Source: an uncultured Dehalococcoidales bacterium (GTDB lineage Bacteria; Chloroflexota; Dehalococcoidia; Dehalococcoidales; UBA2162). From it: a DNA stretch of 55,775 nucleotides. Below, one piece after another: positions 1 to 55,775 of the stretch (within the stretch, counting starts at the first letter, position 1; each line of letters starts with the position of its first letter). Below the pieces are notes generated by a model. It did no database searches and was not told the origin of the DNA. It worked only from the letters and a program-made list of their open reading frames with translations. A program made the translations under genes and the position numbers. The stretch is taken from the NCBI GenBank assembly GCA_964543495.1, contig CAZIYN010000001.1:1-55775 (forward strand). Direction: 5' to 3'.

Positions 1-55
1 CCCCCCTTACTGATTTTAGTAATATCAGAAATATTTCATAATGTCAAGTCGAAGA
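1..55. repeat. Terminal direct repeat copy 1 (identical to 55721-55775)
   Basis: Exact 55-nt identity between the first and last 55 nt of the window. Implies a circular or terminally redundant complete genome. Confidence 0.95.
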
Positions 56-791
56 ACGGCACTTCCACCAGCTCCGGAACGCGGATTCCCTCTCCGTGAC
101 CGTATACCCCGGACTCGCCGAAACCCTCCCCGTGGTCCGCGGTAATCGTTATCCTGTCGAAGTACGCCACCAGGCGCTCAACGGACTTCAAGGCAGCAAC
201 CAGGTTACCGACGTAGGCCTCGATGAGCAGCTCTCCATAGCCCTCATCGAATATATTTTCTATTGATGGAAGAAAAAGCCCTACCGCATCGTGCATACCC
301 GTCCACACCGCGTCCGTCAGCTCCGGACTGCCGATATAAGGGCTGTGAGGCTGGATGAAGTGGGCGACTATCGACTTCTCCGGATTATCCCTTGCCGCGG
401 CGATCGCCGCCTCCACGATGGTATCCGGCATCACAGTTCCCTTCTCCTCGTCGTAGCCCCAGTCCCACACATCCACGACCGAATCGAAGTGATCCATCCC
501 GATGAACTTCGCCTGCCTTTTATCCCGGATAGAGGCGGCTATGTAGGGGATTGAAGACAGGTAGACCGCCGGATACCTGCCGGTGAAGGTATTGACCGCC
601 CACTCGACGGTCGTCGACCCGGCGGAAATCACCTTGCCGAGTTGCCCGGGAAGCCAGTTGACCTTCTCGAAGATATCATACCTGCAGGCGTCAAGCAGGC
701 ATATCAACCGGCCCGGGTCTTGTAGGCGTAATATGAGGCTTTCCTGTTGCGTCGACCCTGGTTGGGGTCTCGCTATCGATGTTTGATTCAT
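36..791 (-). CDS. Alkaline-phosphatase-superfamily metalloenzyme (sulfatase/NPP/PglZ-like), 251 aa
   Basis: LLDACRYD (metal Asp), SAGSTTVEW..FTG (Ser/Thr nucleophile region), ITADHGEGFGE..YGHG (DHG..H metal site). GGAGGG lies 12 nt upstream. The stop codon is inside the terminal repeat. Confidence 0.7.
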   Translation of the reverse strand: MNQTSIARPQPGSTQQESLILRLQDPGRLICLLDACRYDIFEKVNWLPGQLGKVISAGSTTVEWAVNTFTGRYPAVYLSSIPYIAASIRDKRQAKFIGMDHFDSVVDVWDWGYDEEKGTVMPDTIVEAAIAAARDNPEKSIVAHFIQPHSPYIGSPELTDAVWTGMHDAVGLFLPSIENIFDEGYGELLIEAYVGNLVAALKSVERLVAYFDRITITADHGEGFGESGVYGHGEGIRVPELVEVPFFDLTL

Positions 792-1023
792 CTGTTTCGC
801 TTACCCTCCTTCCCAGCTTGCCGCTCTCCCCGTGGACCCGGGTATCGGGGCGGTGGTCGGTATTATAGAAGCCCGAGCCTTTGAAAATAACGGCATTAGG
901 CTGGATTAATCTCTTGAGCTGCCCGCCGCAGCTCCCGCATATCTCCAGAGGATCATCATCGAAGCCCTGGTTTGCCTCAACTTCATCCCCGCACTCTTCA
1001 CACTTATAAACATAGGTCGGCAT
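691..1023 (-). CDS. FmdB-family CxxC..CxxC zinc-ribbon protein
   Basis: MPTYVYKCEECG..CGSCGG..KGSGFY matches the FmdB/CxxC_CxxC_SSSS signature. The 3' 101 nt overlap the next gene out of frame. Confidence 0.75.
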   Translation of the reverse strand: MPTYVYKCEECGDEVEANQGFDDDPLEICGSCGGQLKRLIQPNAVIFKGSGFYNTDHRPDTRVHGESGKLGRRVSETDESNIDSETPTRVDATGKPHITPTRPGPVDMPA

Positions 1024-1032
1024 TTCTCCTCC

Positions 1033-1866
1033 TTACATATATCCCCATGATCTCAGCCTGAGCATCACGTCCTTACTCTCCTTATCCTGCATACGCCCGC
1101 TCCTCTCGATACCAGGAGTCATGTAGACCTCGCTGGTTATCTCGGTAATCGTCTTCGCTTTGGACTCGACGGGCTCAGTGCAGCATTCGCAGCCCAACGA
1201 ACGATACCGGCGCCAAATCCCGTCTTCATATTCCCTGGCAAAGTACAGGGGATTAACCGGTATATCATGCAGAAGGATATACTGCCAGACTTCCGCCTCG
1301 GTCCACGGGAGAATAGCGTTAACGCGAACGTGAGCCGACTTCTCCTGCTCCGGAGCGGTAACTCCATAACCCCCAAATCTCGCGGTATACTGCCAGTTTC
1401 CATCTTCATCACGTAAAGACATCAGGTCTTCAAGCCCACGAACGTAATGCTCATCGTGCCTGATAGCCATTACAAGGGCATCAAAGTGATTATCCTCAAT
1501 CGTCTTCTTCAGCACGTTGGTCTTGAGAGCGGTGCAGCACTCGTAACGCCCCAGGGTATCGGGAGAGAGGTTGTAGATCTCGCGGTCGGGGTTCGTCACT
1601 ACCATCAGCGGGATATCCCACAGCATCTTCATTCTATTACGAAACTTATATATCTCCTGAAACTTATAGCCGGTATCGATATGGATAACCGGCCACGGGA
1701 AATAGCCGAAAGCCTTTTTAATGAGGTAAAGGGTCATGGTACTGTCTTTACCCGTCGACCATAAAACGGCTGGCTTGCTCGCTATCTGAGGGACACTCCT
1801 CAGCATCTTGATGGTATCGCTCTCGAGGAGCTGTAATTTATTCATTAGGCCTTTATCCTCCCCCAT
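1033..1866 (-). CDS. cysD: CysD-like sulfate adenylyltransferase subunit 2 (PP-loop, PAPS-reductase superfamily)
   Basis: PP-loop LWSTGKDS, HIDTGYKFQEIYKFRN, RYRSLGCECCT..VES and C-terminal ERSGRMQDKES..LRSWGYM are colinear with E. coli CysD. Alternative start at 1845 (TAATG coupling). Confidence 0.8.
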   Translation of the reverse strand: MGEDKGLMNKLQLLESDTIKMLRSVPQIASKPAVLWSTGKDSTMTLYLIKKAFGYFPWPVIHIDTGYKFQEIYKFRNRMKMLWDIPLMVVTNPDREIYNLSPDTLGRYECCTALKTNVLKKTIEDNHFDALVMAIRHDEHYVRGLEDLMSLRDEDGNWQYTARFGGYGVTAPEQEKSAHVRVNAILPWTEAEVWQYILLHDIPVNPLYFAREYEDGIWRRYRSLGCECCTEPVESKAKTITEITSEVYMTPGIERSGRMQDKESKDVMLRLRSWGYM

Positions 1867-2090
1867 TCAATTTTATCCCACATTCTCTCGTGGTAATAAT
1901 AAAGAACCGTCCTGACAGCATGAAACACCACCGTTATGATGGTAGTTTCCTGCCAATCGCGCGTCACCAGCCAGCTGAGGCCGCCGAGTATAAAAATTCC
2001 GATCACCCTCCAGATGATAGACTTCACCCAGGATCTCCGCTTCATCTCTCCCAGATAACCGAAACGGCGAAGTTTCTCGTCAACCTTCAT
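1845..2090 (-). CDS. DUF2061-type small membrane protein
   Basis: RRSWVKSIIWRVIG, two TM helices, then YYYHERMW. This family is often linked to sulfate-assimilation genes. Confidence 0.65.
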   Translation of the reverse strand: MKVDEKLRRFGYLGEMKRRSWVKSIIWRVIGIFILGGLSWLVTRDWQETTIITVVFHAVRTVLYYYHERMWDKIEWGRIKA

Positions 2091-2481
2091 CCCGCCCCAT
2101 TTCTTGAGAAATATTCTCTCTTATAATCCCCGCCTGTCTCCGGAGCCAGTTACGTGCCTTGGTCCACCCCAGGAAGAAAGACGCCAGCCGCGGGTCCTGC
2201 TTCCGGACGGAATCTATAAGCCACCCGTCTGTAAACCAGTCGACCGACCTCAAATTAGAAGCGATATTCCTTATCTTCTGCTGCCATTCAGGGGAAAGCA
2301 TCTTCCAAAGCTCTTTGTTCTTTTCGACATACTCGGTAACAGTTTCGATATCGAGGGGATGCTTCTGCAGCATTTCCAGGAGCACACCCCGAATCATCTC
2401 CGGAGACACCTGCCCAAATACCGCCCGGGCAATAGGGCCTTTAAGATTAGCGAGCTGCTTAAGGTTTACCATTTCACTCAA
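2080..2481 (-). CDS. Hypothetical protein, 133 aa
   Basis: Minus-strand tiling ORF. No motif recognised. Confidence 0.55.
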   Translation of the reverse strand: MSEMVNLKQLANLKGPIARAVFGQVSPEMIRGVLLEMLQKHPLDIETVTEYVEKNKELWKMLSPEWQQKIRNIASNLRSVDWFTDGWLIDSVRKQDPRLASFFLGWTKARNWLRRQAGIIRENISQEMGRDEG

Positions 2482-3499
2482 CCCTCTTAACGGCTACACG
2501 CAGACCACAGTTGGCACATTCCCCATGGGTGGCCGTGGGGCCGACAATAATCGGCTCGCTGCAATCGGGGCACTCGATTTCCCCCGATTCTCCCTTACCG
2601 ACCTCAATATGGTAGCCTTTCGGAGGCCCTTCCTGTGTTCTCCCCGGCGGTGGCGCCTCCCTCTCAACAGGGGTCCCTCCCCCGGCATCAACGTCCATCA
2701 AGGCCTGGGCAATAACCCGGCCGATAGTCTCCGGAGCCCTCATCAGCATTTCGTCCCGCTTCTGCTTTTGAGCAATCTCTTCCTTCCGCATTTCCCTTTC
2801 CTCATCCCACTGCTTCATCTTCAAATCGAACTCCCGGTCCGCCCTCTTCTCCTCCCTCTCCATTTTCTTCATTTCCAGCTGGTGCTCCCAGTCAAGCTTC
2901 TTCAGCTCGATACTCACCACAGCGTCCTGGGACGCTTCCGGATTATAAGCACCGAGTGCCTTGGCGACACTCAACGCCTCTTCATACTGCTCGATAAACG
3001 ACTTCTTAGCAGAAGTACTCGCCTTCATATCTTCCAGGGCTTTCATCATCACCTGCAGGGTGCCCTGGGTCTTCACCTCGACAAGCTCCAGCTCCTTGGC
3101 ATGAAGACGTTCCATAAGAGCATCCGCCCGGGCGCTCTGGTTCGAGGCCGCCTGCTCGGCTTCGGCCCTCGCGTCCTTAAGCTCGGACTCGAGCTGGCGC
3201 TGGCGCTCCATCAGGTCGAATTCCCCGAGGTTAATCTGCCCCTTGATACCGAAGGGAGATTCCTGTTGAGGCTTGCTATCGGCCTTTTCAGCTTCCGCCG
3301 TATCCTTCTTCACCTTCTTTTCAAGCTCTGCTTTCTTCGCCTCGTGCGAGAGCTCCTCTATCTCTTCATCCCTTTCTATCCTCCTCTTCCTGGCCTTAGT
3401 CGCCGCGTCCTCCAGAACCTCATTTTCCGGTTTCTGAGAACCAGCTCTCTCCCCGAAGGGAACCTGCCATTCTTTACCCTTACTGGTTGTCATTTCCAC
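2474..3499 (-). CDS. Coiled-coil protein with C-terminal zinc ribbon, 341 aa
   Basis: Long E/K/R/A-rich heptad-like region. C-terminus has CPDC..(14)..CANC. The antisense 452-aa ORF is low complexity. Confidence 0.6.
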   Translation of the reverse strand: MEMTTSKGKEWQVPFGERAGSQKPENEVLEDAATKARKRRIERDEEIEELSHEAKKAELEKKVKKDTAEAEKADSKPQQESPFGIKGQINLGEFDLMERQRQLESELKDARAEAEQAASNQSARADALMERLHAKELELVEVKTQGTLQVMMKALEDMKASTSAKKSFIEQYEEALSVAKALGAYNPEASQDAVVSIELKKLDWEHQLEMKKMEREEKRADREFDLKMKQWDEEREMRKEEIAQKQKRDEMLMRAPETIGRVIAQALMDVDAGGGTPVEREAPPPGRTQEGPPKGYHIEVGKGESGEIECPDCSEPIIVGPTATHGECANCGLRVAVKRVE

Positions 3500-4229
3500 C
3501 TCCTGCTCCCAAATTGATCAACCCTAGAGCCAGCCCCCTGCCCTGGTAGAAATCCTCGACACAGTCGTCGAGAAAGTCACCCAGACTCAGAGGCAAGCCG
3601 GTTATATCAACCGATGATTGATTTGCTATTTTATAGAGAGAAAGCGTATGCAGTGAGAGCCTCACGTTGCACATGATGCCCTCATCAGCTACGCTTTTGG
3701 GAATCGCTACGTTTTTCTTTTTGCCGTCGCCCTTCGATTTGTCTTCTTCCCCTTTCTCTTTCTCCTCGGGAACATTAACAGCTTCCCCGAACAGGTTATC
3801 AAGGTCATCAGGCTTAGACGATTCTTCCTCCGAGGGGTTTTCAGGAGGGTTTTTTGGCACTGCAGGCTCTTCTTCGGGAGAGGCATCTTCAGGAGGGTTT
3901 TTTGGCACTGCAGGCTCTTCTTCGGGAGAGGCATCTTCAGCCGTCGTTTCACCAGAAGGCCCCTTCGTTTCATTAGATGGCTCCTCCGTCTCAGCAGTAG
4001 GAGCTTTCGTTTCACTTACTCCGGCGATCGTCTCTCCCCCCGGTAGAGAAATAGAGCTCTTTGTTTTCCTACTTCTTGATACGTCAACGTTCTCAGGCCC
4101 TTTCCACTCGTTATAGTAGCGAAAAGCCGTCCGCCTCTTGACCAAGGCCAGTACCTCCGGGGAAGTAGGAATCTTCCCTTCATCGAACAGCTTTAGTACC
4201 TTAGGTTTCTGCGGAATTTTTTTTGGCAC
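3480..4229 (-). CDS. Acidic repeat protein with basic N-terminus (possible DNA-binding, autoregulated)
   Basis: ORF is open up to TTG 4283. GTG 4229 has GAGG 8 nt upstream. Contains an exact tandem EDASPEEEPAVPKNPP x2. Confidence 0.55.
   Translation of the reverse strand: MPKKIPQKPKVLKLFDEGKIPTSPEVLALVKRRTAFRYYNEWKGPENVDVSRSRKTKSSISLPGGETIAGVSETKAPTAETEEPSNETKGPSGETTAEDASPEEEPAVPKNPPEDASPEEEPAVPKNPPENPSEEESSKPDDLDNLFGEAVNVPEEKEKGEEDKSKGDGKKKNVAIPKSVADEGIMCNVRLSLHTLSLYKIANQSSVDITGLPLSLGDFLDDCVEDFYQGRGLALGLINLGAGGGNDNQ
3841..3938. repeat. Perfect 48-bp tandem duplication inside a CDS
   Basis: tcaggagggttttttggcactgcaggctcttcttcgggagaggcatct occurs twice back to back. Each unit carries a TTTTGGCAC half-site. 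Confidence 0.9.
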
Positions 4230-4261
4230 TACTAAAACCTCACTAATCAATGCCAATAAAT

Positions 4262-4280
4262 TTTTGGCACTCTGCCAAAA
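4262..4280. promoter_or_regulatory. Palindromic operator candidate TTTTGGCA-CTC-TGCCAAAA
   Basis: 8-3-8 inverted repeat just downstream of the minus-strand promoter. A related perfect palindrome lies at 29059-29079. Confidence 0.6.
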
Positions 4281-4296
4281 CAAGTCTAAACCTTAT

Positions 4297-4324
4297 ACTA
4301 TAATGAATTCTTCGCCGATGTCAA
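4297..4324 (-). promoter_or_regulatory. Sigma70-like promoter (TTGACA-N16-TATAGT), leftward
   Basis: Read on the minus strand: -35 at 4324-4319, -10 at 4302-4297. Confidence 0.6.
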
Positions 4325-4333
4325 TCCCCCTTC

Positions 4334-4362
4334 TTGACTTAACACGATAACTGTGATATTAG
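4334..4362 (+). promoter_or_regulatory. Sigma70-like promoter (TTGACT-N17-TATTAG), rightward, leaderless
   Basis: The -10 ends 7 nt before ATG 4370 and there is no SD, so a leaderless mRNA is predicted. It sits back to back with the leftward promoter. Confidence 0.5.
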
Positions 4363-4369
4363 TAAAAGT

Positions 4370-4975
4370 ATGAGAAGGGATTTAATCGGCCTGCTGATAC
4401 AGGAAACCTCGCGCCTGTTCACCGCTTATCTCCAGACGCGCCCGCGCCGGTATTCCGCTCCCGAACCGGCACCGCCCGAATTTCCCGTCATCGTAGCGGA
4501 GATTTCCGAAGGAACGGCAGGGGAAACCGATGGCTCCGAGAGCTCTGTCGCGGCGGGATGCGTCCCCTGCTCCATTAACCACCTCGCTACCTGCTCCGGG
4601 CTTTTGTCAGAGGGGATGCGCTTCGCCAGGTCCGACGGGCTTCAGAGCAACGAGGTTATCGACAGGGTTACCCACTGTCTCGAGGAGCTCTCCACCATGG
4701 AGAGGGAGGATCTGGCACCGGTAAAGGTTGCCCGGCTTCCGGAATGGGAGAGGGCCCTCGCCAACGAAGCTGCCAATACCAGCCGCAACATCCGTCACCG
4801 CCTTGAAGGCCTGGCATCAATAAACGACCTGGAAGCGGCAGCAGCCGACGCCCAGGGCGCCAGGCAGGACATAGGCCGCGGCTGGTTTAAAGAGAGACTC
4901 TCGAGGATGGACCAGGGTGAAAAAGAAGAGCTCACCCAGAAGGCCATCGAGAGGATTAACAACCAGGAGGAATAA
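4370..4975 (+). CDS. Hypothetical protein, 201 aa
   Basis: First gene of the only plus-strand block. Has CVPC..H..C and a coiled-coil C-terminus. Confidence 0.6.
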   Translation: MRRDLIGLLIQETSRLFTAYLQTRPRRYSAPEPAPPEFPVIVAEISEGTAGETDGSESSVAAGCVPCSINHLATCSGLLSEGMRFARSDGLQSNEVIDRVTHCLEELSTMEREDLAPVKVARLPEWERALANEAANTSRNIRHRLEGLASINDLEAAAADAQGARQDIGRGWFKERLSRMDQGEKEELTQKAIERINNQEE

Positions 4976-4977
4976 CT

Positions 4978-5253
4978 ATGACCATAGAAAATGATAACAA
5001 TGCCCCATGCGACGTCGACGATCTGCTGTGCCAGATAGAAGCCCTCGGGCATCTTAAGGGACTCCGCCAGGTAGTAGGAGAGGACAAGTTCAAGGAGAGC
5101 TTCCCGGACCTGGCATCGCTCGGCGACCGCCTCGATGAGAAAATATCCTCGAGCAGGACATCGCTCGAAGAATCACTGAAGAAGTGCGGACTCCCGTCCG
5201 TCGAAGACCTGGGAGAGATTATAGATGAACCGCAGCCGGCAGAATCGGATTAG
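4978..5253 (+). CDS. Hypothetical acidic protein, 91 aa
   Basis: Starts 3 nt after the previous stop. Plus-strand block. Confidence 0.6.
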   Translation: MTIENDNNAPCDVDDLLCQIEALGHLKGLRQVVGEDKFKESFPDLASLGDRLDEKISSSRTSLEESLKKCGLPSVEDLGEIIDEPQPAESD

Positions 5254-5368
5254 CGAATCACCCGTCGCTACTACCGCCAACACAATATTCCTTTCGATCC
5301 TCAGCGGAATCGGTCTGGGGATAGGCTTCATGCTGGTCGACAAGGTAACAAAGAAGGCGAAGACTTAA
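5225..5368 (+). CDS. Small single-TM protein, 47 aa (below ORF-track cutoff)
   Basis: ATG 5225 to TAA 5368. Translates to MNRSRQNRISESPVATTANTIFLSILSGIGLGIGFMLVDKVTKKAKT. Confidence 0.35.
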   Translation: MNRSRQNRISESPVATTANTIFLSILSGIGLGIGFMLVDKVTKKAKT

Positions 5369-5385
5369 CCCGAAGGGAGACAACC

Positions 5386-5667
5386 ATGGCCAAGTGCGTG
5401 CCCTGCATGGCAGAATCACTCAAAGATATAATCCGTGAATTCACGGACGACCCTCATACCCTCAAGCAGGTCGACGAGATAGCCACCTGCTCCCTGGGTG
5501 AAATCATGGAGCTCTGCGGCGGCAAGACCGGTGGCAGAAAGCCCAGCGCCTACAACGAGTTTATCTCCCAGTGTATGAAGGGCAAGCCCATCAAGGGAAA
5601 GCCGTTCGGCACCGCGTCCAAATACATGAAAGAGTGCAGCGAGGAATGGAAAGCTCTCAAGCCGTAA
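5386..5667 (+). CDS. Small protein with HMG-box/YABBY-like C-terminal motif
   Basis: GAAGGGAG SD upstream. RKPSAYNEFI..(25)..ECSEEWKALK resembles PSAYNrFI...W of YABBY/HMG helices. Confidence 0.55.
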   Translation: MAKCVPCMAESLKDIIREFTDDPHTLKQVDEIATCSLGEIMELCGGKTGGRKPSAYNEFISQCMKGKPIKGKPFGTASKYMKECSEEWKALKP

Positions 5668-5852
5668 AGATCCCACAGGATATCCTGGAGAAACTCCCGG
5701 AAGACCTCGACATCCGCCTCAAAGAATACCACTGCGGCAACTGCGGGCGCTTCCTCTGCCTGCAGGCCCTTATCGAAGGGACCGTCGTCATCAAGTGCCG
5801 GCGTTGCAAGGAGTGGAACATCCTGGATGCCAGGGCCGTAGAAGAGCCTTGA
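5646..5852 (+). CDS. Com-like zinc-finger protein (Mu Com family)
   Basis: HCGNCGRFLCLQALIEGTVVIKCRRCKEWNILD fits the pattern CxxC..L..(I/V)xIKCxRCKxxN. ATG 5646 overlaps the upstream gene by 22 nt. Confidence 0.6.
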   Translation: MESSQAVKIPQDILEKLPEDLDIRLKEYHCGNCGRFLCLQALIEGTVVIKCRRCKEWNILDARAVEEP

Positions 5853-5877
5853 CAGTTCCCTCCGGTTGATGTATATA
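5849..5877 (+). promoter_or_regulatory. Consensus sigma70 promoter TTGACA-N17-TATATA(AT)
   Basis: -35 at 5849-5854 overlaps the TGA of the Com-like gene. -10 at 5872-5877. Confidence 0.7.
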
Positions 5878-5930
5878 ATACCTGAAAGGTCGACTAGACT
5901 TAGACCACTTAGGTCACCAAGGTCACTGAG

Positions 5931-5946
5931 GCCGCCGAGAGGCGGC
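5931..5946 (+). promoter_or_regulatory. GNRA-loop hairpin GCCGCC-GAGA-GGCGGC in the 5' leader
   Basis: Lies between the promoter and SD AAGGAG (5958). Preceded by GGTCAC x2 (5912, 5921) and followed by a T-rich stretch. Confidence 0.45.
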
Positions 5947-5970
5947 TAATTCTTTATAAGGAGACTGTCG

Positions 5971-6213
5971 ATGATTCTCACAACCATGCCCGGCTACGTC
6001 AAGCGGCGCCCTGCACCCCATAAACTCGGCAACATCACCACCCGGCAGCACAGCGGTTTCGTCCTGGCGAAATACCCCAAAGACTACCCGCGCACCGCTC
6101 AACAGCGGAAAGTTGCCAGTGTGGCAGCCGACTGCGGCATCAAAAAAGGTATCAGCAGGAACGACCTCATCAGCAAGATGATTGACTGTGTAGGTCCCAA
6201 GATGCGGAAATAG
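5971..6213 (+). CDS. Small basic protein, paralog of 6275-6466
   Basis: KYPKDYPRTAQQRKVASVAADCGIKKGISRNDLISKMIDCV compared with KKYPVTEQQQRFRQVLDMCGIRKGITRDELVDAMKNCV in the paralog. Confidence 0.65.
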   Translation: MILTTMPGYVKRRPAPHKLGNITTRQHSGFVLAKYPKDYPRTAQQRKVASVAADCGIKKGISRNDLISKMIDCVGPKMRK

Positions 6214-6257
6214 TTCCAACCATACGGTTTTGATTGCCGGAGTGATCTACCCAAAAT

Positions 6258-6288
6258 TTAAAGGGGACTGAATATCAGTCCCCTTTAA
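6258..6288. terminator. Bidirectional hairpin terminator between convergent paralogs
   Basis: ttaaaggggactga-ata-tcagtcccctttaa, a 14-bp perfect stem flanked by A/T runs on both sides. Confidence 0.7.
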
Positions 6289-6466
6289 TCTTTCTCCAGG
6301 CATCCGGGACGCAGTTCTTCATGGCGTCCACCAGTTCGTCTCTCGTTATCCCCTTACGGATGCCACACATATCGAGTACCTGGCGGAATCTCTGCTGCTG
6401 CTCGGTGACCGGATACTTTTTCGGCCGCTTCCGGACAATAAAAAGTTTACGCTCCTTCGTCTCCAC
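6275..6466 (-). CDS. Small basic protein, paralog of 5971-6213
   Basis: See the paralog alignment. Convergent orientation. Confidence 0.65.
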   Translation of the reverse strand: METKERKLFIVRKRPKKYPVTEQQQRFRQVLDMCGIRKGITRDELVDAMKNCVPDAWRKIKGD

Positions 6467-6719
6467 CGTCGCACTCCAGCAGGAGAGTATTGTCTTCGTG
6501 GTCCACCCTTATCCGGCACCTCTTCCCTTCCAGAAAAGCCGACGGGACGGCGTCCAGCCCGTCGAATATCTCCCCGAAGCCCTCGTCGGACTCGATATCG
6601 ATCATCTCCGCCTCGCCCTCTTCGCCGTTAATTAAAAAACGACCTTTCGACAGCAGTTCTTTCACCTCGACGCAGGGCACGCAGTGCTCCGCCACGTATA
6701 CTTTTACTTTCTTGGCCAT
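6447..6719 (-). CDS. Thioredoxin/glutaredoxin-fold protein (CVPC)
   Basis: MAKKVKVYVAEHCVPCVEVK.. with a cis-Pro-like AVPSAF. GGGAGAAG SD before ATG 6719. Confidence 0.7.
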   Translation of the reverse strand: MAKKVKVYVAEHCVPCVEVKELLSKGRFLINGEEGEAEMIDIESDEGFGEIFDGLDAVPSAFLEGKRCRIRVDHEDNTLLLECDGGDEGA

Positions 6720-7014
6720 CTTTCTTCTTCTCCCACCTTTTTCTTGATTTCTGCAGCTCTTCAGGGAAAGCGTCCCTTGAGACAAACAACCGGCACGTGC
6801 AGAACCCCTTTTCCGCACACAGCTTCTTGGCGCTATCGCACGGGCAGTAAGGCTCATCATTCTGGCAGATGCAGTGACCCACCGCTACGGTATTGTGGCA
6901 GAAGGTCGGCAGGTCCTTATCCGGATGAATGTAGAAGCCGTTCGAGTAAGCGAACTCCAGGATATCCAGATTCAGCTCTATCGGATCCTTATCCCTGACC
7001 GGCTTCTTCGGCAT
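6628..7014 (-). CDS. Ferredoxin-thioredoxin-reductase catalytic-subunit-like protein
   Basis: HCICQNDEPYCPCDSAKKLCAEKGFCTCRLF resembles the FTR-beta CPC..CPC..CHC-LF cluster. The N-terminus resembles the FTRC YAkrsG.y..dK region. Confidence 0.6.
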   Translation of the reverse strand: MPKKPVRDKDPIELNLDILEFAYSNGFYIHPDKDLPTFCHNTVAVGHCICQNDEPYCPCDSAKKLCAEKGFCTCRLFVSRDAFPEELQKSRKRWEKKKDGQESKSIRGGALRALRRGERTAVERSFFN

Positions 7015-7159
7015 CGTCCTTCTTATCCTTCTTCACTGTATTCAGGAATTTCTCCAGCTCCTTCTTCACATCCATTGCATTTCGTATCATCTGGTCCATT
7101 GAATCTATCGCCTCGACAACACTCTGCGCCAGGTCGCTCCGCTCATGCTTTCCAGTCAT
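6989..7159 (-). CDS. Small helical protein, 56 aa (below cutoff)
   Basis: AGGAGG lies 7 nt before ATG 7159. MTGKHERSDLAQSVVEAIDSMDQMIRN.. Stop TAA at 6989. Confidence 0.4.
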   Translation of the reverse strand: MTGKHERSDLAQSVVEAIDSMDQMIRNAMDVKKELEKFLNTVKKDKKDDAEEAGQG

Positions 7160-7160
7160 T

Positions 7161-7853
7161 TCATTCCTCCTTTAATCTCTCAATACCCTTCTTCTCAACG
7201 ACAGTCGGGCATATATTTCTCAGCTCCTCCAGGAGCCTGCGTACCTTCTTGGGGGACGGCTCCGGAAGCTTGTTGTGGTAGTTATCCGGACCTATCTCGA
7301 TTATATCAGGAGACACGTCCTTTACCATCTTAACCATTTTTCGCAGGTCGAAGTCAAGCAGCGGCTCAATCGAGACGAACTTCTTATCATGCCGTATAGT
7401 CGACAGGAGTAACGCCCGGGTTGCCGGCGGCGGCGCCTTGGTGATCTGGTAATCCCTGTTAGTCTCGATAGTGGCCCCGAGGTAAACGTTATCGGGCAAC
7501 TCAATATTCCAGACGGTCTGCCACACCAGGTAACACCCGGGTGACTTGGTAAGGAAGAGATAATTACAGCCCGCATTATGCTCGACGCGGGATAATATCT
7601 TCACGAGATCAGCCCTCTCAATAAAGGAGATATCACCCATGTAAGCCACGAACACCCAGGTCCCGTCCTTGTAGCGCTTCGGCAGCAACTCGGGGATTAA
7701 ACGCGGCTCGAAGCCCGCCCGGTACCGCTCGGTATCCTTGAGGCGGGTCCTGACCAAGCGGCGGACATTACAGTAAGAACATTCATACCGGCAGCCAATG
7801 AAGACGTTCCATGTCTTCATCGGAGACCCTTCAATTTCAAACATCCTACTCAT
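7161..7853 (-). CDS. Radical SAM protein (CX3CX2C), phage Gp37/Gp68-like size
   Basis: TWNVFIGCRYECSYCNV carries the canonical C-x3-C-x-aromatic-C motif. AGGGAGG SD upstream. ATGA coupling to the HNH gene. Confidence 0.6.
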   Translation of the reverse strand: MSRMFEIEGSPMKTWNVFIGCRYECSYCNVRRLVRTRLKDTERYRAGFEPRLIPELLPKRYKDGTWVFVAYMGDISFIERADLVKILSRVEHNAGCNYLFLTKSPGCYLVWQTVWNIELPDNVYLGATIETNRDYQITKAPPPATRALLLSTIRHDKKFVSIEPLLDFDLRKMVKMVKDVSPDIIEIGPDNYHNKLPEPSPKKVRRLLEELRNICPTVVEKKGIERLKEE

Positions 7854-8284
7854 TTCTCTGACCTCCCTATCACATACCATTTGAAATCAGAATTAGCTAC
7901 CAGCCCTCGCTTTTTCAGCATTGTCAAAGCTTTACACACTACCGATAAACTTTTCTGTGCTTTAACAGCAACCTCTTTATTCGTCAATCCGCTATCAGCG
8001 TCTAACAAGCTATAAATGAACATCTGAGTTTTTGCATTAGGGGGAAACAAGGGATTCGGATCTTTTCGAGGCATTCTTAAAGACTGCTTACCAATATTAC
8101 AAGCCGAACAGGCCGTCACCAGATTGTCTTCTTCCGTCCTACCCCCAGCGGCAATAGGTACACGATGATCCACATGCAACGTAACATCCGGAGCAGACCG
8201 ACCACAGTACTGGCAGGTGAAATTATCCCTTGCCAGGATCTTAAATCTCAACTTGTAGACACCATTAAAAGCACGATTACCCAT
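7850..8284 (-). CDS. HNH endonuclease with C-terminal wHTH-like tail
   Basis: CQYCGR..HVDHRVPIAAGG..NLVTACSACNIGK is an HNH core. Confidence 0.85.
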   Translation of the reverse strand: MGNRAFNGVYKLRFKILARDNFTCQYCGRSAPDVTLHVDHRVPIAAGGRTEEDNLVTACSACNIGKQSLRMPRKDPNPLFPPNAKTQMFIYSLLDADSGLTNKEVAVKAQKSLSVVCKALTMLKKRGLVANSDFKWYVIGRSEK

Positions 8285-8359
8285 GATTTACTATTATACA
8301 ATATTTTCGTAGTTTTAAAAAGTAAAAAGTAAATTATTTATCATTTATGTTAAGAAAGT

Positions 8360-8514
8360 CGTAAATGAGGCTAAAAACGAACATAATTTCGTTTTTACCC
8401 CGTAAATGAACAAATTGCAAAATTAGCCTCACTTTACGGCTTACCCCCCTATAGTAAAAGCCAACCCGTAAATATTAATGGAATTTACGGGCTTTATGGG
8501 TCGTAATTTACGGG
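8360..8514. repeat. Iteron cluster (CCCGTAAAT family) in a 235-bp AT-rich spacer
   Basis: CCCGTAAAT at 8399 and 8465 (plus strand) and at 8483 and 8506 (minus strand). CGTAAAT at 8360. CGTAAAG at 8432 (minus strand). 8465-8491 forms a 9-9-9 palindrome. Confidence 0.7.
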
Positions 8515-8519
8515 GTAAA

Positions 8520-9782
8520 TTATTGCAGGGAATCATCAGTTAAAAGCCCCCAATTCTTATTCTCAAGGTTTATAACTTCGTTCTTCCTTTTTAACTCCGT
8601 AAGGTTCTTAGAGATGCTTCCTTTCGTAATTTCGAGTATCTCTGATAGGTATTCGGCCGTTTGCGGTCCCGACCGTAGCTCCGCCTTAATACGTGCCTTT
8701 ATCGGTAGCTCCCTGGCCAGCTCGGTTATCCCGCTGACGTCGGTTCTTTTTATCATAACCTGGCTATCTTCCGAGAAGTCGAAGTGAAAGCCGAGCGGCG
8801 GGTGCTTCATATCTTCGTTTGCTTTTCTATGGTACATAGCCACACTGAGCGACTTTGCCCCGACCTCCTGGGATTTTCTGACTTCCCATATCGAGCGGCT
8901 GTAATAGCCGAATATACCGGAGCCGAGGATTGTTTTAACCTTCTTCTCCGGGTCCTTCTGTGTCTGGGCGATTATGAAGGGGGTTACTCTGAGTTCCCGC
9001 AGGGCACTGAAGTAGGCGGTGGCTGTGTCGGGATCCATTATATTGCCTCCTGCGGATTGGGTAAGGCTGTCGATAATCACCGCCTTGGCGGATATCGATG
9101 CGACGTGTTCCTGGATCTTATCGATTTCGTTGGGTACGGACGACGTGCACCTGCGGTAAAATATGGGGAATGACGGCAGCCCCATGCCGTTCCGTATTTT
9201 GTTGAAACGCCACTGAACAAGCTTCGATTCGGATTCCCAGTCCAGAATGAGGGTCGTTACCGGCGCCTCGGGTGTCGTCAGCTTTAAAGGATTGTCCCAC
9301 CAGGGAAGCGATAGAAGAATGTATATTATCTGTGATAAATATGATTTTAAGGTTCCTTCCTCACCGTAGATTATCGTGGGCTGATTTTCTGGAAGGATTG
9401 GGGAAATAAGATATTTGGGCGGCTCTATATCCGGATCATCGGCCATGAGGGTAAGGACCGGCTCGCCGACGCGGAACCTCTCAAGTACGTAGAACCGGAG
9501 CTGCTCCAAGATGTCGCTCCACGAGATATCAAGGTTGTCGTACCGGTCGCCGAGGGTCTTAGCCAGCCTGTCCTGAGTCTGCGTAGAGCCGAAGTTGAAT
9601 TCGGCCTGGTGGAGAAGCTTGGCTTTCTCCCCGCCGGCGGTGGATATAATCCTCAGCCAGCCGGTAATCCTGTTGTCCCTGGTATGCTGCTTTAACCTGG
9701 TTGCCGTTATATAAAGGTTATGAGCATCCCACCTTATCTCGTATCCGCCAAGGATATCTTTGACCTCAACGTTACTCGGCAA
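8520..9782 (-). CDS. RepA/DnaB-like RecA-fold ATPase with C-terminal wHTH (replication initiator/helicase candidate)
   Basis: Degenerate Walker A YGEEGTLKS. Walker B AVIIDSL. C-terminal PQTAEYLSEILEITKGSISKNLTELKRKNEV looks like a wHTH. Confidence 0.5.
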   Translation of the reverse strand: MPSNVEVKDILGGYEIRWDAHNLYITATRLKQHTRDNRITGWLRIISTAGGEKAKLLHQAEFNFGSTQTQDRLAKTLGDRYDNLDISWSDILEQLRFYVLERFRVGEPVLTLMADDPDIEPPKYLISPILPENQPTIIYGEEGTLKSYLSQIIYILLSLPWWDNPLKLTTPEAPVTTLILDWESESKLVQWRFNKIRNGMGLPSFPIFYRRCTSSVPNEIDKIQEHVASISAKAVIIDSLTQSAGGNIMDPDTATAYFSALRELRVTPFIIAQTQKDPEKKVKTILGSGIFGYYSRSIWEVRKSQEVGAKSLSVAMYHRKANEDMKHPPLGFHFDFSEDSQVMIKRTDVSGITELARELPIKARIKAELRSGPQTAEYLSEILEITKGSISKNLTELKRKNEVINLENKNWGLLTDDSLQ

Positions 9783-10119
9783 TTTCTACCCCTTCTGATT
9801 TGTCCTTCTTTGGGCCTTTCTCCTTTATTCGTTTTTTCTTCAACGGAGCGGTATGCTCATTGAATATGTTCTCGAAGTGGCGAAATTCGCCGGTAAGACT
9901 GTTTAAGTCCTTCCGGATATCGGCCAGGACGTAGCTCGGCGCCATGAGCTTGACCTGGTCGAGCTCCTCCTCGAGCATATCGATGCGCTCTTCCGGAGTG
10001 AGGATTTCGCTCAGCTCTACTGCCGGGTTGTCGTAGTAGCACTTCCTGTCCCTGCAGTTAGGGCATTCGGTGCACTTATATTCGCGGGACAACCTGTCAT
10101 TCGGGCAGTTTTCAGGCAT
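9772..10119 (-). CDS. Cys-rich small protein, 115 aa
   Basis: GGAGGAGG SD before ATG 10119. CPNDRLSREYKCTECPNCRDRKC. Confidence 0.55.
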   Translation of the reverse strand: MPENCPNDRLSREYKCTECPNCRDRKCYYDNPAVELSEILTPEERIDMLEEELDQVKLMAPSYVLADIRKDLNSLTGEFRHFENIFNEHTAPLKKKRIKEKGPKKDKSEGVEIAE

Positions 10120-10897
10120 CGGGCGCCTCCTCCTTCTCCGCGGTGGCACCCTCCCCCTTCTCTATCTTTTCAAGCAGCTCATGGGCCTGCTTCATGTTAA
10201 GCTTGTTGACCGAGTCGACCCCGAAGGATTTAATTAGTGCAGTACTTGATTCCCTGGTATACCCCATCTTTGTGGCTACTTTCCTTAATTTTTCAATCAT
10301 CTCTTCGGTGATGGGGCTTTCATCGGACGTTTCTTTTTTCGGTGCCGGAGCGGGTTTTTCTGCAGGTTTCTCCGCGGGCTTCTTCTGCTCGGCTTTGGCA
10401 GCCGGCTTTGATGCCGGCTTGCTGCCGCCCATGGCCGCTTTCATCTTGGCTTCTGCGTAATCCAGGGCCGTTGCAGCCAGATCGTGGGTAGGGGTGATAA
10501 TTTTATTACTTAAAAGGCTGATGACGCCGGCGTATGCTGCTTCTCCTTCTCTTTCGACTATCTCTAGTCGGACCTGCTCGTCGGACTTGCCGGTACCGCC
10601 TCTGGACTGACGCCGGGTGGTTTCCCTGACGGGCTTCCCGTTTTCGTCCCATATCTGGGTTACCCGGTACGTTACCTGGTCATTCTTGGTTATCGTGGTT
10701 ACCTCGCAGTCTAGCCTGGCGTCTTTGACGATGAGGTCGACAAGGTCGTTTCCCCAGGCTTCATAGCCGTGCCCTTCCTTGGTGTCCTCCCTGTGGGCGC
10801 TGAAGTTAATTACCGGGTTGCCGGCAGAGGGCTCTCTTTTATTACCGACAGAGTCGACAATAATTACTATTCTCTCTTTTGGATTCTGCTCAGCCAT
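10112..10897 (-). CDS. Hypothetical protein, 261 aa (possible OB-fold/DNA-binding protein)
   Basis: Beta-rich N-terminal domain, a PAEK low-complexity linker and a helical C-terminal domain. No motif recognised. Confidence 0.55.
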   Translation of the reverse strand: MAEQNPKERIVIIVDSVGNKREPSAGNPVINFSAHREDTKEGHGYEAWGNDLVDLIVKDARLDCEVTTITKNDQVTYRVTQIWDENGKPVRETTRRQSRGGTGKSDEQVRLEIVEREGEAAYAGVISLLSNKIITPTHDLAATALDYAEAKMKAAMGGSKPASKPAAKAEQKKPAEKPAEKPAPAPKKETSDESPITEEMIEKLRKVATKMGYTRESSTALIKSFGVDSVNKLNMKQAHELLEKIEKGEGATAEKEEAPDA

Positions 10898-10923
10898 TTC
10901 TACCTCCTTGATTTACCTGCTCA

Positions 10924-11016
10924 CTGCCGCCCCGGAGTGTGTCCGTCTTGGGTAAGCACGGAAAACGCATTCTTACTGGGAAAGGAGTAAGAATTGATTG
11001 CGGGGCTCCGGGGCAG
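10924..11016 (-). other. Candidate structured RNA (three-helix junction) in a 5' UTR
   Basis: Outer stem ctgccgccccggag/ctccggggcag encloses hairpins tccgt..acgga and cttact..agtaag. Confidence 0.25.
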
Positions 11017-11033
11017 CACTCAACAGGCAAACT

Positions 11034-11180
11034 TTATTCTCCTTGCCGGCACTTGCTGCAGATCCTCTCTTCTTCCGGAAGGTAGTAATCCCGGAAGGGA
11101 TTGCCGCACTTCCGGCACCGGTAGGTCCGCAGCCTGCCGTACTTCATTCTGTTAGTTATGGGTTGTTCTTTCATACCCAT
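11034..11180 (-). CDS. Zinc-ribbon mini-protein, 48 aa (below cutoff)
   Basis: MGMKEQPITNRMKYGRLRTYRCRKCGNPF..CSKCRQGE. No clear SD. Confidence 0.35.
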   Translation of the reverse strand: MGMKEQPITNRMKYGRLRTYRCRKCGNPFRDYYLPEEERICSKCRQGE

Positions 11181-11199
11181 GATAAATAATGTCTATTAT

Positions 11200-11430
11200 T
11201 TAGTAACCGGTGGCGCCGGCGGCTTTACCTGATCCCTTGCAGAGCTCACACTGCTCAAAGTAAACAGAGTTATCTGATCCTTCACCTTCCTTCTCAAGAT
11301 TACCGCTACCGTTGCATGCCGGGCAGGGTATTGACTTTAGTTTGCTTAGCTCTGTGCTCCCGGCACTAATCTGGCCTTCGAGCAGGGCAATCCGGCGTCG
11401 TATCTCTAAGACTTGTTCTTCAATAGTCAT
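11200..11430 (-). CDS. DnaJ-type CxxCxGxG zinc-finger mini-protein
   Basis: CPACNGSG..(19)..CELCKGSG after a coiled-coil. ATGA coupling at 11430. Confidence 0.6.
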   Translation of the reverse strand: MTIEEQVLEIRRRIALLEGQISAGSTELSKLKSIPCPACNGSGNLEKEGEGSDNSVYFEQCELCKGSGKAAGATGY

Positions 11431-11645
11431 TCCGTGGGTTCCTCCTTCCTGTTTTTCTTCGGCTTGACGGGCTTGAACTCGGTGCAGTGACCGTTCCGGA
11501 GCGCCGGCTCTTTCTTGTTCTTGACGATGAAGTCGCAATAGTGCGGCCGGCCCATCCGGAGCTCGCGCTGGTCGGCGAGCTGGCACCTGGCGCAGTACTT
11601 CTTCTTGAACTCGAGGGTCCGCTTGTTCTGTTTACTCATCACCAC
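11427..11645 (-). CDS. Basic Cys/His mini-protein, 72 aa
   Basis: CARC..HYC..HC. Minus-strand tiling ORF. Confidence 0.55.
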   Translation of the reverse strand: MVMSKQNKRTLEFKKKYCARCQLADQRELRMGRPHYCDFIVKNKKEPALRNGHCTEFKPVKPKKNRKEEPTE

Positions 11646-12102
11646 GACCTTCCGGAAGAAGGAATCCTCTCTGCAGCATCAGCCCGTAAAGGGTCTGCCC
11701 GTCTTTTATCTGAAGGTAGGGGAGAAACACTTCCTCGATGGTTACCATTTCAGTTTCGATGAAGGCGAGCTGGGCATCGACCCAGTCCTTAATGGTTCGC
11801 CAGGCTGTCATTGCTGCCTGTTTCTTTATGCGCGCCATGGTGGTCTCGTAATTTTGCATCCAAGGCTCGGGCGGTCTGGCTCTCATTGAGAGGAATATTG
11901 TCTCGACCTTCTGCACGTTGGCCGGCAGCCGGAACGGCAGCTCTCCGTTGGCAGTGGGGACCATGAACGCCAGGGCAATGGGTTCGCCGGCATCGTTATA
12001 ATCGGTCATTATCGCCCGGGCGCCGTGGGCCACCAGGTTACCCTGAATCTGTCCCAGGGTTTTATTTACCGGTACTTCGGTGGTGTAGTTTTTCAGGGGC
12101 AT
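11632..12102 (-). CDS. Hypothetical protein, 156 aa
   Basis: Minus-strand tiling ORF. No motif recognised. Confidence 0.6.
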   Translation of the reverse strand: MPLKNYTTEVPVNKTLGQIQGNLVAHGARAIMTDYNDAGEPIALAFMVPTANGELPFRLPANVQKVETIFLSMRARPPEPWMQNYETTMARIKKQAAMTAWRTIKDWVDAQLAFIETEMVTIEEVFLPYLQIKDGQTLYGLMLQRGFLLPEGRGDE

Positions 12103-12114
12103 TTCAAACCTCCT

Positions 12115-12309
12115 TCACTTCCAGAGTTCGGGCATGCTCCGTGCCAGCTCCTCCTCGGTAGCCGGCCTCGCCGTGATTTTCTTATGGGTGGGGATCTTGA
12201 AGAGTATCTGAGCCAAGCCCTCGGCGTCATGCACGTCGTAGGCGCGCATGTGGATAGGCAAGACCCAGTCTTCGATGTCGACAACGAATAGGTTAATCTC
12301 TCTTTGCAT
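12115..12309 (-). CDS. Hypothetical protein, 64 aa
   Basis: Minus-strand tiling ORF. Confidence 0.5.
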   Translation of the reverse strand: MQREINLFVVDIEDWVLPIHMRAYDVHDAEGLAQILFKIPTHKKITARPATEEELARSMPELWK

Positions 12310-12321
12310 TTTCTGGTACTG

Positions 12322-12546
12322 CTAAGGGTTATTTTTTGCCGCGTCCGAATATAGGGGGCTTTCCTTGAACTTCCTTACTATCTTTCGTGTTTCCTCAGGA
12401 TGATTATTTACTATGTCATTAATTAGTTCGTCGATGAATTGTTCCCGCTCTGGCCCGTAGGGCGTATAGAATGGATTTATTATTGGAGGGGCATCACCCT
12501 GAGAGCAATGGTCAAAACTGGTGATATTACAGAACAAACATCCCAT
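12322..12546 (-). CDS. Hypothetical protein, 74 aa
   Basis: Minus-strand tiling ORF. Confidence 0.5.
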   Translation of the reverse strand: MGCLFCNITSFDHCSQGDAPPIINPFYTPYGPEREQFIDELINDIVNNHPEETRKIVRKFKESPLYSDAAKNNP

Positions 12547-12555
12547 TTTTGCCTC

Positions 12556-12822
12556 CTATAAAAATTGTTGGCAGACTTCGTGAACTTCCGTAAATGAGGG
12601 CGTGTAATCCTCCGGCCAGACATAAAGAACGTTCCCCCACCGGTCATAGAGGACGAACGGGTCCTCTTCAGCGTAGAGTTCATAGAGCTCGAGCCTTGTG
12701 CCGCATTCTACCGGAAGGAGATCGTTCCTTTTTATCGCCGTTGCATTTTCGAGACCTGGGGGCGTAGCACGATGGTGAGTTATAGTGGCTCCGCCGAAAC
12801 CGAGTAAAGTTCCTTTAAACAT
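12556..12822 (-). CDS. Hypothetical protein, 88 aa
   Basis: AGGAGG SD follows palindrome copy 1. Confidence 0.55.
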   Translation of the reverse strand: MFKGTLLGFGGATITHHRATPPGLENATAIKRNDLLPVECGTRLELYELYAEEDPFVLYDRWGNVLYVWPEDYTPSFTEVHEVCQQFL

Positions 12823-12836
12823 TGAAATCCTCCTGC

Positions 12837-12856
12837 AAGATAAGAGTCATTATCTA
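12837..12856 (-). promoter_or_regulatory. Intercistronic 20-bp palindrome, copy 1
   Basis: Minus strand reads AGATAA-tgactc-TTATCTTGCAGGAGG-N7-ATG. The distal arm contains the upstream stop codon. Confidence 0.6.
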
Positions 12857-13221
12857 TCCTGAGTATTAAAGGGAACGCTCAATTCCTCGCCGAGCAGCCG
12901 GATGAATTTATTGTCGGCTTCGATTTCTTTATCGCGGGCCTCCCGGGCGAGTCGGTCCTCTTCCTGGTTCTTCAGCATATTGCGAACGATTTCTTCGCCT
13001 TTCTCTTTCACAGCGGCGGTGAATTCTTCTTCAGTGTAGTCTTTGATAGGGATAGCCACACCGAAACCGGTGATGGAACCTATCCCTTCTTTGCACTCAA
13101 GGTAAACCATGAGTTTTTTTTCTGGGACTTTTAAAAGTGGAGAGAGACTACCGCGGGGGTCGGGTTCATGGATACTGATAAATCCGACTTCCACCTCATA
13201 ATCGAGTAGCTGTATTTTCAT
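12850..13221 (-). CDS. Hypothetical protein, 123 aa
   Basis: Minus-strand tiling ORF. Confidence 0.6.
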   Translation of the reverse strand: MKIQLLDYEVEVGFISIHEPDPRGSLSPLLKVPEKKLMVYLECKEGIGSITGFGVAIPIKDYTEEEFTAAVKEKGEEIVRNMLKNQEEDRLAREARDKEIEADNKFIRLLGEELSVPFNTQDR

Positions 13222-13242
13222 ATTTACCTCCTTTTTTGTTGG

Positions 13243-13392
13243 CTATTCCTCGGGTTCATAATATATCCAGGCGGTATCACCCTCTTTTGCGTCCGGGATC
13301 GCTACTGGGAATATATTGCCTGTGTAATCCCGCCACTGGATATTTCCATGACCGTCTTTATATGCTGTTATTCGACATAATTTTATTAGCAT
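13243..13392 (-). CDS. Hypothetical mini-protein, 49 aa
   Basis: AAGGAGG SD before ATG 13392. The ORF-track version extends to GTG 13524 through a low-complexity N-terminus. Confidence 0.45.
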   Translation of the reverse strand: MLIKLCRITAYKDGHGNIQWRDYTGNIFPVAIPDAKEGDTAWIYYEPEE

Positions 13393-13520
13393 CTTTACCT
13401 CCTTATCTTTTGCCGGGAGGGAAGCCTCATTATGGGTCACCCCACTCCCTCTTTCATCCGCTCCCCGTCTGCAGGAGTGTTTACCTGCCGACTTCATGGG
13501 GTAATACGGCGCCCGGCGAA

Positions 13521-13763
13521 TCACTGTATAATTTTGACGGCAGTCAGGTAATCTTTATTTGGATCTTCCTTTTCGTTTTTCCATAAGTTTGATATTGTTC
13601 TGAAGATAGATTTCCTTCTATGGATTACCGTGTGGGAGGATGACCATTCGTCGGCTATCTCTTCCGGGATTAATTTATCTATTACGAGGGCTTTGAGAAT
13701 AACCACCTTAACGTTATCGGCGAAGTCTTCTAATTCATCTTTGGTTAGGTTATAGACTTCCAT
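13521..13763 (-). CDS. Hypothetical protein, 80 aa
   Basis: AGGAGG SD follows palindrome copy 2. Confidence 0.55.
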   Translation of the reverse strand: MEVYNLTKDELEDFADNVKVVILKALVIDKLIPEEIADEWSSSHTVIHRRKSIFRTISNLWKNEKEDPNKDYLTAVKIIQ

Positions 13764-13778
13764 GCTTACCTCCTTTGA

Positions 13779-13798
13779 AAGATAACATCACTTATCTT
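13779..13798 (-). promoter_or_regulatory. Intercistronic 20-bp palindrome, copy 2
   Basis: AAGATAA-gtgatg-TTATCTTTCAAAGGAGG-N5-ATG. Confidence 0.6.
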
Positions 13799-14438
13799 TC
13801 GTTTTTTCTGTCTCGAGCCGCGTCAGCTCCACCAAGGTTTCGAACCAGGCTATTTTAACGGTGCTTGTCCATTCTTCGTTCCAGGTAGGGAGTGCCGGCA
13901 GCCCTTTCTCGCGGGGCTGAGCTGGGGGCTTCTCCGCGGCGGGCTTTTTGTCGGCAGGGCTCGGTGCCTTTTTAGGAGCGGTGGGTTTTGCTCTGCTTTT
14001 GGTCTTCCACTCGGGCATAGTAAAACGCTGGGGCATCCACCTGGCTCTGATCACGGACCATGCCGAGGAGCCTATTTCCCACCTCTTTGTCATTGAGTTT
14101 GTTGCCAGCTCCTGCTCTTCCGGAGGTAATAGGTTAAACTCGGCGAGTATCCGCTCTTTATTCTCTTCGTAATAATCGTGTATCAATGAATTACGTTGCC
14201 GTGGATTCAAGCCTGTTGTGTCAGGTTTCGGCGGGATAGGATCGGCTGGGCTATTTTCTGCGGTCTTACTAACGTTTTCGGACATTTCAGTAACCTCCCT
14301 ACTCGTTTCTTTAACAGTATTCAGCGGTCTGATAACGTTTCCACACCAGTAGCATTTCTCTCCTGGGGAAAAGTCGCTTTCTATCTGCTTCCCGCAATTC
14401 GGGCATTCGATTAGCTTAAAGCGGGACGGACTGGTCAT
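13788..14438 (-). CDS. N-terminal zinc-ribbon protein, 216 aa
   Basis: CPNCGK..(15)..CYWCG, followed by a Pro/Lys-rich linker. Confidence 0.6.
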   Translation of the reverse strand: MTSPSRFKLIECPNCGKQIESDFSPGEKCYWCGNVIRPLNTVKETSREVTEMSENVSKTAENSPADPIPPKPDTTGLNPRQRNSLIHDYYEENKERILAEFNLLPPEEQELATNSMTKRWEIGSSAWSVIRARWMPQRFTMPEWKTKSRAKPTAPKKAPSPADKKPAAEKPPAQPREKGLPALPTWNEEWTSTVKIAWFETLVELTRLETEKTKDK

Positions 14439-14447
14439 ATTAACTCC

Positions 14448-14630
14448 CTACGCTTCGCTATTTTTAATTTTGATAATTTCGCTTTTGGGGATATAAGGTA
14501 TGCCATCCATATCTACGAAAGATATCTGGCACTTCTTTATCCACCGGTAGATGGTGGACTTCGGTTTACCTAATTCGGTTGCCGCTGTTGGCACGGTGAC
14601 GTAATCTTCCGGATTAATTCTGATTGTCAA
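14448..14630 (-). CDS. Excisionase/MerR-type HTH protein
   Basis: VTVPTAATELGKPKSTIYRWIKK is a typical Xis-family HTH. TTG start with a GGAGAGG SD. Confidence 0.65.
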   Translation of the reverse strand: MTIRINPEDYVTVPTAATELGKPKSTIYRWIKKCQISFVDMDGIPYIPKSEIIKIKNSEA

Positions 14631-14657
14631 TTTCCTCTCCAGAGAATGCGTGCAACT

Positions 14658-14686
14658 ATAGTAGCAATCTCTGTCGGGGATGTCAA
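14658..14686 (-). promoter_or_regulatory. Sigma70-like promoter TTGACA-N17-TACTAT
   Basis: Read on the minus strand. About 20-nt leader to TTG 14630. Confidence 0.65.
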
Positions 14687-14851
14687 TAGCGGCGACAAAA
14701 ATTTTTAATAACTGTGCCGTCAGGCGTGGGGTTGTGAAAAGGTATTAAAAAGAGGTGATTTTTCGAGGCTAAGACGCGCTGAGAGCCAAAATTAGGGGGT
14801 GGAGCGGCTTTGGCAGACCGATTCTACCTTGGAGAACTGAGCGTGGGGGTT

Positions 14852-15088
14852 TTATTGGTCCAGAAAAGCATGGGGATATGCTTGGACAAGTTTCTCGCTG
14901 CCGGTTTCCTTCTTCGCAATACCTACAAGTTTTTTAAAGGGGTTCGGTCGCTTTACTCCGGAGAGCTGGTTTAAAGTGACCCAGAGAGCGGCGTGGTAGC
15001 CGAACATCAGGAATTTATATCCGGCGAGGGCTGCCCAGGCTTTCGCCTCTTCTTCGTAGAGTTTTTCAGCTAACTCGGTTTCTGTCAT
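14852..15088 (-). CDS. Hypothetical protein, 78 aa
   Basis: CAGGAGG SD. TAATG coupling at 15088. Confidence 0.55.
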   Translation of the reverse strand: MTETELAEKLYEEEAKAWAALAGYKFLMFGYHAALWVTLNQLSGVKRPNPFKKLVGIAKKETGSEKLVQAYPHAFLDQ

Positions 15089-15519
15089 TAATTCCTCCTG
15101 AATATCGGTTTTCTTGAGATACAGACTCCTCCTACTATTAATGGGGGATTCGAATAGCTGCAGCAGGGCATGCCAGTGCCGACGGCATCCGGGTCCGCGA
15201 ATAAACATCCGATACAATTACGGGTTTGGAAATATGGCAGCTCCTCTTCGGTCTTCTCGTCGATTTCTCTTTCCATGGCGTCGACCCGGGCCTCCAGGTC
15301 AAGAGGGACACCGTCTGTATCGAGCCCTTCGTTGAAAAAGGAATAGGTCTTCGATGCCTCGACGCAGTCCGGGTTGTCGTTGCAGTAGTGGACGTTCATT
15401 GTTCCGCAGTACTCCCCGTTTATTTGGAGCTGCGAGGAGCGGACGGATATCTTGTCATCGGGACGAACCCTACCACAGATATGGCAGGACCAGGTTAAAT
15501 CAATGAGCTTTTCTCCCAT
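15088..15519 (-). CDS. Cys-rich protein, 143 aa
   Basis: CHICG..YCND.PDC..CIGC..CC. Minus-strand tiling ORF. Confidence 0.6.
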   Translation of the reverse strand: MGEKLIDLTWSCHICGRVRPDDKISVRSSQLQINGEYCGTMNVHYCNDNPDCVEASKTYSFFNEGLDTDGVPLDLEARVDAMEREIDEKTEEELPYFQTRNCIGCLFADPDAVGTGMPCCSYSNPPLIVGGVCISRKPIFRRN

Positions 15520-15531
15520 GGTTACCTCCTA

Positions 15532-15795
15532 TTAGTACCAGGTAATGCAGGAGCCTTCTATGGTCATTCTGGTGAAATCGTAATCTCCGGCGGACATTTC
15601 CTCTGGAATGTATTCATATTCGTTGATTTTACCGTGAACGAGGTAGGCTGTTTCACCCATGGCGCCCACGAATACGATTGGCTCTTTATCGTCGTCGAGA
15701 AGCCTTTCGACTTTTCCTTTTACTTCCAACTCTATAAACCCATCGCTGTCAGGTCCGGAGCTTAGTATTTCGGGGAGGTCTTTGTAGTACTGCAT
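15532..15795 (-). CDS. Hypothetical protein, 87 aa
   Basis: ATG 15795 follows palindrome copy 3 and an AGGAGG SD. Confidence 0.55.
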   Translation of the reverse strand: MQYYKDLPEILSSGPDSDGFIELEVKGKVERLLDDDKEPIVFVGAMGETAYLVHGKINEYEYIPEEMSAGDYDFTRMTIEGSCITWY

Positions 15796-15811
15796 TGAAA
15801 ATCCTCCTTTC

Positions 15812-15831
15812 AAGATAATAGTTATTATTTT
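15812..15831 (-). promoter_or_regulatory. Intercistronic 20-bp palindrome, copy 3
   Basis: AAAATAA-taacta-TTATCTTGAAAGGAGG-N7-ATG. Confidence 0.6.
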
Positions 15832-16232
15832 TCGGCGGGCCTGAGAAATCTCCTGTGGACATTGAAAAAAGGACATCTCTTTTGGGCCTTGGCTACGGAC
15901 TTATTCGGCTTGCAAATTCCGCTCCATGCATAAGAGTCCGGAACCGTTCCACCACTTGGTAGCACGGGGTCATATCTACCATGGGTACAGTGCCAGTAAT
16001 TTTTATATCCCATACTTTCGGCTTCTGTATCCTCTTCCAGCTCGCTGCAGTTTTTACAGGTTTTTTCTACTAAAAGAGGGCAGTTATCGTTGACGTAGCA
16101 GTGCTCACCAGCTGGGATTTCAACGACGCAAGCGCTACAGAGATTTGCGACTATCCAGGAACAGGGGCCTTCATCTGTGATACACGGGTTATCATCGGTA
16201 CATCCGCAGATTTTACATTTTCTTTCTTGCAT
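15825..16232 (-). CDS. Cys-rich protein, 135 aa
   Basis: CKICGC..C..C..CSAC..C. Minus-strand tiling ORF. Confidence 0.6.
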   Translation of the reverse strand: MQERKCKICGCTDDNPCITDEGPCSWIVANLCSACVVEIPAGEHCYVNDNCPLLVEKTCKNCSELEEDTEAESMGYKNYWHCTHGRYDPVLPSGGTVPDSYAWSGICKPNKSVAKAQKRCPFFNVHRRFLRPAEK

Positions 16233-16416
16233 TTTTCTCCTTTCTTCGGGCTTCTACTTTTTCATAGCACGATAGGCACCGGGGTGGCAAGTAATCACGG
16301 CTGCCCTTGTAACTGAACTGGTATAGAGGGTATTCCCTCCACTCGGTAGTTCCCGGGACCGTGCCGGGCTGCCGGTATACGCCGGTCGGTTGTTTGCAGA
16401 TAGGGCATTTAAGCAT
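16213..16416 (-). CDS. Zinc-ribbon mini-protein, 67 aa
   Basis: MLKCPICKQ..(45)..CLSC. ATG 16416 overlaps the upstream stop by 8 nt. Confidence 0.5.
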   Translation of the reverse strand: MLKCPICKQPTGVYRQPGTVPGTTEWREYPLYQFSYKGSRDYLPPRCLSCYEKVEARRKEKNARKKM

Positions 16417-16681
16417 CGTACTTTTCGTCCCATCCCGCTTCAGCGAGCTGGCGGAGGGCCGTTCCCTCCGGAGCGATCTGTTCAATTATTCCCTGGGCGA
16501 TATCACGGGCTGTCTTCGAAGTCTCGCCGGTGTTTTCAGGATGCCTCAGGGCGAGCTGGAGCTGGCACATTACCGCCCATGCCGAGAGGGCGTCTGTGGC
16601 GAAGACAAAGGGTACACCGTTAAGGGCGGTAAGCTCTTCTGTAACCTGGGCTTTGAAGACCGGGTCGTCTAACGGGTCCAT
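16409..16681 (-). CDS. Hypothetical protein, 90 aa
   Basis: GAGGAGG SD before ATG 16681. Confidence 0.6.
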   Translation of the reverse strand: MDPLDDPVFKAQVTEELTALNGVPFVFATDALSAWAVMCQLQLALRHPENTGETSKTARDIAQGIIEQIAPEGTALRQLAEAGWDEKYDA

Positions 16682-16819
16682 CTATTCCTCCTCCTGTGTC
16701 TTCCAGGTGTAGCCCGGGGGCTCGTCGTAGCCGGCGACTATCCCTTCCTGGATCAGTTCGCCGATTCTCTTCAGAGCTTCTGGTTCCGGAGGGTCGTCGC
16801 AGTATATGATAATAACCAA
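16682..16819 (-). CDS. Mini-protein, 45 aa (below cutoff)
   Basis: AGGAGGG SD lies 6 nt before TTG 16819. The stop abuts the next ATG. Confidence 0.4.
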   Translation of the reverse strand: MVIIIYCDDPPEPEALKRIGELIQEGIVAGYDEPPGYTWKTQEEE

Positions 16820-16822
16820 TTT

Positions 16823-16990
16823 TTATCCCTCCTTTAAGGCTTCGACTATCTTTCTTGCTCTTATCGGTGCCTCGTTAAGTCTTGAGTAGTCCTTCAGGGC
16901 GATGTGGGCGACGCCTGGCATCATATCTTCCACGAGGTCGAGCAGGTTGTTGAAGGCATCGATGATTTCCTCGTCGGTTGGTCTTGCCAT
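16823..16990 (-). CDS. Mini-protein, 55 aa (below cutoff)
   Basis: AGGAGG SD before ATG 16990. MARPTDEEIIDAFNNLLDLVEDMMPGVAHIALKDY.. Confidence 0.5.
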   Translation of the reverse strand: MARPTDEEIIDAFNNLLDLVEDMMPGVAHIALKDYSRLNEAPIRARKIVEALKEG

Positions 16991-17012
16991 GGTATACCTC
17001 CTTTCATCTCAG

Positions 17013-17085
17013 AGCGGGAGGGGGGCTTCGAACCCCCATCCTTCTCGCTGGCAACGAGATGCTCTACCCGCTGAGCTTCTCCCGC
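17013..17085 (-). tRNA. tRNA-Gly (anticodon GCC), 73 nt, no encoded CCA
   Basis: The cloverleaf folds by hand: acceptor GCGGGAG/CTCCCGC, D arm GCTC/GAGC, anticodon arm TCTCG-TTGCCAG-CGAGA, T arm GGGGG-TTCGAAG-CCCCC. Bacterial-type. Confidence 0.9.
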
Positions 17086-17108
17086 AAAATAAGGTCCATT
17101 ATCTATCT

Positions 17109-17561
17109 TCAATTCCAGGGGGGCTCCATGTAGTCTTCCTGGAACATTTGCGCTGCCTTTTCACAGAGAACCATACCGGCGAGCTGGTTTGATTCATCCA
17201 CATCCGTCCATAGATATGAAAGGGCACGACTGACTGCTCTCCATGAATAATTTTCATCAACGCGGAGTTTTCGAATCAGGCCAGCATTAAGAGTGTCTAC
17301 CGATATAAAGCTCTTAAGATGTTCAATCGTTTCGTTACCTTTTTCTCGGAGGACTGTTAAATCTGATGGGGTGAGCTGTCGTAATCCTTCGACTTCCTTT
17401 CGGGCTTCTGGTTCGGTTCCTTCTTCTGAAAGGGCCATGTCCATAACTTCATAAGGGGTCTTTCCCCCACATGCTTCACGTATGACACGGTCCCAGGTGA
17501 CCATTGTTGCACCAGCTTCCTTCGATTGTCTTATAATTTCTTCGTCCATGGGGTCTAGCAC
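17109..17561 (-). CDS. Hypothetical protein, 150 aa
   Basis: AGGAGG lies 6 nt before GTG 17561. Sits between the two tRNAs. Confidence 0.6.
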   Translation of the reverse strand: MLDPMDEEIIRQSKEAGATMVTWDRVIREACGGKTPYEVMDMALSEEGTEPEARKEVEGLRQLTPSDLTVLREKGNETIEHLKSFISVDTLNAGLIRKLRVDENYSWRAVSRALSYLWTDVDESNQLAGMVLCEKAAQMFQEDYMEPPWN

Positions 17562-17577
17562 TGCGAACCTCCTTTAA

Positions 17578-17649
17578 TGGGGCTGCCGGGATTCGAACCC
17601 AGGCATGCTGGTTATGAGCCAGTCGTTCTAATCATTGAACTACAGCCCC
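17578..17649 (-). tRNA. tRNA-Met/Ile2 (anticodon CAT), 72 nt, no encoded CCA
   Basis: Acceptor GGGGCTG/CAGCCCC, D arm GTTC/GAAC, anticodon loop CTCATAA, T arm CTGGG-TTCGAAT-CCCGG. Not initiator-like. Confidence 0.9.
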
Positions 17650-17653
17650 CTGC

Positions 17654-17673
17654 AAGATAACGTAGATTATTTT
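17654..17673 (-). promoter_or_regulatory. Intercistronic 20-bp palindrome, copy 4 (abuts the tRNA-Met 5' end)
   Basis: AAAATAA-tctacg-TTATCTTGCAG is followed immediately by GGGGCTG, the tRNA +1 position. Confidence 0.6.
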
Positions 17674-17837
17674 TCTTCACCGATAGGGTTCCCGAAATGC
17701 AGGCCGATTGTAACGAGGAAAAGCCCCAGTGCAATCTGAAACCAACTCCCCTTCTCCCGTAGGGTCCATAGTCCAAGCACGCACATTTCCGCGTCATGCC
17801 ATGGCGTATTCACTTCATAGAAGTAAGAAACTTTCAT
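17667..17837 (-). CDS. Small membrane protein, 56 aa
   Basis: ATG 17837 follows GGGAGG. Hydrophobic stretch GSWFQIALGLFLVTIGL. Confidence 0.5.
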   Translation of the reverse strand: MKVSYFYEVNTPWHDAEMCVLGLWTLREKGSWFQIALGLFLVTIGLHFGNPIGEEK

Positions 17838-17850
17838 ATCTGCCTCCCAC

Positions 17851-17870
17851 AAGATAATTGTTTTTATTTT
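17851..17870 (-). promoter_or_regulatory. Intercistronic 20-bp palindrome, copy 5
   Basis: AAAATAA-aaacaa-TTATCTTGTGGGAGG-N5-ATG. Confidence 0.6.
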
Positions 17871-18076
17871 TTATCACGCATTCGCCAGAATGCGTGAGCT
17901 GCTATGGTTCCTCCTACTGATAAAGTTAAGAAAAGGTAAAAGGGGGAGACAAGCACGGTGAGTAAAATGGAGGAGATAACACAGACAAAAACACATATCG
18001 TGTATTCTCCCCAGGGTGAGATCAAATAACGGGGCGTATTAAGTATGCCTTTTAAGTACCATTTCCAGAATTCCAT
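17864..18076 (-). CDS. Two-TM membrane protein, 70 aa
   Basis: Two hydrophobic helices. GGGAGG SD. Confidence 0.6.
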   Translation of the reverse strand: MEFWKWYLKGILNTPRYLISPWGEYTICVFVCVISSILLTVLVSPFYLFLTLSVGGTIAAHAFWRMRDKK

Positions 18077-18092
18077 AGTTCTTACCTCCCGA

Positions 18093-18112
18093 AAGATAAT
18101 GCACCTTATCTT
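18093..18112 (-). promoter_or_regulatory. Intercistronic 20-bp palindrome, copy 6
   Basis: AAGATAA-ggtgca-TTATCTTTCGGGAGG-N9-ATG. Confidence 0.6.
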
Positions 18113-18115
18113 CCG

Positions 18116-18436
18116 TTATTCTTCTTCGATGGAGCCGGCGCGGACCTCGCAGCCGATCTCCTCGCATTTCTCTTTGATTTCTGCATGGACTTTCTGGGCC
18201 CGTTCGTAGATTTTATTGTCCTGCTCTTCGTTGATCTCCCAGATGTCTCCGCAGTATCTTTCGAGCCTTACCAACTGACCCTGTACTGTGTAGGAAGCGA
18301 TTACTGACAGGAGTTTGATATTCGGAGAGAAGCTGGAGTTCTTGAATAGATTGGTGATACGGACTATCTTCCGATCCGGGGTGTCCTTGGCGAGCTCCTC
18401 GAGGAATTCGCCAACGTCGTTGAATAAGACTTTCAT
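18116..18436 (-). CDS. Hypothetical protein, 106 aa
   Basis: Minus-strand tiling ORF. Confidence 0.6.
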   Translation of the reverse strand: MKVLFNDVGEFLEELAKDTPDRKIVRITNLFKNSSFSPNIKLLSVIASYTVQGQLVRLERYCGDIWEINEEQDNKIYERAQKVHAEIKEKCEEIGCEVRAGSIEEE

Positions 18437-18448
18437 ATTAACCTCCTT

Positions 18449-18652
18449 TCAAACTACGTTAATATTCCAGATATCGCTGCCGGCGTACTGCCCCAGGATA
18501 TTCTCGGCATCTTCGACCTTGGAGCGCTCGTGAAGTGCTTCATTGGTCACTCCGGTGGCCTGTTTGAAATAGAGCAGGGCGTCGATTCTGTTTTTATAGG
18601 CGGCCACTTCTTGGACCAGCCCCTGGTAAATGATGATAACGATATGAATCAT
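18449..18652 (-). CDS. Hypothetical protein, 67 aa
   Basis: GAGGAGG SD before ATG 18652. Confidence 0.5.
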   Translation of the reverse strand: MIHIVIIIYQGLVQEVAAYKNRIDALLYFKQATGVTNEALHERSKVEDAENILGQYAGSDIWNINVV

Positions 18653-18675
18653 GCCGGTACCTCCTCTTACTTCCA

Positions 18676-18855
18676 TTAAGCTATTTTGACATAAATGTAC
18701 TTTGCCTTAATTGATATTGATTCGCCTTGCGACAGAGGATGGCCCTTTCCCGCTTTAAGATCGTCGGCATTTGCTCCTACAAGCGCTATTGTAGAGTAGG
18801 GGTTGGTGTAAAAAATTTCATCACCTTCAATCAGCTCAACCTTATAAATAAGCAC
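18676..18855 (-). CDS. Hypothetical mini-protein, 59 aa (GTG start)
   Basis: GTG 18855 lies 5 nt after AGGAGG, which follows palindrome copy 7. The longer ORF-track N-terminus overlaps the DUF1643 gene. Confidence 0.5.
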   Translation of the reverse strand: MLIYKVELIEGDEIFYTNPYSTIALVGANADDLKAGKGHPLSQGESISIKAKYIYVKIA

Positions 18856-18870
18856 GTGAACCTCCTCTGC

Positions 18871-18890
18871 AAGATAAGAACAGTTATTTT
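18871..18890 (-). promoter_or_regulatory. Intercistronic 20-bp palindrome, copy 7
   Basis: AAAATAA-ctgttc-TTATCTTGCAGAGGAGG-N5-GTG. Confidence 0.6.
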
Positions 18891-19370
18891 TCATTGGAAG
18901 CTTTCCAGCTTCGAGTCCCCGGGAAGATAGAGGGGGTGCTTCGGATTGCCGCTTTTTGTCAAGCCGAAACAGTAGGGATGGCTGAGAAGCTGCCATACGG
19001 TGTGAACCCTCGATTCTCTCCAGGCAACCTTTTCGATGCCATCTCCCCATCCGCAGACAGTTAATTTTGATAATCCTACGGCCATCTGGATTGCCGGAAT
19101 GTTAGCAGGATGGAGTGCCGTCTTGAGTTTTAATTCTTCTGGATATGGGGTAACCTGGCTATAGAGATTACAGGCGTAAAGACCGCCGTACCCCCATTTC
19201 TGGGCGAAGTCGCATAAGCGGTGTATCGTTGGATCGTCCTCGACTTCATTAGCAGTAGAAGGGTTTAATCCGATAAAAAGCATCCGGGGCTCGCTATCCC
19301 AGAAATTCCATAGCAAAAAGCGATGGGTTCTGTCTTCATTCATCACCGCTCCTCTGAACTGGCTTATCAA
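18891..19370 (-). CDS. DUF1643 family protein (UDG-like fold family)
   Basis: HRFLLWNFW..MLFIGLNPSTANEVEDDPTIHRLCDFAQKWGYGGLYACNLY is the DUF1643 signature. Confidence 0.8.
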   Translation of the reverse strand: MISQFRGAVMNEDRTHRFLLWNFWDSEPRMLFIGLNPSTANEVEDDPTIHRLCDFAQKWGYGGLYACNLYSQVTPYPEELKLKTALHPANIPAIQMAVGLSKLTVCGWGDGIEKVAWRESRVHTVWQLLSHPYCFGLTKSGNPKHPLYLPGDSKLESFQ

Positions 19371-19384
19371 TTTATACCTCCTGC

Positions 19385-19404
19385 AAAATAATTGATATTA
19401 TGTT
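19385..19404 (-). promoter_or_regulatory. Intercistronic 20-bp palindrome, copy 8 (degenerate)
   Basis: AACATAA-tatcaa-TTATTTTGCAGGAGG-N6-TTG. Confidence 0.5.
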
Positions 19405-19644
19405 TTACTTCTTTTCCCAGTAGGGACATTCGTACTCCGGCTCGGCGAGCTCTTCGAGTCTCCAGACGTTAATGAATCCCCACCTGGCATACTCCTCGCG
19501 GAGATCCTCCTGCCCGTGCTCGGCGAGGTTTTCCATCATTTCTCTGCTCGAGCAGTTCACTCCGTCCTCGGAGTCACCCGGTGAAGGTGGATAGTCGATT
19601 TCGCCGTGCTTACAGGTACCGCACTGTTTTATGGCAGTTTTCAT
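19405..19644 (-). CDS. Cys-containing acidic protein, 79 aa
   Basis: CGTCKH..C..C. Minus-strand tiling ORF. Confidence 0.55.
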   Translation of the reverse strand: MKTAIKQCGTCKHGEIDYPPSPGDSEDGVNCSSREMMENLAEHGQEDLREEYARWGFINVWRLEELAEPEYECPYWEKK

Positions 19645-19668
19645 AATAACCTTCGCTAAACAGCTCAG

Positions 19669-19824
19669 CTACTTGTGGTTAAGCGCTTTCCTGGCGACCC
19701 TCTCGACCCATTCGGTCAGGGTTTCGTCTTTCAGGGCGGCGTCTGCCTTTATCTGCTTCCAGAGCTCCGGATCGGCGTTCCTGAGATGCTGGGTTTTGGA
19801 AGTCTTTTCGGTTTCTGTAGTCAT
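19669..19824 (-). CDS. Ribbon-helix-helix (Arc/CopG-like) protein, 51 aa, leaderless (below cutoff)
   Basis: MTTETEKTSKTQHLRNADPELWKQIKADAALKDETLTEWVERVARKALNHK. The ATG lies 9 nt after the -10 element and there is no SD. Confidence 0.55.
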   Translation of the reverse strand: MTTETEKTSKTQHLRNADPELWKQIKADAALKDETLTEWVERVARKALNHK

Positions 19825-19833
19825 AGTGATACG

Positions 19834-19862
19834 AGTCTACCATGTATCACAAGTGTTGTCAA
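19834..19862 (-). promoter_or_regulatory. Sigma70-like promoter TTGACA-N17-TAGACT
   Basis: Read on the minus strand, immediately upstream of the RHH ORF. Confidence 0.6.
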
Positions 19863-19874
19863 GTTCTTGGCCAG

Positions 19875-20369
19875 TCAGCTCATATCGAAGCCGAGCTGCA
19901 GTAGCTCCTCCTCCTTTTTCTTTTCTTTCTTCCCTTCTCTGTCGACCTTTTCCGTCCTCTTTCTATGTTTAAGCCTCTGCTCGTAAATCCAGTACTTGAG
20001 GCGGTTTAGCATATCCATCTGATACCGGCTAAGTTCCTCGACAACGAGGTCCGCGGGAAACTTTTGAGTGTCGTCCTTGTTCTTATGATAATTCCATACT
20101 TTACCGGTGACGTAGAAATAAATCTGGGACCAGTCGTGCCCCATCGGGGCCTCAAGGCTGGCCGTGTAGAGGTAAGCGACGGCCTCGGCATCGGTGCCGG
20201 TCATGAGTCCGGACCTTACTCCCTGCATATTCATAATGAGGCGCTCCATGGTGATCGCTTCTTTCAACCAGGGAGGAAGCGTGTCACCCCAGCCACCCGG
20301 CATAACGATAATCGGGTCGGTAAAAACACCGACTATTTCTCCTATCCACTTTTCATCTTTGTTTGACAA
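19875..20369 (-). CDS. Hypothetical protein, 164 aa
   Basis: TTG start with AAGGAG SD. Lys/Glu-rich C-terminus. Confidence 0.6.
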   Translation of the reverse strand: MSNKDEKWIGEIVGVFTDPIIVMPGGWGDTLPPWLKEAITMERLIMNMQGVRSGLMTGTDAEAVAYLYTASLEAPMGHDWSQIYFYVTGKVWNYHKNKDDTQKFPADLVVEELSRYQMDMLNRLKYWIYEQRLKHRKRTEKVDREGKKEKKKEEELLQLGFDMS

Positions 20370-20387
20370 TATATCTCCTTTGAATAT

Positions 20388-20415
20388 GTAGCCCCGGAGG
20401 GTGCCCCGGGGCTAC
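20388..20415 (-). other. GC hairpin after dnaN (no U-tract)
   Basis: gtagccccgg-N8-ccggggctac. Confidence 0.5.
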
Positions 20416-20424
20416 ACGGCGCCG

Positions 20425-21540
20425 TTATTCGTATTTCATCGGCATTATCAGCACTCTCGGGTGGTTGTGGCTGTGGAAGGCAATTGGAGCTGATTGTCCT
20501 GTCCAGGACAGGGTCATCAGCCCTTCCTTCCCGTTGAGGTAGTCAAGGATATACTTGGCATTGATGGCCAGCTTATTCGGAACCCCTTCGGCATTGAGAG
20601 TGCTGATTGAAGATTCTGCCCGAAGATCGCCGTCGCCGGCCCAGATGGTGGCCTGGCTGTCCTTAAAGTCCATCCGGACCATGCCGGCGCCCTCTGATGC
20701 CATGCTCTTGACCCGGTTGATGGCCACCTCGAGCTCCGGGGCATAGAAGCTGGCTTTAAGCACCGGCTCGTCTTTCGGTATGAGCTTCAGGAAGTCCGGG
20801 GGATTGCCCTGGATGAGCTTGACGATGGCCGTCAGCCCCCTGGCGAACCTGAACTGTATACCCTTCTCTCCGTCGACGGAAATGTTAACCATCTTCTTGG
20901 CGGTAAGAGCGGGTATCAGGGCATCGGTCGACAGGGCTGCCCGTGGTGATTTCTTCCACAGGTGCTCGAGGACGGGTATTGATTCCAGCGGCATCACCAG
21001 CGTGCGCTCTTCCGGGAACGAGCCATCCAGCTCGGTATCCGCCATCCGGAACCCGTCGCCGGCGACGGCCTTGATTTTCTCACCCAGCATGAGCGTTATA
21101 CCGTTAAGAACGGCCCGATCGCTTTCCTTGGCCGCGTATTTCCGGAGAGATGCAAGTCCCGGTATCAGGTTATCTCCGTTCAGGTCGGTCTCGGCTGCCG
21201 CGGCGAATTCCGGTACGGCGGGGAAGGTATCCGGGTCCTTGGTGGGGAAGTTGGCGCTGCCGCTCGACCATTTGAGTGACAGGCTCCCCTTCGAGCTCTT
21301 GAACTTGAGCTTTTCGGTCCCGGCTACATACTGCAGGACGTCCATAACCTTCTTGAAGGGAACCAGTGCCTCGATATCGACTTCGGGCAGGGGCATGACG
21401 ACCATGGTGTCCATGTCCGTCGCCACCGCCTTGCCGTCCTTAAGGAGGATACACTTCAGCACTTCGAGAGAAGGCTTCCCGGGTACCGCCGGTTTCAGCA
21501 GGTACATTATATCCCTGAATTTGGATACATATAATTCCAC
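20425..21540 (-). CDS. dnaN: DNA polymerase III beta sliding clamp
   Basis: 371 aa. PSLEVLKCILLKDGKAVATDMDTMVV resembles the TLPIL.nvLl..L.ltaTDle region of DnaN. C-terminus ends PRVLIMPMKYE. Confidence 0.75.
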   Translation of the reverse strand: MELYVSKFRDIMYLLKPAVPGKPSLEVLKCILLKDGKAVATDMDTMVVMPLPEVDIEALVPFKKVMDVLQYVAGTEKLKFKSSKGSLSLKWSSGSANFPTKDPDTFPAVPEFAAAAETDLNGDNLIPGLASLRKYAAKESDRAVLNGITLMLGEKIKAVAGDGFRMADTELDGSFPEERTLVMPLESIPVLEHLWKKSPRAALSTDALIPALTAKKMVNISVDGEKGIQFRFARGLTAIVKLIQGNPPDFLKLIPKDEPVLKASFYAPELEVAINRVKSMASEGAGMVRMDFKDSQATIWAGDGDLRAESSISTLNAEGVPNKLAINAKYILDYLNGKEGLMTLSWTGQSAPIAFHSHNHPRVLIMPMKYE

Positions 21541-21604
21541 GTTTTCACCTCCTTTCCGGTCGATTATTCAGTAGCATCGGGTGACCAGCTCCGGTGCCGG
21601 CGAG

Positions 21605-22012
21605 TTAAAAGAAACTCGGCTGCTTATCGTCAGCCTTCGGCGTTGAATTCTTGGAGCGCTTGGAAGTCGATTTTGTCGCGGCCGGCTGGGGAGCCGGCGG
21701 TTCCGGCAGGTCGGCTTTCGGATATGTCGGGCTCTCGGCCCACTGCTTTTTGGCAGTCTCGACTATTTTCGGGACTCTCTTGAGAGCTGCCGCTAGGGTG
21801 CCCTTGAAGGTCTCGTACACCGGATCGCAGCCCGGGCTCTGGACACCGACCATGTAGTTTTTGCCCCTCGAGTTGATGACGATTTTCAGCTCGTCGAAAT
21901 TCTTCGGCTTCTCCGGCTCTTTGGGCTCTTCGGTTTCTGGAGCCGGTTCTTCAGCCTCTTCCTCTTCTACCTCTTCTTCGTTCTCTTCGACAGTGGTTTC
22001 TTCATCGTCCAT
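21605..22012 (-). CDS. Protein with hyper-acidic N-terminus, 135 aa
   Basis: MDDEETTVEENEEEVEEEEAEEPAPETEE.., then a folded-looking core. Confidence 0.6.
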   Translation of the reverse strand: MDDEETTVEENEEEVEEEEAEEPAPETEEPKEPEKPKNFDELKIVINSRGKNYMVGVQSPGCDPVYETFKGTLAAALKRVPKIVETAKKQWAESPTYPKADLPEPPAPQPAATKSTSKRSKNSTPKADDKQPSFF

Positions 22013-22850
22013 GGGCGTACCTCCTTTCTCTATTATTTTTCGATGTTAGCTCTTTGACTTTTATTCCGAGCATTCGGGCGACCGTTACCGGTTCTGCCGG
22101 CACCACGTGAAGGGTACCGGCTTCCATATCGATATATGCTCCCATCCAGGCTAACTCGCCCTTCATGAGCTTCTCGACGAATTCCAGTACCAGGAATCCC
22201 ATAGCCTGGTTGATCAGCGGGCTCTGCTCGTCCGCAATGACGGCTTCGGCACAGTCCTGCTCCGGCTGCCGTGTTTCCGGCGCCGGCGACAGTAGCCCCG
22301 AAAGCTGTATGGGGGGATACGGCAGCGCCGATACCGTGCCGGCTTTCTCATCGAAAGCTCCCGCCAGATCGGGGAAATGACGGGTATTTCCTATCAGGAC
22401 TTGTCCCGATGAATGACCGTTGCCGGCGTCTATCCACCAGGTAAGCCCGCCGAGGGACTCGGCTATATCCCGCCTGGCGGCGGCGTTGTCGACGCAGCTA
22501 ATTAACAGGCTGTAAATAACGGTCGAGTGCATGCCGCCGCCCATATTCTCCTCGAACATGTCGCCCATGTAGGGGTAGACGCTATACTGGATGGGGCGCC
22601 GGTACTGCCGCGCGAGGCGCTCTGCCAAAACCTGGCTCTTGAACTTACCGATATCCTCTTCGAAGAAATGCTGCCGAAGCAGGTTATGCTGCTCGACCCT
22701 GTCATGGTCGATTAAAAGCAGCTCATACTCCTGTCGGTTTATCAGCAGCCGGCAGAGACCTTCAGCGACGAAACCACCTGTCCCACCACAGCCGACCAGA
22801 GCTATCTTTTTCTTCGCGAAATTCTGCTCTGCAGAGATCCGGAAACTCAT
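22002..22850 (-). CDS. ThiF/MoeB-type E1-like adenylyltransferase (PRTRC ThiF-like)
   Basis: KIALVGCGGTGG Rossmann motif, LIDHDRVEQHNLLRQ, SCVDNAAARRDI. AGGAGG SD. Confidence 0.85.
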   Translation of the reverse strand: MSFRISAEQNFAKKKIALVGCGGTGGFVAEGLCRLLINRQEYELLLIDHDRVEQHNLLRQHFFEEDIGKFKSQVLAERLARQYRRPIQYSVYPYMGDMFEENMGGGMHSTVIYSLLISCVDNAAARRDIAESLGGLTWWIDAGNGHSSGQVLIGNTRHFPDLAGAFDEKAGTVSALPYPPIQLSGLLSPAPETRQPEQDCAEAVIADEQSPLINQAMGFLVLEFVEKLMKGELAWMGAYIDMEAGTLHVVPAEPVTVARMLGIKVKELTSKNNRERRYAHGR

Positions 22851-23445
22851 ACTGGGTTATCACCTCCTCTTCAAGATATTCCTTGGCGCCTTCCAGGGCG
22901 CCGTCGAAGACCTCCGACCATGAAAGGTCGTCGAAATAGCCGTATACGCCGATTCGCAGCCTGATGACCGGGGTTTTCGACAGGTTTCCGACTATTCCAT
23001 AGATCTTCAGACCCGTTTCGTCTTTATCATCCGTATAGCTGAAGCCTATTTTCATCTCGCCGTGGGAGTGCATCTCCAGCACGATTTTATCGCCGGCTTC
23101 ATAAACGATGCCACCTCCGGATTTATCCTGGACCGGGACGTAGAACTTGTATCCGAAGTCTCCCTTCACGGCGACATAATGCTCTATCCGGGTGTCTGTC
23201 ATAAATACGTCGAGGGCGAGGTCGAAGAACCTCCGCGGGATGCTCCCGTAGAGGAGATTCAGCTTCTTATCGATCGGCGGCAGGCCGCGGACCTCGCAGC
23301 GAGCCACCGGTATCCTGGCTGAAATCAGCTTGTTCTCGGCCTCGATGAAGAGACCGTTGCCGGCCAGGATATAGTCGTAGAAGATACCCCTATCGCCGGC
23401 GAGTCCCTCGCCGGTGTTTATCAGATATCCCACCTGTTTTATCAT
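22762..23445 (-). CDS. JAB/JAMM metallopeptidase (PRTRC protein A-like)
   Basis: EMHSHGEMKIGFSYTD matches HxHx7Sx2D. The last 89 nt overlap the E1 gene out of frame. Confidence 0.8.
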   Translation of the reverse strand: MIKQVGYLINTGEGLAGDRGIFYDYILAGNGLFIEAENKLISARIPVARCEVRGLPPIDKKLNLLYGSIPRRFFDLALDVFMTDTRIEHYVAVKGDFGYKFYVPVQDKSGGGIVYEAGDKIVLEMHSHGEMKIGFSYTDDKDETGLKIYGIVGNLSKTPVIRLRIGVYGYFDDLSWSEVFDGALEGAKEYLEEEVITQYEFPDLCRAEFREEKDSSGRLWWDRWFRR

Positions 23446-24128
23446 GCCAGCTCCATCATCATCAGGTCGCTTATTGTCCCGTGCTTGACCAGGTCGTTCT
23501 TCGGGAACGCCTTTTTACCATCGAGGTGAGCCCAGAGGTAAGCGACATTCTTCGGAAACATCCGAGACCGGTTGTGAAGGTCGGCCGTCTCCGTGAAAAA
23601 CGACACGAAGAAGGAATGGGGGATATCGGCTGCCCTCTCCGGATACCGGTGATTGCCCGGGCAGGACCTGCCGCTGTCAAAAATATTGCAGAGCGGCGCC
23701 TTGAAGACCGGGTCCCGCTCTTTCGTCGGTTTCTTTTTCACCGCGTATACCCAGGGCGGTTTGCCCGGCGAGCATAGGAATATGAGCCCGGGCAGGGGTA
23801 TGGTGAAGCGTTTCGGCGGCTTGCCGAGTTCCTTCTGCAGGGCGAGGGTTCGAATCTTCGGTTCCGTGTAGATGGCGAAGAACGGGCCCGCTCTGGTGTT
23901 CTCCCACCAAAGGGTATTCGCCGGCAGGAGTCCGGTACCGAATGACAGCTCGTTGGCCAGTGCCTGAGCCACGTCGAAAGCCGAGACTATCCTAGTGGTC
24001 GTTGTTTCCTCGCCGAAGAAGGTTAAAACGACGGCCTGGTGATGGAAATCCAGCCTGGCTCTCAGCGGATCCGGCGGTATGTTCAGCTCCTCCGGTATCG
24101 CCCATCGATGGGCTGTCCCTATTACCAT
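23442..24128 (-). CDS. E2/UBC-like protein candidate (PRTRC protein B-like)
   Basis: APLCNIFDSGRSCPGNH resembles the UBC hPN(I/V)..G.IC active-site segment. Size and position match PRTRC-B. Confidence 0.55.
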   Translation of the reverse strand: MVIGTAHRWAIPEELNIPPDPLRARLDFHHQAVVLTFFGEETTTTRIVSAFDVAQALANELSFGTGLLPANTLWWENTRAGPFFAIYTEPKIRTLALQKELGKPPKRFTIPLPGLIFLCSPGKPPWVYAVKKKPTKERDPVFKAPLCNIFDSGRSCPGNHRYPERAADIPHSFFVSFFTETADLHNRSRMFPKNVAYLWAHLDGKKAFPKNDLVKHGTISDLMMMELA

Positions 24129-24138
24129 ATGAACCTCC

Positions 24139-24432
24139 TCAATATTCTTCCGGGAAAAGGACGGTAGTTACCGACCTGTCGGCCTCGGTGATTATCCAGA
24201 TTTTCGGGTTCAGCTCGTAGGCTGAGAAAATCCGGAGATTCCCCTCTTTGACTGCCAGGTCGTTTTCCTTCTTGTCGTCTTCCGACATATCTCCCCAGTC
24301 GCCGTTGTAATGGCGATCGAGGCTCTTATTGACGGCAATCCTGAATTGGTCGTCGTCTTCCATCCTTTCCAGGATTCCGGGCGTGACGACCAGCTGTCCG
24401 CCAGGGAATTTACTTCCTACTATTCCGACCAT
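24139..24432 (-). CDS. Conserved small plasmid/phage-type protein, 97 aa
   Basis: GDWGDMSEDDKKEN..IWIITEADRSVTTVLFPEEY recalls a family seen on mobile elements. Function unknown and family name not recalled. Confidence 0.6.
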   Translation of the reverse strand: MVGIVGSKFPGGQLVVTPGILERMEDDDQFRIAVNKSLDRHYNGDWGDMSEDDKKENDLAVKEGNLRIFSAYELNPKIWIITEADRSVTTVLFPEEY

Positions 24433-24444
24433 AATAGACCTCCT

Positions 24445-25392
24445 TTATGTCAGTACTTGGGCGTTTTCATCCAAAGGCAGAGGCATTTGCTCTTTCGGTA
24501 TTATTTCCGTTCCTTTCTCCGCGATTTTAATATCCAGGATAAACTCGAGCAGTTCCTTGAAGCGGGGCTTCAGGTCTTCCTCGAGCCATTCATAGGCTTT
24601 TGTCATCCGTTCATGGTATTCTCTTACGCGGGGCCACTGCTCGGTAAGGTTATCGACGTAGTAGCGGCTCCAGTCCACCATCTCGTAGCCGTCTTCGTAA
24701 TTTGCGTCGAGCTGCCAGCAGTCGGTGGAAGAGAATATCCAGTCGACGACCGCGTTAATCATATCGTAGTCGGTATTGTCCAGCTTCGGGTAGAGCTCGT
24801 GATATCTGAAGCCCCCTTCCGGGATGTGCGATATCAAGCCTTCCCCGACAAGGTCGGCAGCCGCTTCGAGTATCGGTATCCTGGCATCATCCTCTCCCCA
24901 TGGTGGTTCTAACAGGGCTATTATGAGGATAAAACCATCCCTCGATGTGGGCGCCTCGTGGTAGTCGGAGAAGCTGAGACCCATGAGGTTGATGGGTATG
25001 TCCCGGGTAAAGTCCCCCAGAGGAGTCTCGTCGTAGATATAGGTGAAACTGTCGGCCAGCGGGAAGTACCGGTTGGCGAAGTGGTGCATGAACATCCGTA
25101 TCTTATCGGTGTCGCTCATCTGGGCCATGATTGCCGTCTCGTGCTCCGGAAGATATTCTCTTATCAGATCGAGGAACTCTGCGACTGACTCGTAGTTGAG
25201 CAGCCGGTCGATGACGTGGGCGAGGGACGGGGGGCCGGCGATGAGCTTGTGGGCGAGCATGGCGAGCGGAAATACCGGCTCCAGCTCGTCTTCTATCACG
25301 AGAGGCTCTCCCGTCATCATCCGCTGCCTGGCAACGGCCTGCTCGTTAAGGAAACGCAGCGTCTCTAGATCATACATCGTCCTCTTCCTCAT
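24445..25392 (-). CDS. Hypothetical protein, 315 aa (positional equivalent of PRTRC protein F)
   Basis: Minus-strand tiling ORF inside the Ubl cassette. Alternative start at 25377. Confidence 0.6.
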   Translation of the reverse strand: MRKRTMYDLETLRFLNEQAVARQRMMTGEPLVIEDELEPVFPLAMLAHKLIAGPPSLAHVIDRLLNYESVAEFLDLIREYLPEHETAIMAQMSDTDKIRMFMHHFANRYFPLADSFTYIYDETPLGDFTRDIPINLMGLSFSDYHEAPTSRDGFILIIALLEPPWGEDDARIPILEAAADLVGEGLISHIPEGGFRYHELYPKLDNTDYDMINAVVDWIFSSTDCWQLDANYEDGYEMVDWSRYYVDNLTEQWPRVREYHERMTKAYEWLEEDLKPRFKELLEFILDIKIAEKGTEIIPKEQMPLPLDENAQVLT

Positions 25393-25624
25393 CTTTTGCC
25401 GCGGCCATTCTCTTCAGGGAGTCGACTGAAACCATGGTATGGCTGCCGTACATCTTGGCTTCCGCGAGGGCGCGGTTGACTTCCGGCTGGATATTCGCCA
25501 GCCCTTCGTAGTCCACCTCGCCGTCGACGGTGTATTTATTCGCCAGCTCGATAATGAGGAGGCTCTTTTCGGGCACCCTGCCCAGGGCTGTAACGACCCT
25601 GTCGATTTGTTCCGAATCTTTCAT
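25370..25624 (-). CDS. Hypothetical acidic protein, 84 aa
   Basis: TAATG-coupled to the Ubl gene. Confidence 0.6.
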   Translation of the reverse strand: MKDSEQIDRVVTALGRVPEKSLLIIELANKYTVDGEVDYEGLANIQPEVNRALAEAKMYGSHTMVSVDSLKRMAAAKDEEEDDV

Positions 25625-25815
25625 TACCCGCCCTTCGTTCCGACCCGCTTCTTGAACTCGTAGATGGTGTCTTCGCCGCGGGTACTTTCCTTGATTTCGG
25701 CGTTAGCCAGCTCGGGGAAGAATGAAGTCATGGACTGCCTGACTTCTTCCGGCGTGCTGGCGGGGTCCGGGTCCGGGAATTCTCTGCCGTCGTAGACGAA
25801 AATTCTCTTGGTCAT
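25624..25815 (-). CDS. Ubiquitin-like beta-grasp protein ending in Gly-Gly (PRTRC protein C-like)
   Basis: MTKRIFVYDGREFPDPDPASTPEEVRQSMTSFFPELANAEI..IYEFKKRVGTKGG followed directly by the stop. Matches the recalled PRTRC-C pattern R.F.Y.G..LPDP..s.eeVr..yPEl..A.i..Y.F...vGTKG. Confidence 0.7.
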   Translation of the reverse strand: MTKRIFVYDGREFPDPDPASTPEEVRQSMTSFFPELANAEIKESTRGEDTIYEFKKRVGTKGG

Positions 25816-25833
25816 AATCCCTCCTTTCGTCGA

Positions 25834-26019
25834 TTAATCTTCTTTGAGGCACTCCTCGCACTTGAGGACTCTGCCGTATTTAGTCCAGTATAGAGCGGTG
25901 TTAAATTTCAAGCACCATGGCTGTTTTGCGATCGCGTCGTCCAAGTCCGGGCACTCAATGCCTTCTCCGAAGACGCTTGCGTTATAGCAGAACTCGTTCG
26001 TCGGCTTCTCTTTTCTCAC
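25834..26019 (-). CDS. Cys-rich mini-protein, 61 aa
   Basis: GTG 26019 lies 6 nt after AGGAGG. C..CPD..C..CEEC. Confidence 0.5.
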   Translation of the reverse strand: MRKEKPTNEFCYNASVFGEGIECPDLDDAIAKQPWCLKFNTALYWTKYGRVLKCEECLKED

Positions 26020-26111
26020 GATCAACCTCCTTTAAAGCCTTACATCCATTATGCTCAGTGTAATAAGGATAGCCAGGGAGAGAATGAAGGCTATCCACAG
26101 CCAGTTCTTTC

Positions 26112-26417
26112 TCACTTGTCCCATTTTCTCCTGAACTTATGAATATCGTCTCTGCCGGCGTTCGGCTTGAACTTGATTTCGATAGCCTTGATGAAGTCCG
26201 TCTCGCCCCAGAACAGGACTTGCCGGACGATGAACTTCGCCAGGTTGTAATCGATGCCCTTCCTGTATAGGCGGATATAGAAATTGAAGGCAAACACCTG
26301 CCGGCTGGTAAGCGTGGACATATCGAGCATATCAGGGCTATCGAGAGCCGACACCAGGTGCTCGATGTCCTTGAAGTCCGAGGGTCCGCACTGACCTATT
26401 ATTCTCATGCTCTCCAT
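26112..26417 (-). CDS. Hypothetical protein, 101 aa
   Basis: ATG 26417. The longer ORF-track N-terminus is Arg-rich and overlaps the upstream gene. Confidence 0.5.
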   Translation of the reverse strand: MESMRIIGQCGPSDFKDIEHLVSALDSPDMLDMSTLTSRQVFAFNFYIRLYRKGIDYNLAKFIVRQVLFWGETDFIKAIEIKFKPNAGRDDIHKFRRKWDK

Positions 26418-26611
26418 AATTCTGTTCCTGCCGGCAGTCGCTTGTATCCCCAGGCGCTTCGTACCGCTTCCCTGGCGTCTTTCTCGCAGGTATAATATCC
26501 TGTAGTCGGCCCGTAAGCGTATACCTGCCCGGGCAGGTGATAATACCACCGGCTGTAGGGCTTCTTGTGGTTCGAGTTGCGTATCCTTTTCGGTCTTTCC
26601 GTGAGTATCAT
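26405..26611 (-). CDS. Hypothetical basic protein, 68 aa
   Basis: GAGAGG SD before ATG 26611. The longer version would run through the 13-bp hairpin. Confidence 0.5.
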   Translation of the reverse strand: MILTERPKRIRNSNHKKPYSRWYYHLPGQVYAYGPTTGYYTCEKDAREAVRSAWGYKRLPAGTELWRA

Positions 26612-26627
26612 AGAACCTCTCTTTTTT

Positions 26628-26676
26628 ATCGGGCGGGGGATGCCAAAGCCGTATCTTTTAATTTCCCCCGCCCGAT
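26628..26676 (-). other. Perfect 13-bp stem hairpin with 23-nt loop
   Basis: atcgggcggggga-N23-tcccccgcccgat. No U-tract on the transcribed strand. Confidence 0.6.
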
Positions 26677-26684
26677 ACACCCCG

Positions 26685-27026
26685 TTACTCGGGGCGCTTA
26701 TCGTAGAACTCCGTTATCTTGCCGGTCCCCGGGTCCAGTCCGACGGCGTAGGGTGGTGGTGGCCCGTAGAACTCCGCCATGCTGGCGAGCTCGGCGTGGT
26801 AGCTCTCTTCGGTCGGGCAGGTCACCGTGGTAACGTCGCCCTCGGCGTAGGTTATAATCACCCGTTTTCCCGGGTGCACCCAGACGCCGAAGTACCAGGC
26901 GTCCTGCTTCGTATCGAACTGCTTCCACCCCTTCTCTGCCGAGCAGATGGTGAAGTCGAACTCGTACCGCTCGGTATGCCTGAAGGACCGCTCGATGGAG
27001 TTACCTCTCTCGTTTACTTCGGGCAT
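26685..27026 (-). CDS. Hypothetical protein, 113 aa
   Basis: AGGAGG SD. Minus-strand tiling ORF. Confidence 0.6.
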   Translation of the reverse strand: MPEVNERGNSIERSFRHTERYEFDFTICSAEKGWKQFDTKQDAWYFGVWVHPGKRVIITYAEGDVTTVTCPTEESYHAELASMAEFYGPPPPYAVGLDPGTGKITEFYDKRPE

Positions 27027-27037
27027 AGGTCGACCTC

Positions 27038-27166
27038 CTAATTACGTATTCTCTTTTTAAGCAGCTTGTGATAGACGGCTCCGCAGTTTCTGCACCTCCA
27101 CCATTGAAGGAAGCCGAGTATACCGATGTATTCTCCTTCTCCGCCGCACAGCGGGCAGTAAATCAT
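27038..27166 (-). CDS. Zinc-ribbon mini-protein, 42 aa (below cutoff)
   Basis: AGGAGG SD. MIYCPLCGGEGEYIGILGFLQWWRCRNCGAVYHKLLKKRIRN. Confidence 0.5.
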   Translation of the reverse strand: MIYCPLCGGEGEYIGILGFLQWWRCRNCGAVYHKLLKKRIRN

Positions 27167-27295
27167 TTCTTCTTCCTCCTGGAGAAGTTTTTTCTACCGT
27201 GCCGGACTAGTATCCGGACATACTTATTATTTTTAGAGCCTGTAACCAACTCTCTCTTTCGTTTCATAGAGTCTCCCTGCTGGATAATAAAAAGA

Positions 27296-27320
27296 CGGGA
27301 GATACCCTTCGTATCTCCCG
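27296..27320 (-). terminator. Rho-independent terminator (minus strand)
   Basis: cgggagatac-ccttc-gtatctcccg, followed on the minus strand by TCTTTTTATTAT. Confidence 0.7.
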
Positions 27321-27384
27321 AAAAATGACGACCTGTTAAAAAGCAAAAGACACCCCCCGTTAACGGGAAGTGCCTTCCGCTTTT

Positions 27385-27912
27385 TTAGTGGCTGTAATAA
27401 TCCCGAACTGCTAAAAGAACTTGACTGTTAATCTGATTGACAATCTCATTCGGTAAAGGCTTTCCGTAACGTAAAGCCTTCCGTCTTTTAGACTTAGAGA
27501 CTTGTTTTAATACTCCGCTTAAATCAACGTATAGCCTGATATAGCTTGAGGCTATCCGAGCCTTAACGAATGGCTGAAGGGTAACACCGCTTACCGATTG
27601 CCCATCAAGGTAAAATAGAGGCTGGCTTTCAGCATAGATGTCCCTAGACACAGCGTTAAAACGACCTTCAAGGGGAAACCGCCGTTGCGGTAGTCTGTGA
27701 AGTGCGTTCCGTTCAGCTTCAAGTATAGCGTTCTGTAAATCCCTGTCTAATTCCTTCCAGTCGTGAATAAGGTATTCAATATATACGCTGAAATGATGTT
27801 CAGGGATAGGGCAATTCTTATGCCCGTATACGCAGAAGCCACGACTAACGGTGAACAAGCGTATTAAAGCCTCTTTACGTTCAGGGGTAAGCCACTGAGG
27901 TATTTTAGACAT
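27385..27912 (-). CDS. Hypothetical protein, 175 aa (AT-rich island)
   Basis: AAGGGGTG SD before ATG 27912. Visibly lower GC than its neighbours. Confidence 0.6.
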   Translation of the reverse strand: MSKIPQWLTPERKEALIRLFTVSRGFCVYGHKNCPIPEHHFSVYIEYLIHDWKELDRDLQNAILEAERNALHRLPQRRFPLEGRFNAVSRDIYAESQPLFYLDGQSVSGVTLQPFVKARIASSYIRLYVDLSGVLKQVSKSKRRKALRYGKPLPNEIVNQINSQVLLAVRDYYSH

Positions 27913-27937
27913 AATACACCCCTTATCGTAAATTTTT

Positions 27938-27962
27938 CTCAGTAGCACGACAAGGCAGGGGA
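27938..27962. repeat. 25-bp inverted repeat, left copy
   Basis: ctcagtagcacgacaaggcagggga matches the reverse complement of 28544-28568 at 24 of 25 positions. Confidence 0.9.
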
Positions 27963-28004
27963 TTGATTGACTTAACCTGAGTCTAGTTAAGGGGAATTTT
28001 ACCG

Positions 28005-28520
28005 CTAGGCGGTAACGAGTTCTTTTTCCCTGTCAGGTTCGGGAGTAGCTTCCGCTTCCGCTTCCGCTTCCGCTTCCAGTTGTGCTTCCATTCGTGCCTG
28101 TATTGCCTCATTCAACGCCTGTGAGTCGTGTTCTGCGATAGGCTTTCCAGCCTTCACGCAGGCATTTACCATACTGCCGTATTCCTTCTCTTTAGCAGTC
28201 GCCACGTTCTCGGTATAGTCCTGAAGGTGAGCCACGAAGTTCTCACGAACCATAGCAACCGCTTCGGAGATAGGCTTGGCAACACGTATCACAGGTCTGC
28301 CGTTCTGGGAGAATTTAACCGCCCCGTCTTTATCGTAACCGAGCCTCAGCGGGCAACCGAGAGCCTCAGCGGGAATGGCGGTATCGCCCATAGTGTTAGT
28401 GGCGGTAAAGAACGGAAGCCATACGTTCTCAAGGTCAATACTCCAGACACGTCTACTTCTGGACTTCTGAGGGGAAGGCACAACAAGGGCTTTAATATAT
28501 GAAGGGGTATCGTATTTCAC
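28005..28520 (-). CDS. Hypothetical protein, 171 aa, flanked by the 25-bp inverted repeats
   Basis: GTG start with GGAG SD. C-terminal (EA)5 is encoded by (GCTTCC)5 at 28047-28076. Confidence 0.6.
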   Translation of the reverse strand: MKYDTPSYIKALVVPSPQKSRSRRVWSIDLENVWLPFFTATNTMGDTAIPAEALGCPLRLGYDKDGAVKFSQNGRPVIRVAKPISEAVAMVRENFVAHLQDYTENVATAKEKEYGSMVNACVKAGKPIAEHDSQALNEAIQARMEAQLEAEAEAEAEATPEPDREKELVTA

Positions 28521-28543
28521 AGTTTCACACTCCGAATTGAATT

Positions 28544-28568
28544 TCCCCTGCCTTGTCGTGCCACTGAG
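28544..28568. repeat. 25-bp inverted repeat, right copy
   Basis: tcccctgccttgtcgtgccactgag. Confidence 0.9.
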
Positions 28569-28750
28569 ATTATGACCTGAAAGTGCAATCCGCTTTCAGT
28601 CCGTATCTGGTCGTGAAGTGAGTTCAGATACCTTCACCTATTCGCTGGAATGACCTTATCGGCTCGGCTGTCATATATAAGGAAACCGAGTTCGGGAAAC
28701 CGAGCCTATCGGGTATTTTTTAACGTGCTACAAGTGATACAAGTATCATC

Positions 28751-28779
28751 ATTAAAACACAGGTCGTGCCGTTTGTCAA
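28751..28779 (-). promoter_or_regulatory. Sigma70-like promoter TTGACA-N17-TTTAAT
   Basis: Read on the minus strand. It points at the right inverted repeat and the 171-aa gene, with a leader of about 224 nt. Confidence 0.6.
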
Positions 28780-28799
28780 TAGATAATGTATCTTATTTT
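28780..28799 (+). promoter_or_regulatory. 20-bp palindrome, copy 10 (variant), abutting the -35 element
   Basis: TAGATAA-tgtatc-TTATTTTTCGATATAT. It shares the TTCGATATAT tail with copy 9. Confidence 0.5.
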
Positions 28800-29058
28800 T
28801 CGATATATCCAAAAGGCTTTTCAGGCTCGGAAACGATTTTTCGGGCTGGTAAAATAGAAAAAATTTTCCGTCTATAATATGAAGGATTTTTTTTGAAAAA
28901 TTCGGCTGGTCGGTTCGGCTCGGTTTTTATCGGTTCGGGCTTGCTCGGCTGGTCGGCTGATATTCGGGGTCTACCATTTCGGGAAGGCTGGAAAAGTCCA
29001 TCTCGGCTCATACCACGACTCAGTCTCGATTATTGGCAGAGATAGGCTCGGAGAGGTT

Positions 29059-29079
29059 TTTTGGCACTCAGTGCCAAAA
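29059..29079. promoter_or_regulatory. Perfect palindrome TTTTGGCAC-TCA-GTGCCAAAA
   Basis: 9-3-9 inverted repeat at the edge of the iteron region. Related to 4262-4280. Confidence 0.6.
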
Positions 29080-29087
29080 CAGGCTCG

Positions 29088-29300
29088 CTAGTCGGTTCTA
29101 TACTTCCTGTAGTGAGGGGACTCTCTCGTTCTCAGTGCAGGGGCTTCTACAGAGGGCAGCTCTTTACCATAACCGCCCAACGTTCTCGAGCAAAGCAGGC
29201 ACTTGGCGTCTCCCGTCCACTCGTCCAGGTAAACGTTGCCCCCGCACCGGTGACACCGGAAGGGAAAGAATATCCTTCTTCTGTCGAGTGTAGCTTTCAA
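29088..29300 (-). CDS. Zinc-ribbon mini-protein, 70 aa
   Basis: CHRCGG..(15)..CLLCS. TTG start. Confidence 0.5.
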   Translation of the reverse strand: MKATLDRRRIFFPFRCHRCGGNVYLDEWTGDAKCLLCSRTLGGYGKELPSVEAPALRTRESPHYRKYRTD

Positions 29301-29395
29301 GGTATAATCGGTCTCCCTTCCTTTTCTAAGGGGCTATATTTCGATTTCAGGGCTTCGTTTTTTCTCGGGGCCTGGAACTCTTTCTACCTCCGTGC

Positions 29396-29674
29396 TCAGA
29401 TGGTCGGGTGAGGGTGCAGGACGAGGAAGGACTCGCCGCATCGGCAGTGGTACTCGGCGCCCGTCAGGGTCTTGTGATGTCTCTTCGCAAAGGCCCGGCA
29501 CTGCGGGCATCTCTGTCTCTTCGGCATATCCGGCCCGCCCTTGCTCGTATCGATAATCCGGAACGGGAACTCCCACCACTTCCTGGGCGGCCGCTTCTTT
29601 TCTGGGACCTCTGCCGGCGCCGGCTGCTCCTTCTTCTTCCTGGTGAAAAACTGCTTAATCTTTGTCAGGCACAT
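29396..29674 (-). CDS. Basic zinc-ribbon protein, 92 aa
   Basis: CPQC..(20)..CRCG. Lys/Pro-rich N-terminus. Confidence 0.55.
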   Translation of the reverse strand: MCLTKIKQFFTRKKKEQPAPAEVPEKKRPPRKWWEFPFRIIDTSKGGPDMPKRQRCPQCRAFAKRHHKTLTGAEYHCRCGESFLVLHPHPTI

Positions 29675-29867
29675 CTTCTTCCTCCTCTTCAGGATCGGGA
29701 GTCGGGGCTATGACCAGCTCGGTATTGCCGTCCAGGAGTTTCCGGAGCAAAACGGGGCGCCCGTATTTCTTCCAGAGATTATCGAGAACCTGGCTCTCCT
29801 CCTCGGTGGTTGAGGTTACGATAATACCCGGGTACTGCAGGGGGCCTGTTTCTAATTGAGCTAACAT
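29655..29867 (-). CDS. Hypothetical acidic protein, 70 aa
   Basis: Minus-strand tiling ORF. Confidence 0.5.
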   Translation of the reverse strand: MLAQLETGPLQYPGIIVTSTTEEESQVLDNLWKKYGRPVLLRKLLDGNTELVIAPTPDPEEEEEDVPDKD

Positions 29868-29881
29868 TTTTATCTCCTCTA

Positions 29882-30154
29882 TTAAAGCTCCTCGAGAACC
29901 CTCTCGACTCTTTCCTTTATAAGGACCTGCAGGTCGTTATCGATGTCGACCGGCTCGTATTTCATCCTTCCGTGGCCGCTGCCTCTCCGGTAGGGGTCTA
30001 ATTTCCTGGCTTCTCTCTCGGCATCGGTGAGCTTATCCTTTCCCCCGAACTGGTGGATGAACGCCTCGAGGGGGAAGGGTTCGGGCGTTTCCAGCCTGTC
30101 TCTCGGCGCGATCTGCCCGCAGCAGGGGCATCTGAATACCGGTGTTTCTGGCAT
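29882..30154 (-). CDS. Hypothetical protein, 90 aa, with N-terminal CPCCG
   Basis: Minus-strand tiling ORF. Confidence 0.55.
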   Translation of the reverse strand: MPETPVFRCPCCGQIAPRDRLETPEPFPLEAFIHQFGGKDKLTDAEREARKLDPYRRGSGHGRMKYEPVDIDNDLQVLIKERVERVLEEL

Positions 30155-30155
30155 T

Positions 30156-30488
30156 TTACTTCCCCGCCTCTTCTATTTCATTAATATAGCCATTCAGGTC
30201 CAGAGCTAAAGCATCGATTCTAGGTTTGCTCGCTTCAACGCTTACAAGATTTTTGAGGGCTTGCCTGGTTGTCTCGAGCGCCTGGCAGACTTTTTCGATT
30301 TGCTTATCCTGTTTCTTTATCTTCTCCTCGAGGGCCCGGGACCTCAAATCGCTCCGCTTGTGAAGAAGTGCCATCGAGTAGGCTCCGTAGAAGTATTTAG
30401 CACTTCCGTCCTCCAGTAGCTCTTTCGCAATTTCGTTCAGCTCATCGATGTCCTTGGCATCTGCTATCCGGTTTAGTGTTTCGTCCAT
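30156..30488 (-). CDS. Coiled-coil protein, 110 aa
   Basis: Minus-strand tiling ORF. Confidence 0.6.
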   Translation of the reverse strand: MDETLNRIADAKDIDELNEIAKELLEDGSAKYFYGAYSMALLHKRSDLRSRALEEKIKKQDKQIEKVCQALETTRQALKNLVSVEASKPRIDALALDLNGYINEIEEAGK

Positions 30489-30500
30489 TTCTCTTCCTCC

Positions 30501-30818
30501 TTACAATTTCGAGCCGCAGCTCGGGCATTCGCCTTTCATTATATCCTCGTAGCTGAGGTCTGATGTGCAGACCTGGCACTTGAATGCTCCTGAAGAGAGC
30601 ATGGATTTCATAAGAACGTTCATTATCTTACTCAGTTCAGAGGAGCTCTCGGCAAGTCTCTCTACCGGTTGCGGTATAGTCAGCGGTCGCGGATATACCA
30701 TGCGCAGCCAGTCCCCAACCAACCATTGTACCATCGCTTCCGGCGCGACTCCTCTTTCTTTACTCTGCTCTTCCAGTTTACTGTAGACCTCATCGGTCAG
30801 TTGAATTGTGAGCTCCAT
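30501..30818 (-). CDS. Protein with C-terminal zinc ribbon, 105 aa
   Basis: CQVC..(13)..CPSCG. Confidence 0.6.
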   Translation of the reverse strand: MELTIQLTDEVYSKLEEQSKERGVAPEAMVQWLVGDWLRMVYPRPLTIPQPVERLAESSSELSKIMNVLMKSMLSSGAFKCQVCTSDLSYEDIMKGECPSCGSKL

Positions 30819-30982
30819 AACATCACCTTCTTTACCTTCTCTTTTTGGACCCGGCCGTCGCCACCATGGTGGATATCGGCGACCTTCTTACCGTCGACCT
30901 TAATCTCGATACCCAGGCTATCAATTTCCTCCCGGGTATGGTCGTTTTTGTGTATTCTATACCATTCTTCAGAGATTAGCAA
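30797..30982 (-). CDS. Hypothetical mini-protein, 61 aa
   Basis: TTG start overlapping the integrase stop. Weak support. Confidence 0.35.
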   Translation of the reverse strand: MLISEEWYRIHKNDHTREEIDSLGIEIKVDGKKVADIHHGGDGRVQKEKVKKVMLWSSQFN

Positions 30983-31742
30983 CGCCGTTTTTCTCCGCTT
31001 TCGCCAGTTCGTCGGACAGCTCCCCGCCGGTGATGAGCAGGTACCTGGCCGTGGTATTTATATTAGCATGTCCCAGGAACTGCTGCACGAAGGCCAGAGA
31101 CATGCCCTTCCGGAGAAGGTCCACCGCCCTGGAGTGGCGGAGCATGTGGGTGCTGACTTCCGGATGCCCGACCCTTCCGCCGAGCTCTTTGAGAGTTTTA
31201 TAATAATAGGTATAGGGGCGCGGGAAAATCCTTCCTTTCTTACCTTTCGCGTATTCGGCGATGACCGGGTAGAAGTCTTTGGTTATCACCTTCAGCCGGT
31301 AGGTCCCGCCCTTGGCCAGGACCATCACGCCGGCAGGGGTGATGTCCTTCTCCTGGATGCCCATCAGCTCGTTGATGCGGCAGCCGAGGGTGAACTGGGT
31401 GAGGACGTACATCCTGTCGTCTTCGTTGTCCGCGGCATCGGCCATCTCTGCCACCGACTCGGGCGGCACGTACCGGATTATTTCATTCCGTATGGGCGTG
31501 AACAACCGGTGAGAGAACGGCCATGGCTCGCCCGGGTTCTTGTACTCGCGGTATGCCTTGATGGCCGCCTTGTGCCGGTGGAGCGAGCTGGCGCTGTAGG
31601 ATTGCAGGAACTTCAGTATCTCCTGGTCCGTGGGCTCTTTGCCCTTGATGTAGGAATTGAGCTGCCAGAGGGTCTGCTCGTAGGCCCGCTGCGTGTTCTG
31701 AGAGAGGCCGGCTATCGACTTGATAAAGTTCCGGATATCCAT
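30969..31742 (-). CDS. int: Tyrosine recombinase/integrase (XerC/D-like)
   Basis: C-terminal HMLRHSRAVDLL..LGHANINTTARYL fits the R..HxxR..Y catalytic set. ATG 31742 is coupled by TAATG to the upstream zinc-ribbon ORF. Confidence 0.9.
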   Translation of the reverse strand: MDIRNFIKSIAGLSQNTQRAYEQTLWQLNSYIKGKEPTDQEILKFLQSYSASSLHRHKAAIKAYREYKNPGEPWPFSHRLFTPIRNEIIRYVPPESVAEMADAADNEDDRMYVLTQFTLGCRINELMGIQEKDITPAGVMVLAKGGTYRLKVITKDFYPVIAEYAKGKKGRIFPRPYTYYYKTLKELGGRVGHPEVSTHMLRHSRAVDLLRKGMSLAFVQQFLGHANINTTARYLLITGGELSDELAKAEKNGVANL

Positions 31743-31897
31743 TACGCAGTACTCCCTATTTCCACCTCGGGTAAAACTTGAGTCGTTCCGCATTTCGTGC
31801 ACTCTAAACGAATCCTGTCATCTGCAGCTGTCGGCGGGAGAATAATAAACTTTTTCTTTTCTCTACATACAAAACAATAGTAATTCCGGATATACAT
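31742..31897 (-). CDS. Zinc-ribbon mini-protein, 51 aa (below cutoff), coupled to the integrase
   Basis: GAGGT SD. MYIRNYYCFVCREKK..LECTKCGTTQ. Confidence 0.5.
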   Translation of the reverse strand: MYIRNYYCFVCREKKKFIILPPTAADDRIRLECTKCGTTQVLPEVEIGSTA

Positions 31898-32001
31898 CTA
31901 CTTCTTACCTCTCAGCAGGCAGCCCCAGAACCGGTGCTCGGCATCGGAGAGGTGCTGGGGGAATCCCGCCAGGTAAACTACCACGGTATGGAATAGTCGT
32001 T

Positions 32002-32181
32002 TCATTTTCTCTTCTGCCCGAGGTCCGGAAGGTTGTCGATCATCCTTTTGAGAGCGTCGGCTTTGTCGTCGAGCATGCTGATTCTCGAGTCGAACCTCGC
32101 CCACATCAACCCGGCGCCGATGAGGAATCCCACTATCATCCCGCCGGCGGTCGCTATTATTAACCAGGCAAAGTGTATCAT
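32002..32181 (-). CDS. Single-TM mini-protein, 59 aa (below cutoff)
   Basis: ATGA coupling at both ends. MIHFAWLIIATAGGMIVGFLIGAGLMWARF.. Confidence 0.55.
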   Translation of the reverse strand: MIHFAWLIIATAGGMIVGFLIGAGLMWARFDSRISMLDDKADALKRMIDNLPDLGQKRK

Positions 32182-32459
32182 AATTCCACCCCGCTGCCGG
32201 CAGCCCAGTCTTTGTAGAGCTGCTCGGCAAATTTTATAATCTCGGTATGCATATCATACTCGAGCTGCGAAAGACAACCGCGAACGCATTCGTCACAGGC
32301 TTCATCGCTGTCGTCTTCACACCCATCGCAGATTTCGTAGAGCCTCGGGCTGAACACATCGGCATCATATTTCATCAGCCTTTCGAGGTACCCGGGCTTA
32401 TCCATGCCATGGGTTAATATCGCCTCGAACTCTTCGCTATATCCATACCTATCACTCAT
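32178..32459 (-). CDS. Acidic Cys-rich protein, 93 aa
   Basis: AGGAGGAGGAG SD before ATG 32459. CDGC..CDEC..C. Confidence 0.55.
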   Translation of the reverse strand: MSDRYGYSEEFEAILTHGMDKPGYLERLMKYDADVFSPRLYEICDGCEDDSDEACDECVRGCLSQLEYDMHTEIIKFAEQLYKDWAAGSGVEL

Positions 32460-32481
32460 TTCTCCTCCTCCTTTTTGCGCC

Positions 32482-32517
32482 GGCGGGGAAGTACACCCCT
32501 TAAAATACTCCCCCGCC
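32482..32517 (-). other. Hairpin GGCGGGGAAGTA-N12-TACTCCCCCGCC
   Basis: 11 of 12 bp pair in the stem. Sequence-related to the hairpin at 50201-50232. Confidence 0.5.
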
Positions 32518-32636
32518 AGGTCGAATCGCGGGGCAGGGTCACGGCAAGGGGTTTTTAAGAGAAAACAATAGTTCAGTATTAAAGTTCCACTTGCTGACGA
32601 CAATTATGGAATGTGTGACGAGATAAGTAACCCTCG

Positions 32637-32810
32637 CTATCCTGCCCCCAGTTTCTCATTTATTACGTCAAGACCATCGTCGACAGGGCACCGGTCCGAA
32701 CCCTCTTCATACTCCGGATGCATGCATTCCATGGAGTTTTCAATACTGTTACATAGCGCGTGCCCGCACTCGAGACACAGCGGATTAATGGCTGCCGGCA
32801 GCTCTTTCAT
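32637..32810 (-). CDS. Cys/His-rich mini-protein, 57 aa
   Basis: ATGA coupling at 32810. CLECGHALC..C.H..C. Confidence 0.5.
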   Translation of the reverse strand: MKELPAAINPLCLECGHALCNSIENSMECMHPEYEEGSDRCPVDDGLDVINEKLGAG

Positions 32811-32947
32811 ATTACTTTTCTCCTCTTCTCCTTGCCGCAGCATACGCAAACCGCCACTTCGTACTTGGCGTTGAACGGATCGGGGCGCCACTCGCCGTAG
32901 GAGTGGAACCCGAGTAAGCATAATACGCAGTCAATCATCGTGGGCAT
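32807..32947 (-). CDS. Zinc-ribbon mini-protein, 46 aa (below cutoff)
   Basis: TAATG coupling at 32947. MPTMIDCVLC..(24)..CVCCGKEK. Confidence 0.5.
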   Translation of the reverse strand: MPTMIDCVLCLLGFHSYGEWRPDPFNAKYEVAVCVCCGKEKRRKVI

Positions 32948-33135
32948 TACGGCACTACTCCCAGCAAAACAGGGTTGATATCCGGGACTACGAACGTGGC
33001 CTCGACCTTCTCGAATACCCCCAGCTTGGCCACTATTACCCAGTTGTCGCCTTCCTTTCTCCCCGATATAGGCTTAAATGGCGTATCCTTGACAAGCTTA
33101 TTCGCAATTCCGGTGGCTACCGCAGCATCAAACAT
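32947..33135 (-). CDS. Hypothetical protein, 62 aa
   Basis: CAGGAGGG SD. First gene after the 420-bp noncoding region. Confidence 0.55.
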   Translation of the reverse strand: MFDAAVATGIANKLVKDTPFKPISGRKEGDNWVIVAKLGVFEKVEATFVVPDINPVLLGVVP

Positions 33136-33554
33136 CTTTGCCCTCCTGGATGCCCCGCGGGGCCCGTTTAAACGGCTTCTACCGTCTTCCGCCCCCGGAA
33201 GGTCGCGGAGTTACCGGCTCCACGTCCTGAGTCTGGAGGACCCCGCTTCCGGGCATATATCGAAAGATAACATTTATTACTTTGCACGAAATCCAGAAAG
33301 TTGTCAAGCCCACGCCTGAAATGAAAACTACCCTATTACATCATGTGGTAATGTGGTAAAACGGCACTAATATTTTTGCAATTTTTCCGTTTACGAAAAT
33401 CCGGAAACTCGGTTGGTAAAACCGCTACCAAAATATTAGTGCTTTTTTGAGCCTGAAAGGGGGAAAACCGGTCATACTTTCGGTCATATTTTACAGTGCT
33501 TTGTAAAAATCGCGTAATAATATTAGTAAAATTATTACGGGGAAAATGCCGGAA
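33136..33554. other. 420-bp AT-rich noncoding region with nested repeats (regulatory region, attP or origin candidate)
   Basis: Inverted repeat gcactaatatttt (33364) / aaaatattagtgc (33430). Inverted repeat cgtaataat (33513) / attattacg (33531). TGGTAAAAC at 33354 and 33414. cggtcata at 33469 and 33481. Confidence 0.6.
33264..33283 (-). promoter_or_regulatory. 20-bp palindrome, copy 9 (variant)
   Basis: Minus strand reads AAAGTAA-taaatg-TTATCTTTCGATATAT. A TTGACA lies 22 nt upstream. Confidence 0.45.
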
Positions 33555-33833
33555 CTACCGCTTCATTACGACGACGTATTCAGTAGGAGAGGCTATAGCG
33601 TAGCAGAATTCGTAGCCCTCTTTTGCCATTTCAATGATACTTTCCCCGATCTCATAAGGGCTCTTGAAAACAAGGGTAGCATATTCAACCCCGCCTCTTT
33701 CAGAGACCGCTCTGACCAGGGCATGGAGAGAGCTGGGCGTGTGGACTATGTCCCTGTCCCCTATCTTGAACCGGAGCTGCTTTATCTCCTGATCCTCGGG
33801 GATTGTATCGGAACCGTCGAATGTTAAATTCAC
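33555..33833 (-). CDS. Hypothetical protein, 92 aa
   Basis: 4-nt overlap coupling to the upstream gene. Preferred over the mirror plus-strand ORF at 33546-33827. Confidence 0.55.
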   Translation of the reverse strand: MNLTFDGSDTIPEDQEIKQLRFKIGDRDIVHTPSSLHALVRAVSERGGVEYATLVFKSPYEIGESIIEMAKEGYEFCYAIASPTEYVVVMKR

Positions 33834-34036
33834 TTTTCTTTACCTCCTGTTGTCTTCCTGATACCCTGGCACTTCGGGCACCAGTATGTGGGCGGGCGCT
33901 CGGGCTCGGTCGCCACGGCGCCTAAAGGATTATCGCAGCGGGCGCAGAAGAACGGGACGAATCCTTCCGGAAGAACCATCTCCACGGTGACTTCCTCGCC
34001 GTAATCATCGATGTCGACGACCGCAGTTAGACCCAC
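33830..34036 (-). CDS. Zinc-ribbon mini-protein, 68 aa
   Basis: CARC..(17)..CPKC. Confidence 0.55.
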   Translation of the reverse strand: MGLTAVVDIDDYGEEVTVEMVLPEGFVPFFCARCDNPLGAVATEPERPPTYWCPKCQGIRKTTGGKEK

Positions 34037-34221
34037 TGTCTCTCCGGAGCCGAGGTTCCCAGCACCAGCTGATACCGGCCCTTGCTGTCGCTGCCTAAAG
34101 CCAGTATGCTGCCCCTGTTATACATGTCGTATAGGTCCTGGCTCTCCTGGTTGTTAGACGGGGAAATCACTATCTGCGTCTGGGTGCCGTCCGCCGACCT
34201 CTTTACCTTGAACTTCATCAC
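34027..34221 (-). CDS. Hypothetical protein, 64 aa
   Basis: AAGGAGGAG SD. Confidence 0.55.
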   Translation of the reverse strand: MMKFKVKRSADGTQTQIVISPSNNQESQDLYDMYNRGSILALGSDSKGRYQLVLGTSAPERQWV

Positions 34222-34360
34222 TCCTCCTTACCCTTGAGGCTACATTCGGCGGTATTCCCTGCCTGACAAACATGGCGTATGTGGATTCGGGACAGTTGCT
34301 TAAATACTCCGCCTGTTTCTCCAATTCCTCAACCGTCGGATATAGCCTACCCGGTGACAC
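34154..34360 (-). CDS. Possible excisionase-type HTH mini-protein
   Basis: TVEELEKQAEYLSNCPESTYAMFVRQGIPP resembles an Xis-family HTH. GTG start. Overlaps the next gene by 68 nt. Confidence 0.35.
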   Translation of the reverse strand: MSPGRLYPTVEELEKQAEYLSNCPESTYAMFVRQGIPPNVASRVRRSDEVQGKEVGGRHPDADSDFPV

Positions 34361-34550
34361 GGATCTGCCCTTTGCTCGCCTTGTCCCACCCGTCCCACCA
34401 GAGCTTCGCAATCTGCACGTCCTTCAGGTGGTACGGGTTCTGGTCCCGGCGCCGTCCCTGGGCGTGAGCCAGCGCCCCCTTTATCACGTAGCCCGAAAGC
34501 ATCGGCATGTCGAGCTCCGTGTCGTCCATCAGTACATTTATTTTCGCCAT
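34347..34550 (-). CDS. Ribosome-modulation-factor (RMF)-like mini-protein
   Basis: GYVIKGALAHAQGRRRDQNPY..(12)..WWDGWDKA parallels E. coli RMF GYQAGIAGRSKEMCPY..W.GGWREA. Confidence 0.45.
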   Translation of the reverse strand: MAKINVLMDDTELDMPMLSGYVIKGALAHAQGRRRDQNPYHLKDVQIAKLWWDGWDKASKGQIRVTG

Positions 34551-34567
34551 TTTCTCCTACCTCTCTT

Positions 34568-34918
34568 TTAGCCTGCTTTGAAGGGCTTCCCGCCCTGCAT
34601 GAACTGTATCGGGGCGTCTTCAATACGGGACTCCCGGCAGTGAACCAGCCCGCACTTGGCACAGGTCACCAGCCTCTGCTGCAGCATGGGGATGTCTGCT
34701 ATGGCCGCCTGGACGTTGACGAGCGGTATCATGGTTAGCCTTCCGTATCTCTTATTGTCAGGGACCGGCTTGCCTCTCTGTACCATCAGCTCGGCCGCCA
34801 TCCCCTCTCTCGTCATGGTCTCACCGCAGTTGGGGCACCTGTCCCATTCCTTCGGGAAATCATCTTCGGAAACCCCTTTCTTACCGTGGAATAACCTTCT
34901 AATCCTTGCCAGAAACAT
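34568..34918 (-). CDS. Zinc-ribbon protein, 116 aa
   Basis: CPNCGE..(55)..CAKCG. AGGAGG SD. Own promoter. Confidence 0.6.
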   Translation of the reverse strand: MFLARIRRLFHGKKGVSEDDFPKEWDRCPNCGETMTREGMAAELMVQRGKPVPDNKRYGRLTMIPLVNVQAAIADIPMLQQRLVTCAKCGLVHCRESRIEDAPIQFMQGGKPFKAG

Positions 34919-34939
34919 CTATTTCTACCTCCTGGCGTC

Positions 34940-34968
34940 ATAATAGGAAAGACCGAGGGATTTGTCAA
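34940..34968 (-). promoter_or_regulatory. Near-consensus sigma70 promoter TTGACA-N17-TATTAT
   Basis: Read on the minus strand. About 15-nt leader with AGGAGG to ATG 34918. Confidence 0.7.
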
Positions 34969-35135
34969 GGAAAGCGGGGAAAAACCCTATTTTCGCATCC
35001 TGGAGCCTCTGAATAGCGGAAGAGGGGACATCATCCCCTCTTCCCCGGGGAGCCTCGCAAGGGGGAGGTACCCGCCCCCGGCGGGCGACCAGGGCTCGAA
35101 ACCCCTGCCGCCCCTGCAGGGAAAAGCAACCCTGG

Positions 35136-35444
35136 CTACTTTCCCTTGCTCGACTTGGCCCCGGTTTTATCCTCAACAGCGGCTATACGGCCGGACAGCT
35201 CGGTGCTGACTGCGGCACAGTGAGTCTTGAAATCACCCTGCCCCTTGGCCAGCGCTACCAGCCCGTGATCCTCGCTGCTTAATTCCTGTTTGACAGCCTT
35301 AACATCATTCTTCAGCACCGCTATGTCGCTTTTTACCTGGGCATCCTCGTTAGCCGTCGTCCTATTATCTCGCTTCCACGTGGCCAGTAGCCCAATGCCG
35401 AGGAATATCACCCCGAGTATCGCTATTCCGGTCGCTACATCCAT
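35136..35444 (-). CDS. N-terminal-TM coiled-coil protein, 102 aa
   Basis: MDVATGIAILGVIFLGIGLLATW, then a helical region. Confidence 0.6.
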   Translation of the reverse strand: MDVATGIAILGVIFLGIGLLATWKRDNRTTANEDAQVKSDIAVLKNDVKAVKQELSSEDHGLVALAKGQGDFKTHCAAVSTELSGRIAAVEDKTGAKSSKGK

Positions 35445-35456
35445 CTTGATCCCCCT

Positions 35457-35876
35457 TTATATCAAGCCCATCTTGCGCAGCGGGCTGTCCGGAGCGTCCG
35501 GCTCCACCTCCCGCCCGTCGGGCAGCGTTATCACCCCGCTGAAACACATGTGGGAGAGATCCTTCTCCGAGGGGATTATGAGCTCTCCTTTCTTGTTGAG
35601 GATGGAGTACTTCGCCATGATTTCGCTCATCGGCACACATACCTCTACTTCCTCCCCTTCCTCGGCTTTCGATATGGCTTCTTCCCCGAACTGCTCGACC
35701 GCCTTCACGTAAGCTTCCTCGCCCTCGAGAGACGTGCCCCAGATGCCATCGCCGGCTTCGTAAGAGTAGACCTCGAAGTTGGGATCTTTGTAGACTACCT
35801 CGAGCACGCCCGTCCGGTATTTGCTTTTCTGCAGTACCGCCTGAATGGAGTTGCATTCACACTTTTTCTCACTCAT
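35457..35876 (-). CDS. Hypothetical protein, 139 aa
   Basis: Minus-strand tiling ORF. Confidence 0.6.
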   Translation of the reverse strand: MSEKKCECNSIQAVLQKSKYRTGVLEVVYKDPNFEVYSYEAGDGIWGTSLEGEEAYVKAVEQFGEEAISKAEEGEEVEVCVPMSEIMAKYSILNKKGELIIPSEKDLSHMCFSGVITLPDGREVEPDAPDSPLRKMGLI

Positions 35877-36090
35877 TGCTAGCCCCCTCTTTTATCGCGC
35901 TGACAAACCTCTCTACCCCGAATAATACCATCAGGGTGGTCATTATTATCTCGGTTATGAGGACCGGCTGGTTATCTTCGTATATCATCACCTTGCCTTT
36001 GAGCTTTATCATGATTAAGTGAAATAGAACCCACCCGCATGATAAAATAACCAGTAGCCCGCTTATGACGTTTTTCATTACACTCCCCAC
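35869..36090 (-). CDS. Two-TM membrane protein, 73 aa
   Basis: Two hydrophobic helices. Confidence 0.6.
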   Translation of the reverse strand: MGSVMKNVISGLLVILSCGWVLFHLIMIKLKGKVMIYEDNQPVLITEIIMTTLMVLFGVERFVSAIKEGASNE

Positions 36091-37637
36091 TGCTCGCCTT
36101 CATCCGGCGGCAGGCCTTCTTTACGGAATATGCCTTCCAATTCGAATACCGAGCCGGCTACAAAGTTAGGCCCTGTAACTAAGGCGAGGTCAATCCGTGT
36201 AATAGCATTTAAGCTCTCCCATCGATTGGATTGAACGACAACAATATTCTCCTGCCTCCCGTGAAAAGAAATACAATGTTTATGCCTATCTGTCTCCGCA
36301 TACGACGGAAATATAAATAAGCCTCCACCGAATTCCCCTACGCCCTCATTAGCCGCTGGGCATTTTAACCAATCTTGTATAGCAAGATTTCGGTCGGATG
36401 TCACCACGGCGCCGCTTCCATATAGCCTTTGCCGGTCGTAATTCGCAACGACGGCATCTCCATTAATAGTAATAGCGATATCATCATCAAGCGCCGCCTT
36501 ATCCGATCTCGCATAGACGTTAATCTGCAGAGCTTCGAAGTTCTGGGAAATATTATCAAACGTGACAGTAGCTGTGTCCTCGGTCAGCTCTACCCTCTCG
36601 ATTATCCGCTTCGGTACCCGGTAAAGGGAGAATAAACTGCCTGCTTTGAAGTCTGTGCCATTGTTAGGCTCGTAACTTAATTTATTTATAGGTTCCGAAT
36701 TGTCTCTTCTGCCTGAACGCAGGTCAATAACACCCGTTGGTGCGGAACTCTCATGGAAACCTGTAATATTAAACAAGTGAGGCTGATTAGCCTTTGTGTA
36801 TTGTGATACTATCGAAATTAAAGAACCATACACACTGGCAGTAGCATTTACCGCAGGACAATCACCAATAATTCGGTTATTTTGGCTAACAGAAGAAACA
36901 GCTGCGCCTACCCCTCGTAATTGCTGGTTATAATAATTTGCATTTATGCTGTCTTCATTAATATTTATATTAATTGAATCCGTAACACCAACTCGGTCAC
37001 TTCTACAATAACCCACTACCGCCAAATTGCCTTCTCCCTGGGGAATATTATCAAAGACAGGTAGTCCAGCTCCTCCTGCCAAATCCACTTCTTCTACCAG
37101 GTAGCGCTCGTCTACTACTCCCAGATGGAAGGTGCTACCAGCTTGCATATTGCCTGAATTAGCGTAAACTTCAATAGAAGTAATCGCATTTACGTTTGAC
37201 CATCTTCCAGTGGTAACTTGAACTGTGGTTTCCAATGAACCGGTTAAGGACAAAAAAGCTTTCTGGTTACTTGTATTGAAGGCGTGGGGAAAAATAAGAA
37301 TACCACCGCTATAGGCATTAGCAATGTTCGTTCCATTAAAAAGGCCACTGTGGGCATAAGAAGTTGAATCATATCTACTAGCCGCAGCCGCAGCGGCCGT
37401 TCCTCTGATTTCTTGGCTAGAGTAATTATTTCCTCCATCGCCGTTTAATCTGAAGGCTATCCATCGGTCAGCCGCATCCGAGGCCGCTGCATTAATTAGT
37501 ATTACTAGATGCCTTGAAGTAATATGCTGCCGGGCATCCCAGGCTGCCACCAGGTCATCGATATTCGAGAAAGTGACACTGGCCTGGTCAGTCTCTATCT
37601 GAATTGTCTGAAGTATCTTTACAGGTGCATTAAGCAT
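36078..37637 (-). CDS. Triple-repeat beta-rich protein, 519 aa (paralog B)
   Basis: Three modules of about 170 aa each carry VTF.NI.Q..L...R.D....NGD....NY..Q.L.G.G ... RW....AIT.I.L....G.NF.AGS.F.L.G. Confidence 0.75.
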   Translation of the reverse strand: MLNAPVKILQTIQIETDQASVTFSNIDDLVAAWDARQHITSRHLVILINAAASDAADRWIAFRLNGDGGNNYSSQEIRGTAAAAAASRYDSTSYAHSGLFNGTNIANAYSGGILIFPHAFNTSNQKAFLSLTGSLETTVQVTTGRWSNVNAITSIEVYANSGNMQAGSTFHLGVVDERYLVEEVDLAGGAGLPVFDNIPQGEGNLAVVGYCRSDRVGVTDSINININEDSINANYYNQQLRGVGAAVSSVSQNNRIIGDCPAVNATASVYGSLISIVSQYTKANQPHLFNITGFHESSAPTGVIDLRSGRRDNSEPINKLSYEPNNGTDFKAGSLFSLYRVPKRIIERVELTEDTATVTFDNISQNFEALQINVYARSDKAALDDDIAITINGDAVVANYDRQRLYGSGAVVTSDRNLAIQDWLKCPAANEGVGEFGGGLFIFPSYAETDRHKHCISFHGRQENIVVVQSNRWESLNAITRIDLALVTGPNFVAGSVFELEGIFRKEGLPPDEGEQWGV

Positions 37638-39181
37638 CAGTCTATTGCCATCCCTTCATCCGGAGGGAGCCCCTCCACGCGCAGTATTCCTTCGAGTTCA
37701 ATCACCGTGCCGGCAAGGAAGTTAGGGCCATTCAGTGGGGCTATTGAGATAGATGTTATTGCATCGGTAAGCATATAGATATCCGATACTATGAAGACAG
37801 AATTGTCCGAATTGCCGTAAAGACCGAAACAGTGTTTGTAACGGTCGGTTTCAGCATATCCCGGAAATATCAGGGTGCCGCCGTCGAACTCTCCCGCGGG
37901 ACCCGTGCCGCTTACCAGCATCCAATCCTGGTCGGCATTGGTTCTTACCGCGGTAACCACGGCGCCAAACCCGTAGAGCTCCTGGGTGCTGTAATGAGCT
38001 GCAATACCATCCCCATTTATCGTAAATCTCACCGGGTCGCTGCCGGCTGCCCGGTCGGTCTTTGCATAGACGTGGAGAATAAGAGCTTCGAAGTTCTGGG
38101 GGATATTACTGATAGTAATGGAGGCCGCGGCAGCGTCCAGCTCTACCCGCTCGATAATTCGTTTCGGCACACGGTAGAGGGAGAAAAGCGAGCCAGTTAC
38201 GAAATTCGTGCCGGCATTGGGCTGATAGACTATCTTATTAACAGGCTCATCATTGGCTCTCATTCCACTCATAGTCCGAACCTCAGCCGTAGGTCCCGTG
38301 CTTTCGTGATATCCGCTTAATGATAGAAAATGAGGATGGTTACCTTTAATATACTGAGAGTAAACCGCTACAAGGGCGCCGAATACATTGGCCGTGGCAT
38401 TGGCGCCGCTGACCATACCTATTTCCTGGTTTACAGGAGATGCCGCCGCGGTAACCGCTGCCCTGGCCGTTAACTCCTGAGCAGGATAATTGCCGGCCGT
38501 CGTATCGTCGTTAATTGAATGCAGAACCTCATCTTCGACGGCCGCACCATCTGTTCGAGCGTATCCTATTAACACCAGGTCACCCTCCCCTTGGGGAATA
38601 TTATCAAATATAGCTGTCGCTGTCGGAGTTAATTCTTCCACCAGATAACGCTCGTCAATAACACCCAGGTGGAACGTGGAGCCGGCAAGGAAATTACCGG
38701 TGGTGCCCAGCAGAAGACTGATTATCGCGTTCGCGCTTGCCCACCTCCCAGCAGTCCCCTGCACCGAATAATCAGTTCCACCTCCCAGTGTCAAAATAGC
38801 CTTATGATTGACAGTATTGAAGGCGTGGGGAATGAGAATGACACCGCCGCCAAAAGAAGTAGCGCCCCAGGACGCTGCGGGTATCATTGAGGCATTATAA
38901 GCCGGCACACCGTCATTCCTTTGAGCAGCAGCCACAGCCGCTGTCCCAGTTATTTCCTGCCGGTTGTAAGTATTGCCAGAATCACCATTGAGTAGAATAT
39001 ATAAATCCCGCTGGGAAACAGCATCCTCACCAGCTGCGTTGATAATAACGACAAGGTGTCTGCTGGTTACCCGAGCGAGAGCATCCCACTCTGCTACTAG
39101 GTCGTCTATATCTGAGAAGGTGACAGTAGCCTGAGCAGTTTCTATCTCGATGGATTGCAGTATCTTTATTGGAAGGTTCAT
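37637..39181 (-). CDS. Triple-repeat beta-rich protein, 514 aa (paralog A)
   Basis: Colinear with 36078-37637. Same three-module architecture. Confidence 0.75.
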   Translation of the reverse strand: MNLPIKILQSIEIETAQATVTFSDIDDLVAEWDALARVTSRHLVVIINAAGEDAVSQRDLYILLNGDSGNTYNRQEITGTAAVAAAQRNDGVPAYNASMIPAASWGATSFGGGVILIPHAFNTVNHKAILTLGGGTDYSVQGTAGRWASANAIISLLLGTTGNFLAGSTFHLGVIDERYLVEELTPTATAIFDNIPQGEGDLVLIGYARTDGAAVEDEVLHSINDDTTAGNYPAQELTARAAVTAAASPVNQEIGMVSGANATANVFGALVAVYSQYIKGNHPHFLSLSGYHESTGPTAEVRTMSGMRANDEPVNKIVYQPNAGTNFVTGSLFSLYRVPKRIIERVELDAAAASITISNIPQNFEALILHVYAKTDRAAGSDPVRFTINGDGIAAHYSTQELYGFGAVVTAVRTNADQDWMLVSGTGPAGEFDGGTLIFPGYAETDRYKHCFGLYGNSDNSVFIVSDIYMLTDAITSISIAPLNGPNFLAGTVIELEGILRVEGLPPDEGMAID

Positions 39182-39182
39182 C

Positions 39183-39422
39183 TTACACCCCTATCGTGAG
39201 TTCTTCGTCTCTCTTTATCTTGAAGGGGCCTCCTCCGAAAGTAATTCCATCTGTTTCGATATGGATTACTGTCGCAATAGGACCCCAGTCCGCGGCTACA
39301 GTTTTACTCACACGCCCGTTCTCATCAGTCGTAAATTCTGTATTTATCGTCTCTCCCAGGGTAACCTTTGCGCCTATTAAAGGCTCACCGTTTTTTAATA
39401 ACTGAATACTCGCTATTGCCAT
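39183..39422 (-). CDS. Small beta-sandwich-like protein, 79 aa
   Basis: Minus-strand tiling ORF with Ig/CarbReg-like alternation. Confidence 0.55.
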   Translation of the reverse strand: MAIASIQLLKNGEPLIGAKVTLGETINTEFTTDENGRVSKTVAADWGPIATVIHIETDGITFGGGPFKIKRDEELTIGV

Positions 39423-39673
39423 TATTGACCTCCGTTAGTTTCTCCAGGCATCGCCCGCCTGAAGTAGAACTGGAATATCAGGGTTCCGATAACTATAAAG
39501 AACTGTGTCACTCCTCCGAGCCCAAGCCCGGTAAGGAGTGCCATCAAAGGGTCGAGTGTGTCAGGGTTATTCGTTACCAGCTTCGTGAATATTACTATTG
39601 CGAATACCAGCCAGATAAGTAGTACCCCGCAGTATACCAATGCCAGGATATCTCTGAAATTCTTTATTCTCAT
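39422..39673 (-). CDS. Two-TM membrane protein, 83 aa
   Basis: Two hydrophobic helices. Confidence 0.6.
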   Translation of the reverse strand: MRIKNFRDILALVYCGVLLIWLVFAIVIFTKLVTNNPDTLDPLMALLTGLGLGGVTQFFIVIGTLIFQFYFRRAMPGETNGGQ

Positions 39674-39681
39674 TTTACCTC

Positions 39682-39912
39682 CTAGTTCGGAGTACTCGTC
39701 GGAGAAGTGGCTACAGTGACACCAATAGCTTCAGCATCATTTCCATCATCCACCGATGTCTCAGTATCGTCGGTTACGGATGCCCTGGTAGGAGATCCGT
39801 AATTTTTGTTTATATCGACGCCTATCTCGGTTAATTTCCGGTAACTATGGGTGTGAGCATCGAAGACCGCATGGCTAACGCCGGAGGCTACCTCTTCCGT
39901 TTGCTTGGCCAT
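39682..39912 (-). CDS. Small protein, 76 aa (N-terminus paralogous to 39921-40214)
   Basis: MAKQTEEVASG compared with MAKQTAEVITP. Confidence 0.55.
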   Translation of the reverse strand: MAKQTEEVASGVSHAVFDAHTHSYRKLTEIGVDINKNYGSPTRASVTDDTETSVDDGNDAEAIGVTVATSPTSTPN

Positions 39913-39920
39913 TACTTCTC

Positions 39921-40214
39921 CTATGACTCGGCGACGTCTTCGTAATCGTATTCCATATTGCCGGCTGCATTGCGGTGTATACCGTAAATCTTGTATTCTC
40001 CGCTCTGCGGGTCGCTAACCATAATCTGCCGGTCGGCGTCGGCCAGCCCCATAACCGCAGTCTGAATCTCGGCTCCAGTCAGGTCCGCAGTCGCGTTATC
40101 TTCTATTCCGGAGAGCTTCGTCTGCTCGGTTGCAGACATCCGCTTGTAGGTAGACCCGTCCGGAATCCCGTCCAGATCTGAAGGAGTAATTACCTCTGCT
40201 GTCTGTTTTGCCAT
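39921..40214 (-). CDS. Small protein, 97 aa (C-terminus paralogous to 40227-40463)
   Basis: SDPQSGEYKIYGIHRNAAGNMEYDYEDV compared with SDPPSGGYKILNIWRNAAGNLEYEYEDT. Confidence 0.55.
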   Translation of the reverse strand: MAKQTAEVITPSDLDGIPDGSTYKRMSATEQTKLSGIEDNATADLTGAEIQTAVMGLADADRQIMVSDPQSGEYKIYGIHRNAAGNMEYDYEDVAES

Positions 40215-40226
40215 TGTCTTCCTCCT

Positions 40227-40463
40227 TTATGGCTCGGGCGTATCTTCATATTCGTATTCCAGGTTGCCCGCAGCGTTTCTCCATATATTCAATATTTTAT
40301 AACCACCGCTGGGAGGGTCGCTTATCAGATGTAGCCCTTCAAGGATTTCCTTTACTCTCTCATCTCGAACGGCATCCGTGCTGAGACCTCTACCAGTATA
40401 GCTTGCTCCTCCAATATCGTTTTCTCTTCCACTTGTCATATTTTCCTCTACAAGTGATTCCAT
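40227..40463 (-). CDS. Small protein, 78 aa (paralog)
   Basis: See 39921-40214. Confidence 0.55.
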   Translation of the reverse strand: MESLVEENMTSGRENDIGGASYTGRGLSTDAVRDERVKEILEGLHLISDPPSGGYKILNIWRNAAGNLEYEYEDTPEP

Positions 40464-43036
40464 ACCTTTATGTTTCCGCCTCTCAATACACAGGCAGTAG
40501 CAACAGCTCCATTATCGATTGATAATACCCAGTAACAGGCTCCCGCAGCTGCCCCTGATGGGATATTAGCCACAGTGGTAATGCTGCCTTTATATTGGTC
40601 GTTGACATAGAAACGGACTTCTACCCCGGGTATGTGAACCATCCTGACGCGATATACATATAGAGCGGTCATAGTTGTATTGAGATTAACCGTCGATCTT
40701 CCGGCATTAAAGGATTCTCCGTAGATATCGTAATTCTGTATTTCTATACCCAGTCCATCGGCTGCCAGAACTCCTTCTCCATTTGCTTGTTTGAGCTGGA
40801 ATCTACCTCTGATATCAGCATGCGAACCAGCATCCCTTGACAGGTCAATAGCATATTCTATTCGATTATCGAAATGAACCCTGTCCCACTGACCTGCGCC
40901 ATCGAAGGACGAATTCACCATTACACCCGGACAATGGAAAAGTCCATGGTCGCCTCCGGCAGCTGCGCAGGATACCTCGGCAAACGTCGTATATAACGTG
41001 CCTCCTCCTGTTCCTCCATGATTGGCCGTCCATAGAGAATTGATAGGCACCTGGAATGACCTTCCCTGCCTTTCTAATAGCTCCATAACGAATTCCGGAG
41101 TGGCGAAGATGGGATTGTCTTCCTGGTATTCAGTTATTCCATACCTCTTTATAATCCGCGTGAGAGCCGGGTTAAGAGGTCTCTCCTCTTCCAGCCTTAC
41201 CACCGGTTGCCCGGGGAAATTGGTAACGCCATGGTCGGGATTGATAATCGTCGAGAAGAGGCCGTTTATAGTGATATTATGCAAGTTCGAATTCGTAGCG
41301 AACTGGATATCCACCAGCCCCGCGTCTACATCGAAATCCCTCAGTATCCAGCCGTCCTGTGCCCCGGCAGTTATTACCGGTGTTACTCCATCAAGCGTGA
41401 TCCGGGTTGATAGTCCAGCACCGAATATTTCCACGTCATCTATTGCCCTGAGTACTTGAGCGGTAAGGGCAAAAGTGCCATACCCGAGTTCAATCTTTCC
41501 TCCGCCGACTGACAAAGCATTCAGGGCATGCTGGATCTGCATGCCGGAATGAACCTGGAAGTGTCCCGGGTCTTTCCTCAAAACAACGTTTGCGTTTGCC
41601 AGGTTGACGGTACTGCCGGCAGTGGTTTCATCCGAGTCGCCATCAAGCTCTATTAATCCGGAAGCGGCTACCTCGAATAATGAGACTTGCTGGCCAGCCC
41701 ACCTGTTTCCACCTCCGGAAATAGTGGCTGCTGCGATATTAACATACATCATCACGCCCTGGTCACAGGTGAAATCGTTTCCGATAAGGATACCATCCGC
41801 AGCGGCTGTATCAACATGTATGAGATGGAATCCGGCGGCGCCACTGGCAATATTACCGTAGTTATGCTTAAGGCTGAAATTTCCACCACCGGTTATATCC
41901 CATACCTGATGAGCAAAAGCGCCAGGCGTAATGATTTCTATTCTTACTCTTTCGAAGGTAAAAGAAGCCGCAGCTCCGCCGTCAGTGATGAGGGTTCGAG
42001 CCTGCGACGGGCTGTCGAGCTGGATGGTCACGTTTTCGATTTCCTGGTAACCAGCTGCTAAGGTGATTATATCATCGTCATCAAACTGGTAGAGCCGGAC
42101 AGCATTCCCCGGCCCTATACCTTTCAAATGAACATAGGTATTCATGGTGATGTTTTCGTTATAGATTCCAGGATGTATAAGGACAGTATAAGGATTCGCC
42201 GCCGCGGGTACCGGAGCATCGGCAGCCGCCATGTCAATAGCGTCCTGTATCCACATCCCTTCGTAAACTTCGTATTGCTGTTTCCCGTTTTTAAGGCAGA
42301 CAGTACCGCCCACGATATTTTCAGCCGCCTCGGTAGTTACCGAATCATTGTTGAAAACGATGGTTCCATTGGTAACGCTGAACATACGACCAGTGCCGGC
42401 CCATCGATTTCCGCCTCCGGTTATGGTGCTTGCCACCAGGCAGAGCACATGGGTAGAGTTGGCATTCTGGAAGGTGAAATTATTGTTTATCAGGTGGATA
42501 GTTGCAGGGTTATTCTGGCTGGTAACGGTATAAGATCCTCCGGTACCTCCGATATTGTGATAGCAATTCTCTACCCGGAGGTCCGTCCCATTTCCTTCAA
42601 TAACAAAAACATTGATTACTACTGCGCCCGGTGTGGTCACCTCGAAAATCACATTTCGAAGGACAGTACTGACTGCAGCAGCACCATCCCGGACATGTGC
42701 ACGCCCCCCTGCCGGGGTGCCCATACGCAGAGTAACATTCTCAACTTCACCATCGTCAATAGTGAGAATATTATTATCGTTCTGGTATATGACAACAGAT
42801 CCGGAAGGGCCCATACCCTTCAGGTGAACGTTAGCTGCCATGGTGATAGTTTCGTCGTAAATGCCAGGCCATATCTGCACTGTATAAGGAGCCGCGGCTG
42901 ATGGTGCCGGCACCGCCTGCGTAGCGCACCAGTTAATTGCCGCCTGAATCGTTATAAATTCCGACAGACCGCCCGGGGCAATGCCTACCCGCACAGTTCG
43001 CGGCATTCTTTTCAGTTTAGCGTCTATCTCTGCCAT
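40448..43036 (-). CDS. Spike/depolymerase-like protein with two beta-helix domains, 862 aa
   Basis: The internal duplication PYTVQIWPGIYDETITMAANVHLKGMGP / PYTVLIHPGIYNENITMNTYVHLKGIGP is typical of pectate-lyase-fold entry segments. Confidence 0.55.
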   Translation of the reverse strand: MAEIDAKLKRMPRTVRVGIAPGGLSEFITIQAAINWCATQAVPAPSAAAPYTVQIWPGIYDETITMAANVHLKGMGPSGSVVIYQNDNNILTIDDGEVENVTLRMGTPAGGRAHVRDGAAAVSTVLRNVIFEVTTPGAVVINVFVIEGNGTDLRVENCYHNIGGTGGSYTVTSQNNPATIHLINNNFTFQNANSTHVLCLVASTITGGGNRWAGTGRMFSVTNGTIVFNNDSVTTEAAENIVGGTVCLKNGKQQYEVYEGMWIQDAIDMAAADAPVPAAANPYTVLIHPGIYNENITMNTYVHLKGIGPGNAVRLYQFDDDDIITLAAGYQEIENVTIQLDSPSQARTLITDGGAAASFTFERVRIEIITPGAFAHQVWDITGGGNFSLKHNYGNIASGAAGFHLIHVDTAAADGILIGNDFTCDQGVMMYVNIAAATISGGGNRWAGQQVSLFEVAASGLIELDGDSDETTAGSTVNLANANVVLRKDPGHFQVHSGMQIQHALNALSVGGGKIELGYGTFALTAQVLRAIDDVEIFGAGLSTRITLDGVTPVITAGAQDGWILRDFDVDAGLVDIQFATNSNLHNITINGLFSTIINPDHGVTNFPGQPVVRLEEERPLNPALTRIIKRYGITEYQEDNPIFATPEFVMELLERQGRSFQVPINSLWTANHGGTGGGTLYTTFAEVSCAAAGGDHGLFHCPGVMVNSSFDGAGQWDRVHFDNRIEYAIDLSRDAGSHADIRGRFQLKQANGEGVLAADGLGIEIQNYDIYGESFNAGRSTVNLNTTMTALYVYRVRMVHIPGVEVRFYVNDQYKGSITTVANIPSGAAAGACYWVLSIDNGAVATACVLRGGNIKVWNHL

Positions 43037-43047
43037 ATCTCACCGCC

Positions 43048-43434
43048 TTAACTCTTTCTCGCCATGGCGAACAGACCAAGCCCCACGGCTCCGAGTAAGA
43101 GAACCGTAGCCGGCACTCCTCCTCCGGATACCCTCACCACGGTCTTAGCCGAGCTGTCCTGCCCCCACATAGTATCACCCGCTTCACACCAGCATTGAGC
43201 AACGATTTCAGCATTCTTATCCGGCATGACGAACGAAAGAGGCCAGGAAACACTGGCCCCGGGTATAATCGTCTTCTCGTAGGTCCCCGGGATTACCTCT
43301 CCGTTAACCGTAACCACCGGCTCGGCGTAGAGTGTCCAGCCATGCACGCTCGTTATCACAACCTCAAAATATACGGTCTCGCCCGGAACAAATCTCCCGC
43401 CGGACACCTCTATAGCAATCTGAGTTATATTCAT
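43048..43434 (-). CDS. Beta-rich protein with C-terminal TM anchor, 128 aa
   Basis: AAGGGGGG SD before ATG 43434. C-terminus VPATVLLLGAVGLGLFAMARKS. Confidence 0.55.
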   Translation of the reverse strand: MNITQIAIEVSGGRFVPGETVYFEVVITSVHGWTLYAEPVVTVNGEVIPGTYEKTIIPGASVSWPLSFVMPDKNAEIVAQCWCEAGDTMWGQDSSAKTVVRVSGGGVPATVLLLGAVGLGLFAMARKS

Positions 43435-43445
43435 ATTATCCCCCC

Positions 43446-44249
43446 TTACGGCCTCTGGAAGTCCTCCGTCCAAAATCTGTTTATTCCGACCTGCGGCGTG
43501 CAAGCGCCGCCGACATTGGTATCGAAGTACCAGTTTTTATACATCGGCAAATCCGGAAGGTTGGTTATATGAGTAGCGATCAAAGTCTCATTCAGATAGA
43601 AATCAATGGTCCCTACTCCTGCCGGCGTTTGCCGTATGGTGACCCGGAATTTATTCTTAGCGGCCAGGTTCTCACCGAACCCGGTATTAACGGTTTCAGC
43701 ACCTGCTAGATCGGTAACCGTTTGCAGCGCATTACCGGCCCCCACCAGGGCAAACCCGATAATATTATTCGAACCCCGGTTATCAGCCTGATTAGGAGTC
43801 AATCCAAAGAAACAGATAGTGTTATCGAGATTTGCCAGGTTGGCAATCGTCATCTCAAATTCAAAGTGAGACAGGCGGAGGATACTATTAATTCCCCAGT
43901 TATCAGGGCCTATCGGGTCCCGGAAAGTGGTAACAAGCCGAGCCGTCTCGTTCGCGTTCGGAGCGCACGTCGCGGTAAGTCCGTCGGCCATCACGCCGGC
44001 GCCGGCACCCCTTGCCCACGCAGCACCGGTCGCAGGGTGAGTAAGATTCCACAGGGTGAAATCTATCCCCAGCTCGTCCTGCCAGCCCTCGTAGTACTGC
44101 ATCTCCGGAGCGCCTATCTGCCCCAGGATAAGGATTATGAGGGCAATAGCCTCACTTATCGCCTCGAGACTGTCAGTCGCTCTATCGAACGTGTGGGCAT
44201 TATCCTTATTCATTATCCGGTCAAGCAACCGGGTCAGTAATCCTATCAT
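43446..44249 (-). CDS. Lectin/jelly-roll-like protein, 267 aa
   Basis: Beta-rich with no P-loop. Minus-strand tiling ORF. Confidence 0.55.
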   Translation of the reverse strand: MIGLLTRLLDRIMNKDNAHTFDRATDSLEAISEAIALIILILGQIGAPEMQYYEGWQDELGIDFTLWNLTHPATGAAWARGAGAGVMADGLTATCAPNANETARLVTTFRDPIGPDNWGINSILRLSHFEFEMTIANLANLDNTICFFGLTPNQADNRGSNNIIGFALVGAGNALQTVTDLAGAETVNTGFGENLAAKNKFRVTIRQTPAGVGTIDFYLNETLIATHITNLPDLPMYKNWYFDTNVGGACTPQVGINRFWTEDFQRP

Positions 44250-44261
44250 TTTATCCTCTCC

Positions 44262-44855
44262 TTACCCCATTATTATCGGCAGTAAATCACCATAGAGGTC
44301 GGACCGTGACCCTTCTCCGGATAGCGTCGTAAAAGTGACGTCCTGACCGTAGCCCTCTCCGTACTTATTTCTGGCCACGGCCCTGTAATGGTAGCTCTTC
44401 CCTCCGGAGAGCGGACCTACAATATCATAAAATGTGGACCCGGTGACAGCACCACTAACCCACTGTGTTTCATTTCCGTAATTCGAGGTCCCGCCATACT
44501 GGAATTTCGTCTGGCAGCCACCTCCCCTGTCATTAACTATCTGCCCGTTGAGCTGTGCATCATGCTCCCCTATCACGGAAGCATCAAGAGTTATAACATC
44601 GGGGGGCTCTCCGGGAGTCACGAAGCTCATAATGGCGCCATAGGTAGTCCCCACGGCATTCCGCGCAATAGCCATAAAATAAACTGTGACATTACCGCTG
44701 GGCACTAGCACAGTCTCGGAAAAGGCCATGCCGGTGTAGAAGGGCGTTTGCCACGCAGTATAATAAGTCGGCCCGCCGACGGTCCACGCGAAACATACAT
44801 CGCAGGGAAGCCCACCATCATCTGTCAGTGTCCCGTTTAATTTTGCAGTTGCCAT
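44262..44855 (-). CDS. Protein with two FN3-like domains, 197 aa
   Basis: Two occurrences of Y..(A/R)(I/V)ARN..G..YG....F(V/T)T. Confidence 0.5.
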   Translation of the reverse strand: MATAKLNGTLTDDGGLPCDVCFAWTVGGPTYYTAWQTPFYTGMAFSETVLVPSGNVTVYFMAIARNAVGTTYGAIMSFVTPGEPPDVITLDASVIGEHDAQLNGQIVNDRGGGCQTKFQYGGTSNYGNETQWVSGAVTGSTFYDIVGPLSGGKSYHYRAVARNKYGEGYGQDVTFTTLSGEGSRSDLYGDLLPIIMG

Positions 44856-45940
44856 TATCTCTGAATCTCCGTAGCATTATTCGTCTGCACCGTAGGCACC
44901 GATGCAAGAGACTGAGGGAAAAGACCGAAAGCTCCCGACAGGAAATTCGGAGCTCCAATTCCGGCAATATTCGAATTGAAAACCGGCGCCGCCGGGTTCG
45001 ACACGTCAATTATGGTGAGGCTACTATCAAACTGGGCTGCCACATAGGCAAACCCATTATAAAAATATAGACAGGCGGGCTGGCCCAGGAAATTTGGAGC
45101 CCCAAAGCCCTGTATGCTACCGGAAAGAACCGGGAGCGCAGGGTTGGTCACATCTATTATCGTCAAGGCATTATCATTAAAGGCGGTAACATAAGCCAGC
45201 CCCCCAGAGTAGAAAACCTTATTCGCTCCGCCCAGGAAATTAGGTGCGCCGGCTCCTTGAATGCTGCCGGAGAACACCGGGACTGCAGGGTTGGTCACAT
45301 CGATTACCGTAAGGGCGCTTTCCAGAGTGGCTGCCACGTAAGCATAGTTCCCGGATACATATACACCGCTTGGCCAGGAAAGGAAGGGTGGGATACCTCC
45401 CCCGCCATGTATCTCGCCGGAAAATGCCGGAGCCAGGGGATTGGTTATATCGATTATCGTAAGCCCGTCACCCTGGGCGCAAACGTAAGCGTAATTACCC
45501 TGAACAAAAACACACTGGGGAGTATTCAGCCAATTCGGTGCGCCGGCGCCGGCTATGTTTGCAGCAAACGCCGGGGCTGCCGGGTTAGTCACATCGATTA
45601 CTGTCAAACTGTTATCGCCGGCAGCACAAACGTATGCATAATTGCCGTCCACATATACGAAGTTGGCACCTGAGAGAAAGTTCGGGCCGCCGGCACCCTG
45701 GATACTTCCTAAAAGAGCAGGCGCCGCTGGATTAGATACATCAAATATCGATAGGGCATTATCGAGAATGCTCGCAACATAAGCCCTGTCGTTAACCACA
45801 TGAACCCCGTAGGCGCTCTGCAGGAAATTCGGTGCACCTGCACCCTGGATACTTCCGGAGAAGGCCGGAGCTCCGGTCACTGCGTCTATAATCGTTAATG
45901 CGTCGTCGTTCGGTGCGGCTACGCACATGTAAGGTGGCAT
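44855..45940 (-). CDS. LVIVD-repeat beta-propeller protein, 361 aa
   Basis: About 8 repeats of roughly 43 aa: GNYAYV.A..DN.LT(I/V)IDVTNPAAP...G.I.GAGAPNFL. Confidence 0.8.
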   Translation of the reverse strand: MPPYMCVAAPNDDALTIIDAVTGAPAFSGSIQGAGAPNFLQSAYGVHVVNDRAYVASILDNALSIFDVSNPAAPALLGSIQGAGGPNFLSGANFVYVDGNYAYVCAAGDNSLTVIDVTNPAAPAFAANIAGAGAPNWLNTPQCVFVQGNYAYVCAQGDGLTIIDITNPLAPAFSGEIHGGGGIPPFLSWPSGVYVSGNYAYVAATLESALTVIDVTNPAVPVFSGSIQGAGAPNFLGGANKVFYSGGLAYVTAFNDNALTIIDVTNPALPVLSGSIQGFGAPNFLGQPACLYFYNGFAYVAAQFDSSLTIIDVSNPAAPVFNSNIAGIGAPNFLSGAFGLFPQSLASVPTVQTNNATEIQR

Positions 45941-45955
45941 CCCATCTCTCCTCTG

Positions 45956-46339
45956 CTATCTGGTAGCGTCAAAGAACTCGCAATAGCAGGTAGTCAGCGC
46001 AACGGCCACAGCCGTCTGCCTCATCTCGATCAGAACACCAAAGGTGTCCATGAGCGGTCCGATGGTAATCTTCTGCTGATTGGTAGGCTGAGCACCGACA
46101 TACTCAACCAAATCCTTTAATACGTAAGCTCCTCCCTGGGTATCTCTCTTGGAGATTCTTATCTCGATGGTATCTCCCGCTACCATATTACTCAAATTGA
46201 TCTCGCCGGCTATGAAAAGCCAGGCGTAAGCATGGCTGTTGGCATAGACCGTCTGCCAGGCAGCCGTCATCGTATAGTTGCCGCTCTGCGCGGACCTCTT
46301 CGCCCTTAAAGCCGCCGGTACCGGATACGCTACTGCCAT
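45956..46339 (-). CDS. Small beta-rich protein, 127 aa
   Basis: Minus-strand tiling ORF. Confidence 0.6.
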   Translation of the reverse strand: MAVAYPVPAALRAKRSAQSGNYTMTAAWQTVYANSHAYAWLFIAGEINLSNMVAGDTIEIRISKRDTQGGAYVLKDLVEYVGAQPTNQQKITIGPLMDTFGVLIEMRQTAVAVALTTCYCEFFDATR

Positions 46340-46887
46340 TATCCTTGCTCCACTATATAAGCGACCCCGTCATTCACTGTGGGTGCCATCACCCACACGA
46401 GGTCGGCACTGGTCACGAAAAGCCCCACTGCTTCCTGAATAACCATTGGATAAGCTACCAGCATATTCTGGCTATCGCTCTGCTGAAAGGCCAGGTACAC
46501 CCACCCGACATTACCCGGGAGGGCCTTAACCACAAGCTGCCTGTTCTTAGGCACAACTATCGGGGGCAACTGGAAGCCTAAATTGGCTGTCGAGCAAATC
46601 ACCTGACCGGTAATCCCTTTACCGAAGTTACTGAAAGGGTCCTCGCCGCCGGCAGGAACTCCGCCCATCGACAGCGTCAGCTGATTAAGGCTTAACACCA
46701 GGTCATTAACCTGCTGGGCCTGAACGGCCGTCGCCTCAATGGTCTGGATATACATCTCCCAGACCTGCGGATCCATTCCCTCCGGAGCACCTGCGGCCCT
46801 GGCCTTCTGTACATTCTCGAGGAATGTAGCAATCAAGGCACCGCCGGCAGCTCCTATTAAAAGCCCCTTAGTTCTCTCTGAAGTCAT
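46339..46887 (-). CDS. N-terminal-TM beta-rich protein, 182 aa
   Basis: GLLIGAAGGALIATFL helix followed by a beta-rich domain. Confidence 0.6.
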   Translation of the reverse strand: MTSERTKGLLIGAAGGALIATFLENVQKARAAGAPEGMDPQVWEMYIQTIEATAVQAQQVNDLVLSLNQLTLSMGGVPAGGEDPFSNFGKGITGQVICSTANLGFQLPPIVVPKNRQLVVKALPGNVGWVYLAFQQSDSQNMLVAYPMVIQEAVGLFVTSADLVWVMAPTVNDGVAYIVEQG

Positions 46888-46900
46888 TCAGAGCCTCCCT

Positions 46901-47263
46901 TTACGTACCGATTTCCTCGACTTCAACCTGTACCTGCACGCCGAGTATATCGCTCTGAATAGTAAGGTTGGCGCCGACTTCTACCTCGGGAATCCAGTCT
47001 TCCTGCCATTCCGAGTCCATGCCGTTTGTTACGAAGATAAACGGAATGATCTGGGCAAAAGCCACACCAAGCCCTGTACCTATCTGAACAATGCAGTTGC
47101 CGACAGCGCTGTAGGCCATAATCTTACGCAGAATGACAGTCCTGCCGACCGTACCGCCCGCAGTAACCAGATAGAGGTTCTCGGGAGTCGCCGCAGCAGC
47201 TACCGCTACCACATCGGAGACCTTTCTTATTCCGCGAGCCCCTTGAATATAGTGACTAGCCAT
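46901..47263 (-). CDS. Small beta-rich protein, 120 aa
   Basis: Minus-strand tiling ORF. Confidence 0.6.
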   Translation of the reverse strand: MASHYIQGARGIRKVSDVVAVAAAATPENLYLVTAGGTVGRTVILRKIMAYSAVGNCIVQIGTGLGVAFAQIIPFIFVTNGMDSEWQEDWIPEVEVGANLTIQSDILGVQVQVEVEEIGT

Positions 47264-47291
47264 CTTATCCCCCTATTTCTCAAGAAATATT

Positions 47292-47855
47292 CTACAGGTG
47301 GGCCGTAGCCGGCACCCTAGTCCACACTTCCGGTAAATTCCCCGCTTTCCAGTTATACTGGGTTTCCGCATCGAGAACGTACCGGTACCCCCAGAAGACC
47401 ACCCTCGCCTGGGTAAGGGCGTAAGAGGTGTTGTTGGTAGCCTGCATGAACGCCCAGTTATCCTCATACTCGTAAAACTCGGACTGATGCCCATCAGGGT
47501 CGAACAGCGGAGAAAACCTGCTCAGTGTGGCTACCCGGTTCTGGAGCTTGTGTCTCTGGTCCGCCCTGCCCTGGTAGAGAATAACCTCCACGTCGTCGAG
47601 AACCTCAGCCCTGAACTGGCCGAACTCGGCGTCAGGCATCTGCAGCAGGGTCAGTTGCGTGATACCGGTAGTCCCGCCTGCAGCCAGAGCGCCGAGGTCT
47701 ATGGTGATGGGGTTGGACCGGTTCAGCGGTTCAATGAAAGCCACCCTGTAGAACTCATACACCTTGTTAACCCATATGCCGACAATTTCGCCGGGCACCA
47801 CGATCTGCTCGACCGGGCCCCCTTTATAGGTAAAAACCTGTGGTAACGCTGGCAT
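47292..47855 (-). CDS. Beta-rich protein, 187 aa (capsid-type candidate)
   Basis: Minus-strand tiling ORF. No motif recognised. Confidence 0.6.
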   Translation of the reverse strand: MPALPQVFTYKGGPVEQIVVPGEIVGIWVNKVYEFYRVAFIEPLNRSNPITIDLGALAAGGTTGITQLTLLQMPDAEFGQFRAEVLDDVEVILYQGRADQRHKLQNRVATLSRFSPLFDPDGHQSEFYEYEDNWAFMQATNNTSYALTQARVVFWGYRYVLDAETQYNWKAGNLPEVWTRVPATAHL

Positions 47856-47870
47856 CTTACTCCTCCTCTA

Positions 47871-48716
47871 TCATACTCCACCCTCATCGGACGGCTCTTC
47901 ACCGAGACCGACCGAGGGCGTCATGGGATTTACAAGCATCCTTATCTCCGCCTCCCTGTCCCAGTTCTCGTTAAGCTGCTCCTGCCAGAGGAAATGCCCC
48001 CCTCCGAGTTGGACCAGCTTAGCAGACTCGACATCGTTATGGTAGGCATACTCAAAGAGCTTCTGCGGCTCCATCTCGAGTAAAATCATGGTGGCGATGA
48101 AGCCCTGGGTATTAATATACGAACTTCCCTCAATAGCCGACTTCATCTTCTCGATGTTATCCTTCACCTTATCGGTGGTGCTGTTATTGATGAAAGCCCG
48201 GTATCCTTCTTTCTCAATCTTACCGATGGGCCTGTTACAGACATCTAAGGGGACTATCCTGGTAACTCCGTAAGCCTGGCAAACCAGCGGGCGGACCGGA
48301 TGTATCAGGCAGGTCTTGTCCTCAGCGAGCATCGGGCAGCCGCTTTTCTGCGCCAGCCACACGACCTCCTGGTTAAGCTGGTCGATGATATGCGGCGGCA
48401 TCCTAGTAGTGCCAAAGCCGTACCGGGTACCTACCTTTTCAAACTTCTCGAAAAGCCATTTCCGGCAGGCTTCCAAAACGCGGTTCCTTACTTCCGTCTT
48501 CTGCTTTTTCAGCCAGTTGGAGATATACCTGGCCTCGATTCCCTTTATCGTTATCGAGTTAATCTCGCAGCACTTGCCACAGTTAGGCATGCAGACCGGT
48601 ACACCTATAATCTTGACGAACTCCTTCTCCGCAACAGAAAGCCAGGCGTGAGCTTCACCGAGATACTTTATCGCAGGGTCATGCCCATTTCTCGAAAACA
48701 TCACCAGTACCCCCAC
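47871..48716 (-). CDS. YkgJ-family (CxxCxxCC) cysteine-cluster protein
   Basis: MPNCGKCCEINSITI and CPMLAEDKTCLIHPVRPLVCQAYG match the UPF0153/YkgJ signatures. Confidence 0.75.
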   Translation of the reverse strand: MGVLVMFSRNGHDPAIKYLGEAHAWLSVAEKEFVKIIGVPVCMPNCGKCCEINSITIKGIEARYISNWLKKQKTEVRNRVLEACRKWLFEKFEKVGTRYGFGTTRMPPHIIDQLNQEVVWLAQKSGCPMLAEDKTCLIHPVRPLVCQAYGVTRIVPLDVCNRPIGKIEKEGYRAFINNSTTDKVKDNIEKMKSAIEGSSYINTQGFIATMILLEMEPQKLFEYAYHNDVESAKLVQLGGGHFLWQEQLNENWDREAEIRMLVNPMTPSVGLGEEPSDEGGV

Positions 48717-49144
48717 CTTTCGAGCCTCCTGGCAACCGCATCGTCTTCAAGCCAAATTTCTTCCGGAAGAACGTAATCCACCTTATTGCCCCTCAGTTCT
48801 ATAATTTTCTGGGCGTGCGTAATAGTGGTCGGCACGCCGAAGACGGTATAGAAGTCGCAGCGCGGGCACTTATACGCTATATCCATAGCGTAAGGCCTGT
48901 TGGCCGCCGGGTCTTCGTCTCTTGCTCCTTTTTCAAGATTGGCAATCCTGACATCAGCCACCGTATGAATCCGGCTCCGCCTCATCCTCATCTCCACCTT
49001 TATCGATGGCTCGCGAGCCTTGCACATGGGGCAGTAGATAGGCTCCTTGGAAACGATTCCTACCGGTTCATCCACCTCCACCCAGCATTCGTTTTTCACG
49101 AGTTCGGGGCGATCCTCTTCTTTTCTCACTTTTACCTCCACCAT
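48701..49144 (-). CDS. Cys-containing protein, 147 aa
   Basis: CPMC..(50)..CPRC. Confidence 0.6.
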   Translation of the reverse strand: MVEVKVRKEEDRPELVKNECWVEVDEPVGIVSKEPIYCPMCKAREPSIKVEMRMRRSRIHTVADVRIANLEKGARDEDPAANRPYAMDIAYKCPRCDFYTVFGVPTTITHAQKIIELRGNKVDYVLPEEIWLEDDAVARRLERWGYW

Positions 49145-49181
49145 ATTTTCTTTTACCTCCTGATATTGATAGACGGGTGGA

Positions 49182-49203
49182 GAGGGGGAGCGAACTCCCC
49201 CTC
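49182..49203 (-). other. Hairpin GAGGGGGAG-(UUCG loop on the mRNA)-CUCCCCCUC after 49209-49685
   Basis: 9-bp perfect stem. The tetraloop reads TTCG on the minus strand. No U-tract. Confidence 0.65.
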
Positions 49204-49208
49204 ATCCT

Positions 49209-49685
49209 TTACTTCTGTCGAGATATTATGAGTTGCGCCGAAGCCTTCTTTCCGGCAGTGGTCGCCGTGGCTATCGCCATCCCTATCTGCTTACCGGCGG
49301 GAACATATATCCTCTGGTTCAGCGGTATGACGTTACGGCTCGTTGTAAGAGCCAGGTCACCCGGAACCTCAGCCAGTACCTGACCAACCGCTGTAATAGC
49401 GGTGGCCGTGGTAATCGCTACCTGGTACTGAAGAGCGGCAGTAGTAGCCGCCGAGAGGATAATCCCCTCAATCCAGCACTCGGTGGTATTGGCAGTCGCC
49501 GAAATGGCCGTAACCACAGCGCCGAAAGCCCAGGTAGAGCCGACACCCGTTGCAGCCTGCAGCTGCGTTGGTGCTATGGAAGCCAGTCCGGCTCCATGGG
49601 GGATGAAAGTCACGAACGTTCCACCGTTGGCCCGTGTTAGCCAGGGAGTAATACTCGACAGCATCCGCTTGATAAAAGCCATCAT
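49209..49685 (-). CDS. Small beta-rich protein, 158 aa (paralog pair, capsid-type candidate)
   Basis: Shares FIPHGAGL, ATANTTECWIEG(I/V)IL and TTATA motifs with 49697-50167. Confidence 0.65.
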   Translation of the reverse strand: MMAFIKRMLSSITPWLTRANGGTFVTFIPHGAGLASIAPTQLQAATGVGSTWAFGAVVTAISATANTTECWIEGIILSAATTAALQYQVAITTATAITAVGQVLAEVPGDLALTTSRNVIPLNQRIYVPAGKQIGMAIATATTAGKKASAQLIISRQK

Positions 49686-49696
49686 CGCTATCTACC

Positions 49697-50167
49697 TCAC
49701 TTGTTCCTCGATATTACTACCCAGACGTCACACGTCTTGCCGCCGGAGGACTCGGCAAGCTGGCAGCCTATCGGCACGCCAGCCGGAATATGAACGCGCT
49801 GTCCCAGAGGCACGTAATCCACGTCCGTAACGAGGTTGCCATGATACGCTATCTCCCCGGCGATCTGCGCTGCCGCTGTAACGGCCGCCGTCGCCGTGGT
49901 GACGAGAACGTAGTAATGTTTATTCGCCACCTGGGGATTGGCAAGTATCACGCCCTCGATCCAGCACTCGGTCGTGTTAGCCGTAGCAGCCAGCACATTG
50001 GCCAGCGCCCCGTACACATTGGCTGCGCCGCCCGTCAGGGTCTTGGCAGCCGCACCGAGCAAGCCGGCTCCATGTGGGATATATGTAGTGAAAATACCGG
50101 CCTGGGCACGGTTAACGACCGGGATAATGCTCTGGAAAGTGCGTTTAACCTGTCCTGGTAAACCCAT
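49697..50167 (-). CDS. Small beta-rich protein, 156 aa (paralog pair)
   Basis: See 49209-49685. Confidence 0.65.
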   Translation of the reverse strand: MGLPGQVKRTFQSIIPVVNRAQAGIFTTYIPHGAGLLGAAAKTLTGGAANVYGALANVLAATANTTECWIEGVILANPQVANKHYYVLVTTATAAVTAAAQIAGEIAYHGNLVTDVDYVPLGQRVHIPAGVPIGCQLAESSGGKTCDVWVVISRNK

Positions 50168-50200
50168 TCCTTTTTGTCCTCCTCCGACCTAATGGGTTAA

Positions 50201-50232
50201 GGGGGGAAGTAATCTGTGGGATACCTCCCCCC
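50201..50232 (-). other. Hairpin GGGGGGAAGTA-N10-TACCTCCCCCC after 50244-50813
   Basis: 10 of 11 bp pair in the stem. Confidence 0.6.
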
Positions 50233-50243
50233 GGAATCGACCT

Positions 50244-50813
50244 TTAGCTTACGACTCCGCCCACTCGCTCTATGATGAGGCAGCCGAATCCCAGCTCCTC
50301 ACCACCGGCAGGCGTCGCTGCCCTGCCGTAGAAATCGATGTTTAACTGGTCCTGGGGATCATAGACCACCGGCTCACTGAACCAGGCTTCCGGCTCGAGC
50401 TTGCAGTCTATGAGATTCTGGATAAAGAAGTTAGCCTTGGTAGTAGCCGCCATCAGAAGGAACCGCACCGCGGTAGTCATGGGGTTCGCTGATGCGTCGT
50501 AGACCTTGTAGAAGACAGCCACCCTGCCGACCGGCAGGAACGGATCCAGAGCAGCCGCAAGCCCGTAAGCGCTCGCCCAGGCACCGGCACCGACGGCAGC
50601 CGGCGTCCGGTAATACTCGAGGGCATAGCCGGAACCGGCAAGCACCACCGCTCCGAGGTCGGTAGCCGGTAATGCCTCTCTCCACACCATTTCCTCGTCC
50701 GATGCCGCGATTCCTTTAGCCTTTGCCCTCGCAATGCCCGCAGCAAGAGCCATTGTCTTGTACTGCTTGATATCCGTCAGGGTTATTTCGTTGGTAGGTA
50801 TTGCATAACTCAT
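50244..50813 (-). CDS. Ala/Gly-rich beta protein, 189 aa (capsid-type candidate)
   Basis: Minus-strand tiling ORF flanked by strong hairpins. Confidence 0.65.
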   Translation of the reverse strand: MSYAIPTNEITLTDIKQYKTMALAAGIARAKAKGIAASDEEMVWREALPATDLGAVVLAGSGYALEYYRTPAAVGAGAWASAYGLAAALDPFLPVGRVAVFYKVYDASANPMTTAVRFLLMAATTKANFFIQNLIDCKLEPEAWFSEPVVYDPQDQLNIDFYGRAATPAGGEELGFGCLIIERVGGVVS

Positions 50814-50848
50814 CCGTGTATACCTCCATCAGAGTTACGACTGCGACT

Positions 50849-51178
50849 TTAGACCAGTCGGGCGCCTCCAAAAGGCTGCTCAACTAGAGGAGCCGGCCAG
50901 CGCGAAACTGTCTTTGTCGCCAGGCGCGTAGTTACGGGAGAACCGAACTGAGCCATGGCCCATCTGTAGATGGACTTGGCGGCCCAGGGCATCGAAGCGA
51001 TCCCCATGTTCTTCATGAAATCGCCTCCATAACCCATCATTGCCGCTCCGTAGCTGCCTCCTGCCATAACCAGGGAAACTGGAACATTCCAGTCGGGAGC
51101 TGTAGCCTCCGTAATCAGGTCAACAGCGGCAACCGCCACGGGAGCTCCGACATCCTCCACCAATCTTATCCTCGCCAT
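50849..51178 (-). CDS. Gly/Ala/Met-rich small protein, 109 aa
   Basis: GGAGGAGG SD. Confidence 0.6.
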   Translation of the reverse strand: MARIRLVEDVGAPVAVAAVDLITEATAPDWNVPVSLVMAGGSYGAAMMGYGGDFMKNMGIASMPWAAKSIYRWAMAQFGSPVTTRLATKTVSRWPAPLVEQPFGGARLV

Positions 51179-51224
51179 CTCGTCCTCCTCCGATTTAATG
51201 AGGGGGGTGCTATCGAAAGAGAAT

Positions 51225-51261
51225 GGGGGGTCTCCCGAACTCTTTCGAGTCGCGACCCCCC
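51225..51261 (-). promoter_or_regulatory. G6..C6 leader hairpin with alternative or pseudoknot pairing
   Basis: ggggggtc/gacccccc closes a loop whose UCGAAAGAG can pair with CUCUUUCGA just 3' of the stem on the mRNA (plus-strand 51240-48 with 51213-21). Confidence 0.5.
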
Positions 51262-51321
51262 ATTTTTCATCCCGTCGACCTGGAGGCTATCTGTCTGTCT
51301 GCTCCCAGGATGCTAATTTTA

Positions 51322-51350
51322 TTGTTACCATAAAAGGGTATTACTGTCAA
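51322..51350 (-). promoter_or_regulatory. Sigma70-like promoter TTGACA-N17-(TGg)TAACAA
   Basis: Extended -10 TG is present. The -35 lies 5 nt after the stop of 51355-52650. Confidence 0.5.
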
Positions 51351-51354
51351 GAAA

Positions 51355-52650
51355 TTATTTCGTCTTTTTCTTTTCTCCGGTTAACAGGGCAAGCAAAGCA
51401 GCTCCCCCAGCTACCACACCGGCTATCAGCCACGGAAATCCTCCGCCCTCTCCTTCCTCCGGCGGTACCTCGCCCTCTCCCGGAGGTGCCGCTCTCAAGA
51501 CAACGCTTACCGAATCACCGATAACATGCCAAGGCATCTTATCGAGCTCGACTTCACCCGCCTTAACCGTCCGCCTTATTGCGGTCCCGATTACATGCCA
51601 GTGCTCCAGCTCAACCCCCGAGGATTTCACCGTCCGCCTTATCGCCGTACCTATAACGTGCCAGTGCTCGGCTTCTCCAGCCGAAACCAGCTCGAACCTG
51701 GCAATCACGTAAAGGTCGGTGTTCATAGTGATAACTTTCACCGAACCCGTCCCGGAAATATCTCCCGTCCAAGCCGAGAACTTATATCCCTCGTTAGCCA
51801 CTGCCTCGAGGGTAACCTCGGTTCCAGTGGGATAGAGATTCATGTAGGGCTCCCGGGTCACCTGGCCGGCACCAGCCGGTATTACCTCCGTGACAAGGTT
51901 TTTATCCTCTATCACGGTCGTTTTCTTAAAACGAGCGATTACATAGGTATCCCTCTCCATGAAGATAGTTATAGAGCTATTACGGTCGTCGACGTCGCCG
52001 GCCCACGCCTCGAATCGGTATCCGGTGGTCGGGACTGCAGTGAGGGTCACGTAGGTGCCTTCCATGTAGGCATTCGCCTGCGGGTTCCTTGTTATGGCCC
52101 CGCCGTTCGCCGGAGACACCTCGGTTTCCAGTGAATAATAGACATCGCTCGGTGGCGGAGGTTCTTCCGGAGGTTCCTCGAACTTCACAACGATATTTTT
52201 ATCCCGATCCATCGTAATACGGATTTTATCGGTACCGATATAATCGGCGCCCTGGATATCCCCGCCCCAGCCGAGAAGTGTCTGGCCGGCGCCCGGGTAA
52301 GCCACCAGTATAACCTGGCTGCCCTTGTCGAATGTCCCCTCGGACGGCAGAACACTGCCATTGCCTATAACATCGGTGGTGAGCTGCACCAGGTCCTCGG
52401 AGTATGAGCCGAAGACCGCCGTTACCGTCTTGTTGCTATTCATGGTAACGGTGACGACCTCGGCACTACCCGAGACGTCGCCCTCCCAGTGATCGAGATA
52501 TCCGAGATTCAGGGCCGGAAGAGCCCTGAGTGAAACTACAGTACCCTCAGCATACTCCATGGCGCCGGGTCCCACGTAATTGCCGGTGGGAGTCGGCTGC
52601 ACACTTCCTGAACTGGCAGGACTAATGTAAATCTGCAGCTTGTAAGCCAT
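51355..52650 (-). CDS. InlB-B-repeat surface protein with C-terminal TM anchor, 431 aa
   Basis: Four G.V....G.Y..GT.V.L.A.P..GY.F..W.GD.....T..M modules, EHWHVIGTAIRRTVK repeats, then FPWLIAGVVAGGAALLALLTG-EKKKTK. Confidence 0.6.
   Translation of the reverse strand: MAYKLQIYISPASSGSVQPTPTGNYVGPGAMEYAEGTVVSLRALPALNLGYLDHWEGDVSGSAEVVTVTMNSNKTVTAVFGSYSEDLVQLTTDVIGNGSVLPSEGTFDKGSQVILVAYPGAGQTLLGWGGDIQGADYIGTDKIRITMDRDKNIVVKFEEPPEEPPPPSDVYYSLETEVSPANGGAITRNPQANAYMEGTYVTLTAVPTTGYRFEAWAGDVDDRNSSITIFMERDTYVIARFKKTTVIEDKNLVTEVIPAGAGQVTREPYMNLYPTGTEVTLEAVANEGYKFSAWTGDISGTGSVKVITMNTDLYVIARFELVSAGEAEHWHVIGTAIRRTVKSSGVELEHWHVIGTAIRRTVKAGEVELDKMPWHVIGDSVSVVLRAAPPGEGEVPPEEGEGGGFPWLIAGVVAGGAALLALLTGEKKKTK
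51544..51669. repeat. 63-bp tandem repeat x2 (plus a degenerate third) inside a CDS
   Basis: Encodes EHWHVIGTAIRRTVK(SSG/AGE)VEL twice, then PWHVIGDSVSVVLR. Confidence 0.8.
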
Positions 52651-53087
52651 TATCCCTCCCAGGGCGGTTTAGAGTAATCGGTGGTATGAGCGCTGCCCCA
52701 TGGTGTTATAACGAGGGATATGTCCCCATCGGGCATCGTTGGACTCCGCGGGTTATCAAGCGTCATTACTCCGGAAGCCTGCGCTCCGAACAGCTGGGTA
52801 TTATCATATACCTTTATCCCTCCACCTTCCGCCGTAATACCGAAGACCCAGCTGGTCATCGGAAAACCGTACTCGGGCCAGCTGACTTCGTAGCTTGCCT
52901 TTATATCGAATTTAGACCCCGCCGAAACCTCGGTAACTCTCTGTCCTCCTACCTCGACCCAGGCATCGGTTATAACGGCCGACATGCCAGGACTACCTAT
53001 CTTCGAGCTCAGCCCGGAGCCCCTTTTCATGATAAGCTCTACCGACCTCGGCTGCTGTTTTTCCTCATCCTGTCTTCTCTGCGTCAT
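52650..53087 (-). CDS. Beta-rich protein, 145 aa
   Basis: Minus-strand tiling ORF. Confidence 0.6.
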   Translation of the reverse strand: MTQRRQDEEKQQPRSVELIMKRGSGLSSKIGSPGMSAVITDAWVEVGGQRVTEVSAGSKFDIKASYEVSWPEYGFPMTSWVFGITAEGGGIKVYDNTQLFGAQASGVMTLDNPRSPTMPDGDISLVITPWGSAHTTDYSKPPWEG

Positions 53088-53497
53088 GTTGACCTCCTGA
53101 AAGCTCTTATTCCGAAAAAGGTCGCCGCCCCTACGACACCCAGGGCCAGTATCATAGCTCCCGAAAACGCCGCCGGGCTATCCCTGTAAAGCTGCCAGCT
53201 GACTATTACGATAGCAAGAACTATCAGCAGCGGGATTATCACCCCGACGATTACCGGCAGCCAGGGAAAACCCTTTTTGAAAAATATATTCATGACAGGG
53301 CTACCCTTGGTTACCTTTACGTCGGGAATGCCGGCTGCATCGAGGGCGTTCTGAACAGTATCGACAACACCCTGTGAGACGGGACTCCGCAGGTTCAACC
53401 TCAACTTAGCCCTGCCTCCCTCGGGTATCAGTTCGTCATACTGCTTCATCCCGCTCTGGAAATCCAGCAGGCCTCCGCTCGCAACTTCCTCCCACAT
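53084..53497 (-). CDS. Two-TM membrane protein, 137 aa
   Basis: WLPVIVGVIIPLLIVLAIVIV and AMILALGVVGAATFFGI helices. Confidence 0.6.
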   Translation of the reverse strand: MWEEVASGGLLDFQSGMKQYDELIPEGGRAKLRLNLRSPVSQGVVDTVQNALDAAGIPDVKVTKGSPVMNIFFKKGFPWLPVIVGVIIPLLIVLAIVIVSWQLYRDSPAAFSGAMILALGVVGAATFFGIRAFRRST

Positions 53498-53500
53498 ATA

Positions 53501-53956
53501 TCACCTCGGTTTAACCGGAGCACCCGGAGAGAACCGGACCGGCTCATCTCCTATACCGCTCTGCGTGAGATCGGTACCATAGATATCCGATGACTTCCGG
53601 TAAAGATGTCCGCCCGATTCGAAAAGCCCCCCTATTTTTACCTCACTGAAAATGGGACCGGCAGGAATCGCTTCAGCCAGCGCTGGAGCTTCTTCTTTCT
53701 CAGGTTCCTCTTCGACTACTTCCTCTACCGGCGGCTCTTCTGCCGGCGGCTCTTCTGCCGGCGGCTCTTCTGCCGGCGGTTCCTCTGCCGGCGGTTCTTC
53801 TGCCGGCGGTTCTTCTACCGGTGGCTCTTCTGCCGGCGGTTCCTCTGCCGGCGGTTCCTCTGCCGGCGGTTCTTCTACCGCGGGCTCCTCTTCGGTCTTT
53901 ACTTCCTCAACGGGCTTCTCTTCTTCCGTTTTTTTCTTTTTACCACGAGTTTCCAT
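53501..53956 (-). CDS. (EEPPA)n repeat protein, 151 aa
   Basis: Ten EEPP(A/V) pentapeptides followed by a globular C-terminus. Confidence 0.6.
   Translation of the reverse strand: METRGKKKKTEEEKPVEEVKTEEEPAVEEPPAEEPPAEEPPAEEPPVEEPPAEEPPAEEPPAEEPPAEEPPAEEPPVEEVVEEEPEKEEAPALAEAIPAGPIFSEVKIGGLFESGGHLYRKSSDIYGTDLTQSGIGDEPVRFSPGAPVKPR
53726..53875. repeat. 15-bp tandem repeat x10 inside a CDS
   Basis: Units of ggcggctcttctgcc and variants encode EEPPA/EEPPV. Confidence 0.85.
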
Positions 53957-53969
53957 TTGATTTACCTCC

Positions 53970-54509
53970 CTATTCGTAGGAAGCTTCTCTCTCTCCGAGC
54001 TTCCTCACACGTTCGTTCTCAGACTCAAGCGTTTTACTCGAGATAACATCCCCCGGATGGAACACCGTTTTGCCGGGGTCCTTAACCGTATGATACTTTA
54101 TTTTCTCCCCGCCTCCGGACAGCTCCTTTATCATTTCCTCGAACATGACCTTGTGAGCGCATTCCTCCTCGGCAATTATAGCCATCTTCGCGGCAAGATA
54201 CTTCTTATCATTTTTCTTCAGGTCATCGGCAAGGCTATGATAAAGATGGCAGGCGTCATGTTCCTCTTCAACGTTTGCCTTAAGCTTATCAATAATCTGC
54301 TTAATCTCTTTATCTCCCACTTTCTTACCTCTACCGTAAACCTTCGCCCAGAGCCTGTTGTGCATATCCCTGGCTACCGGCCAGTTAAGGAAGTCCGGCA
54401 AGTCCCGCTCGGTAAGAGGCACCTTGGCCGCCTTGGCAGCTCTTCGGATATCTTTCATCAGGATATCCCACCGCTCGACCTCGTCCTTACCCGCAGGATT
54501 GTCAGGCAT
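53970..54509 (-). CDS. Ferritin-like (ExxH x2) helical protein, 179 aa
   Basis: NVEEEHDACHLYH and IIAEEECAHKVMFEE suggest a di-iron four-helix bundle. Confidence 0.45.
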   Translation of the reverse strand: MPDNPAGKDEVERWDILMKDIRRAAKAAKVPLTERDLPDFLNWPVARDMHNRLWAKVYGRGKKVGDKEIKQIIDKLKANVEEEHDACHLYHSLADDLKKNDKKYLAAKMAIIAEEECAHKVMFEEMIKELSGGGEKIKYHTVKDPGKTVFHPGDVISSKTLESENERVRKLGEREASYE

Positions 54510-54803
54510 CTACGTCTTCCTGGTTGCTATTATTACTCCGAGACCCAGTATTAAAGCAGCCCCGATAATACCAACGGCAGTACCTGCACCAGGAGACTGT
54601 TCTATCCTGCGGCGCCCCGATATTACGGTTCCGGCAGCTTCCTCCTCCCACCAGACACGGCGCCTTGATGACCCGAACTGGCTGGACATCCTCGTCCTGC
54701 CGGTGCCCCTCTCCGGAAGAGGAGTCCCCGGGTACAGGTCTTCATGCCTCGCCGCCCTCTCTTCCTCACTCCTCGGATTTCCATAACGATAATTCATCAT
54801 CAC
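54510..54803 (-). CDS. C-terminal-TM protein, 97 aa
   Basis: AVGIIGAALILGLGVIIATRKT. Confidence 0.55.
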   Translation of the reverse strand: MMMNYRYGNPRSEEERAARHEDLYPGTPLPERGTGRTRMSSQFGSSRRRVWWEEEAAGTVISGRRRIEQSPGAGTAVGIIGAALILGLGVIIATRKT

Positions 54804-55447
54804 CTCTTCTTCCCTTCGATATATGCGAAATCAAGATAATCCTTCAGCCAGGTGGAATACATAGGAACAGCCGTGAAGGGTTCCATTACAGTCCTGCCTT
54901 CCACAGCGTAACACTCTTTGTCATTGAAATAGTGGACCGGCTCGTAGCGGTCCGCCACGGAAGCGAGGACCAGCGCCGGCACATCGGGCCTGGTGCTCTC
55001 CGAGATATAGTTGCGGCCGTTCATTTTTACCTCGACCCAGGCATGACCTCCCGCTTTCCCGTTGTAGAGGTTACCGAGAACACAGTGGACATCGCTGGGG
55101 GACAGATCATTTCTCAAAAGTGAAGTCAGGAGGAATGCCTTATTCGCGCAGTTACCAACGCCGACATTCTTTGTCAGGCTCGGCATCATCCAGAGGTCTC
55201 TTTGGACAGAGTTTTTCCCCTCGATAGAAAGCCGTCCGGAAATGAAAGGCTTATAGCGGATCTGCTGGGAAACCCACCTGTGGCAGGCGTTTATCTTCTC
55301 CTGAGGGAGAATTTTATTAGCGGTAAGCTGCTTGTATAGAGACTTAACTTCAAGGGCATCGGGAGTTATATACTCGGTAAGCCAGTGTCCCTGCCTGAAG
55401 AAAGAGGCCTCGATAGGCTGATCGTCAATCCGAATTCTGCTCTCCAC
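54800..55447 (-). CDS. Transglutaminase-like cysteine peptidase
   Basis: VGVGNCANKAFLLTSLLR (Cys), GGHAWVEV (His) and a downstream Asp form the transglutaminase-core triad pattern. Confidence 0.7.
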   Translation of the reverse strand: MESRIRIDDQPIEASFFRQGHWLTEYITPDALEVKSLYKQLTANKILPQEKINACHRWVSQQIRYKPFISGRLSIEGKNSVQRDLWMMPSLTKNVGVGNCANKAFLLTSLLRNDLSPSDVHCVLGNLYNGKAGGHAWVEVKMNGRNYISESTRPDVPALVLASVADRYEPVHYFNDKECYAVEGRTVMEPFTAVPMYSTWLKDYLDFAYIEGKKR

Positions 55448-55448
55448 A

Positions 55449-55685
55449 TTAACCCCTCGCTTTCGCTTCGAGAAGTCTCTGCCCTCTTTCGGTAGCCCCT
55501 TTCAGGGCACCGCCGAACAGCATGCCGAGGAAGAAACCGAGCCCCCCGGCAAACAAGGGAGTCGGGATACTCACGCCCTGGATAGCTTCCAGCCGGGTGC
55601 CGCAGTTAGCACAGACGACCTGCTCTCCGATTTCCTGGATCTTGATAGGGTACCCGCAAACTGCGCAATCAGTTATCTCCGCCAT
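55449..55685 (-). CDS. Zinc-ribbon plus TM mini-protein, 78 aa
   Basis: CAVCG..(14)..CANCG, then LFAGGLGFFLGMLFGGAL. AGGAGGGAG SD. Confidence 0.6.
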   Translation of the reverse strand: MAEITDCAVCGYPIKIQEIGEQVVCANCGTRLEAIQGVSIPTPLFAGGLGFFLGMLFGGALKGATERGQRLLEAKARG

Positions 55686-55704
55686 AGCTCCCTCCTGAAA
55701 AAAC

Positions 55705-55726
55705 GGGGGGTCGCCGGCGACCCCCC
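55705..55726 (-). terminator. Rho-independent terminator GGGGGGTCGCC/GGCGACCCCCC plus U6
   Basis: 22-nt perfect palindrome followed on the minus strand by GTTTTTT. The right arm lies in the terminal repeat. Confidence 0.8.
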
Positions 55727-55775
55727 TTACTGATTTTAGTAATATCAGAAATATTTCATAATGTCAAGTCGAAGA
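55721..55775. repeat. Terminal direct repeat copy 2
   Basis: Identical to 1-55. Confidence 0.95.
55739..55767 (-). promoter_or_regulatory. Candidate promoter TTGACA-N17-TATTAC just upstream of the terminator (also present at 19-47)
   Basis: Read on the minus strand. The -10 lacks the final T. The predicted start is about 6 nt before the hairpin. Confidence 0.4.

Follow-up and report, generated by a model that had tools for sequence, protein, structure and literature searches.

Recurrent palindromes at gene, tRNA and promoter boundaries in a novel temperate phage genome: candidate protein-binding DNA sites and cassette boundaries

A 20-bp palindrome recurs twelve times in the complete, temperate and very novel phage genome of the window (the whole 55,775-nucleotide stretch of DNA analyzed here), and it is a real, family-specific signal that is not due to chance. 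The reading that we favor, although with confidence that stops a little short of even, is that the palindromes are DNA sites for a putative dimeric phage protein, acting as operators and as roadblocks like the stoperators of mycobacteriophages, and that they also serve as cassette boundaries.

Ten of the copies occupy gaps that run from a stop codon to the following Shine-Dalgarno (SD) sequence or tRNA, spread over two operons of small genes, and the other two are variants beside promoters (Table 1). All ten copies listed in a preliminary description of this DNA are present where it placed them, but its total was too low, those at 17086-17105 and 11183-11202 having been missed. The consensus is (T)GC-AAGATAA-N6-TTATCTT-GCA with an invariant core ATAA-N6-TTAT, and among the nine copies of the 12837-19404 interval positions A2, A4-A7, T14-T17, T19, and T20 do not vary; the spacer is 6 bp long in every copy and its sequence is not conserved. 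The core occurs 11 times in the window against an expectation of 0.53 and a maximum of four in 300 shuffles, and AARATAA-N6-TTATCTT with up to two mismatches gives 29 strand-matches where 0.63 are expected, a number reached in none of 100 shuffles. The palindrome is thus far above chance, a comparison that the preliminary description had proposed.

Table 1. Palindromes, tRNAs and sigma-70-type promoters, ordered by position in the window.
Feature	Coordinates	Strand	Context
TAAATAA-tagaca-TTATTTA (TAAATAAtagacaTTATTTA)	11183..11202	-	opens with stop of ORF 11200-11586; ATG 11180 next, without SD
TAGATAA-tgactc-TTATCTT	12837..12856	-	stop TAA in distal arm; GCAGGAGG next, then ATG 12822
AAGATAA-gtgatg-TTATCTT, perfect arms	13779..13798	-	TGA stop in spacer; gene 13521-13763 downstream
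Promoter TTGACA-17-TACTAT, second array operon	14658..14686	-	first gene is the HTH_17 gene
AAAATAA-taacta-TTATCTT	15812..15831	-	stop TAA in distal arm; gene 15532-15795 downstream
tRNA-Gly (GCC)	17012..17085	-	ARAGORN, Rfam
TAGATAA-tggacc-TTATTTT	17086..17105	-	abuts tRNA-Gly +1; newly found
tRNA-Met (CAT)	17578..17649	-	
AAAATAA-tctacg-TTATCTT	17654..17673	-	stop TAA in distal arm; tRNA-Met +1 4 nt on
AAAATAA-aaacaa-TTATCTT	17851..17870	-	stop TAA in distal arm; gene 17667-17837 downstream
70-aa membrane-like gene	17864-18076	-	downstream of palindrome copy 18093..18112
AAGATAA-ggtgca-TTATCTT, perfect arms	18093..18112	-	3 nt past stop of ORF 18116-18436
AAAATAA-ctgttc-TTATCTT	18871..18890	-	abuts TGA of DUF1643 gene (18891-19370); GCAGAGGAGG next, then GTG start 18855
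AACATAA-tatcaa-TTATTTT	19385..19404	-	abuts TAA of ORF 19405-19644; GCAGGAGG next, then DUF1643 gene TTG start 19370
Promoter TTGACA-17-TAGACT, first array operon	19834..19862	-	leaderless RHH gene
Promoter TTGACA-17 nt-TTTAAT, TG at extended -10	28751..28779	-	
AAAATAA-gataca-TTATCTA (minus-strand reading)	28780..28799		promoter-associated variant, abuts -35; plus-strand tail TCGATATAT
AAAGTAA-taaatg-TTATCTT + tail TCGATATAT	33264..33283	-	promoter-associated variant

The palindromes are restricted to the small-gene early/accessory operons, with no copy on the structural side of the genome, and their placement within gaps is tight. The upstream stop is an in-frame TAA at arm positions 5-7 in four copies (12837, 15812, 17654, and 17851), a TGA inside the spacer at 13779, and the first three bases of the palindrome at 11183, and it lies 0-3 nt before the palindrome in the remaining copies, in agreement with the earlier observation that the distal arm overlaps or abuts the stop in several copies. 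The proximal arm is indeed close to the SD, with a measured spacing of 2-4 nt rather than the roughly 3-4 nt first given. The tRNA-Met copy stops 4 nt short of +1 (17649), which agrees with the text of the preliminary description and not with its title, where it stands exactly at the 5' end; the tRNA-Gly copy (17086-17105, TAGATAAtggaccTTATTTT) directly abuts a +1 (17085) on which ARAGORN and Rfam agree. We note that such stop-to-SD and pre-tRNA placement is equally natural for an RNA-level element, and is also a trivial outcome of genome compaction.

Relatives with backbone genes that are 50-60% identical share the same architecture and use palindromes of three types, namely that of the window, a second with the form AAGTATTC-N6-GAATACTT (the L3 type), and a third with the form CGTATAAC-N4-GTTATACG. 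The conservation in related genomes that the preliminary description had proposed to look for thus consists of the same or a different palindrome at equivalent positions. The L3 type is present in about 11 copies in relative L003 and is also carried by L008/L009, L255, and L269, and the third type is that of L257. Both the window and L3 types are present in L255 and L269, and in L269 they stand in tandem before one gene.

In the reading that we favor, a dimeric phage-encoded DNA-binding protein would recognize the palindrome as a cis-acting site in double-stranded DNA, and the ten operon-internal copies would be stoperator-like roadblock or silencing sites before individual genes and both tRNAs. 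Conservation of the arms extends past complementarity to the sequence itself, and they enclose a variable spacer of fixed 6-bp length, which argues for the two-fold symmetric geometry of a protein site. We regard it as unlikely that the element instead acts in the RNA, as an mRNA hairpin (possibly protein-stabilized) that serves for processing or as a 5'/3' stability element, setting cistron expression and releasing the tRNAs; comparable elements are the RNase III sites that separate early genes in T7 and SP82, and the REP hairpins inside operons. All ten array copies do fall within intergenic gaps that are transcribed, ending 2-4 nt before an SD or 0-4 nt before a tRNA, and relatives keep the palindromic character with other sequences at the same position, which resembles covariation. 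However, only two of the nine copies in the 12837-19404 interval fold as RNA better than shuffled sequence and six fold no better; six have fold energies of 0 to -2.3 kcal/mol, and pair 3-18 is mismatched in five (A.C in four, C.U in one). The hairpins of the 18093 and 13779 copies reach -11.3 kcal/mol (z = -4.95) and -9.2 kcal/mol (z = -4.2), the MFE of the 17654 copy is 0 kcal/mol, and folding of the 17851 copy gave no stable hairpin. The RNA processing site among the earlier readings keeps some probability, but the six copies that match shuffles count against it. The arms are also conserved, within and between genomes, beyond what structure alone demands, there is no matching Rfam family, and neither a U-tract nor a terminator call was found at the sites.

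Some observations weigh against a protein site. The L3 and L257 palindromes give RNA hairpins of -6.7 to -9.6 kcal/mol, which favors an RNA-level element. The form AAAATAA...TTATCTT outnumbers its mirror image by seven to one in a hand tally of aligned sites, an asymmetry that counts against a symmetric DNA site unless the copies share descent, and the coexistence of two palindrome types in L255 and L269 would need two factors, or one tolerant factor.

An operator role would fall to the copies at two sigma-70-type promoters, one at the -35 of the 28751-28779 promoter and one over the -10/+1 region that follows a TTGACA at 33302-33307. The copy at 33264-33283 begins 18 nt past this TTGACA and overlaps the expected -10/+1 region, and the 28780 copy, described earlier as touching a -35 box, does abut that of its minus-strand promoter; the tail that the two were said to share, on the plus strand at 28780 and the minus strand at 33264, is identical at 15 of 16 positions. 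The 28751-28779 promoter heads a conserved leftward operon (a 171-aa gene, Prok_Ub-E2-JAB-ThiF, and clamp) and is conserved in L002-L005, L008, L249, and L254. In L003 and L008 the sequence GAATAC, which is the right arm of their own palindrome, abuts the -35 of the orthologous promoter, and this half-site cannot form a hairpin as an RNA-level element would require; in the array-less L002, L004, L005, L249, and L254, neither palindrome is present at the -35. A second dyad, GATAC-tt-GTATC, is located at 28736-28747, after the promoter.

The three readings offered earlier also included a phage-specific promoter core, with a start at the GCA after the proximal arm that would give each cassette its own start and tRNA-Gly a mature 5' end. 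The tRNA 5' ends are 0-4 nt away, GC(A/G) follows the proximal arm in six of the nine copies of the 12837-19404 interval, and 20 bp resembles the length of a single-subunit RNA polymerase promoter. We nonetheless think this very improbable, as neither an RNA polymerase nor a sigma factor was detected in the phage, the 28780 copy stands beside a canonical -35/-10 promoter and does not replace one, palindromy is not needed for a promoter, the central six bases are unconserved, and just 2-4 nt would separate the SD from the 5' end. No Pfam or PHROG match was obtained for the three largest ORFs (519, 514, and 862 aa), the 862-aa ORF having been scanned against PHROGs only. An operator for a dimeric protein is the best supported of the three, by virtue of its arm conservation, fixed spacer, promoter copies, and type-matched -35 sites.

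The weak part of the operator proposal is the RHH protein as binder, homologues of which are encoded by L249 and L254, genomes with no palindrome half-site. It is a poor candidate also in that the inverted repeat at its own promoter is a different one, GTGATAC (19844-19850) and GTATCAC (19826-19832), separated by N11 and flanking the -10. The Xis-like HTH protein has a homologue in the array-less L002 too. The cognate binder was not found among these candidates, and the RHH and HTH_17 proteins do not track the sites among relatives.

Hardly any of the array genes that separate the sites are related from phage to phage, and yet site alleles recur, spacer included (TCGGAG, TGGCAG, TCCCAA, TATGCA, TACGAA, TCTACG, and CATTTA), in an order that is largely collinear among L003, L008, and L269. 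The L269 DUF1643 homologue is preceded by the same C3/T18 variant as window copy 19385, and the distal arm and spacer of window copy 17654 recur in L269 after the DUF1643 gene. In L003, the homologue of gene 17864-18076 has L3-type palindromes on its flanks and gene 14711-14929 lies between two palindromes sharing the spacer CACAGA, and in L008 a split palindrome encloses a 94-aa gene, with CTATCG as the 6-bp spacer on either side. A DUF1643 homologue in L001 is flanked by a 32-nt inverted repeat. Cassette-boundary behavior of this kind in relatives had no place in the earlier readings. As no other DNA in this hypervariable region is conserved, the sites may double as break points for the gain, loss, and swap of gene cassettes.

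Could recombination be their primary role? A tyrosine recombinase, either the small phage integrase (30969-31802) or host Xer, would then use the palindromes as core sites, and same-spacer sites would exchange or insert cassettes in the manner of pdif modules or integron cassettes. The 7-10 bp arms and 6-bp spacer match the geometry of such cores, and the same-spacer pairs around the L003 and L008 genes, the alleles that recur amid unrelated genes, and the L001 inverted repeat are in keeping with the behavior proposed. The dif and pdif Xer sites also have inverted arms and a 6-bp spacer, their inner core is the same ATAA-N6-TTAT, and in Acinetobacter plasmids they form arrays of small modules, as in the window. 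Their arms are 11 bp long, with one sequence for XerC and another for XerD, and successive sites point in alternating directions; the window sites have neither feature, and a link to a recombinase is putative. All window spacers differ, so that intragenomic recombination would be blocked, and no recombination footprint is seen in the window. Moreover, all genes have a single orientation, the array-less relatives encode integrases too, the integrated L005, L254, and L006 have att junctions formed by a different, GC-rich hairpin, and short-homology exchange at any conserved 20-30 bp would yield the same pattern as a by-product. A primary recombination role is accordingly rather doubtful. That the palindrome is a neutral or selfish repeat, REP- or MITE-like and without function for the phage, that has spread into tolerated stop-to-SD gaps seems improbable. 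Insertion of 20 bp into gaps of 2-8 nt would give the placement automatically, and the same alleles adjoin unrelated genes in different phages, but the collinear allele order indicates shared descent rather than transposition. In addition, the position at the -35 of one orthologous promoter is filled by either of two palindrome types, no REP-associated-type transposase was detected among the ORFs scanned, and in a scan of one genome per species the matches listed were single-copy only and in unrelated taxa.

Palindromes of this kind have been seen in other phages and never explained there. Cluster O mycobacteriophages carry tens of copies of a 17-bp palindrome, TGTTCGG-N3-CCGAACA, with unknown function (PMC4351075), which shares with the window sites the 7-bp inverted-repeat arms, the non-conserved center, the many copies at gene starts or in the gaps separating genes of a long small-gene operon, and gene indels bounded by short repeats. 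Its spacer is 3 bp rather than 6 bp, about one-third of the copies in Corndog are intragenic, and no fixed relation to SDs or tRNAs is reported (PMC4351075). The SAS/ESAS elements of Cluster K mycobacteriophages, whose function is unverified, likewise place an inverted repeat immediately upstream of a conserved SD-containing motif at a subset of genes, with a consensus that differs by subcluster (PMC3203893, PMC12699233). However, the ESAS arms are 17 bp long, the left better conserved, with a 4-13 bp spacer, whereas in the window arms of 7-10 bp enclose a spacer fixed at 6 bp, and the site is also found before tRNAs and promoters. In T4-type phages, PeSL cassettes (a sigma-70 early promoter plus a terminator stem-loop) are conserved short elements that separate ORFan genes in hyperplastic regions and bound indels and replacements (PMC2839356, PMC4122927), although a -35/-10 pair and a terminator are both absent from the window palindrome.

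Stoperators, known from Cluster A mycobacteriophages, are asymmetric and 13 bp long; a genome has about 24-36 of them, distributed over both arms and following the direction of transcription, and their binder is a known repressor, L5 gp71 (PMC6550527). The window site differs in being a 20-bp palindrome with 12 copies, in small-gene operons only, and with a putative binder. The likeness lies in the many copies of a short site in regions that a temperate phage transcribes, mostly in small gaps at gene boundaries, with the same sequence also at a promoter (the lytic promoter in Cluster A) and a motif that varies between relatives; in Cluster A, related phages that differ in immunity system also differ in stoperator motif, which changes together with the repressor (PMC6550527).

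The palindrome is a real cis element, far from random in its occurrence and conserved throughout a phage family. In the window it has a 7-6-7 layout, a 20-bp dyad of two 7-bp arms around a 6-bp spacer (AARATAA-N6-TTATCTT), and with up to two mismatches allowed there are 29 strand-matches against 0.63 expected by chance, the core ATAA-N6-TTAT occurring 11 times against 0.53 expected. All ten copies of the preliminary description are present at their places, although two had been overlooked, 11183-11202 and 17086-17105, the second of which ends exactly at +1 of tRNA-Gly (17085, agreed by ARAGORN and Rfam). The copy at tRNA-Met had been announced as lying exactly at the 5' end and was also described as ending 4 nt before +1; only the latter stands. 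Ten copies fill the intergenic gaps of two small-gene operons, from the stop codon to the next Shine-Dalgarno sequence or tRNA, with the stop codon often inside the distal arm, and in all seven gene-preceding copies between 12837 and 19404 the proximal arm lies 2-4 nt before an AGGAGG-like sequence, much as the 3-4 nt proposed earlier. The structural half of the genome contains no copy.

The window has identical 55-bp repeats at 1-55 and 55721-55775, as seen by comparison of its ends, and therefore represents a complete genome of ~55.7 kb, closed into a circle or terminally redundant. Nearly all of its genes are on the minus strand. They include a ThiF/E2/JAB/ubiquitin-like operon and two tRNAs, together with genes for a tyrosine integrase, a sliding clamp, an HNH nuclease and a PAPS reductase; most of the proteins have no Pfam or PHROG family match. 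A blastn search of the region against GenBank phages returned only tRNA-Gly similarity; in IMG/VR the motif patterns, a helicase query and a ribbon-helix-helix (RHH) query gave nothing useful, the pattern of a second palindrome type (L3, named after the relative L003) gave chance single matches only, and a DUF1643 query gave one phage, L001, which is unrelated. Homologues of the clamp, the RHH protein and the DUF1643 protein led to contigs of relatives. Several with clamp homologues are 50-60 kb long with the gene order of the window, some being integrated beside host genes; the backbone genes of these phages share 45-80% identity, and the order of the ubiquitin-like operon and clamp is kept in all relatives fetched. 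The integrase, the scarcity of family and GenBank matches, and these same-order and partly integrated relatives thus identify the window as the complete genome of a temperate phage belonging to a novel family. The hosts of this uncultivated family are probably Dehalococcoidia, judging from source names, as two clamp homologues are attributed by their sources to Dehalococcoidales MAGs; subsurface metagenomes supplied others. We also note two further features of this genome. The 15-bp unit TTCTTCTGCCGGCGG is present in ~11 tandem copies at 53720-53891, inside the ORF 53501-53956, where it encodes a pentapeptide-periodic stretch of a probably structural protein. A GC-rich and apparently structured stretch of ~115 nt (minus strand, 33136-33260) separates the 33264 palindrome from the Shine-Dalgarno sequence of gene 32947-33135; this leader may be a regulatory RNA, and it has no Rfam match.

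Positions in the window of promoter-adjacent palindrome copies, predicted promoters and the conserved ubiquitin-like operon
Feature	Position	Strand	Remark
Variant palindrome copy	28780-28799		Abuts the -35 of a minus-strand promoter, TTGACA-17 nt-TTTAAT with extended -10 TG (28751-28779)
Variant palindrome copy	33264-33283	minus	Starts 18 nt after TTGACA, at the expected -10 box / transcription start
Sigma-70-type promoter of an array operon	19862-19834	minus	Sequence prediction
Sigma-70-type promoter of an array operon	14686-14658	minus	Sequence prediction
Ubiquitin-like operon	22002-25815	minus	Directly upstream of the sliding clamp (20425-21540)
Prokaryotic ubiquitin-like protein	25624-25815	minus	Pfam labels from relatives' gene tables
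315-aa protein	within 22002-25815	minus	No assigned role
E2-like protein	23442-24128	minus	Pfam labels from relatives' gene tables
JAB-like protein	22762-23445	minus	Pfam labels from relatives' gene tables
ThiF/E1-like protein	22002-22850	minus	Pfam labels from relatives' gene tables

The palindrome architecture is a family trait, and the arm sequence varies within the family. In L003, AAGTATTC-N6-GAATAC(T/C)(T) is present in about eleven copies, 3-7 nt before the Shine-Dalgarno sequence, preceding 11 of the 13 small genes between 12374 and 16525, downstream of the clamp. The L3 type is also found in the relatives L008/L009, L255 and L269; L255 and L269 carry window-type sites besides, and L269 has both types in tandem before its DUF1643 gene. 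In L257 the DUF1643 gene is flanked by a third type, CGTATAAC-N4-GTTATACG, which retains the ATAA-N6-TTAT core. Pattern scans of metagenomes and genomes gave mostly chance singletons, with real arrays only in L019, L048 and L051 among the matches listed; in these, GCA and a Shine-Dalgarno sequence follow each window-type site and the genes next in line are unrelated, and in L048 the arms are longer, extending to TGC...GCA in a 10-6-10 layout. Such repeats are absent from the relatives L002, L004, L005 and L006.

Two copies lie beside predicted promoters. The promoter at 28751-28779 heads the conserved replication and ubiquitin-like operon, and all relatives conserve the promoter itself. The -35 of the orthologous promoter in L003 and L008 is directly abutted by GAATAC, which is the right arm of the palindrome used by those two phages, and the five relatives that have no array of palindrome-punctuated small genes (L002, L004, L005, L249 and L254) have neither palindrome arm there. 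Two palindrome types at the same place by one orthologous promoter would be hard to explain by an RNA element or by a selfish repeat, and a type switch in this position is what an operator with changed specificity would look like. Mainly because of these type-matched arms we rank first, and tentatively favor, a model in which the palindrome is a predicted binding site on DNA for a dimeric protein, serving as operator and roadblock; that it is a neutral or selfish repeat, multiplied at gene boundaries, is improbable. The noncoding regions at 28780 and 33264 have nothing in common beyond the motif and the tail TCGATATAT, and a reading of these two variants as attL and attR is ruled out because the contig is a closed circle with its 55-bp terminal repeat.

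Action at the RNA level would suit a position so close to the Shine-Dalgarno sequence, and two of the nine copies between 12837 and 19404, 13779 (-9.2 kcal/mol) and 18093 (-11.3 kcal/mol), fold significantly more stably than shuffled sequences. They are the only ones to do so, and six of the nine have energies of 0 to -2.3 kcal/mol, i.e. do not fold; pair 3-18 is mismatched in five copies, as A.C in four and C.U in 19385. Weak folding together with arm bases that are nearly invariant among the window copies suggests that it is sequence and not structure that is kept in this genome. Terminator prediction made no call at any copy, there is no GC-rich stem with a U-tract, and Rfam reported tRNAs only; we consider an RNA-level element unlikely. 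Readings as a DnaA box, a Bacteroidetes -7 motif, a terminator or an Rfam family are ruled out by inspection or by the terminator and Rfam scans. A phage-specific promoter core had been proposed as well, and such a repeated core could head each array gene. Promoter prediction found no -35/-10 pair within or beside the array copies, and no phage RNA polymerase family match was obtained among the largest ORFs (the 862-aa ORF being compared with PHROGs only, and many ORFs having no detectable family); this reading is very improbable. In L008, the segments downstream of two palindromes (233-262 and 14254-14283) can each form another hairpin, CAACAA-taaaggagt-TTTGTTG, directly ahead of the ATG and with the Shine-Dalgarno sequence in its loop, which may be a translational control element.

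The cognate binder of the palindrome was not found among the candidates examined. The RHH protein (19669-19824), put forward earlier as a possible binder, has homologues in L249 and L254 whose predicted strand residues are the same, and neither of these relatives contains a single palindrome half-site; the strand residues are TQQL in L3-type relatives and TQHL in the window, a weak hint only. Its homologues do not track the sites and its own promoter has a different repeat, and it is thereby ruled out. The RHH gene is leaderless, and a second dyad, GTGATAC-N11-GTATCAC (19826-19850), brackets the -10 of its promoter, the half-sites recurring as GATAC-tt-GTATC (28736-28747) immediately past the -10 box of the 28751-28779 promoter. 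This dyad probably serves a different regulator as operator, and the RHH protein, for which it appears a likelier operator than the palindrome, may be that regulator. An HTH_17 protein is unsupported as binder, having a homologue in the array-less L002, and a search of ~50 ORFs against Pfam and PHROGs revealed no cI/Cro-like protein.

The genes between the sites behave differently from the sites themselves. Array genes are almost all unrelated between the window, L003, L008 and L255, with only three cross-phage matches among ~60, whereas the sites are conserved: spacer alleles TCGGAG, TGGCAG, TCCCAA, TATGCA, CACAAA and TACGAA recur in L003, L008, L255 and L269 in largely the same order, TCTACG is common to the window (before tRNA-Met) and L269 (after DUF1643), and CATTTA to L255, L269 and the 33264 copy of the window (plus-strand reading). 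Unrelated genes between traceable sites show the palindromes to be break points for cassette gain and loss, either through a dedicated recombinase or through short-homology recombination at the only conserved DNA. Two loci in relatives look like possible recombination products. At L003 14675-14955 a homologue of window gene 17864-18076 lies between two palindromes that both have spacer CACAGA and are direct repeats, 19/20 identical. At L008 15139-15497 a split L3-type site (AAGTATTC-CTATCG / gene / CTATCG-GAATACTT) encloses a 94-aa gene, and further in lies an inverted repeat of 11 bp, AGGGARGTGCA. With a copy of the 6-bp spacer CTATCG on each side, the locus has the look of an insertion whose target-site duplication is the spacer. 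The window itself has no split or same-spacer sites and no recombination footprint, and the att junctions of the integrated L005, L254 and L006 consist of a GC-rich hairpin that has no relation to the palindrome; a dedicated recombination site is thus quite unlikely. In its most specific form, which is improbable, the palindromes would be heterospecific sites, with shared arms read by the small Xer-like phage integrase and one spacer per position, such that only same-spacer sites, located on the genome of a co-infecting relative or on a cassette circle, would recombine. If true, cassettes of the accessory-gene arrays would be exchanged precisely and by position, and the phage would carry an integron-like system that is a natural counterpart of recombinase-mediated cassette exchange.

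The host junction hairpin is terminator-like (TCGGGAcc-acaaa-tCCCGA; L005 13440-13480, L254 5170-5215, L006 9370-9400), and inversion of its center between L005 and L254 suggests integration within a host terminator hairpin. In the unrelated IMG/VR phage L001, a 62% identical DUF1643 homologue (9959-10534) lies between the two halves of a 32-nt inverted repeat (TATATATGGTAAGTATCCC...GGGATACTTACCTTATATA), which is followed by a further AT-rich palindrome.

Short repeated dyads at gene boundaries have precedents in Cluster O, Cluster K and T4-type PeSL, and are explained only for the Cluster A stoperators. This family offers an unusually clean natural experiment and a natural comparison set, with the same backbone carrying either type W (that of the window) or L3, or the two together, or a third type, or no palindrome, and with individual sites traceable across genomes while the intervening genes turn over. 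Two questions become testable with it: which protein reads the sites, and whether the sites mark or drive recombination of the accessory region.

The palindrome departs from the defining features of each known system in being symmetric, in having neither promoter nor terminator, and in its short arms and fixed spacer, and we therefore place it in no single known family. It does not have the GC-rich stem and U-tract of an intrinsic terminator. REP/BIME elements are present in hundreds of host-chromosome copies with a RAYT transposase, whereas our genome-collection scan found single copies in unrelated taxa only, among the matches listed, and no REP-associated transposase was seen among the ORFs scanned. 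Two inverted arms around a 6-8 bp crossover spacer recall a dif/pdif-like tyrosine-recombinase core, for which there are two suggestive products in relatives (the L003 CACAGA pair and the L008 split site) and none in the window, but the att junctions of L005, L254 and L006 do not resemble the palindrome. [quoted passage not shown] The ESAS is likewise an inverted repeat directly before a conserved Shine-Dalgarno start-associated motif, but has imperfect 17-bp arms, a 4-13 bp spacer and the SAS consensus GGGATAGGAGCCC, whereas the palindrome has arms of 7-10 bp and a fixed 6-bp spacer, and lacks the SAS sequence. Closest in evolutionary behavior are the T4-type PeSL cassettes (PMC2839356), which similarly flank ORFans and bound indels in hyperplastic regions, although PeSLs contain a strong sigma-70 early promoter and a terminator stem-loop, neither of which is found at the palindrome. 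By analogy, the closest working model would be the Cluster A stoperator system, in which many repressor sites lie within operons in addition to the operator at the lytic promoter, and the motif evolves with the repressor (PMC6550527). The stoperator is an asymmetric 13-bp site oriented with transcription, unlike the 20-bp dyad described here, but both systems have many copies of one short site within transcription units and at gene boundaries, with the site also present at promoters, which in the window are the predicted ones at the two variant copies.

Follow-up and report, generated by a model that had tools for sequence, protein, structure and literature searches.

The window (the whole 55.7-kb stretch of DNA that was analysed) carries a catalytically complete-looking operon of the PRTRC (ParB-related, ThiF-related cassette) type for the conjugation and deconjugation of a ubiquitin-like protein (Ubl), and this operon probably acts through a mechanism linked to the DNA sliding clamp, a reading that we hold with moderate confidence. 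The element that bears it is a closed circle, encodes an integrase and is phage-like, with relatives in Chloroflexota. At the sequence level, the reading is supported by gene identities, motifs, conservation and synteny, from which we infer every chemical step, the roles given to the cysteines, the binding to the clamp and the biological function.

The preliminary description had placed four recognisable parts at 22002–25815, and all of them, namely the Ubl, an E2-like protein, a JAMM peptidase (JAB) and a ThiF-type E1, were recovered there on the minus strand, reading from 25815 to 22002 (Table 1). The gene order and tight coupling it reported also agree with the coordinates: the cassette genes overlap or lie 10–12 nt apart, with 89 nt shared between the E1 and JAB genes, an arrangement far beyond chance. 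Upstream, a terminator-like hairpin is the strongest such site across 19.5–29 kb, with no comparable site on the minus strand inside the cassette, and it likely delimits, on the 5′ side, the transcription unit to which the cassette belongs. Related loci bearing the E1 (n = 160) keep this order and encode the E2 in 153, the JAB in 145 and the Ubl in 130 cases; the core order is shared by about 150 related loci.

Table 1. Features of the cassette and its surroundings, in minus-strand order
Feature	Coordinates	Strand	Length	Remarks
Terminator-like hairpin	27296..27320	-		10-bp stem, 6 G-C pairs, then T-run; upstream of cassette
Ubl	25624..25815	-	63 aa	PRTRC_C / Prok_Ub family; C-terminus RVGTKGG
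p84	25370..25624	-	84 aa	Small protein; start codon overlaps Ubl stop codon
p315	24445..25392	-	315 aa	All-helical accessory protein in PRTRC_F position; candidate scaffold/specificity factor
p97	24139..24432	-	97 aa	Accessory insertion between p315 and E2; not core
E2-like protein	23442..24128	-	228 aa	Prok-E2_D / PRTRC_B-like; contains PLCNIFDSGRSCPG
JAMM/MPN+ metallopeptidase	22762..23445	-	227 aa	PRTRC_A-like; HSHGEMKIGFSYTD (HxHx7Sx2D), plus E88
ThiF-type E1	22002..22850	-	282 aa	PRTRC_ThiF-like; VGCGGTGG and DHDRVEQHNLLRQ
p135	21605..22012	-	135 aa	Overlaps E1 gene end by 11 nt
DnaN-like beta sliding clamp	20425..21540	-	371 aa	64 nt downstream of p135

For all four core proteins, the best NCBIfam matches were PRTRC models. 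The Ubl scored above both the PRTRC_C cutoff (TIGR03738; 53.6 bits, cutoff 45.95) and the gathering score of Pfam Prok_Ub (PF14454; 1.2e-14), with the B, A and ThiF proteins below their NCBIfam cutoffs. Judged by sequence, the cassette is a divergent relative of PRTRC. The earlier label 'PRTRC-like' thus stands for the Ubl, E2-like protein, JAMM peptidase and E1; its queried 'F' assignment of the 315-aa gene did not hold beyond position, as hhalign detected no homology between p315 and PRTRC_F families (E 0.35–0.5). PRTRC has no established function (PMC13366799, PMC3318190, PMC11601596), as had been stated beforehand, and we found no biochemical data on any PRTRC system in the literature. Phage-borne PRTRC is not new: it has been described in Burkholderia gladioli prophages (PMC13366799), and PRTRC on plasmids and in Ralstonia phage Dina was already annotated, the latter as E-C-F-B-A-ThiF, where the ∼9 kb of displayed flanking sequence has no annotated ParB.

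The only invariant residue in the Ubl alignment was G62, followed by K61, G59 and F54 (≥90% conserved). The C-terminus consists of the conserved G59-T-K61-G62 and a non-conserved tail residue, G63, and most close relatives terminate in GTKG, so that G-x-K-G replaces the previously proposed '-GG' signature. Other relatives encode tailed precursors (2–10-aa tails), Ubl-p84 fusions, di-Ubl or penta-Ubl, and their sequences indicate that such precursors would need cutting exactly after G-x-K-G. The JAMM peptidase is the predicted enzyme for precursor processing as well as the predicted deconjugase. It matched PRTRC_A (TIGR03735; 5.9e-12, below cutoff) and, weakly, Pfam Prok-JAB (0.0023), and its residues E88, H126, S127, H128, S136 and D139 were 96–98% conserved among 142 sequences.

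The E1 matched PRTRC_ThiF best (TIGR03736; 8.9e-30, 103.8 bits against a cutoff of 144.75) and also Pfam ThiF (PF00899; 8.7e-17). Its nucleotide loop and Arg-finger motif are conserved, and GCGGTG, DxDRVExHNLxRQ, C119-V-D121 and D199-C200-A201 were invariant among 36 sequences. Only its N-terminal half aligns to solved E1s; conservation makes C200 the putative catalytic cysteine. The E2-like protein exceeded the gathering score of Pfam Prok-E2_D (PF14460; 5.7e-18) and matched PRTRC_B below cutoff (TIGR03737; 3e-15). Across 151 sequences, P145, N148, C156 and G158 were 96–99% conserved (C156 at 99%), and C147 was not; the E2 cysteine previously sought in 'PLCN' (C147) is therefore better sought at the near-invariant C156, and N148-x4-G153-x2-C156, which has UBC spacing and in which G153 is also near-invariant, is our candidate active site. 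An AF2 model of moderate confidence (mean pLDDT 73.4) gave the order helix, strands, Cys loop and three helices. With this model, Foldseek returned no E2, UBC or RWD structure (best E 0.31), and hhalign against UBE2D2 was not significant.

Among the accessory genes, p315 was present in 109 of the 160 loci, and its family counts 614 representatives in 1.84 billion proteins. Its AF2 model is all alpha (mean pLDDT 85.9) and found no structural match, with best E values of 2.8 in the PDB and 0.78 in BFVD; neither p315 itself nor any of 46 diverse family members matched an NCBIfam model. Conservation falls mainly on P, L, F, G and W, without a Cys/His pattern. Searches of Pfam, NCBIfam and PHROG yielded no match for p84 or p97. 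An HMM built solely from standalone p84 sequences matched Ubl C-terminal extensions in 13 Chloroflexota loci (E 1e-21 to 1e-29), in line with the fusions of p84 to Ubl in some relatives. By comparison, p97 occurs in only six loci and elsewhere in relatives at other positions.

The circular 55.7-kb contig, its integrase and its two encoded tRNAs bear out the earlier view that this is a mobile element. We call it phage-like, and not a phage, since no virion genes were recognised in the window. Relatives of the cassette were found chiefly in Dehalococcoidia and Anaerolineae genomes and on IMG/VR phage contigs, and the host of the element is probably a Chloroflexota bacterium. No ParB was detected among the 105 ORFs of the window, as noted before. 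In 27 related loci, mostly phage contigs, ParB lies immediately upstream of the cassette, and within 10 kb a subset of these has TerL (in 11 loci) or a portal gene (in nine). Together with ParB, the neighbours of the cassette in relatives include SSB, DnaN and SNF2 helicase.

Directly behind the E1 gene lies p135, which begins with an acidic stretch, continues through a small conserved domain and a linker rich in Pro, Lys and Ala, and has KQPSFF at its C-terminus. By sequence, this C-terminus is of the beta-clamp-binding type, making clamp binding putative and p135 a candidate adaptor or substrate. Family members end in QLSLFG, QLTLFG, [QE]TLRLF, QPKFF or QPSFF, and this clamp motif, a short linear motif, was present in 60 of 74 members as opposed to 22 of 3601 background genes (>100-fold enrichment). 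Of 80 Chloroflexota loci, 73 have the gene, which adjoins the cassette in 73 of 74; its absence from the IMG/VR group (0/78 loci) means that the clamp link is not universal. The next gene encodes a DnaN-like clamp (TIGR00663, 2.1e-24; Pfam DNA_pol3_beta_2 and _3; PHROG 947 'DNA polymerase processivity factor', 2.5e-45). Of the 16 loci with p135 directly behind E1, 13 have DnaN after p135, and across the Chloroflexota loci DnaN is adjacent in no more than roughly one in three; dnaN is annotated near canonical plasmid PRTRC in three of eight loci.

The closest known system is PRTRC (NCBIfam/TIGRFAM TIGR03734-03742; proteobacterial plasmids and ICEs, Ralstonia phage Dina), whose four core proteins are homologous (C to the Ubl, B to the E2-like protein, A to the JAMM peptidase, plus ThiF). 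Both share the order C-[F position]-B-A-ThiF, a mobile-element location, a Ubl whose end is x-K-G and which often bears a cleavable extension, and DnaN, SNF2 helicase and a PAPS-reductase-family gene among the neighbours. ParB, dnaN, ssb and SNF2 adjoin canonical plasmid PRTRC, and the closest IMG/VR relatives of our cassette have ParB just upstream. In contrast to PRTRC, the window lacks ParB, its B, A and ThiF proteins score under the curated cutoffs, p84 and p97 are extra, and the host range is Chloroflexota. The E- and F-position proteins, p135 and p315, have no detectable similarity to PRTRC_E and PRTRC_F; PRTRC_E members share the layout of p135, whereas p135 comes after E1 instead of before the Ubl and has an explicit QxxFF/QLSLF clamp-type motif.

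In the mechanism that we propose, the JAMM peptidase would trim or expose the Ubl C-terminus at G-x-K-G, and the E1 would adenylate the terminal glycine with ATP, after which the Ubl would probably be thioester-linked to the invariant C200. The Ubl would be handed to C156 of the E2-like protein, where N148 lies eight residues upstream, the position that the oxyanion Asn has in UBC enzymes. A target lysine would then receive the Ubl, an attachment that the JAMM peptidase may also undo. As family-specific accessory subunits, p315 (helical) and p84 (small) may provide a scaffold or specificity. By binding the beta clamp through its QxxFF/QLSLF-type motif, p135 would bring either the system or its substrate to the replication/establishment machinery of the element. 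Such a placement fits the adjacent DnaN and the ParB, SSB, DnaN and SNF2 helicase genes beside relatives, and the genomic context points to a replication/establishment module instead of the counter-defence or virion tagging suggested earlier.

Several other roles have to be weighed against this one. Prophage-carried, Bil-like defence or superinfection exclusion, with proteins of competing phages tagged with Ubl and their assembly blocked, appears unlikely. In Bil (bacterial ISG15-like; types I/II), as in the cassette, the Ubl, E2, JAB and E1 each have a gene of their own and the chemistry is presumed to run from E1 to E2 to lysine (PMC11601596, 10.1101/2023.09.04.556158), type II CBASS Cap2/Cap3 has in common with the cassette a ThiF-type adenylation domain, the chemistry of an E2 and reversal by a JAB (PMC10097602), and both use these parts for antiviral defence (10.1101/2023.09.04.556158, PMC10097602, PMC11601596). 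Defence genes are also often carried by mobile elements, and the Rossmann part of the E1 matched the PADLOC models of CBASS E1-E2 (1e-13) and, weakly, BilD (8e-6). However, the E1 BilD has an inactive and an active adenylation domain in tandem plus a mobile Cys domain, and in Cap2 the E1 and E2 are fused and the protein conjugated is the CD-NTase itself, whereas the E1 here is a single domain of 282 aa beside a free-standing Ubl and a separate Prok-E2_D-family E2, with no CD-NTase or effector. In PADLOC, BilA, BilB and BilC were unmatched, the E2, JAB and accessory proteins matched no model, and the Ubl had one weak match only ('Type III-C specific' model, E 0.0016). Bil is moreover a host defence locus, whereas our cassette forms part of a replication-type module with co-directional genes on a mobile element (DnaN and p135; ParB and SSB in relatives), not in a defence island, and recurs as a near-core block in many phage contigs and plasmids. 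Bub (6E/DUF6527) is likewise a mobile-element Ubl operon with E1, E2-like and peptidase parts, and its BubCD E1 is distantly similar to ours (4.5e-6), but it uses Ser/Tyr oxyester intermediates, a Cys-less E2 and the serine protease BubE (PMC11601596), whereas the E2 here has a cysteine with 99% conservation and a DUF6527 protein is absent.

Counter-defence or host takeover, in which host immune or replisome proteins would be tagged on entry and inactivated or redirected, is in our view unlikely. Canonical PRTRC adjoins ParB, ssb, SNF2 helicase and DUF932, typical of early/establishment regions of conjugative elements, and p135 as a clamp-motif adaptor could target host clamp-bound proteins; however, the cassette has no known anti-defence domain, a literature search for leading-region anti-defence genes and ThiF found no paper, and takeover overlaps with the clamp-linked role, differing only in whose proteins get modified. 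A role in addiction or stability, with conjugation (E1/E2) set against deconjugation (JAB) so that loss of the element is harmful, was a speculation of Iyer et al. 2006 for mobile Ubl operons, in keeping with strict mobile-element association and paired opposing activities (PMC1779556). With no toxin-like component evident, and six to eight genes making this operon far more elaborate than known addiction systems, we judge it very unlikely. Sulfur-carrier biosynthesis of the ThiS/MoaD-ThiF/MoeB type, with no protein conjugation, is extremely improbable: ThiF and MoeB models do match the E1 (4e-14 to 1e-4), but its PRTRC_ThiF score is twice that of any of them, and its nearest solved relative is UBA5, an E1 of protein conjugation (8e-14, against 2e-6 for ThiF), rather than ThiF or MoeB. 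The E1 is also co-encoded with the E2-like protein (153/160 loci) and the JAMM peptidase (145/160), the window has no rhodanese domain, ThiG, ThiH, MoaE or cysteine-desulfurase genes, and no thiamine or molybdopterin genes were among its Pfam matches.

For the clamp-linked role that we favour, eukaryotic PCNA ubiquitylation and SUMOylation offer an analogy only: judging from the motif, Ubl machinery would seem to be linked to a clamp by a short peptide, with no homology of the clamps (bacterial beta vs PCNA) or of any ligase, and clamp modification here is hypothetical. The clamp-type motif of p135 and the DnaN-like gene that follows it are a new lead, in that the cassette is coupled here to a protein that, by its sequence, looks built for docking on the DNA sliding clamp.

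The four parts named in the preliminary description of this contig from an uncultured Dehalococcoidales bacterium, a ubiquitin-like protein (Ubl), an E2-like protein (E2), a JAMM peptidase (JAB) and a ThiF-type adenylating enzyme (E1), were all recovered by Pfam and NCBIfam family searches. The Ubl scored above the gathering score of Pfam Prok_Ub (1.2e-14) and above the curated cutoff of PRTRC_C (TIGR03738; 53.6 versus 45.95 bits), the Ubl of the ParB-Related, ThiF-Related Cassette (PRTRC). Likewise, E2 exceeded the gathering score of Prok-E2_D (5.7e-18). The remaining PRTRC models scored below their curated cutoffs, yet in each case they were the top-scoring family: PRTRC_B for E2 (3e-15; 56.2 versus 131.45), PRTRC_A for JAB (5.9e-12; 45.5 versus 101.8), for which the Pfam Prok-JAB match was weak, and PRTRC_ThiF for E1 (8.9e-30; 103.8 versus 144.75; Pfam ThiF, 8.7e-17). 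HMMs built from the clade matched the B, A and ThiF proteins of Ralstonia phage Dina, in which PRTRC is already annotated, at 1e-38 to 1e-68, so that homology is clear but equivalog status is not. Because B, A and ThiF lie below the curated cutoffs, we regard the proteins as a divergent sister group rather than textbook PRTRC. PHROGs recognised almost nothing in the block apart from the clamp. As originally described, the order C-(F)-B-A-ThiF is co-directional and located on a mobile element (here a circular contig with an integrase), as in Dina, and ParB is missing: no ParB domain was present in the 105 ORFs, and a ParB HMM from related loci found no match in the window. The cassette is a variant of PRTRC, without ParB and with its own accessory proteins, within a clade of Chloroflexota and phages; the initial observation is confirmed and its interpretation partly supported, with the corrections described below.

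Genes in the window are densely packed, nearly all of them on the minus strand. Neighbouring cassette genes overlap by 1-89 nt (89 nt between JAB and E1, 11 nt between the E1 stop region and the gene of the 135-aa protein p135) or are separated by gaps of 10-12 nt, the sole exception being 64 nt before the DnaN-like gene. The strongest terminator-like hairpin of the region lies upstream of the block, and none of comparable strength was found within it; a promoter scan gave results no better than those for shuffled sequence. The public gene call makes E1 a 208-aa protein starting from an internal Met and missing the GCGGTGG nucleotide loop, so automated annotation would overlook the Rossmann motif; the full ORF matches its homologues end to end. 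A Cys-rich ORF with CxxC-type pairs, 18 nt upstream of the Ubl gene on the same strand, is absent from all other loci. The 97-aa protein p97, ending in ...IWIITEADRSVTTVLFPEEY, gave no family match; only a handful of loci have it within the cassette, others having it at different positions, and it looks like a mobile accessory gene.

Coordinates of the cassette, of other features of the element and of selected genes in related loci (L numbers)
Feature	Location	Coordinates	Strand	Size or remark
Terminator-like hairpin	window	27320-27296		upstream of block
Cys-rich ORF	window	25834-26025	-	63 aa
Ubl	window	25815-25624	-	63 aa
p84	window	25624-25370	-	84 aa
p315	window	25392-24445	-	315 aa
p97	window	24432-24139	-	97 aa
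E2-like	window	24128-23442	-	228 aa
JAB	window	23445-22762	-	227 aa
E1	window	22850-22002	-	282 aa
p135	window	22012-21605	-	135 aa
DnaN-like clamp	window	21540-20425	-	371 aa
164-aa protein	window	19875-20369	-	164 aa
PAPS-reductase-family gene	window	1033-1866	-	20 kb from cassette
tRNA-Gly(GCC)	window	17012-17085	-
tRNA-Met(CAT)	window	17578-17649	-
Tyrosine integrase	window	30969-31802
Large-ORF/LVIVD/InlB-B group	window	36078-39181, 40448-43036, 44855-45940, 51355-52650	-
Di-Ubl/penta-Ubl genes	L054-L059	about 5354-5936		upstream of E2, JAB and E1 homologues
Di-Ubl/penta-Ubl genes	L078	5598-6704		upstream of E2, JAB and E1 homologues
p97 homologue	L091	5368-5652		example of another position
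Recurring PAPS-reductase/SNF2 neighbours	L176	14236-16038
Recurring PAPS-reductase/SNF2 neighbours	L178	11120-13297

Globally, E1 had 1,827 homologues (E<1e-5) in a large protein collection, chiefly from subsurface, groundwater and sediment metagenomes. Profile scans confirmed 483 loci in species-representative genomes; the best 80 of these were overwhelmingly from Chloroflexota (Dehalococcoidia and Anaerolineae) and included closed chromosomes, some with two copies. In IMG/VR, E1 as a single protein found no match, whereas an alignment-based E1 query led to 100 confirmed viral contigs (E1 identity 25-53%). Among deposited phages, blastn found no counterpart of the cassette. We then called ORFs in 160 related loci and searched them with iterated HMMs derived from the window proteins, which detected E2 in 153, JAB in 145, Ubl in 130, the 315-aa protein p315 in 109, p135 in 76, DnaN in 38 and p97 in 6. 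The commonest orders were Ubl-p315-E2-JAB-E1 and Ubl-p84-p315-E2-JAB-E1-p135(-DnaN), and the same block was present on a 94-kb contig whose E1 is 62% identical. ParB directly preceded Ubl in 27 loci. Most of them came from IMG/VR, the closest viral relatives (L003-L005) are among the 27, and subsets of these 27 carried a TerL (11) or portal gene (9) within 10 kb.

The window begins and ends with the same 55 bp (1-55 and 55721-55775), which indicates a circularly closed molecule of 55,720 bp and hence a complete element. Besides the integrase and two tRNAs, it encodes HNH endonucleases, DUF5131, DUF1643, PAPS reductase, a KaiC/AAA_25 helicase-like ATPase and LVIVD and InlB-B-repeat proteins; a small-terminase match was weak. 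Large ORFs of no recognisable family (519, 514 and 862 aa, one of them Asn-rich) lie beside the LVIVD- and InlB-B-repeat proteins, and the group possibly forms a module of structural proteins or adhesins. The 862-, 519-, 514- and 431-aa ORFs had no capsid, portal or TerL match in PHROGs or Pfam; virion genes were found neither by phmmer against the PDB nor by tblastn against phages, TerL and portal HMMs from related phage loci had no match in the window, and IMG/VR scans gave weak matches only, to the N-rich 519-aa protein. Since no capsid, portal or large terminase was recognised, we refer to a phage-like integrative/circular mobile element and not to a proven virus.

The predicted catalytic residues of the cassette enzymes are well preserved. 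In E2, P145, N148, C156 and G158 were conserved in 96-99% of 151 sequences (C156 in 99%), and N148, G153 and C156 show the N-x4-G-x2-C spacing of the UBC active site, HPN...G..C. The Cys of the initially noted PLCN segment (C147) is not conserved. The AF2 model of E2 was of moderate confidence (pLDDT 73.4), and its predicted order of helix, strands, Cys loop and three helices is compatible with a UBC core. A Foldseek search of the PDB with this model retrieved no UBC/E2 or RWD structure (best E 0.31), and we consider its top matches, PCNA and FABP, to be noise (TM about 0.1). Neither hhalign against UBE2D2 nor a profile search of the PDB was significant, and a literature search for Prok-E2_D or PF14460 found nothing relevant. 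JAB carries the full JAMM motif E...HxH...S..D, with E88, H126-S-H128, S136 and D139 conserved in 96-98% of 142 sequences. E1 consists of one adenylation domain in which GCGGTG, DxDRVExHNLxRQ, C119-V-D121 and D199-C200-A201 were invariant across 36 sequences, the nucleotide-binding and adenylation motifs among them; C200, which we liken to the Cys in the MoeB/ThiF crossover loop, is a candidate for the catalytic Cys. Only the N-terminal half of E1 aligns to solved E1s, the closest being UBA5 (8e-14), ahead of MccB, TcdA, SAE2, ThiF (2e-6) and BubCD; phmmer searches of the PDB with the C-terminal half returned designed proteins only.

The C-terminus of the Ubl, initially read as a -GG end, proved to be conserved only in part: G62 was the sole invariant residue in 32 diverse Ubls, canonical plasmid PRTRC_C included, while G63 at the very end is an unconserved tail of one residue. 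K61, G59 and F54 were at least 90% conserved in the same set. Most close relatives end in ...GTKG; others have tails of 2-10 residues (e.g. GTKGAFPNARS in Dehalococcoidia chromosomes), C-terminal domains of 60-130 aa or, on IMG/VR contigs, two or five tandem repeats that each end in GTKG. The contigs with these di- and penta-Ubl genes span 42-181 kb among the five with recorded lengths, three of them exceeding 100 kb, and the genes look like polyubiquitin-style precursors in large phages. As Ubl-p84 fusions mix the two families, we built an HMM for the 84-aa protein p84 from standalone sequences alone; its matches (1e-21 to 1e-29) fell on C-terminal Ubl extensions in 13 loci, all Chloroflexota (L100, L101, L103-L105, L112, L114, L115, L124, L132, L141, L156 and L159), where Ubl-GTKG-p84 forms a single polypeptide, implying proteolytic release. 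PRTRC_C of Dina and Xanthomonas also extends about 60 aa beyond G-R/T-K-G. Together, the tails, fusions, poly-Ubls and PRTRC_C extensions suggest that endoproteolytic maturation after G-x-K-G is general, presumably by the co-encoded JAMM peptidase. Eukaryotic ubiquitin is likewise made as a cleavable precursor or polyubiquitin. A profile search of the PDB with the Ubl found no ubiquitin-like match.

Could the cassette instead belong to one of the known bacterial Ubl systems? In PADLOC, matches were restricted to the Rossmann part of E1 (CBASS E1-E2, 1e-13; BilD, weakly, 8e-6), with no E2 or JAB match and no Bil match for the Ubl. The architecture also differs: BilD has tandem domains where the cassette E1 has one, and in type II CBASS the Cap2 protein is an E1-E2 fusion accompanied by a CD-NTase and effector, whereas E1 and E2 are separate genes here and neither a CD-NTase nor an effector family was among the window matches. 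The cassette is not Bub either, a system that combines an E2 lacking the Cys with a DUF6527 protease (PMC11601596). A sulfur-carrier pathway of the ThiS/MoaD-ThiF/MoeB type, with which the E1 might have grouped, is contradicted by the scores of the ThiF/MoeB models, at most about half that of PRTRC_ThiF, by UBA5 as the best PDB match and by the lack of partner genes in the window. A literature search linking leading-region anti-defence genes with ThiF found nothing relevant.

PRTRC itself is defined computationally and widely annotated; the ThiF protein of Dina alone matches 352 plasmid records. In Burkholderia gladioli prophages, PRTRC has been discussed by authors who state that its function was not studied (PMC13366799; also PMC3318190), and according to the 2024 Bub paper characterisation had until then been confined to CBASS-II, Bil and Bub (PMC11601596). 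A 2025 preprint spells out PRTRC as 'Pilus Retraction/Contraction' (10.64898/2025.12.11.693706), illustrating that annotators are largely unaware of the ubiquitin-like nature of the cassette.

Of the accessory proteins, p315 had been tentatively labelled as F, and it agrees with PRTRC_F in gene position only. Hhalign against Dina proteins and families gave E values of 0.35-0.5, none of 46 diverse remote relatives matched any NCBIfam model, and iterated HMMs of p315 and p135 showed no cross-matches with PRTRC_F and PRTRC_E. We therefore consider p315 a positional analogue of PRTRC_F with no demonstrable homology. It has 614 representatives among 1.84 billion proteins, and no domain was assigned to it by Pfam, NCBIfam or PHROG. 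AF2 models it confidently (pLDDT 85.9) as an all-helical protein, and Foldseek searches of the PDB and BFVD with this model returned no match. Conservation falls on residues of a structural type, pointing to a scaffold or a specificity factor and not to an enzyme.

The second accessory protein, p135, terminates in ...KQPSFF, and its family ends in GQLSLFG, GQLTLFG, [QE]TLRLF, AQPKFF, QQNFF or QERMF. These ends correspond to the consensus for binding to the bacterial beta clamp, QL[SD]LF, and its variants. Such a clamp-type motif was present within the last nine residues of 60 out of 74 unique p135 members, compared with 22 of the 3,601 remaining genes of these loci. In 73 of 74 loci p135 adjoined the cassette: it immediately followed E1 in 30, immediately preceded Ubl in 13 and lay up to about 0.5 kb downstream in 30, and a DnaN-like gene came next in 13 of 16 loci where p135 directly follows E1. 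Homology to PRTRC_E was not supported (no NCBIfam match; BLASTP E 3.6; hhalign E 0.5). Nevertheless, p135 and canonical PRTRC_E have a common architecture of a small N-terminal domain, a low-complexity linker (acidic/Ala/Pro in PRTRC_E) and a short hydrophobic C-terminus, in PRTRC_E for instance QTSFF, QTSLF, QTNLF, SFELF, LLSLLS or GLDLPI. p135 is thus an architectural analogue, with no demonstrable homology. Just downstream of DnaN, the element encodes a 164-aa protein ending in ...LLQLGFDMS; 5 of 12 members of its family have a clamp-motif-like C-terminal peptide, and the module may thus contain another clamp client in this protein.

We also inspected the neighbourhood of eight canonical plasmid PRTRC loci. 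dnaN was annotated within 10 kb in three of them, two being related Pseudomonas megaplasmids; a SNF2 helicase was upstream in two, a PAPS-reductase-family gene downstream in two and ssb present in one. The neighbours of the Chloroflexota loci, namely SNF2 helicase, proteins with SSB-like C-termini, DnaN and a DnaA_N/MarR protein, are of the same kinds. SNF2-type helicases recur upstream of loci on Dehalococcoidia chromosomes as well as on Paraburkholderia and Cupriavidus plasmids, and the PAPS-reductase-family gene of the element recurs near canonical plasmid PRTRC.

The best-supported reading of these data is a functional E1-to-E2 conjugation cycle in which the JAMM peptidase would mature the Ubl and reverse conjugation, tied to the replication/establishment module of the element via a clamp-binding adaptor; we infer both the chemistry and the clamp link. 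A broader view, which we regard as rather unlikely, is that PRTRC-type Ubl systems are clamp-tethered protein modifiers by which mobile elements control their own replication, or hijack that of the host, through reversible tagging. Here, a disordered adaptor (p135, or PRTRC_E elsewhere) would dock on the beta clamp via its C-terminal QLSLF/QxxFF and would bring Ubl, E1, E2 and JAB to DNA-loaded clamps or be a substrate there. ParB, a CTP-dependent DNA clamp, could have a parallel role in ParB-containing versions.

Biochemistry has been worked out for three bacterial Ubl families, namely Bub and the antiviral cell defences type II CBASS and Bil. PRTRC-type cassettes show the opposite bias, with hundreds to thousands borne by plasmids, ICEs and phages. 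The Chloroflexota and phage clade of the cassette is large and previously unremarked, its predicted catalytic residues are preserved, and a concrete functional handle is provided by an adaptor-like protein that has a textbook clamp-binding motif and is encoded beside a clamp gene. Should the clamp link be false, the cassette remains a divergent copy of a catalogued one; if it is true, this would open a new chapter on the ubiquitin-like chemistry of mobile elements at the replisome, and the clamp-tethered reading, if correct, would give bacteria and viruses an equivalent of PCNA ubiquitylation.

Follow-up and report, generated by a model that had tools for sequence, protein, structure and literature searches.

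A ubiquitin-like protein of the PRTRC protein C family with one glycine beyond the family terminus, encoded in a putative Chloroflexota mobile element

Related systems and the element carrying the cassette

Families of bacterial operons combining genes for E1, E2, JAB and ubiquitin-like (Ubl) proteins were predicted by Iyer, Burroughs & Aravind 2006, with operon type '6d' among them (PMC1779556). In type 6d, the E2 protein contains a conserved Cys and a His located C-terminal to it, the JAB protein combines an intact JAMM site with an N-terminal extension in which an Arg (and a Trp) is conserved, and a fast-evolving alpha-helical protein is also encoded (PMC1779556). Proteins with 2-3 Ub-like domains, referred to as 'bacterial polyUbl', belong to type 6e, which is a separate operon family. 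Literature searches with the terms PRTRC, Prok_Ub, PF14454 and 6D operon retrieved annotation mentions only, and no mechanistic or experimental work. In the Bil system, BilC, a JAB protein from Ensifer aridi, removes a single residue from BilA by a cut between G97 and A98, before the activation by E1 (10.1101/2023.09.26.559546).

The window, by which we mean the whole stretch of 55,775 nucleotides analysed here, is identical in its first and last 55 nt, which indicates that it represents an assembled circle of about 55.7 kb. The genes of the element include one for a tyrosine recombinase and two for tRNAs, and relatives of its Ubl cassette are located in metagenome-assembled genomes of Dehalococcoidia/Chloroflexota, complete chromosomes among them, and in four IMG/VR contigs. 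This distribution suggests that it is an integrative mobile element or a temperate phage of that lineage; PHROGs and Pfam recognized no genes for a capsid, portal or terminase in the element.

The cassette shares with the PRTRC/6d systems the DPDP and FPEL.NA motifs and the G-x-K-G end of the Ubl, an E2 protein with the Cys...His arrangement, a JAB protein, a ThiF-like E1 and a fast-evolving protein of about 300 amino acids. The gene order also agrees with that on the Azospira plasmid pAZI09, and a dnaN-like gene is located nearby in both. The window differs in that its host belongs to the Chloroflexota, whereas the described systems are from Proteobacteria, Cyanobacteria and Firmicutes, and in that its Ubl ends with an additional Gly and is encoded in tight coupling with the gene for small84, a helical protein of 84 amino acids. 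On these comparisons of sequence and gene content, the window cassette belongs, as a divergent member, to a known family that was defined by computation, and its host lineage is new to that family.

Like Bil, the cassette encodes a bacterial Ubl with separate E1, E2 and JAB proteins, and Bil provides a precedent for the removal of a one-residue cap (10.1101/2023.09.26.559546). However, the E1 of Bil is a multidomain protein, and Bil is a host defence system, while the window cassette is part of a mobile element, in its replication region. Type II CBASS (Cap2/Cap3) also has E1/E2 chemistry and a JAB peptidase on mobile or defence islands, but there the E1 and E2 are fused and the CD-NTase, rather than a Ubl, is conjugated; the window contains no CD-NTase. 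A search with PADLOC gave no match to the Bil and CBASS type II profiles for the Ubl, E2 and JAB proteins and no defence-system membership, and only the nucleotide-binding region of the E1 matched the E1-E2 models, and BilD weakly.

The Ubl gene and its neighbours

The genes of the cassette are all located on the minus strand in the order Ubl, small84, p315, p97, E2, JAB, E1, p135 and DnaN-like clamp, as follows:

25820 to 25825, minus strand: strong Shine-Dalgarno sequence (AGGAGG) that precedes the ATG of the Ubl gene by 4 nt, as read from the sequence
25624 to 25815, minus strand: Ubl gene (PRTRC protein C / Prok_Ub), 63 aa, ending in G59-T60-K61-G62-G63 and then TAA
25622 to 25626, minus strand: TAATG stop/start overlap of the Ubl and small84 genes; the small84 ATG at 25622-25624 shares one base with the TAA
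25370 to 25624, minus strand: small84, an 84-aa helical protein directly downstream of the Ubl, which in many relatives forms an in-frame extension of the Ubl C-terminus
24445 to 25392, minus strand: p315, a conserved 315-aa protein, by position the counterpart of the 'novel alpha-helical protein' / PRTRC_F
24139 to 24432, minus strand: p97, a small accessory gene between p315 and E2, at varying positions among relatives
23442 to 24128, minus strand: E2-like protein (Prok-E2_D; best NCBIfam match PRTRC_B) with Cys156 and His160
22762 to 23445, minus strand: JAB/JAMM metallopeptidase (best NCBIfam match PRTRC_A) with E88, H126-S-H128, S136 and D139 complete
22002 to 22850, minus strand: E1-like adenylating enzyme of the ThiF family (best NCBIfam match PRTRC_ThiF)
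21605 to 22012, minus strand: p135, an acidic low-complexity 135-aa protein, conserved beside the E1 gene
20425 to 21540, minus strand: DnaN-like sliding clamp gene, a conserved neighbour of the cassette

The Ubl open reading frame, read on the minus strand from 25815 to 25624, translates to MTKRIFVYDGREFPDPDPASTPEEVRQSMTSFFPELANAEIKESTRGEDTIYEFKKRVGTKGG. The protein ends in ...KRVGTKGG, with the final codons ACG AAG GGC GGG TAA (T60, K61, G62, G63 and stop), of which the stop codon occupies positions 25624-25626. This agrees with an earlier reading of the DNA, made from the letters alone and here called the sequence-only reading, which had described an ORF that stops right after GTKGG and a stop codon that overlaps the next start codon as TAATG. 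It had also recognized PRTRC protein C from a PDPDP/EEVR/PEL pattern and suggested an alignment to TIGR03738, and both hold. The motifs FPDPDP (residues 13-18), PEEVRQ (22-27) and FPEL (33-36) are present and conserved in the family (alignments A1 and A2), and the protein matches TIGR03738 (PRTRC_C, NCBIfam) with 53.6 bits (E=1.8e-14) against a curated cut-off of 45.95, as well as PF14454 (Pfam Prok_Ub) with 54.3 bits (E=1.2e-14; cut-off 25). Since 522 homologs were also found at E<=1e-3, the ORF is not due to chance. Judged by these matches, the Ubl is PRTRC system protein C / Prok_Ub of operon type '6d'.

The AF2 model of the Ubl, based on an alignment of 29 sequences, has a mean pLDDT of 87 and the order beta-beta-alpha-alpha-beta-beta. 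Residues 56-63 are modelled without secondary structure, and the final residues have a pLDDT of about 50. The model thus predicts a beta-grasp-like fold with a free C-terminal tail; a buried C-terminus had been named as evidence against the sequence-only reading. A Foldseek search of the Ubl model against PDB gave no match at E<=0.001, and the weaker matches (E 0.25-1.4) include protein L B1, PB1 and SUMO domains, which are of the beta-grasp type. No related solved structure was found in a PDB sequence search with the Ubl.

The enzymes of the cassette fall under the curated cut-offs of the PRTRC families, in which respect they differ from the described systems. The E2 protein scores 65.7 bits with PF14460 and 56.2 bits with TIGR03737 (cut-off 131.45), and its residues C156 and H160, which form a C-x3-H arrangement, are present in 32 and 29 of 33 relatives, respectively. 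For the JAB protein, the scores are 45.5 bits with TIGR03735 (cut-off 101.8) and 18.2 bits with PF14464 (cut-off 25). The residues E88, H126, S127, H128, S136 and D139 of its motif are at least 93% conserved in 32 sequences and R53 is present in 30 of these, while the N-terminal part showed no conserved Trp within the clade of the window. The E1 protein matches TIGR03736 with 103.8 bits (cut-off 144.75) and PF00899 with 61.5 bits, and contains the conserved residues G20-C-G-G-T-G25, R59, K71, D121, C119 and C200. With their catalytic residues conserved in about 30 relatives, all three enzymes look active.

The remaining proteins are less readily assigned. No NCBIfam match (PRTRC_E, PRTRC_F) was obtained for p135 and p315, nor any Pfam match for p315, and pairwise BLAST comparisons with the Azospira counterparts gave no similarity for p135 (against PRTRC_E), p315 (against the 339-aa protein at the PRTRC_F position) and small84. 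Despite this, the window has position-equivalents of both PRTRC_E and PRTRC_F, and p315 is present in every related locus with enough flanking sequence. Homologs of p97 are located at other positions in the loci L001, L007, L009, L013, L015 and L046. A match to ParB/ParBc, another family of the described PRTRC systems, whose TIGRFAMs name stands for ParB-related, ThiF-related cassette, was absent from the scanned ORFs, which included all five ORFs of at least 400 aa and those flanking the cassette. The DnaN-like clamp scores 86.2 bits with TIGR00663 (cut-off 137.65) and matches phrog_947 at 2.5e-45.

The small84 protein has no Pfam, NCBIfam or PHROG match. Its AF2 model, with a pLDDT of 92, is all-helical and contains a C-terminal helix of 37 residues, and the Foldseek search of this model against PDB gave no fold match at all. 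An SD-like AAGGG sequence formed by the K61-G62 codons sits 6 nt upstream of the small84 ATG, and in about 10 related loci the stop and start codons of the two genes likewise abut or overlap (TAGTG, TAGATG, TAAATG, GGATGA). The TAATG junction represents one state of a split or fused Ubl-small84 pair, which implies coupled, near-stoichiometric synthesis of the two proteins. From the layout of the genes, Ubl and small84 look translationally coupled and resemble a split version of the gene that is fused in relatives, and small84 may serve as a cofactor, as an adaptor or as the first substrate. The possibility that a Ubl-small84 fusion is made by a programmed -1 frameshift at GGC-GGG-TAA was considered and rejected: there is no X-XXY-YYZ slippery site, and the genes of most relatives are cleanly separate.

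The terminal glycine and tails in relatives

The two terminal codons of the Ubl gene are placed as follows:

25630 to 25632, minus strand: GGC codon of Gly62, the family-conserved terminal Gly and putative reactive residue
25627 to 25629, minus strand: GGG codon of Gly63, an extra one-residue C-terminal cap outside the family profile

Residues 3-62 of the Ubl align to positions 6-66 of the 66 positions in TIGR03738, and the profile is thus complete at residue 62, which places G63 beyond the family model. The same boundary is seen in the close set, which consists of the 120 closest of the 522 homologs (69-88% identical). Here, 109 of the proteins stop exactly at the Gly equivalent to G62 (...VG[TV]KG), nine have one extra residue past this site (E in six, G in two, K in one), one ends in KGCTI, and the remaining one continues into a fused Cys-rich tail. 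Since 109 of the 120 stop at this Gly and only two end in GG, G63 is an extra residue. In alignment A1, which contains 29 diverse sequences, A39, G59 and K61 do not vary and the conservation of G62 is at least 90%, and the family keeps a constant spacing between the last beta-strand and the terminal Gly (xxRVGTKG). The G-x-K-G motif at the C-terminal end of the family is thus present in the Ubl of the window as G59, K61 and G62, with G63 following it. Curated proteobacterial PRTRC_C proteins end in ...VGTKG (Azospira) and ...FGDKG (P. aeruginosa megaplasmid), and others carry short tails, as in ...AGAKG-AHARI (C. necator pHG1) and ...AGAKG-SHA (B. cenocepacia).

A conserved GG of the kind found in Ubls of the ubiquitin/ThiS/MoaD type is thus not a feature of these homologs, in which the penultimate residue is the invariant Lys. 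The best explanation of the alignments is that the reactive end of the family is a single Gly after this Lys, which would be G62 in the window, and that the GG is coincidental. The sequence-only reading, in which the Gly-Gly end makes the protein conjugation-ready, is not supported as stated by this comparison, since the window Ubl is one residue longer than the family end. It was right that there is no long propeptide, but G63 itself lies one residue past the canonical end. Homologs that consistently extend past the GG had been named as evidence against that reading. The closest homologs mostly end one Gly earlier, and longer forms are common across the wider family, as among the loci retrieved from GTDB.

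These GTDB loci were found by two peptide patterns and are mostly from one phylum, and 20 of the 34 complete ones extend past the conserved Gly, by 1-77 residues. The tail is absent in 14 loci, one residue long in five (E, S, A, R, G), 2-3 residues in three and 7-11 residues in five, while the remaining seven have an in-frame fusion of the Ubl to a small84 homolog, with a tail of 73-77 aa. Of the best 150 cluster representatives at 50% identity, 27 join the Ubl to a small84 homolog and others have Zn-ribbon-like tails, although such representatives are possibly skewed towards the longest member of a cluster, which would inflate the share of extended forms. Homology to small84 was detected in 27 of 72 long Ubl tails, and a Ubl protein of 146 aa on a Chroococcidiopsis plasmid also contains a long small84-like tail. 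The one-residue caps across the family are E, G, K, S, A, R, N, D and Q, and a Gly follows the conserved Gly in 12 of approximately 138 extended representatives. Such variation, with Gly not clearly favoured, is as expected if the cap is removed. KGG ends arose at least three times, in the window, in the homolog P0108 and in the GTDB locus L037. An assembly error was considered as the source of the extra GGG codon; KGG ends recur in unrelated contigs.

We also identified 19 poly-Ubl proteins, which consist of 2-7 head-to-tail units of about 57 aa, each ending in G[TV]KG. The residue that follows each unit is mostly A, S or M, and every complete poly-Ubl is capped by 1-19 aa. In all four poly-Ubl loci with enough flanking sequence, genes of the PRTRC_ThiF and PRTRC_A types follow downstream, joined in two of the loci by a PRTRC_B-type E2; viral-contig scans with two poly-Ubl proteins gave nothing useful. 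A PRTRC-type JAB is present in every extended-Ubl locus with enough flanking DNA, and the whole cassette is kept in all Chloroflexota loci with enough flanking sequence, irrespective of the tail type. The poly-Ubl and Ubl-small84 precursor forms of the PRTRC_C family are not mentioned in the literature searched.

The forms of the PRTRC_C family, with capped head-to-tail poly-Ubls, partner fusions and monomers with one extra residue, resemble those of eukaryotic ubiquitin precursors. However, the PRTRC_C terminus is T-K-G rather than R-G-G, the protein is a minimal beta-grasp of about 55 residues, and there is no detectable sequence homology to ubiquitin. The fusions also differ, in that the partner is a helical protein of 75-85 aa rather than a ribosomal protein, and in that the processing is presumably by a JAMM enzyme. 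Polyubiquitin-like and Ubl-fusion precursors are thus encoded by bacteria and mobile elements, which bears on the evolution of ubiquitin precursor architecture.

Proposed processing, conjugation and role of JAB

We lean, by a little, towards the explanation that the Ubl of the window is a K-G-terminated protein with a one-residue Gly cap, and that JAB serves in both processing and deconjugation. The JAMM peptidase would cut after G62 and so remove G63, and in relatives the cut after G-x-K-G would remove short tails, free the Ubl from the small84 fusions and split the poly-Ubls into monomers. The ThiF-like E1 would adenylate G62 and probably form a thioester, for which C200 is the candidate cysteine, and the Ubl would then be transferred to Cys156 of the E2, with His160 assisting, and attached to lysines of target proteins, for which small84, p315 and the adjacent DnaN-like clamp are candidates. 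These steps, from the JAMM cut through the lysine attachment, are drawn from the family comparison and from established E1/E2/JAMM chemistry. The same JAB may also reverse the conjugation.

A maturation role for JAB in the family is suggested because cleavage after G-x-K-G is needed in a large share of its members and JAB is the sole peptidase that travels with the Ubl. From this co-occurrence, we infer that JAB is the processing peptidase of the family for fusions and poly-Ubls, and it probably trims G63 from the Ubl of the window. The opinion in the sequence-only reading that JAB is not needed for maturation therefore fails at the family level, where 20 of 34 loci are extended and the 27 fusions and 19 poly-Ubls must be accounted for. 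Its proposal that JAB acts as a deconjugase or editing enzyme fares better: all relatives with a Ubl that stops at the conserved Gly still encode JAB, where the contig reaches far enough, and since no trimming is needed in these, JAB must have a further role, most simply deconjugation. Deconjugation is thus plausible, but it is not the only likely role, and the family-wide comparison suggests that JAB is a precursor-processing enzyme and likely also a deconjugase. For the window itself the outcome is modest, in that the family member was correctly recognized and its GG ending over-interpreted.

Several other explanations of the ending were weighed against the removal of a Gly cap. The Ubl might be made conjugation-ready, with E1 activating the carboxylate of G63 directly and JAB serving as a deconjugase or editing enzyme only. 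In favour of this, the ORF stops straight after GG and encodes no propeptide, a free tail is predicted, KGG ends have appeared independently in P0108 and L037, Gly is the least disruptive extra residue, and the retention of JAB in loci that need no processing indicates a role other than maturation. Set against this are the fixed distance from the last strand to the conserved Gly, the 109 of 120 close homologs that are one residue shorter, and the infrequency of a second Gly, both in the close set and among the extended representatives. For ubiquitin and its E1 enzymes, one additional C-terminal residue normally prevents activation, which also speaks against the direct use of G63, and the precursors seen across the family imply that a peptidase cutting after G-x-K-G is present within the system. 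Direct activation of G63 is therefore a possible but doubtful reading. The GGG codon might instead be kept for nucleotide reasons, with G63 neutral as protein, if it sets an optimal distance for coupling between the SD-like AAGGG and the small84 ATG. This distance is 6 nt with the codon and would be about 3 nt without it, as in L011 and L012, and the abutting or overlapping junctions in related loci fit such a coupling. Yet L011, L012, L017, L018, L023 and L036 couple both genes without the extra codon, and a spacing effect would account for the codon but not for the fate of the residue, which makes it an unlikely explanation.

It is highly improbable that the Ubl is a sulfur carrier on which E1 makes a C-terminal thiocarboxylate, with no protein conjugation. 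The cassette resembles ThiS/MoaD with ThiF/MoeB in having a small beta-grasp protein with a C-terminal Gly and a ThiF-family adenylating enzyme. However, ThiS and MoaD end in GG and carry sulfur, whereas the Ubl of the window has a K-G end, and an E2 with Cys156/His160 and a JAMM peptidase are strictly co-conserved with it. Furthermore, the cassette is located on a mobile element, the scanned neighbouring ORFs include no recognized gene for a sulfurtransferase or for cofactor biosynthesis, and poly-Ubl and fusion precursors would be senseless for a sulfur carrier.

Under the favoured explanation, in which G63 is a removable cap, the identity of the reactive residue matters for experiments: constructs should end at G62, and the remnant expected from conjugates after trypsin digestion would be one Gly (+57 Da), not diGly. 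A broader and rather unlikely proposal is that PRTRC/6d is a Ubl system of mobile elements with the full set of eukaryote-style precursors (capped monomers, partner fusions and polyubiquitin-like genes) cut by JAB, in which the split small84 would be an obligatory cofactor or first substrate and the DnaN-like clamp the physiological target. If this were true, modification of the clamp would control the replication of the element and would be a bacterial counterpart to the ubiquitination/SUMOylation of PCNA. The DnaN-like gene adjoins the cassette in most Chloroflexota loci, and also in the Azospira and Pseudomonas plasmids.

Precursor forms in the Ubl family

The PRTRC_C family, to which the Ubl of the window belongs, includes polyubiquitin-like precursors that consist of two to seven units of ~57 aa placed head-to-tail. 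Every unit terminates in G[TV]KG, and the last one is followed by a cap at the C-terminus (N, I, DRA, KLAK, VKLAK, ISLEK and others). These precursors are represented by the homologous proteins P0121, P0122, P0125, P0130, P0132, P0153, P0167, P0180, P0245 and P0262, and by genes in four related loci:

L052, 7422-8684, poly-Ubl gene
L056, 7797-8375, poly-Ubl gene
L057, 2363-3490, poly-Ubl gene
L059, 7995-8375, poly-Ubl gene

Downstream of the poly-Ubl gene, each of the four loci contains genes of the PRTRC_ThiF and PRTRC_A types; two loci additionally contain an E2 of the PRTRC_B type there. No description of polyubiquitin-like PRTRC_C precursors was found in the literature searched.

In-frame fusions of the Ubl to a homolog of small84, the 84-aa helical protein of the cassette, are widespread among the relatives (loci L014, L019, L024, L027, L032, L033 and L034), and account for 27 of the 150 best representatives of the 50%-identity clusters (P0121-P0270), while the two proteins are in split form in the window. 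A Chroococcidiopsis plasmid protein (L064, 298-735) is also a Ubl fusion, with a tail whose homology to small84 was judged by eye only. The Ubl-small84 fusions resemble the eukaryotic ubiquitin-ribosomal-protein fusion genes.

Short tails past the conserved glycine (AHARNPS, AHARSLS, AHARI, SHA, AFPHPQS, AFTHTCN) are found in Ubls from loci L020, L021, L063 and L065 and in proteins P0136, P0142 and P0184. Tails of similar sequence recur across distant lineages and may represent a conserved type of short propeptide. In P0128, P0137, P0143, P0144 and P0081, Cys-rich, zinc-ribbon-like tails are fused straight onto the Ubl C-terminus. A Cys-rich ORF is also located just upstream of the Ubl gene in the window:

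25834-26025 (-), 63-aa Cys-rich (zinc-ribbon-like) ORF

Loci L004-L006 contain a small ORF at the equivalent position, with a weak match to PknG_rubred.

Form and gene content of the element

The window ends are identical over 55 nt (1-55 and 55721-55775), and the contig is, as judged from these ends, an assembled circle and a complete element of ~55.7 kb. The GC content is 52%, and nearly all genes are on the minus strand. Two tRNA genes and a tyrosine recombinase suggest an integrative element or a temperate phage; however, PHROGs and Pfam identified no capsid, portal or terminase. No family match was obtained for the 514-, 519- and 862-aa proteins at 36078-43036.

1033-1866 (-), PAPS-reductase-like protein (phrog_424)
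8520-9782 (-), AAA_25/KaiC-like ATPase
17012-17085 (-), tRNA-Gly(GCC)
17578-17649 (-), tRNA-Met(CAT)
30969-31802 (-), tyrosine recombinase
44855-45940 (-), LVIVD-repeat protein
51355-52650 (-), InlB B-repeat protein

Inserts and a DnaN-like clamp gene at the cassette

The cassette is broken up between the p315 and E2 genes by a 97-aa ORF whose product contains GDWGDMSEDDKKEN and, further on, IWIITEADRSVTTVLFPEEY, and has a DnaN-like clamp gene as a neighbor:

24139-24432 (-), 97-aa ORF
20425-21540 (-), DnaN-like sliding-clamp gene

In related loci, homologs of the 97-aa ORF vary in position, and some lie outside the cassette. In other relatives (L004 and L066), a DUF2958 gene is inserted directly after the Ubl gene. 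Small mobile inserts can therefore be accommodated in the cassette. The DnaN-like clamp gene is a conserved neighbor of PRTRC-type cassettes in Chloroflexota elements and proteobacterial plasmids (Azospira pAZI09 and a P. aeruginosa megaplasmid), and is present in L061 (5025-6152), L062 (13972 onward) and most of L001-L047. From this conservation, the Ubl system may be connected with the replication clamp of the element, in analogy to the modification of PCNA.
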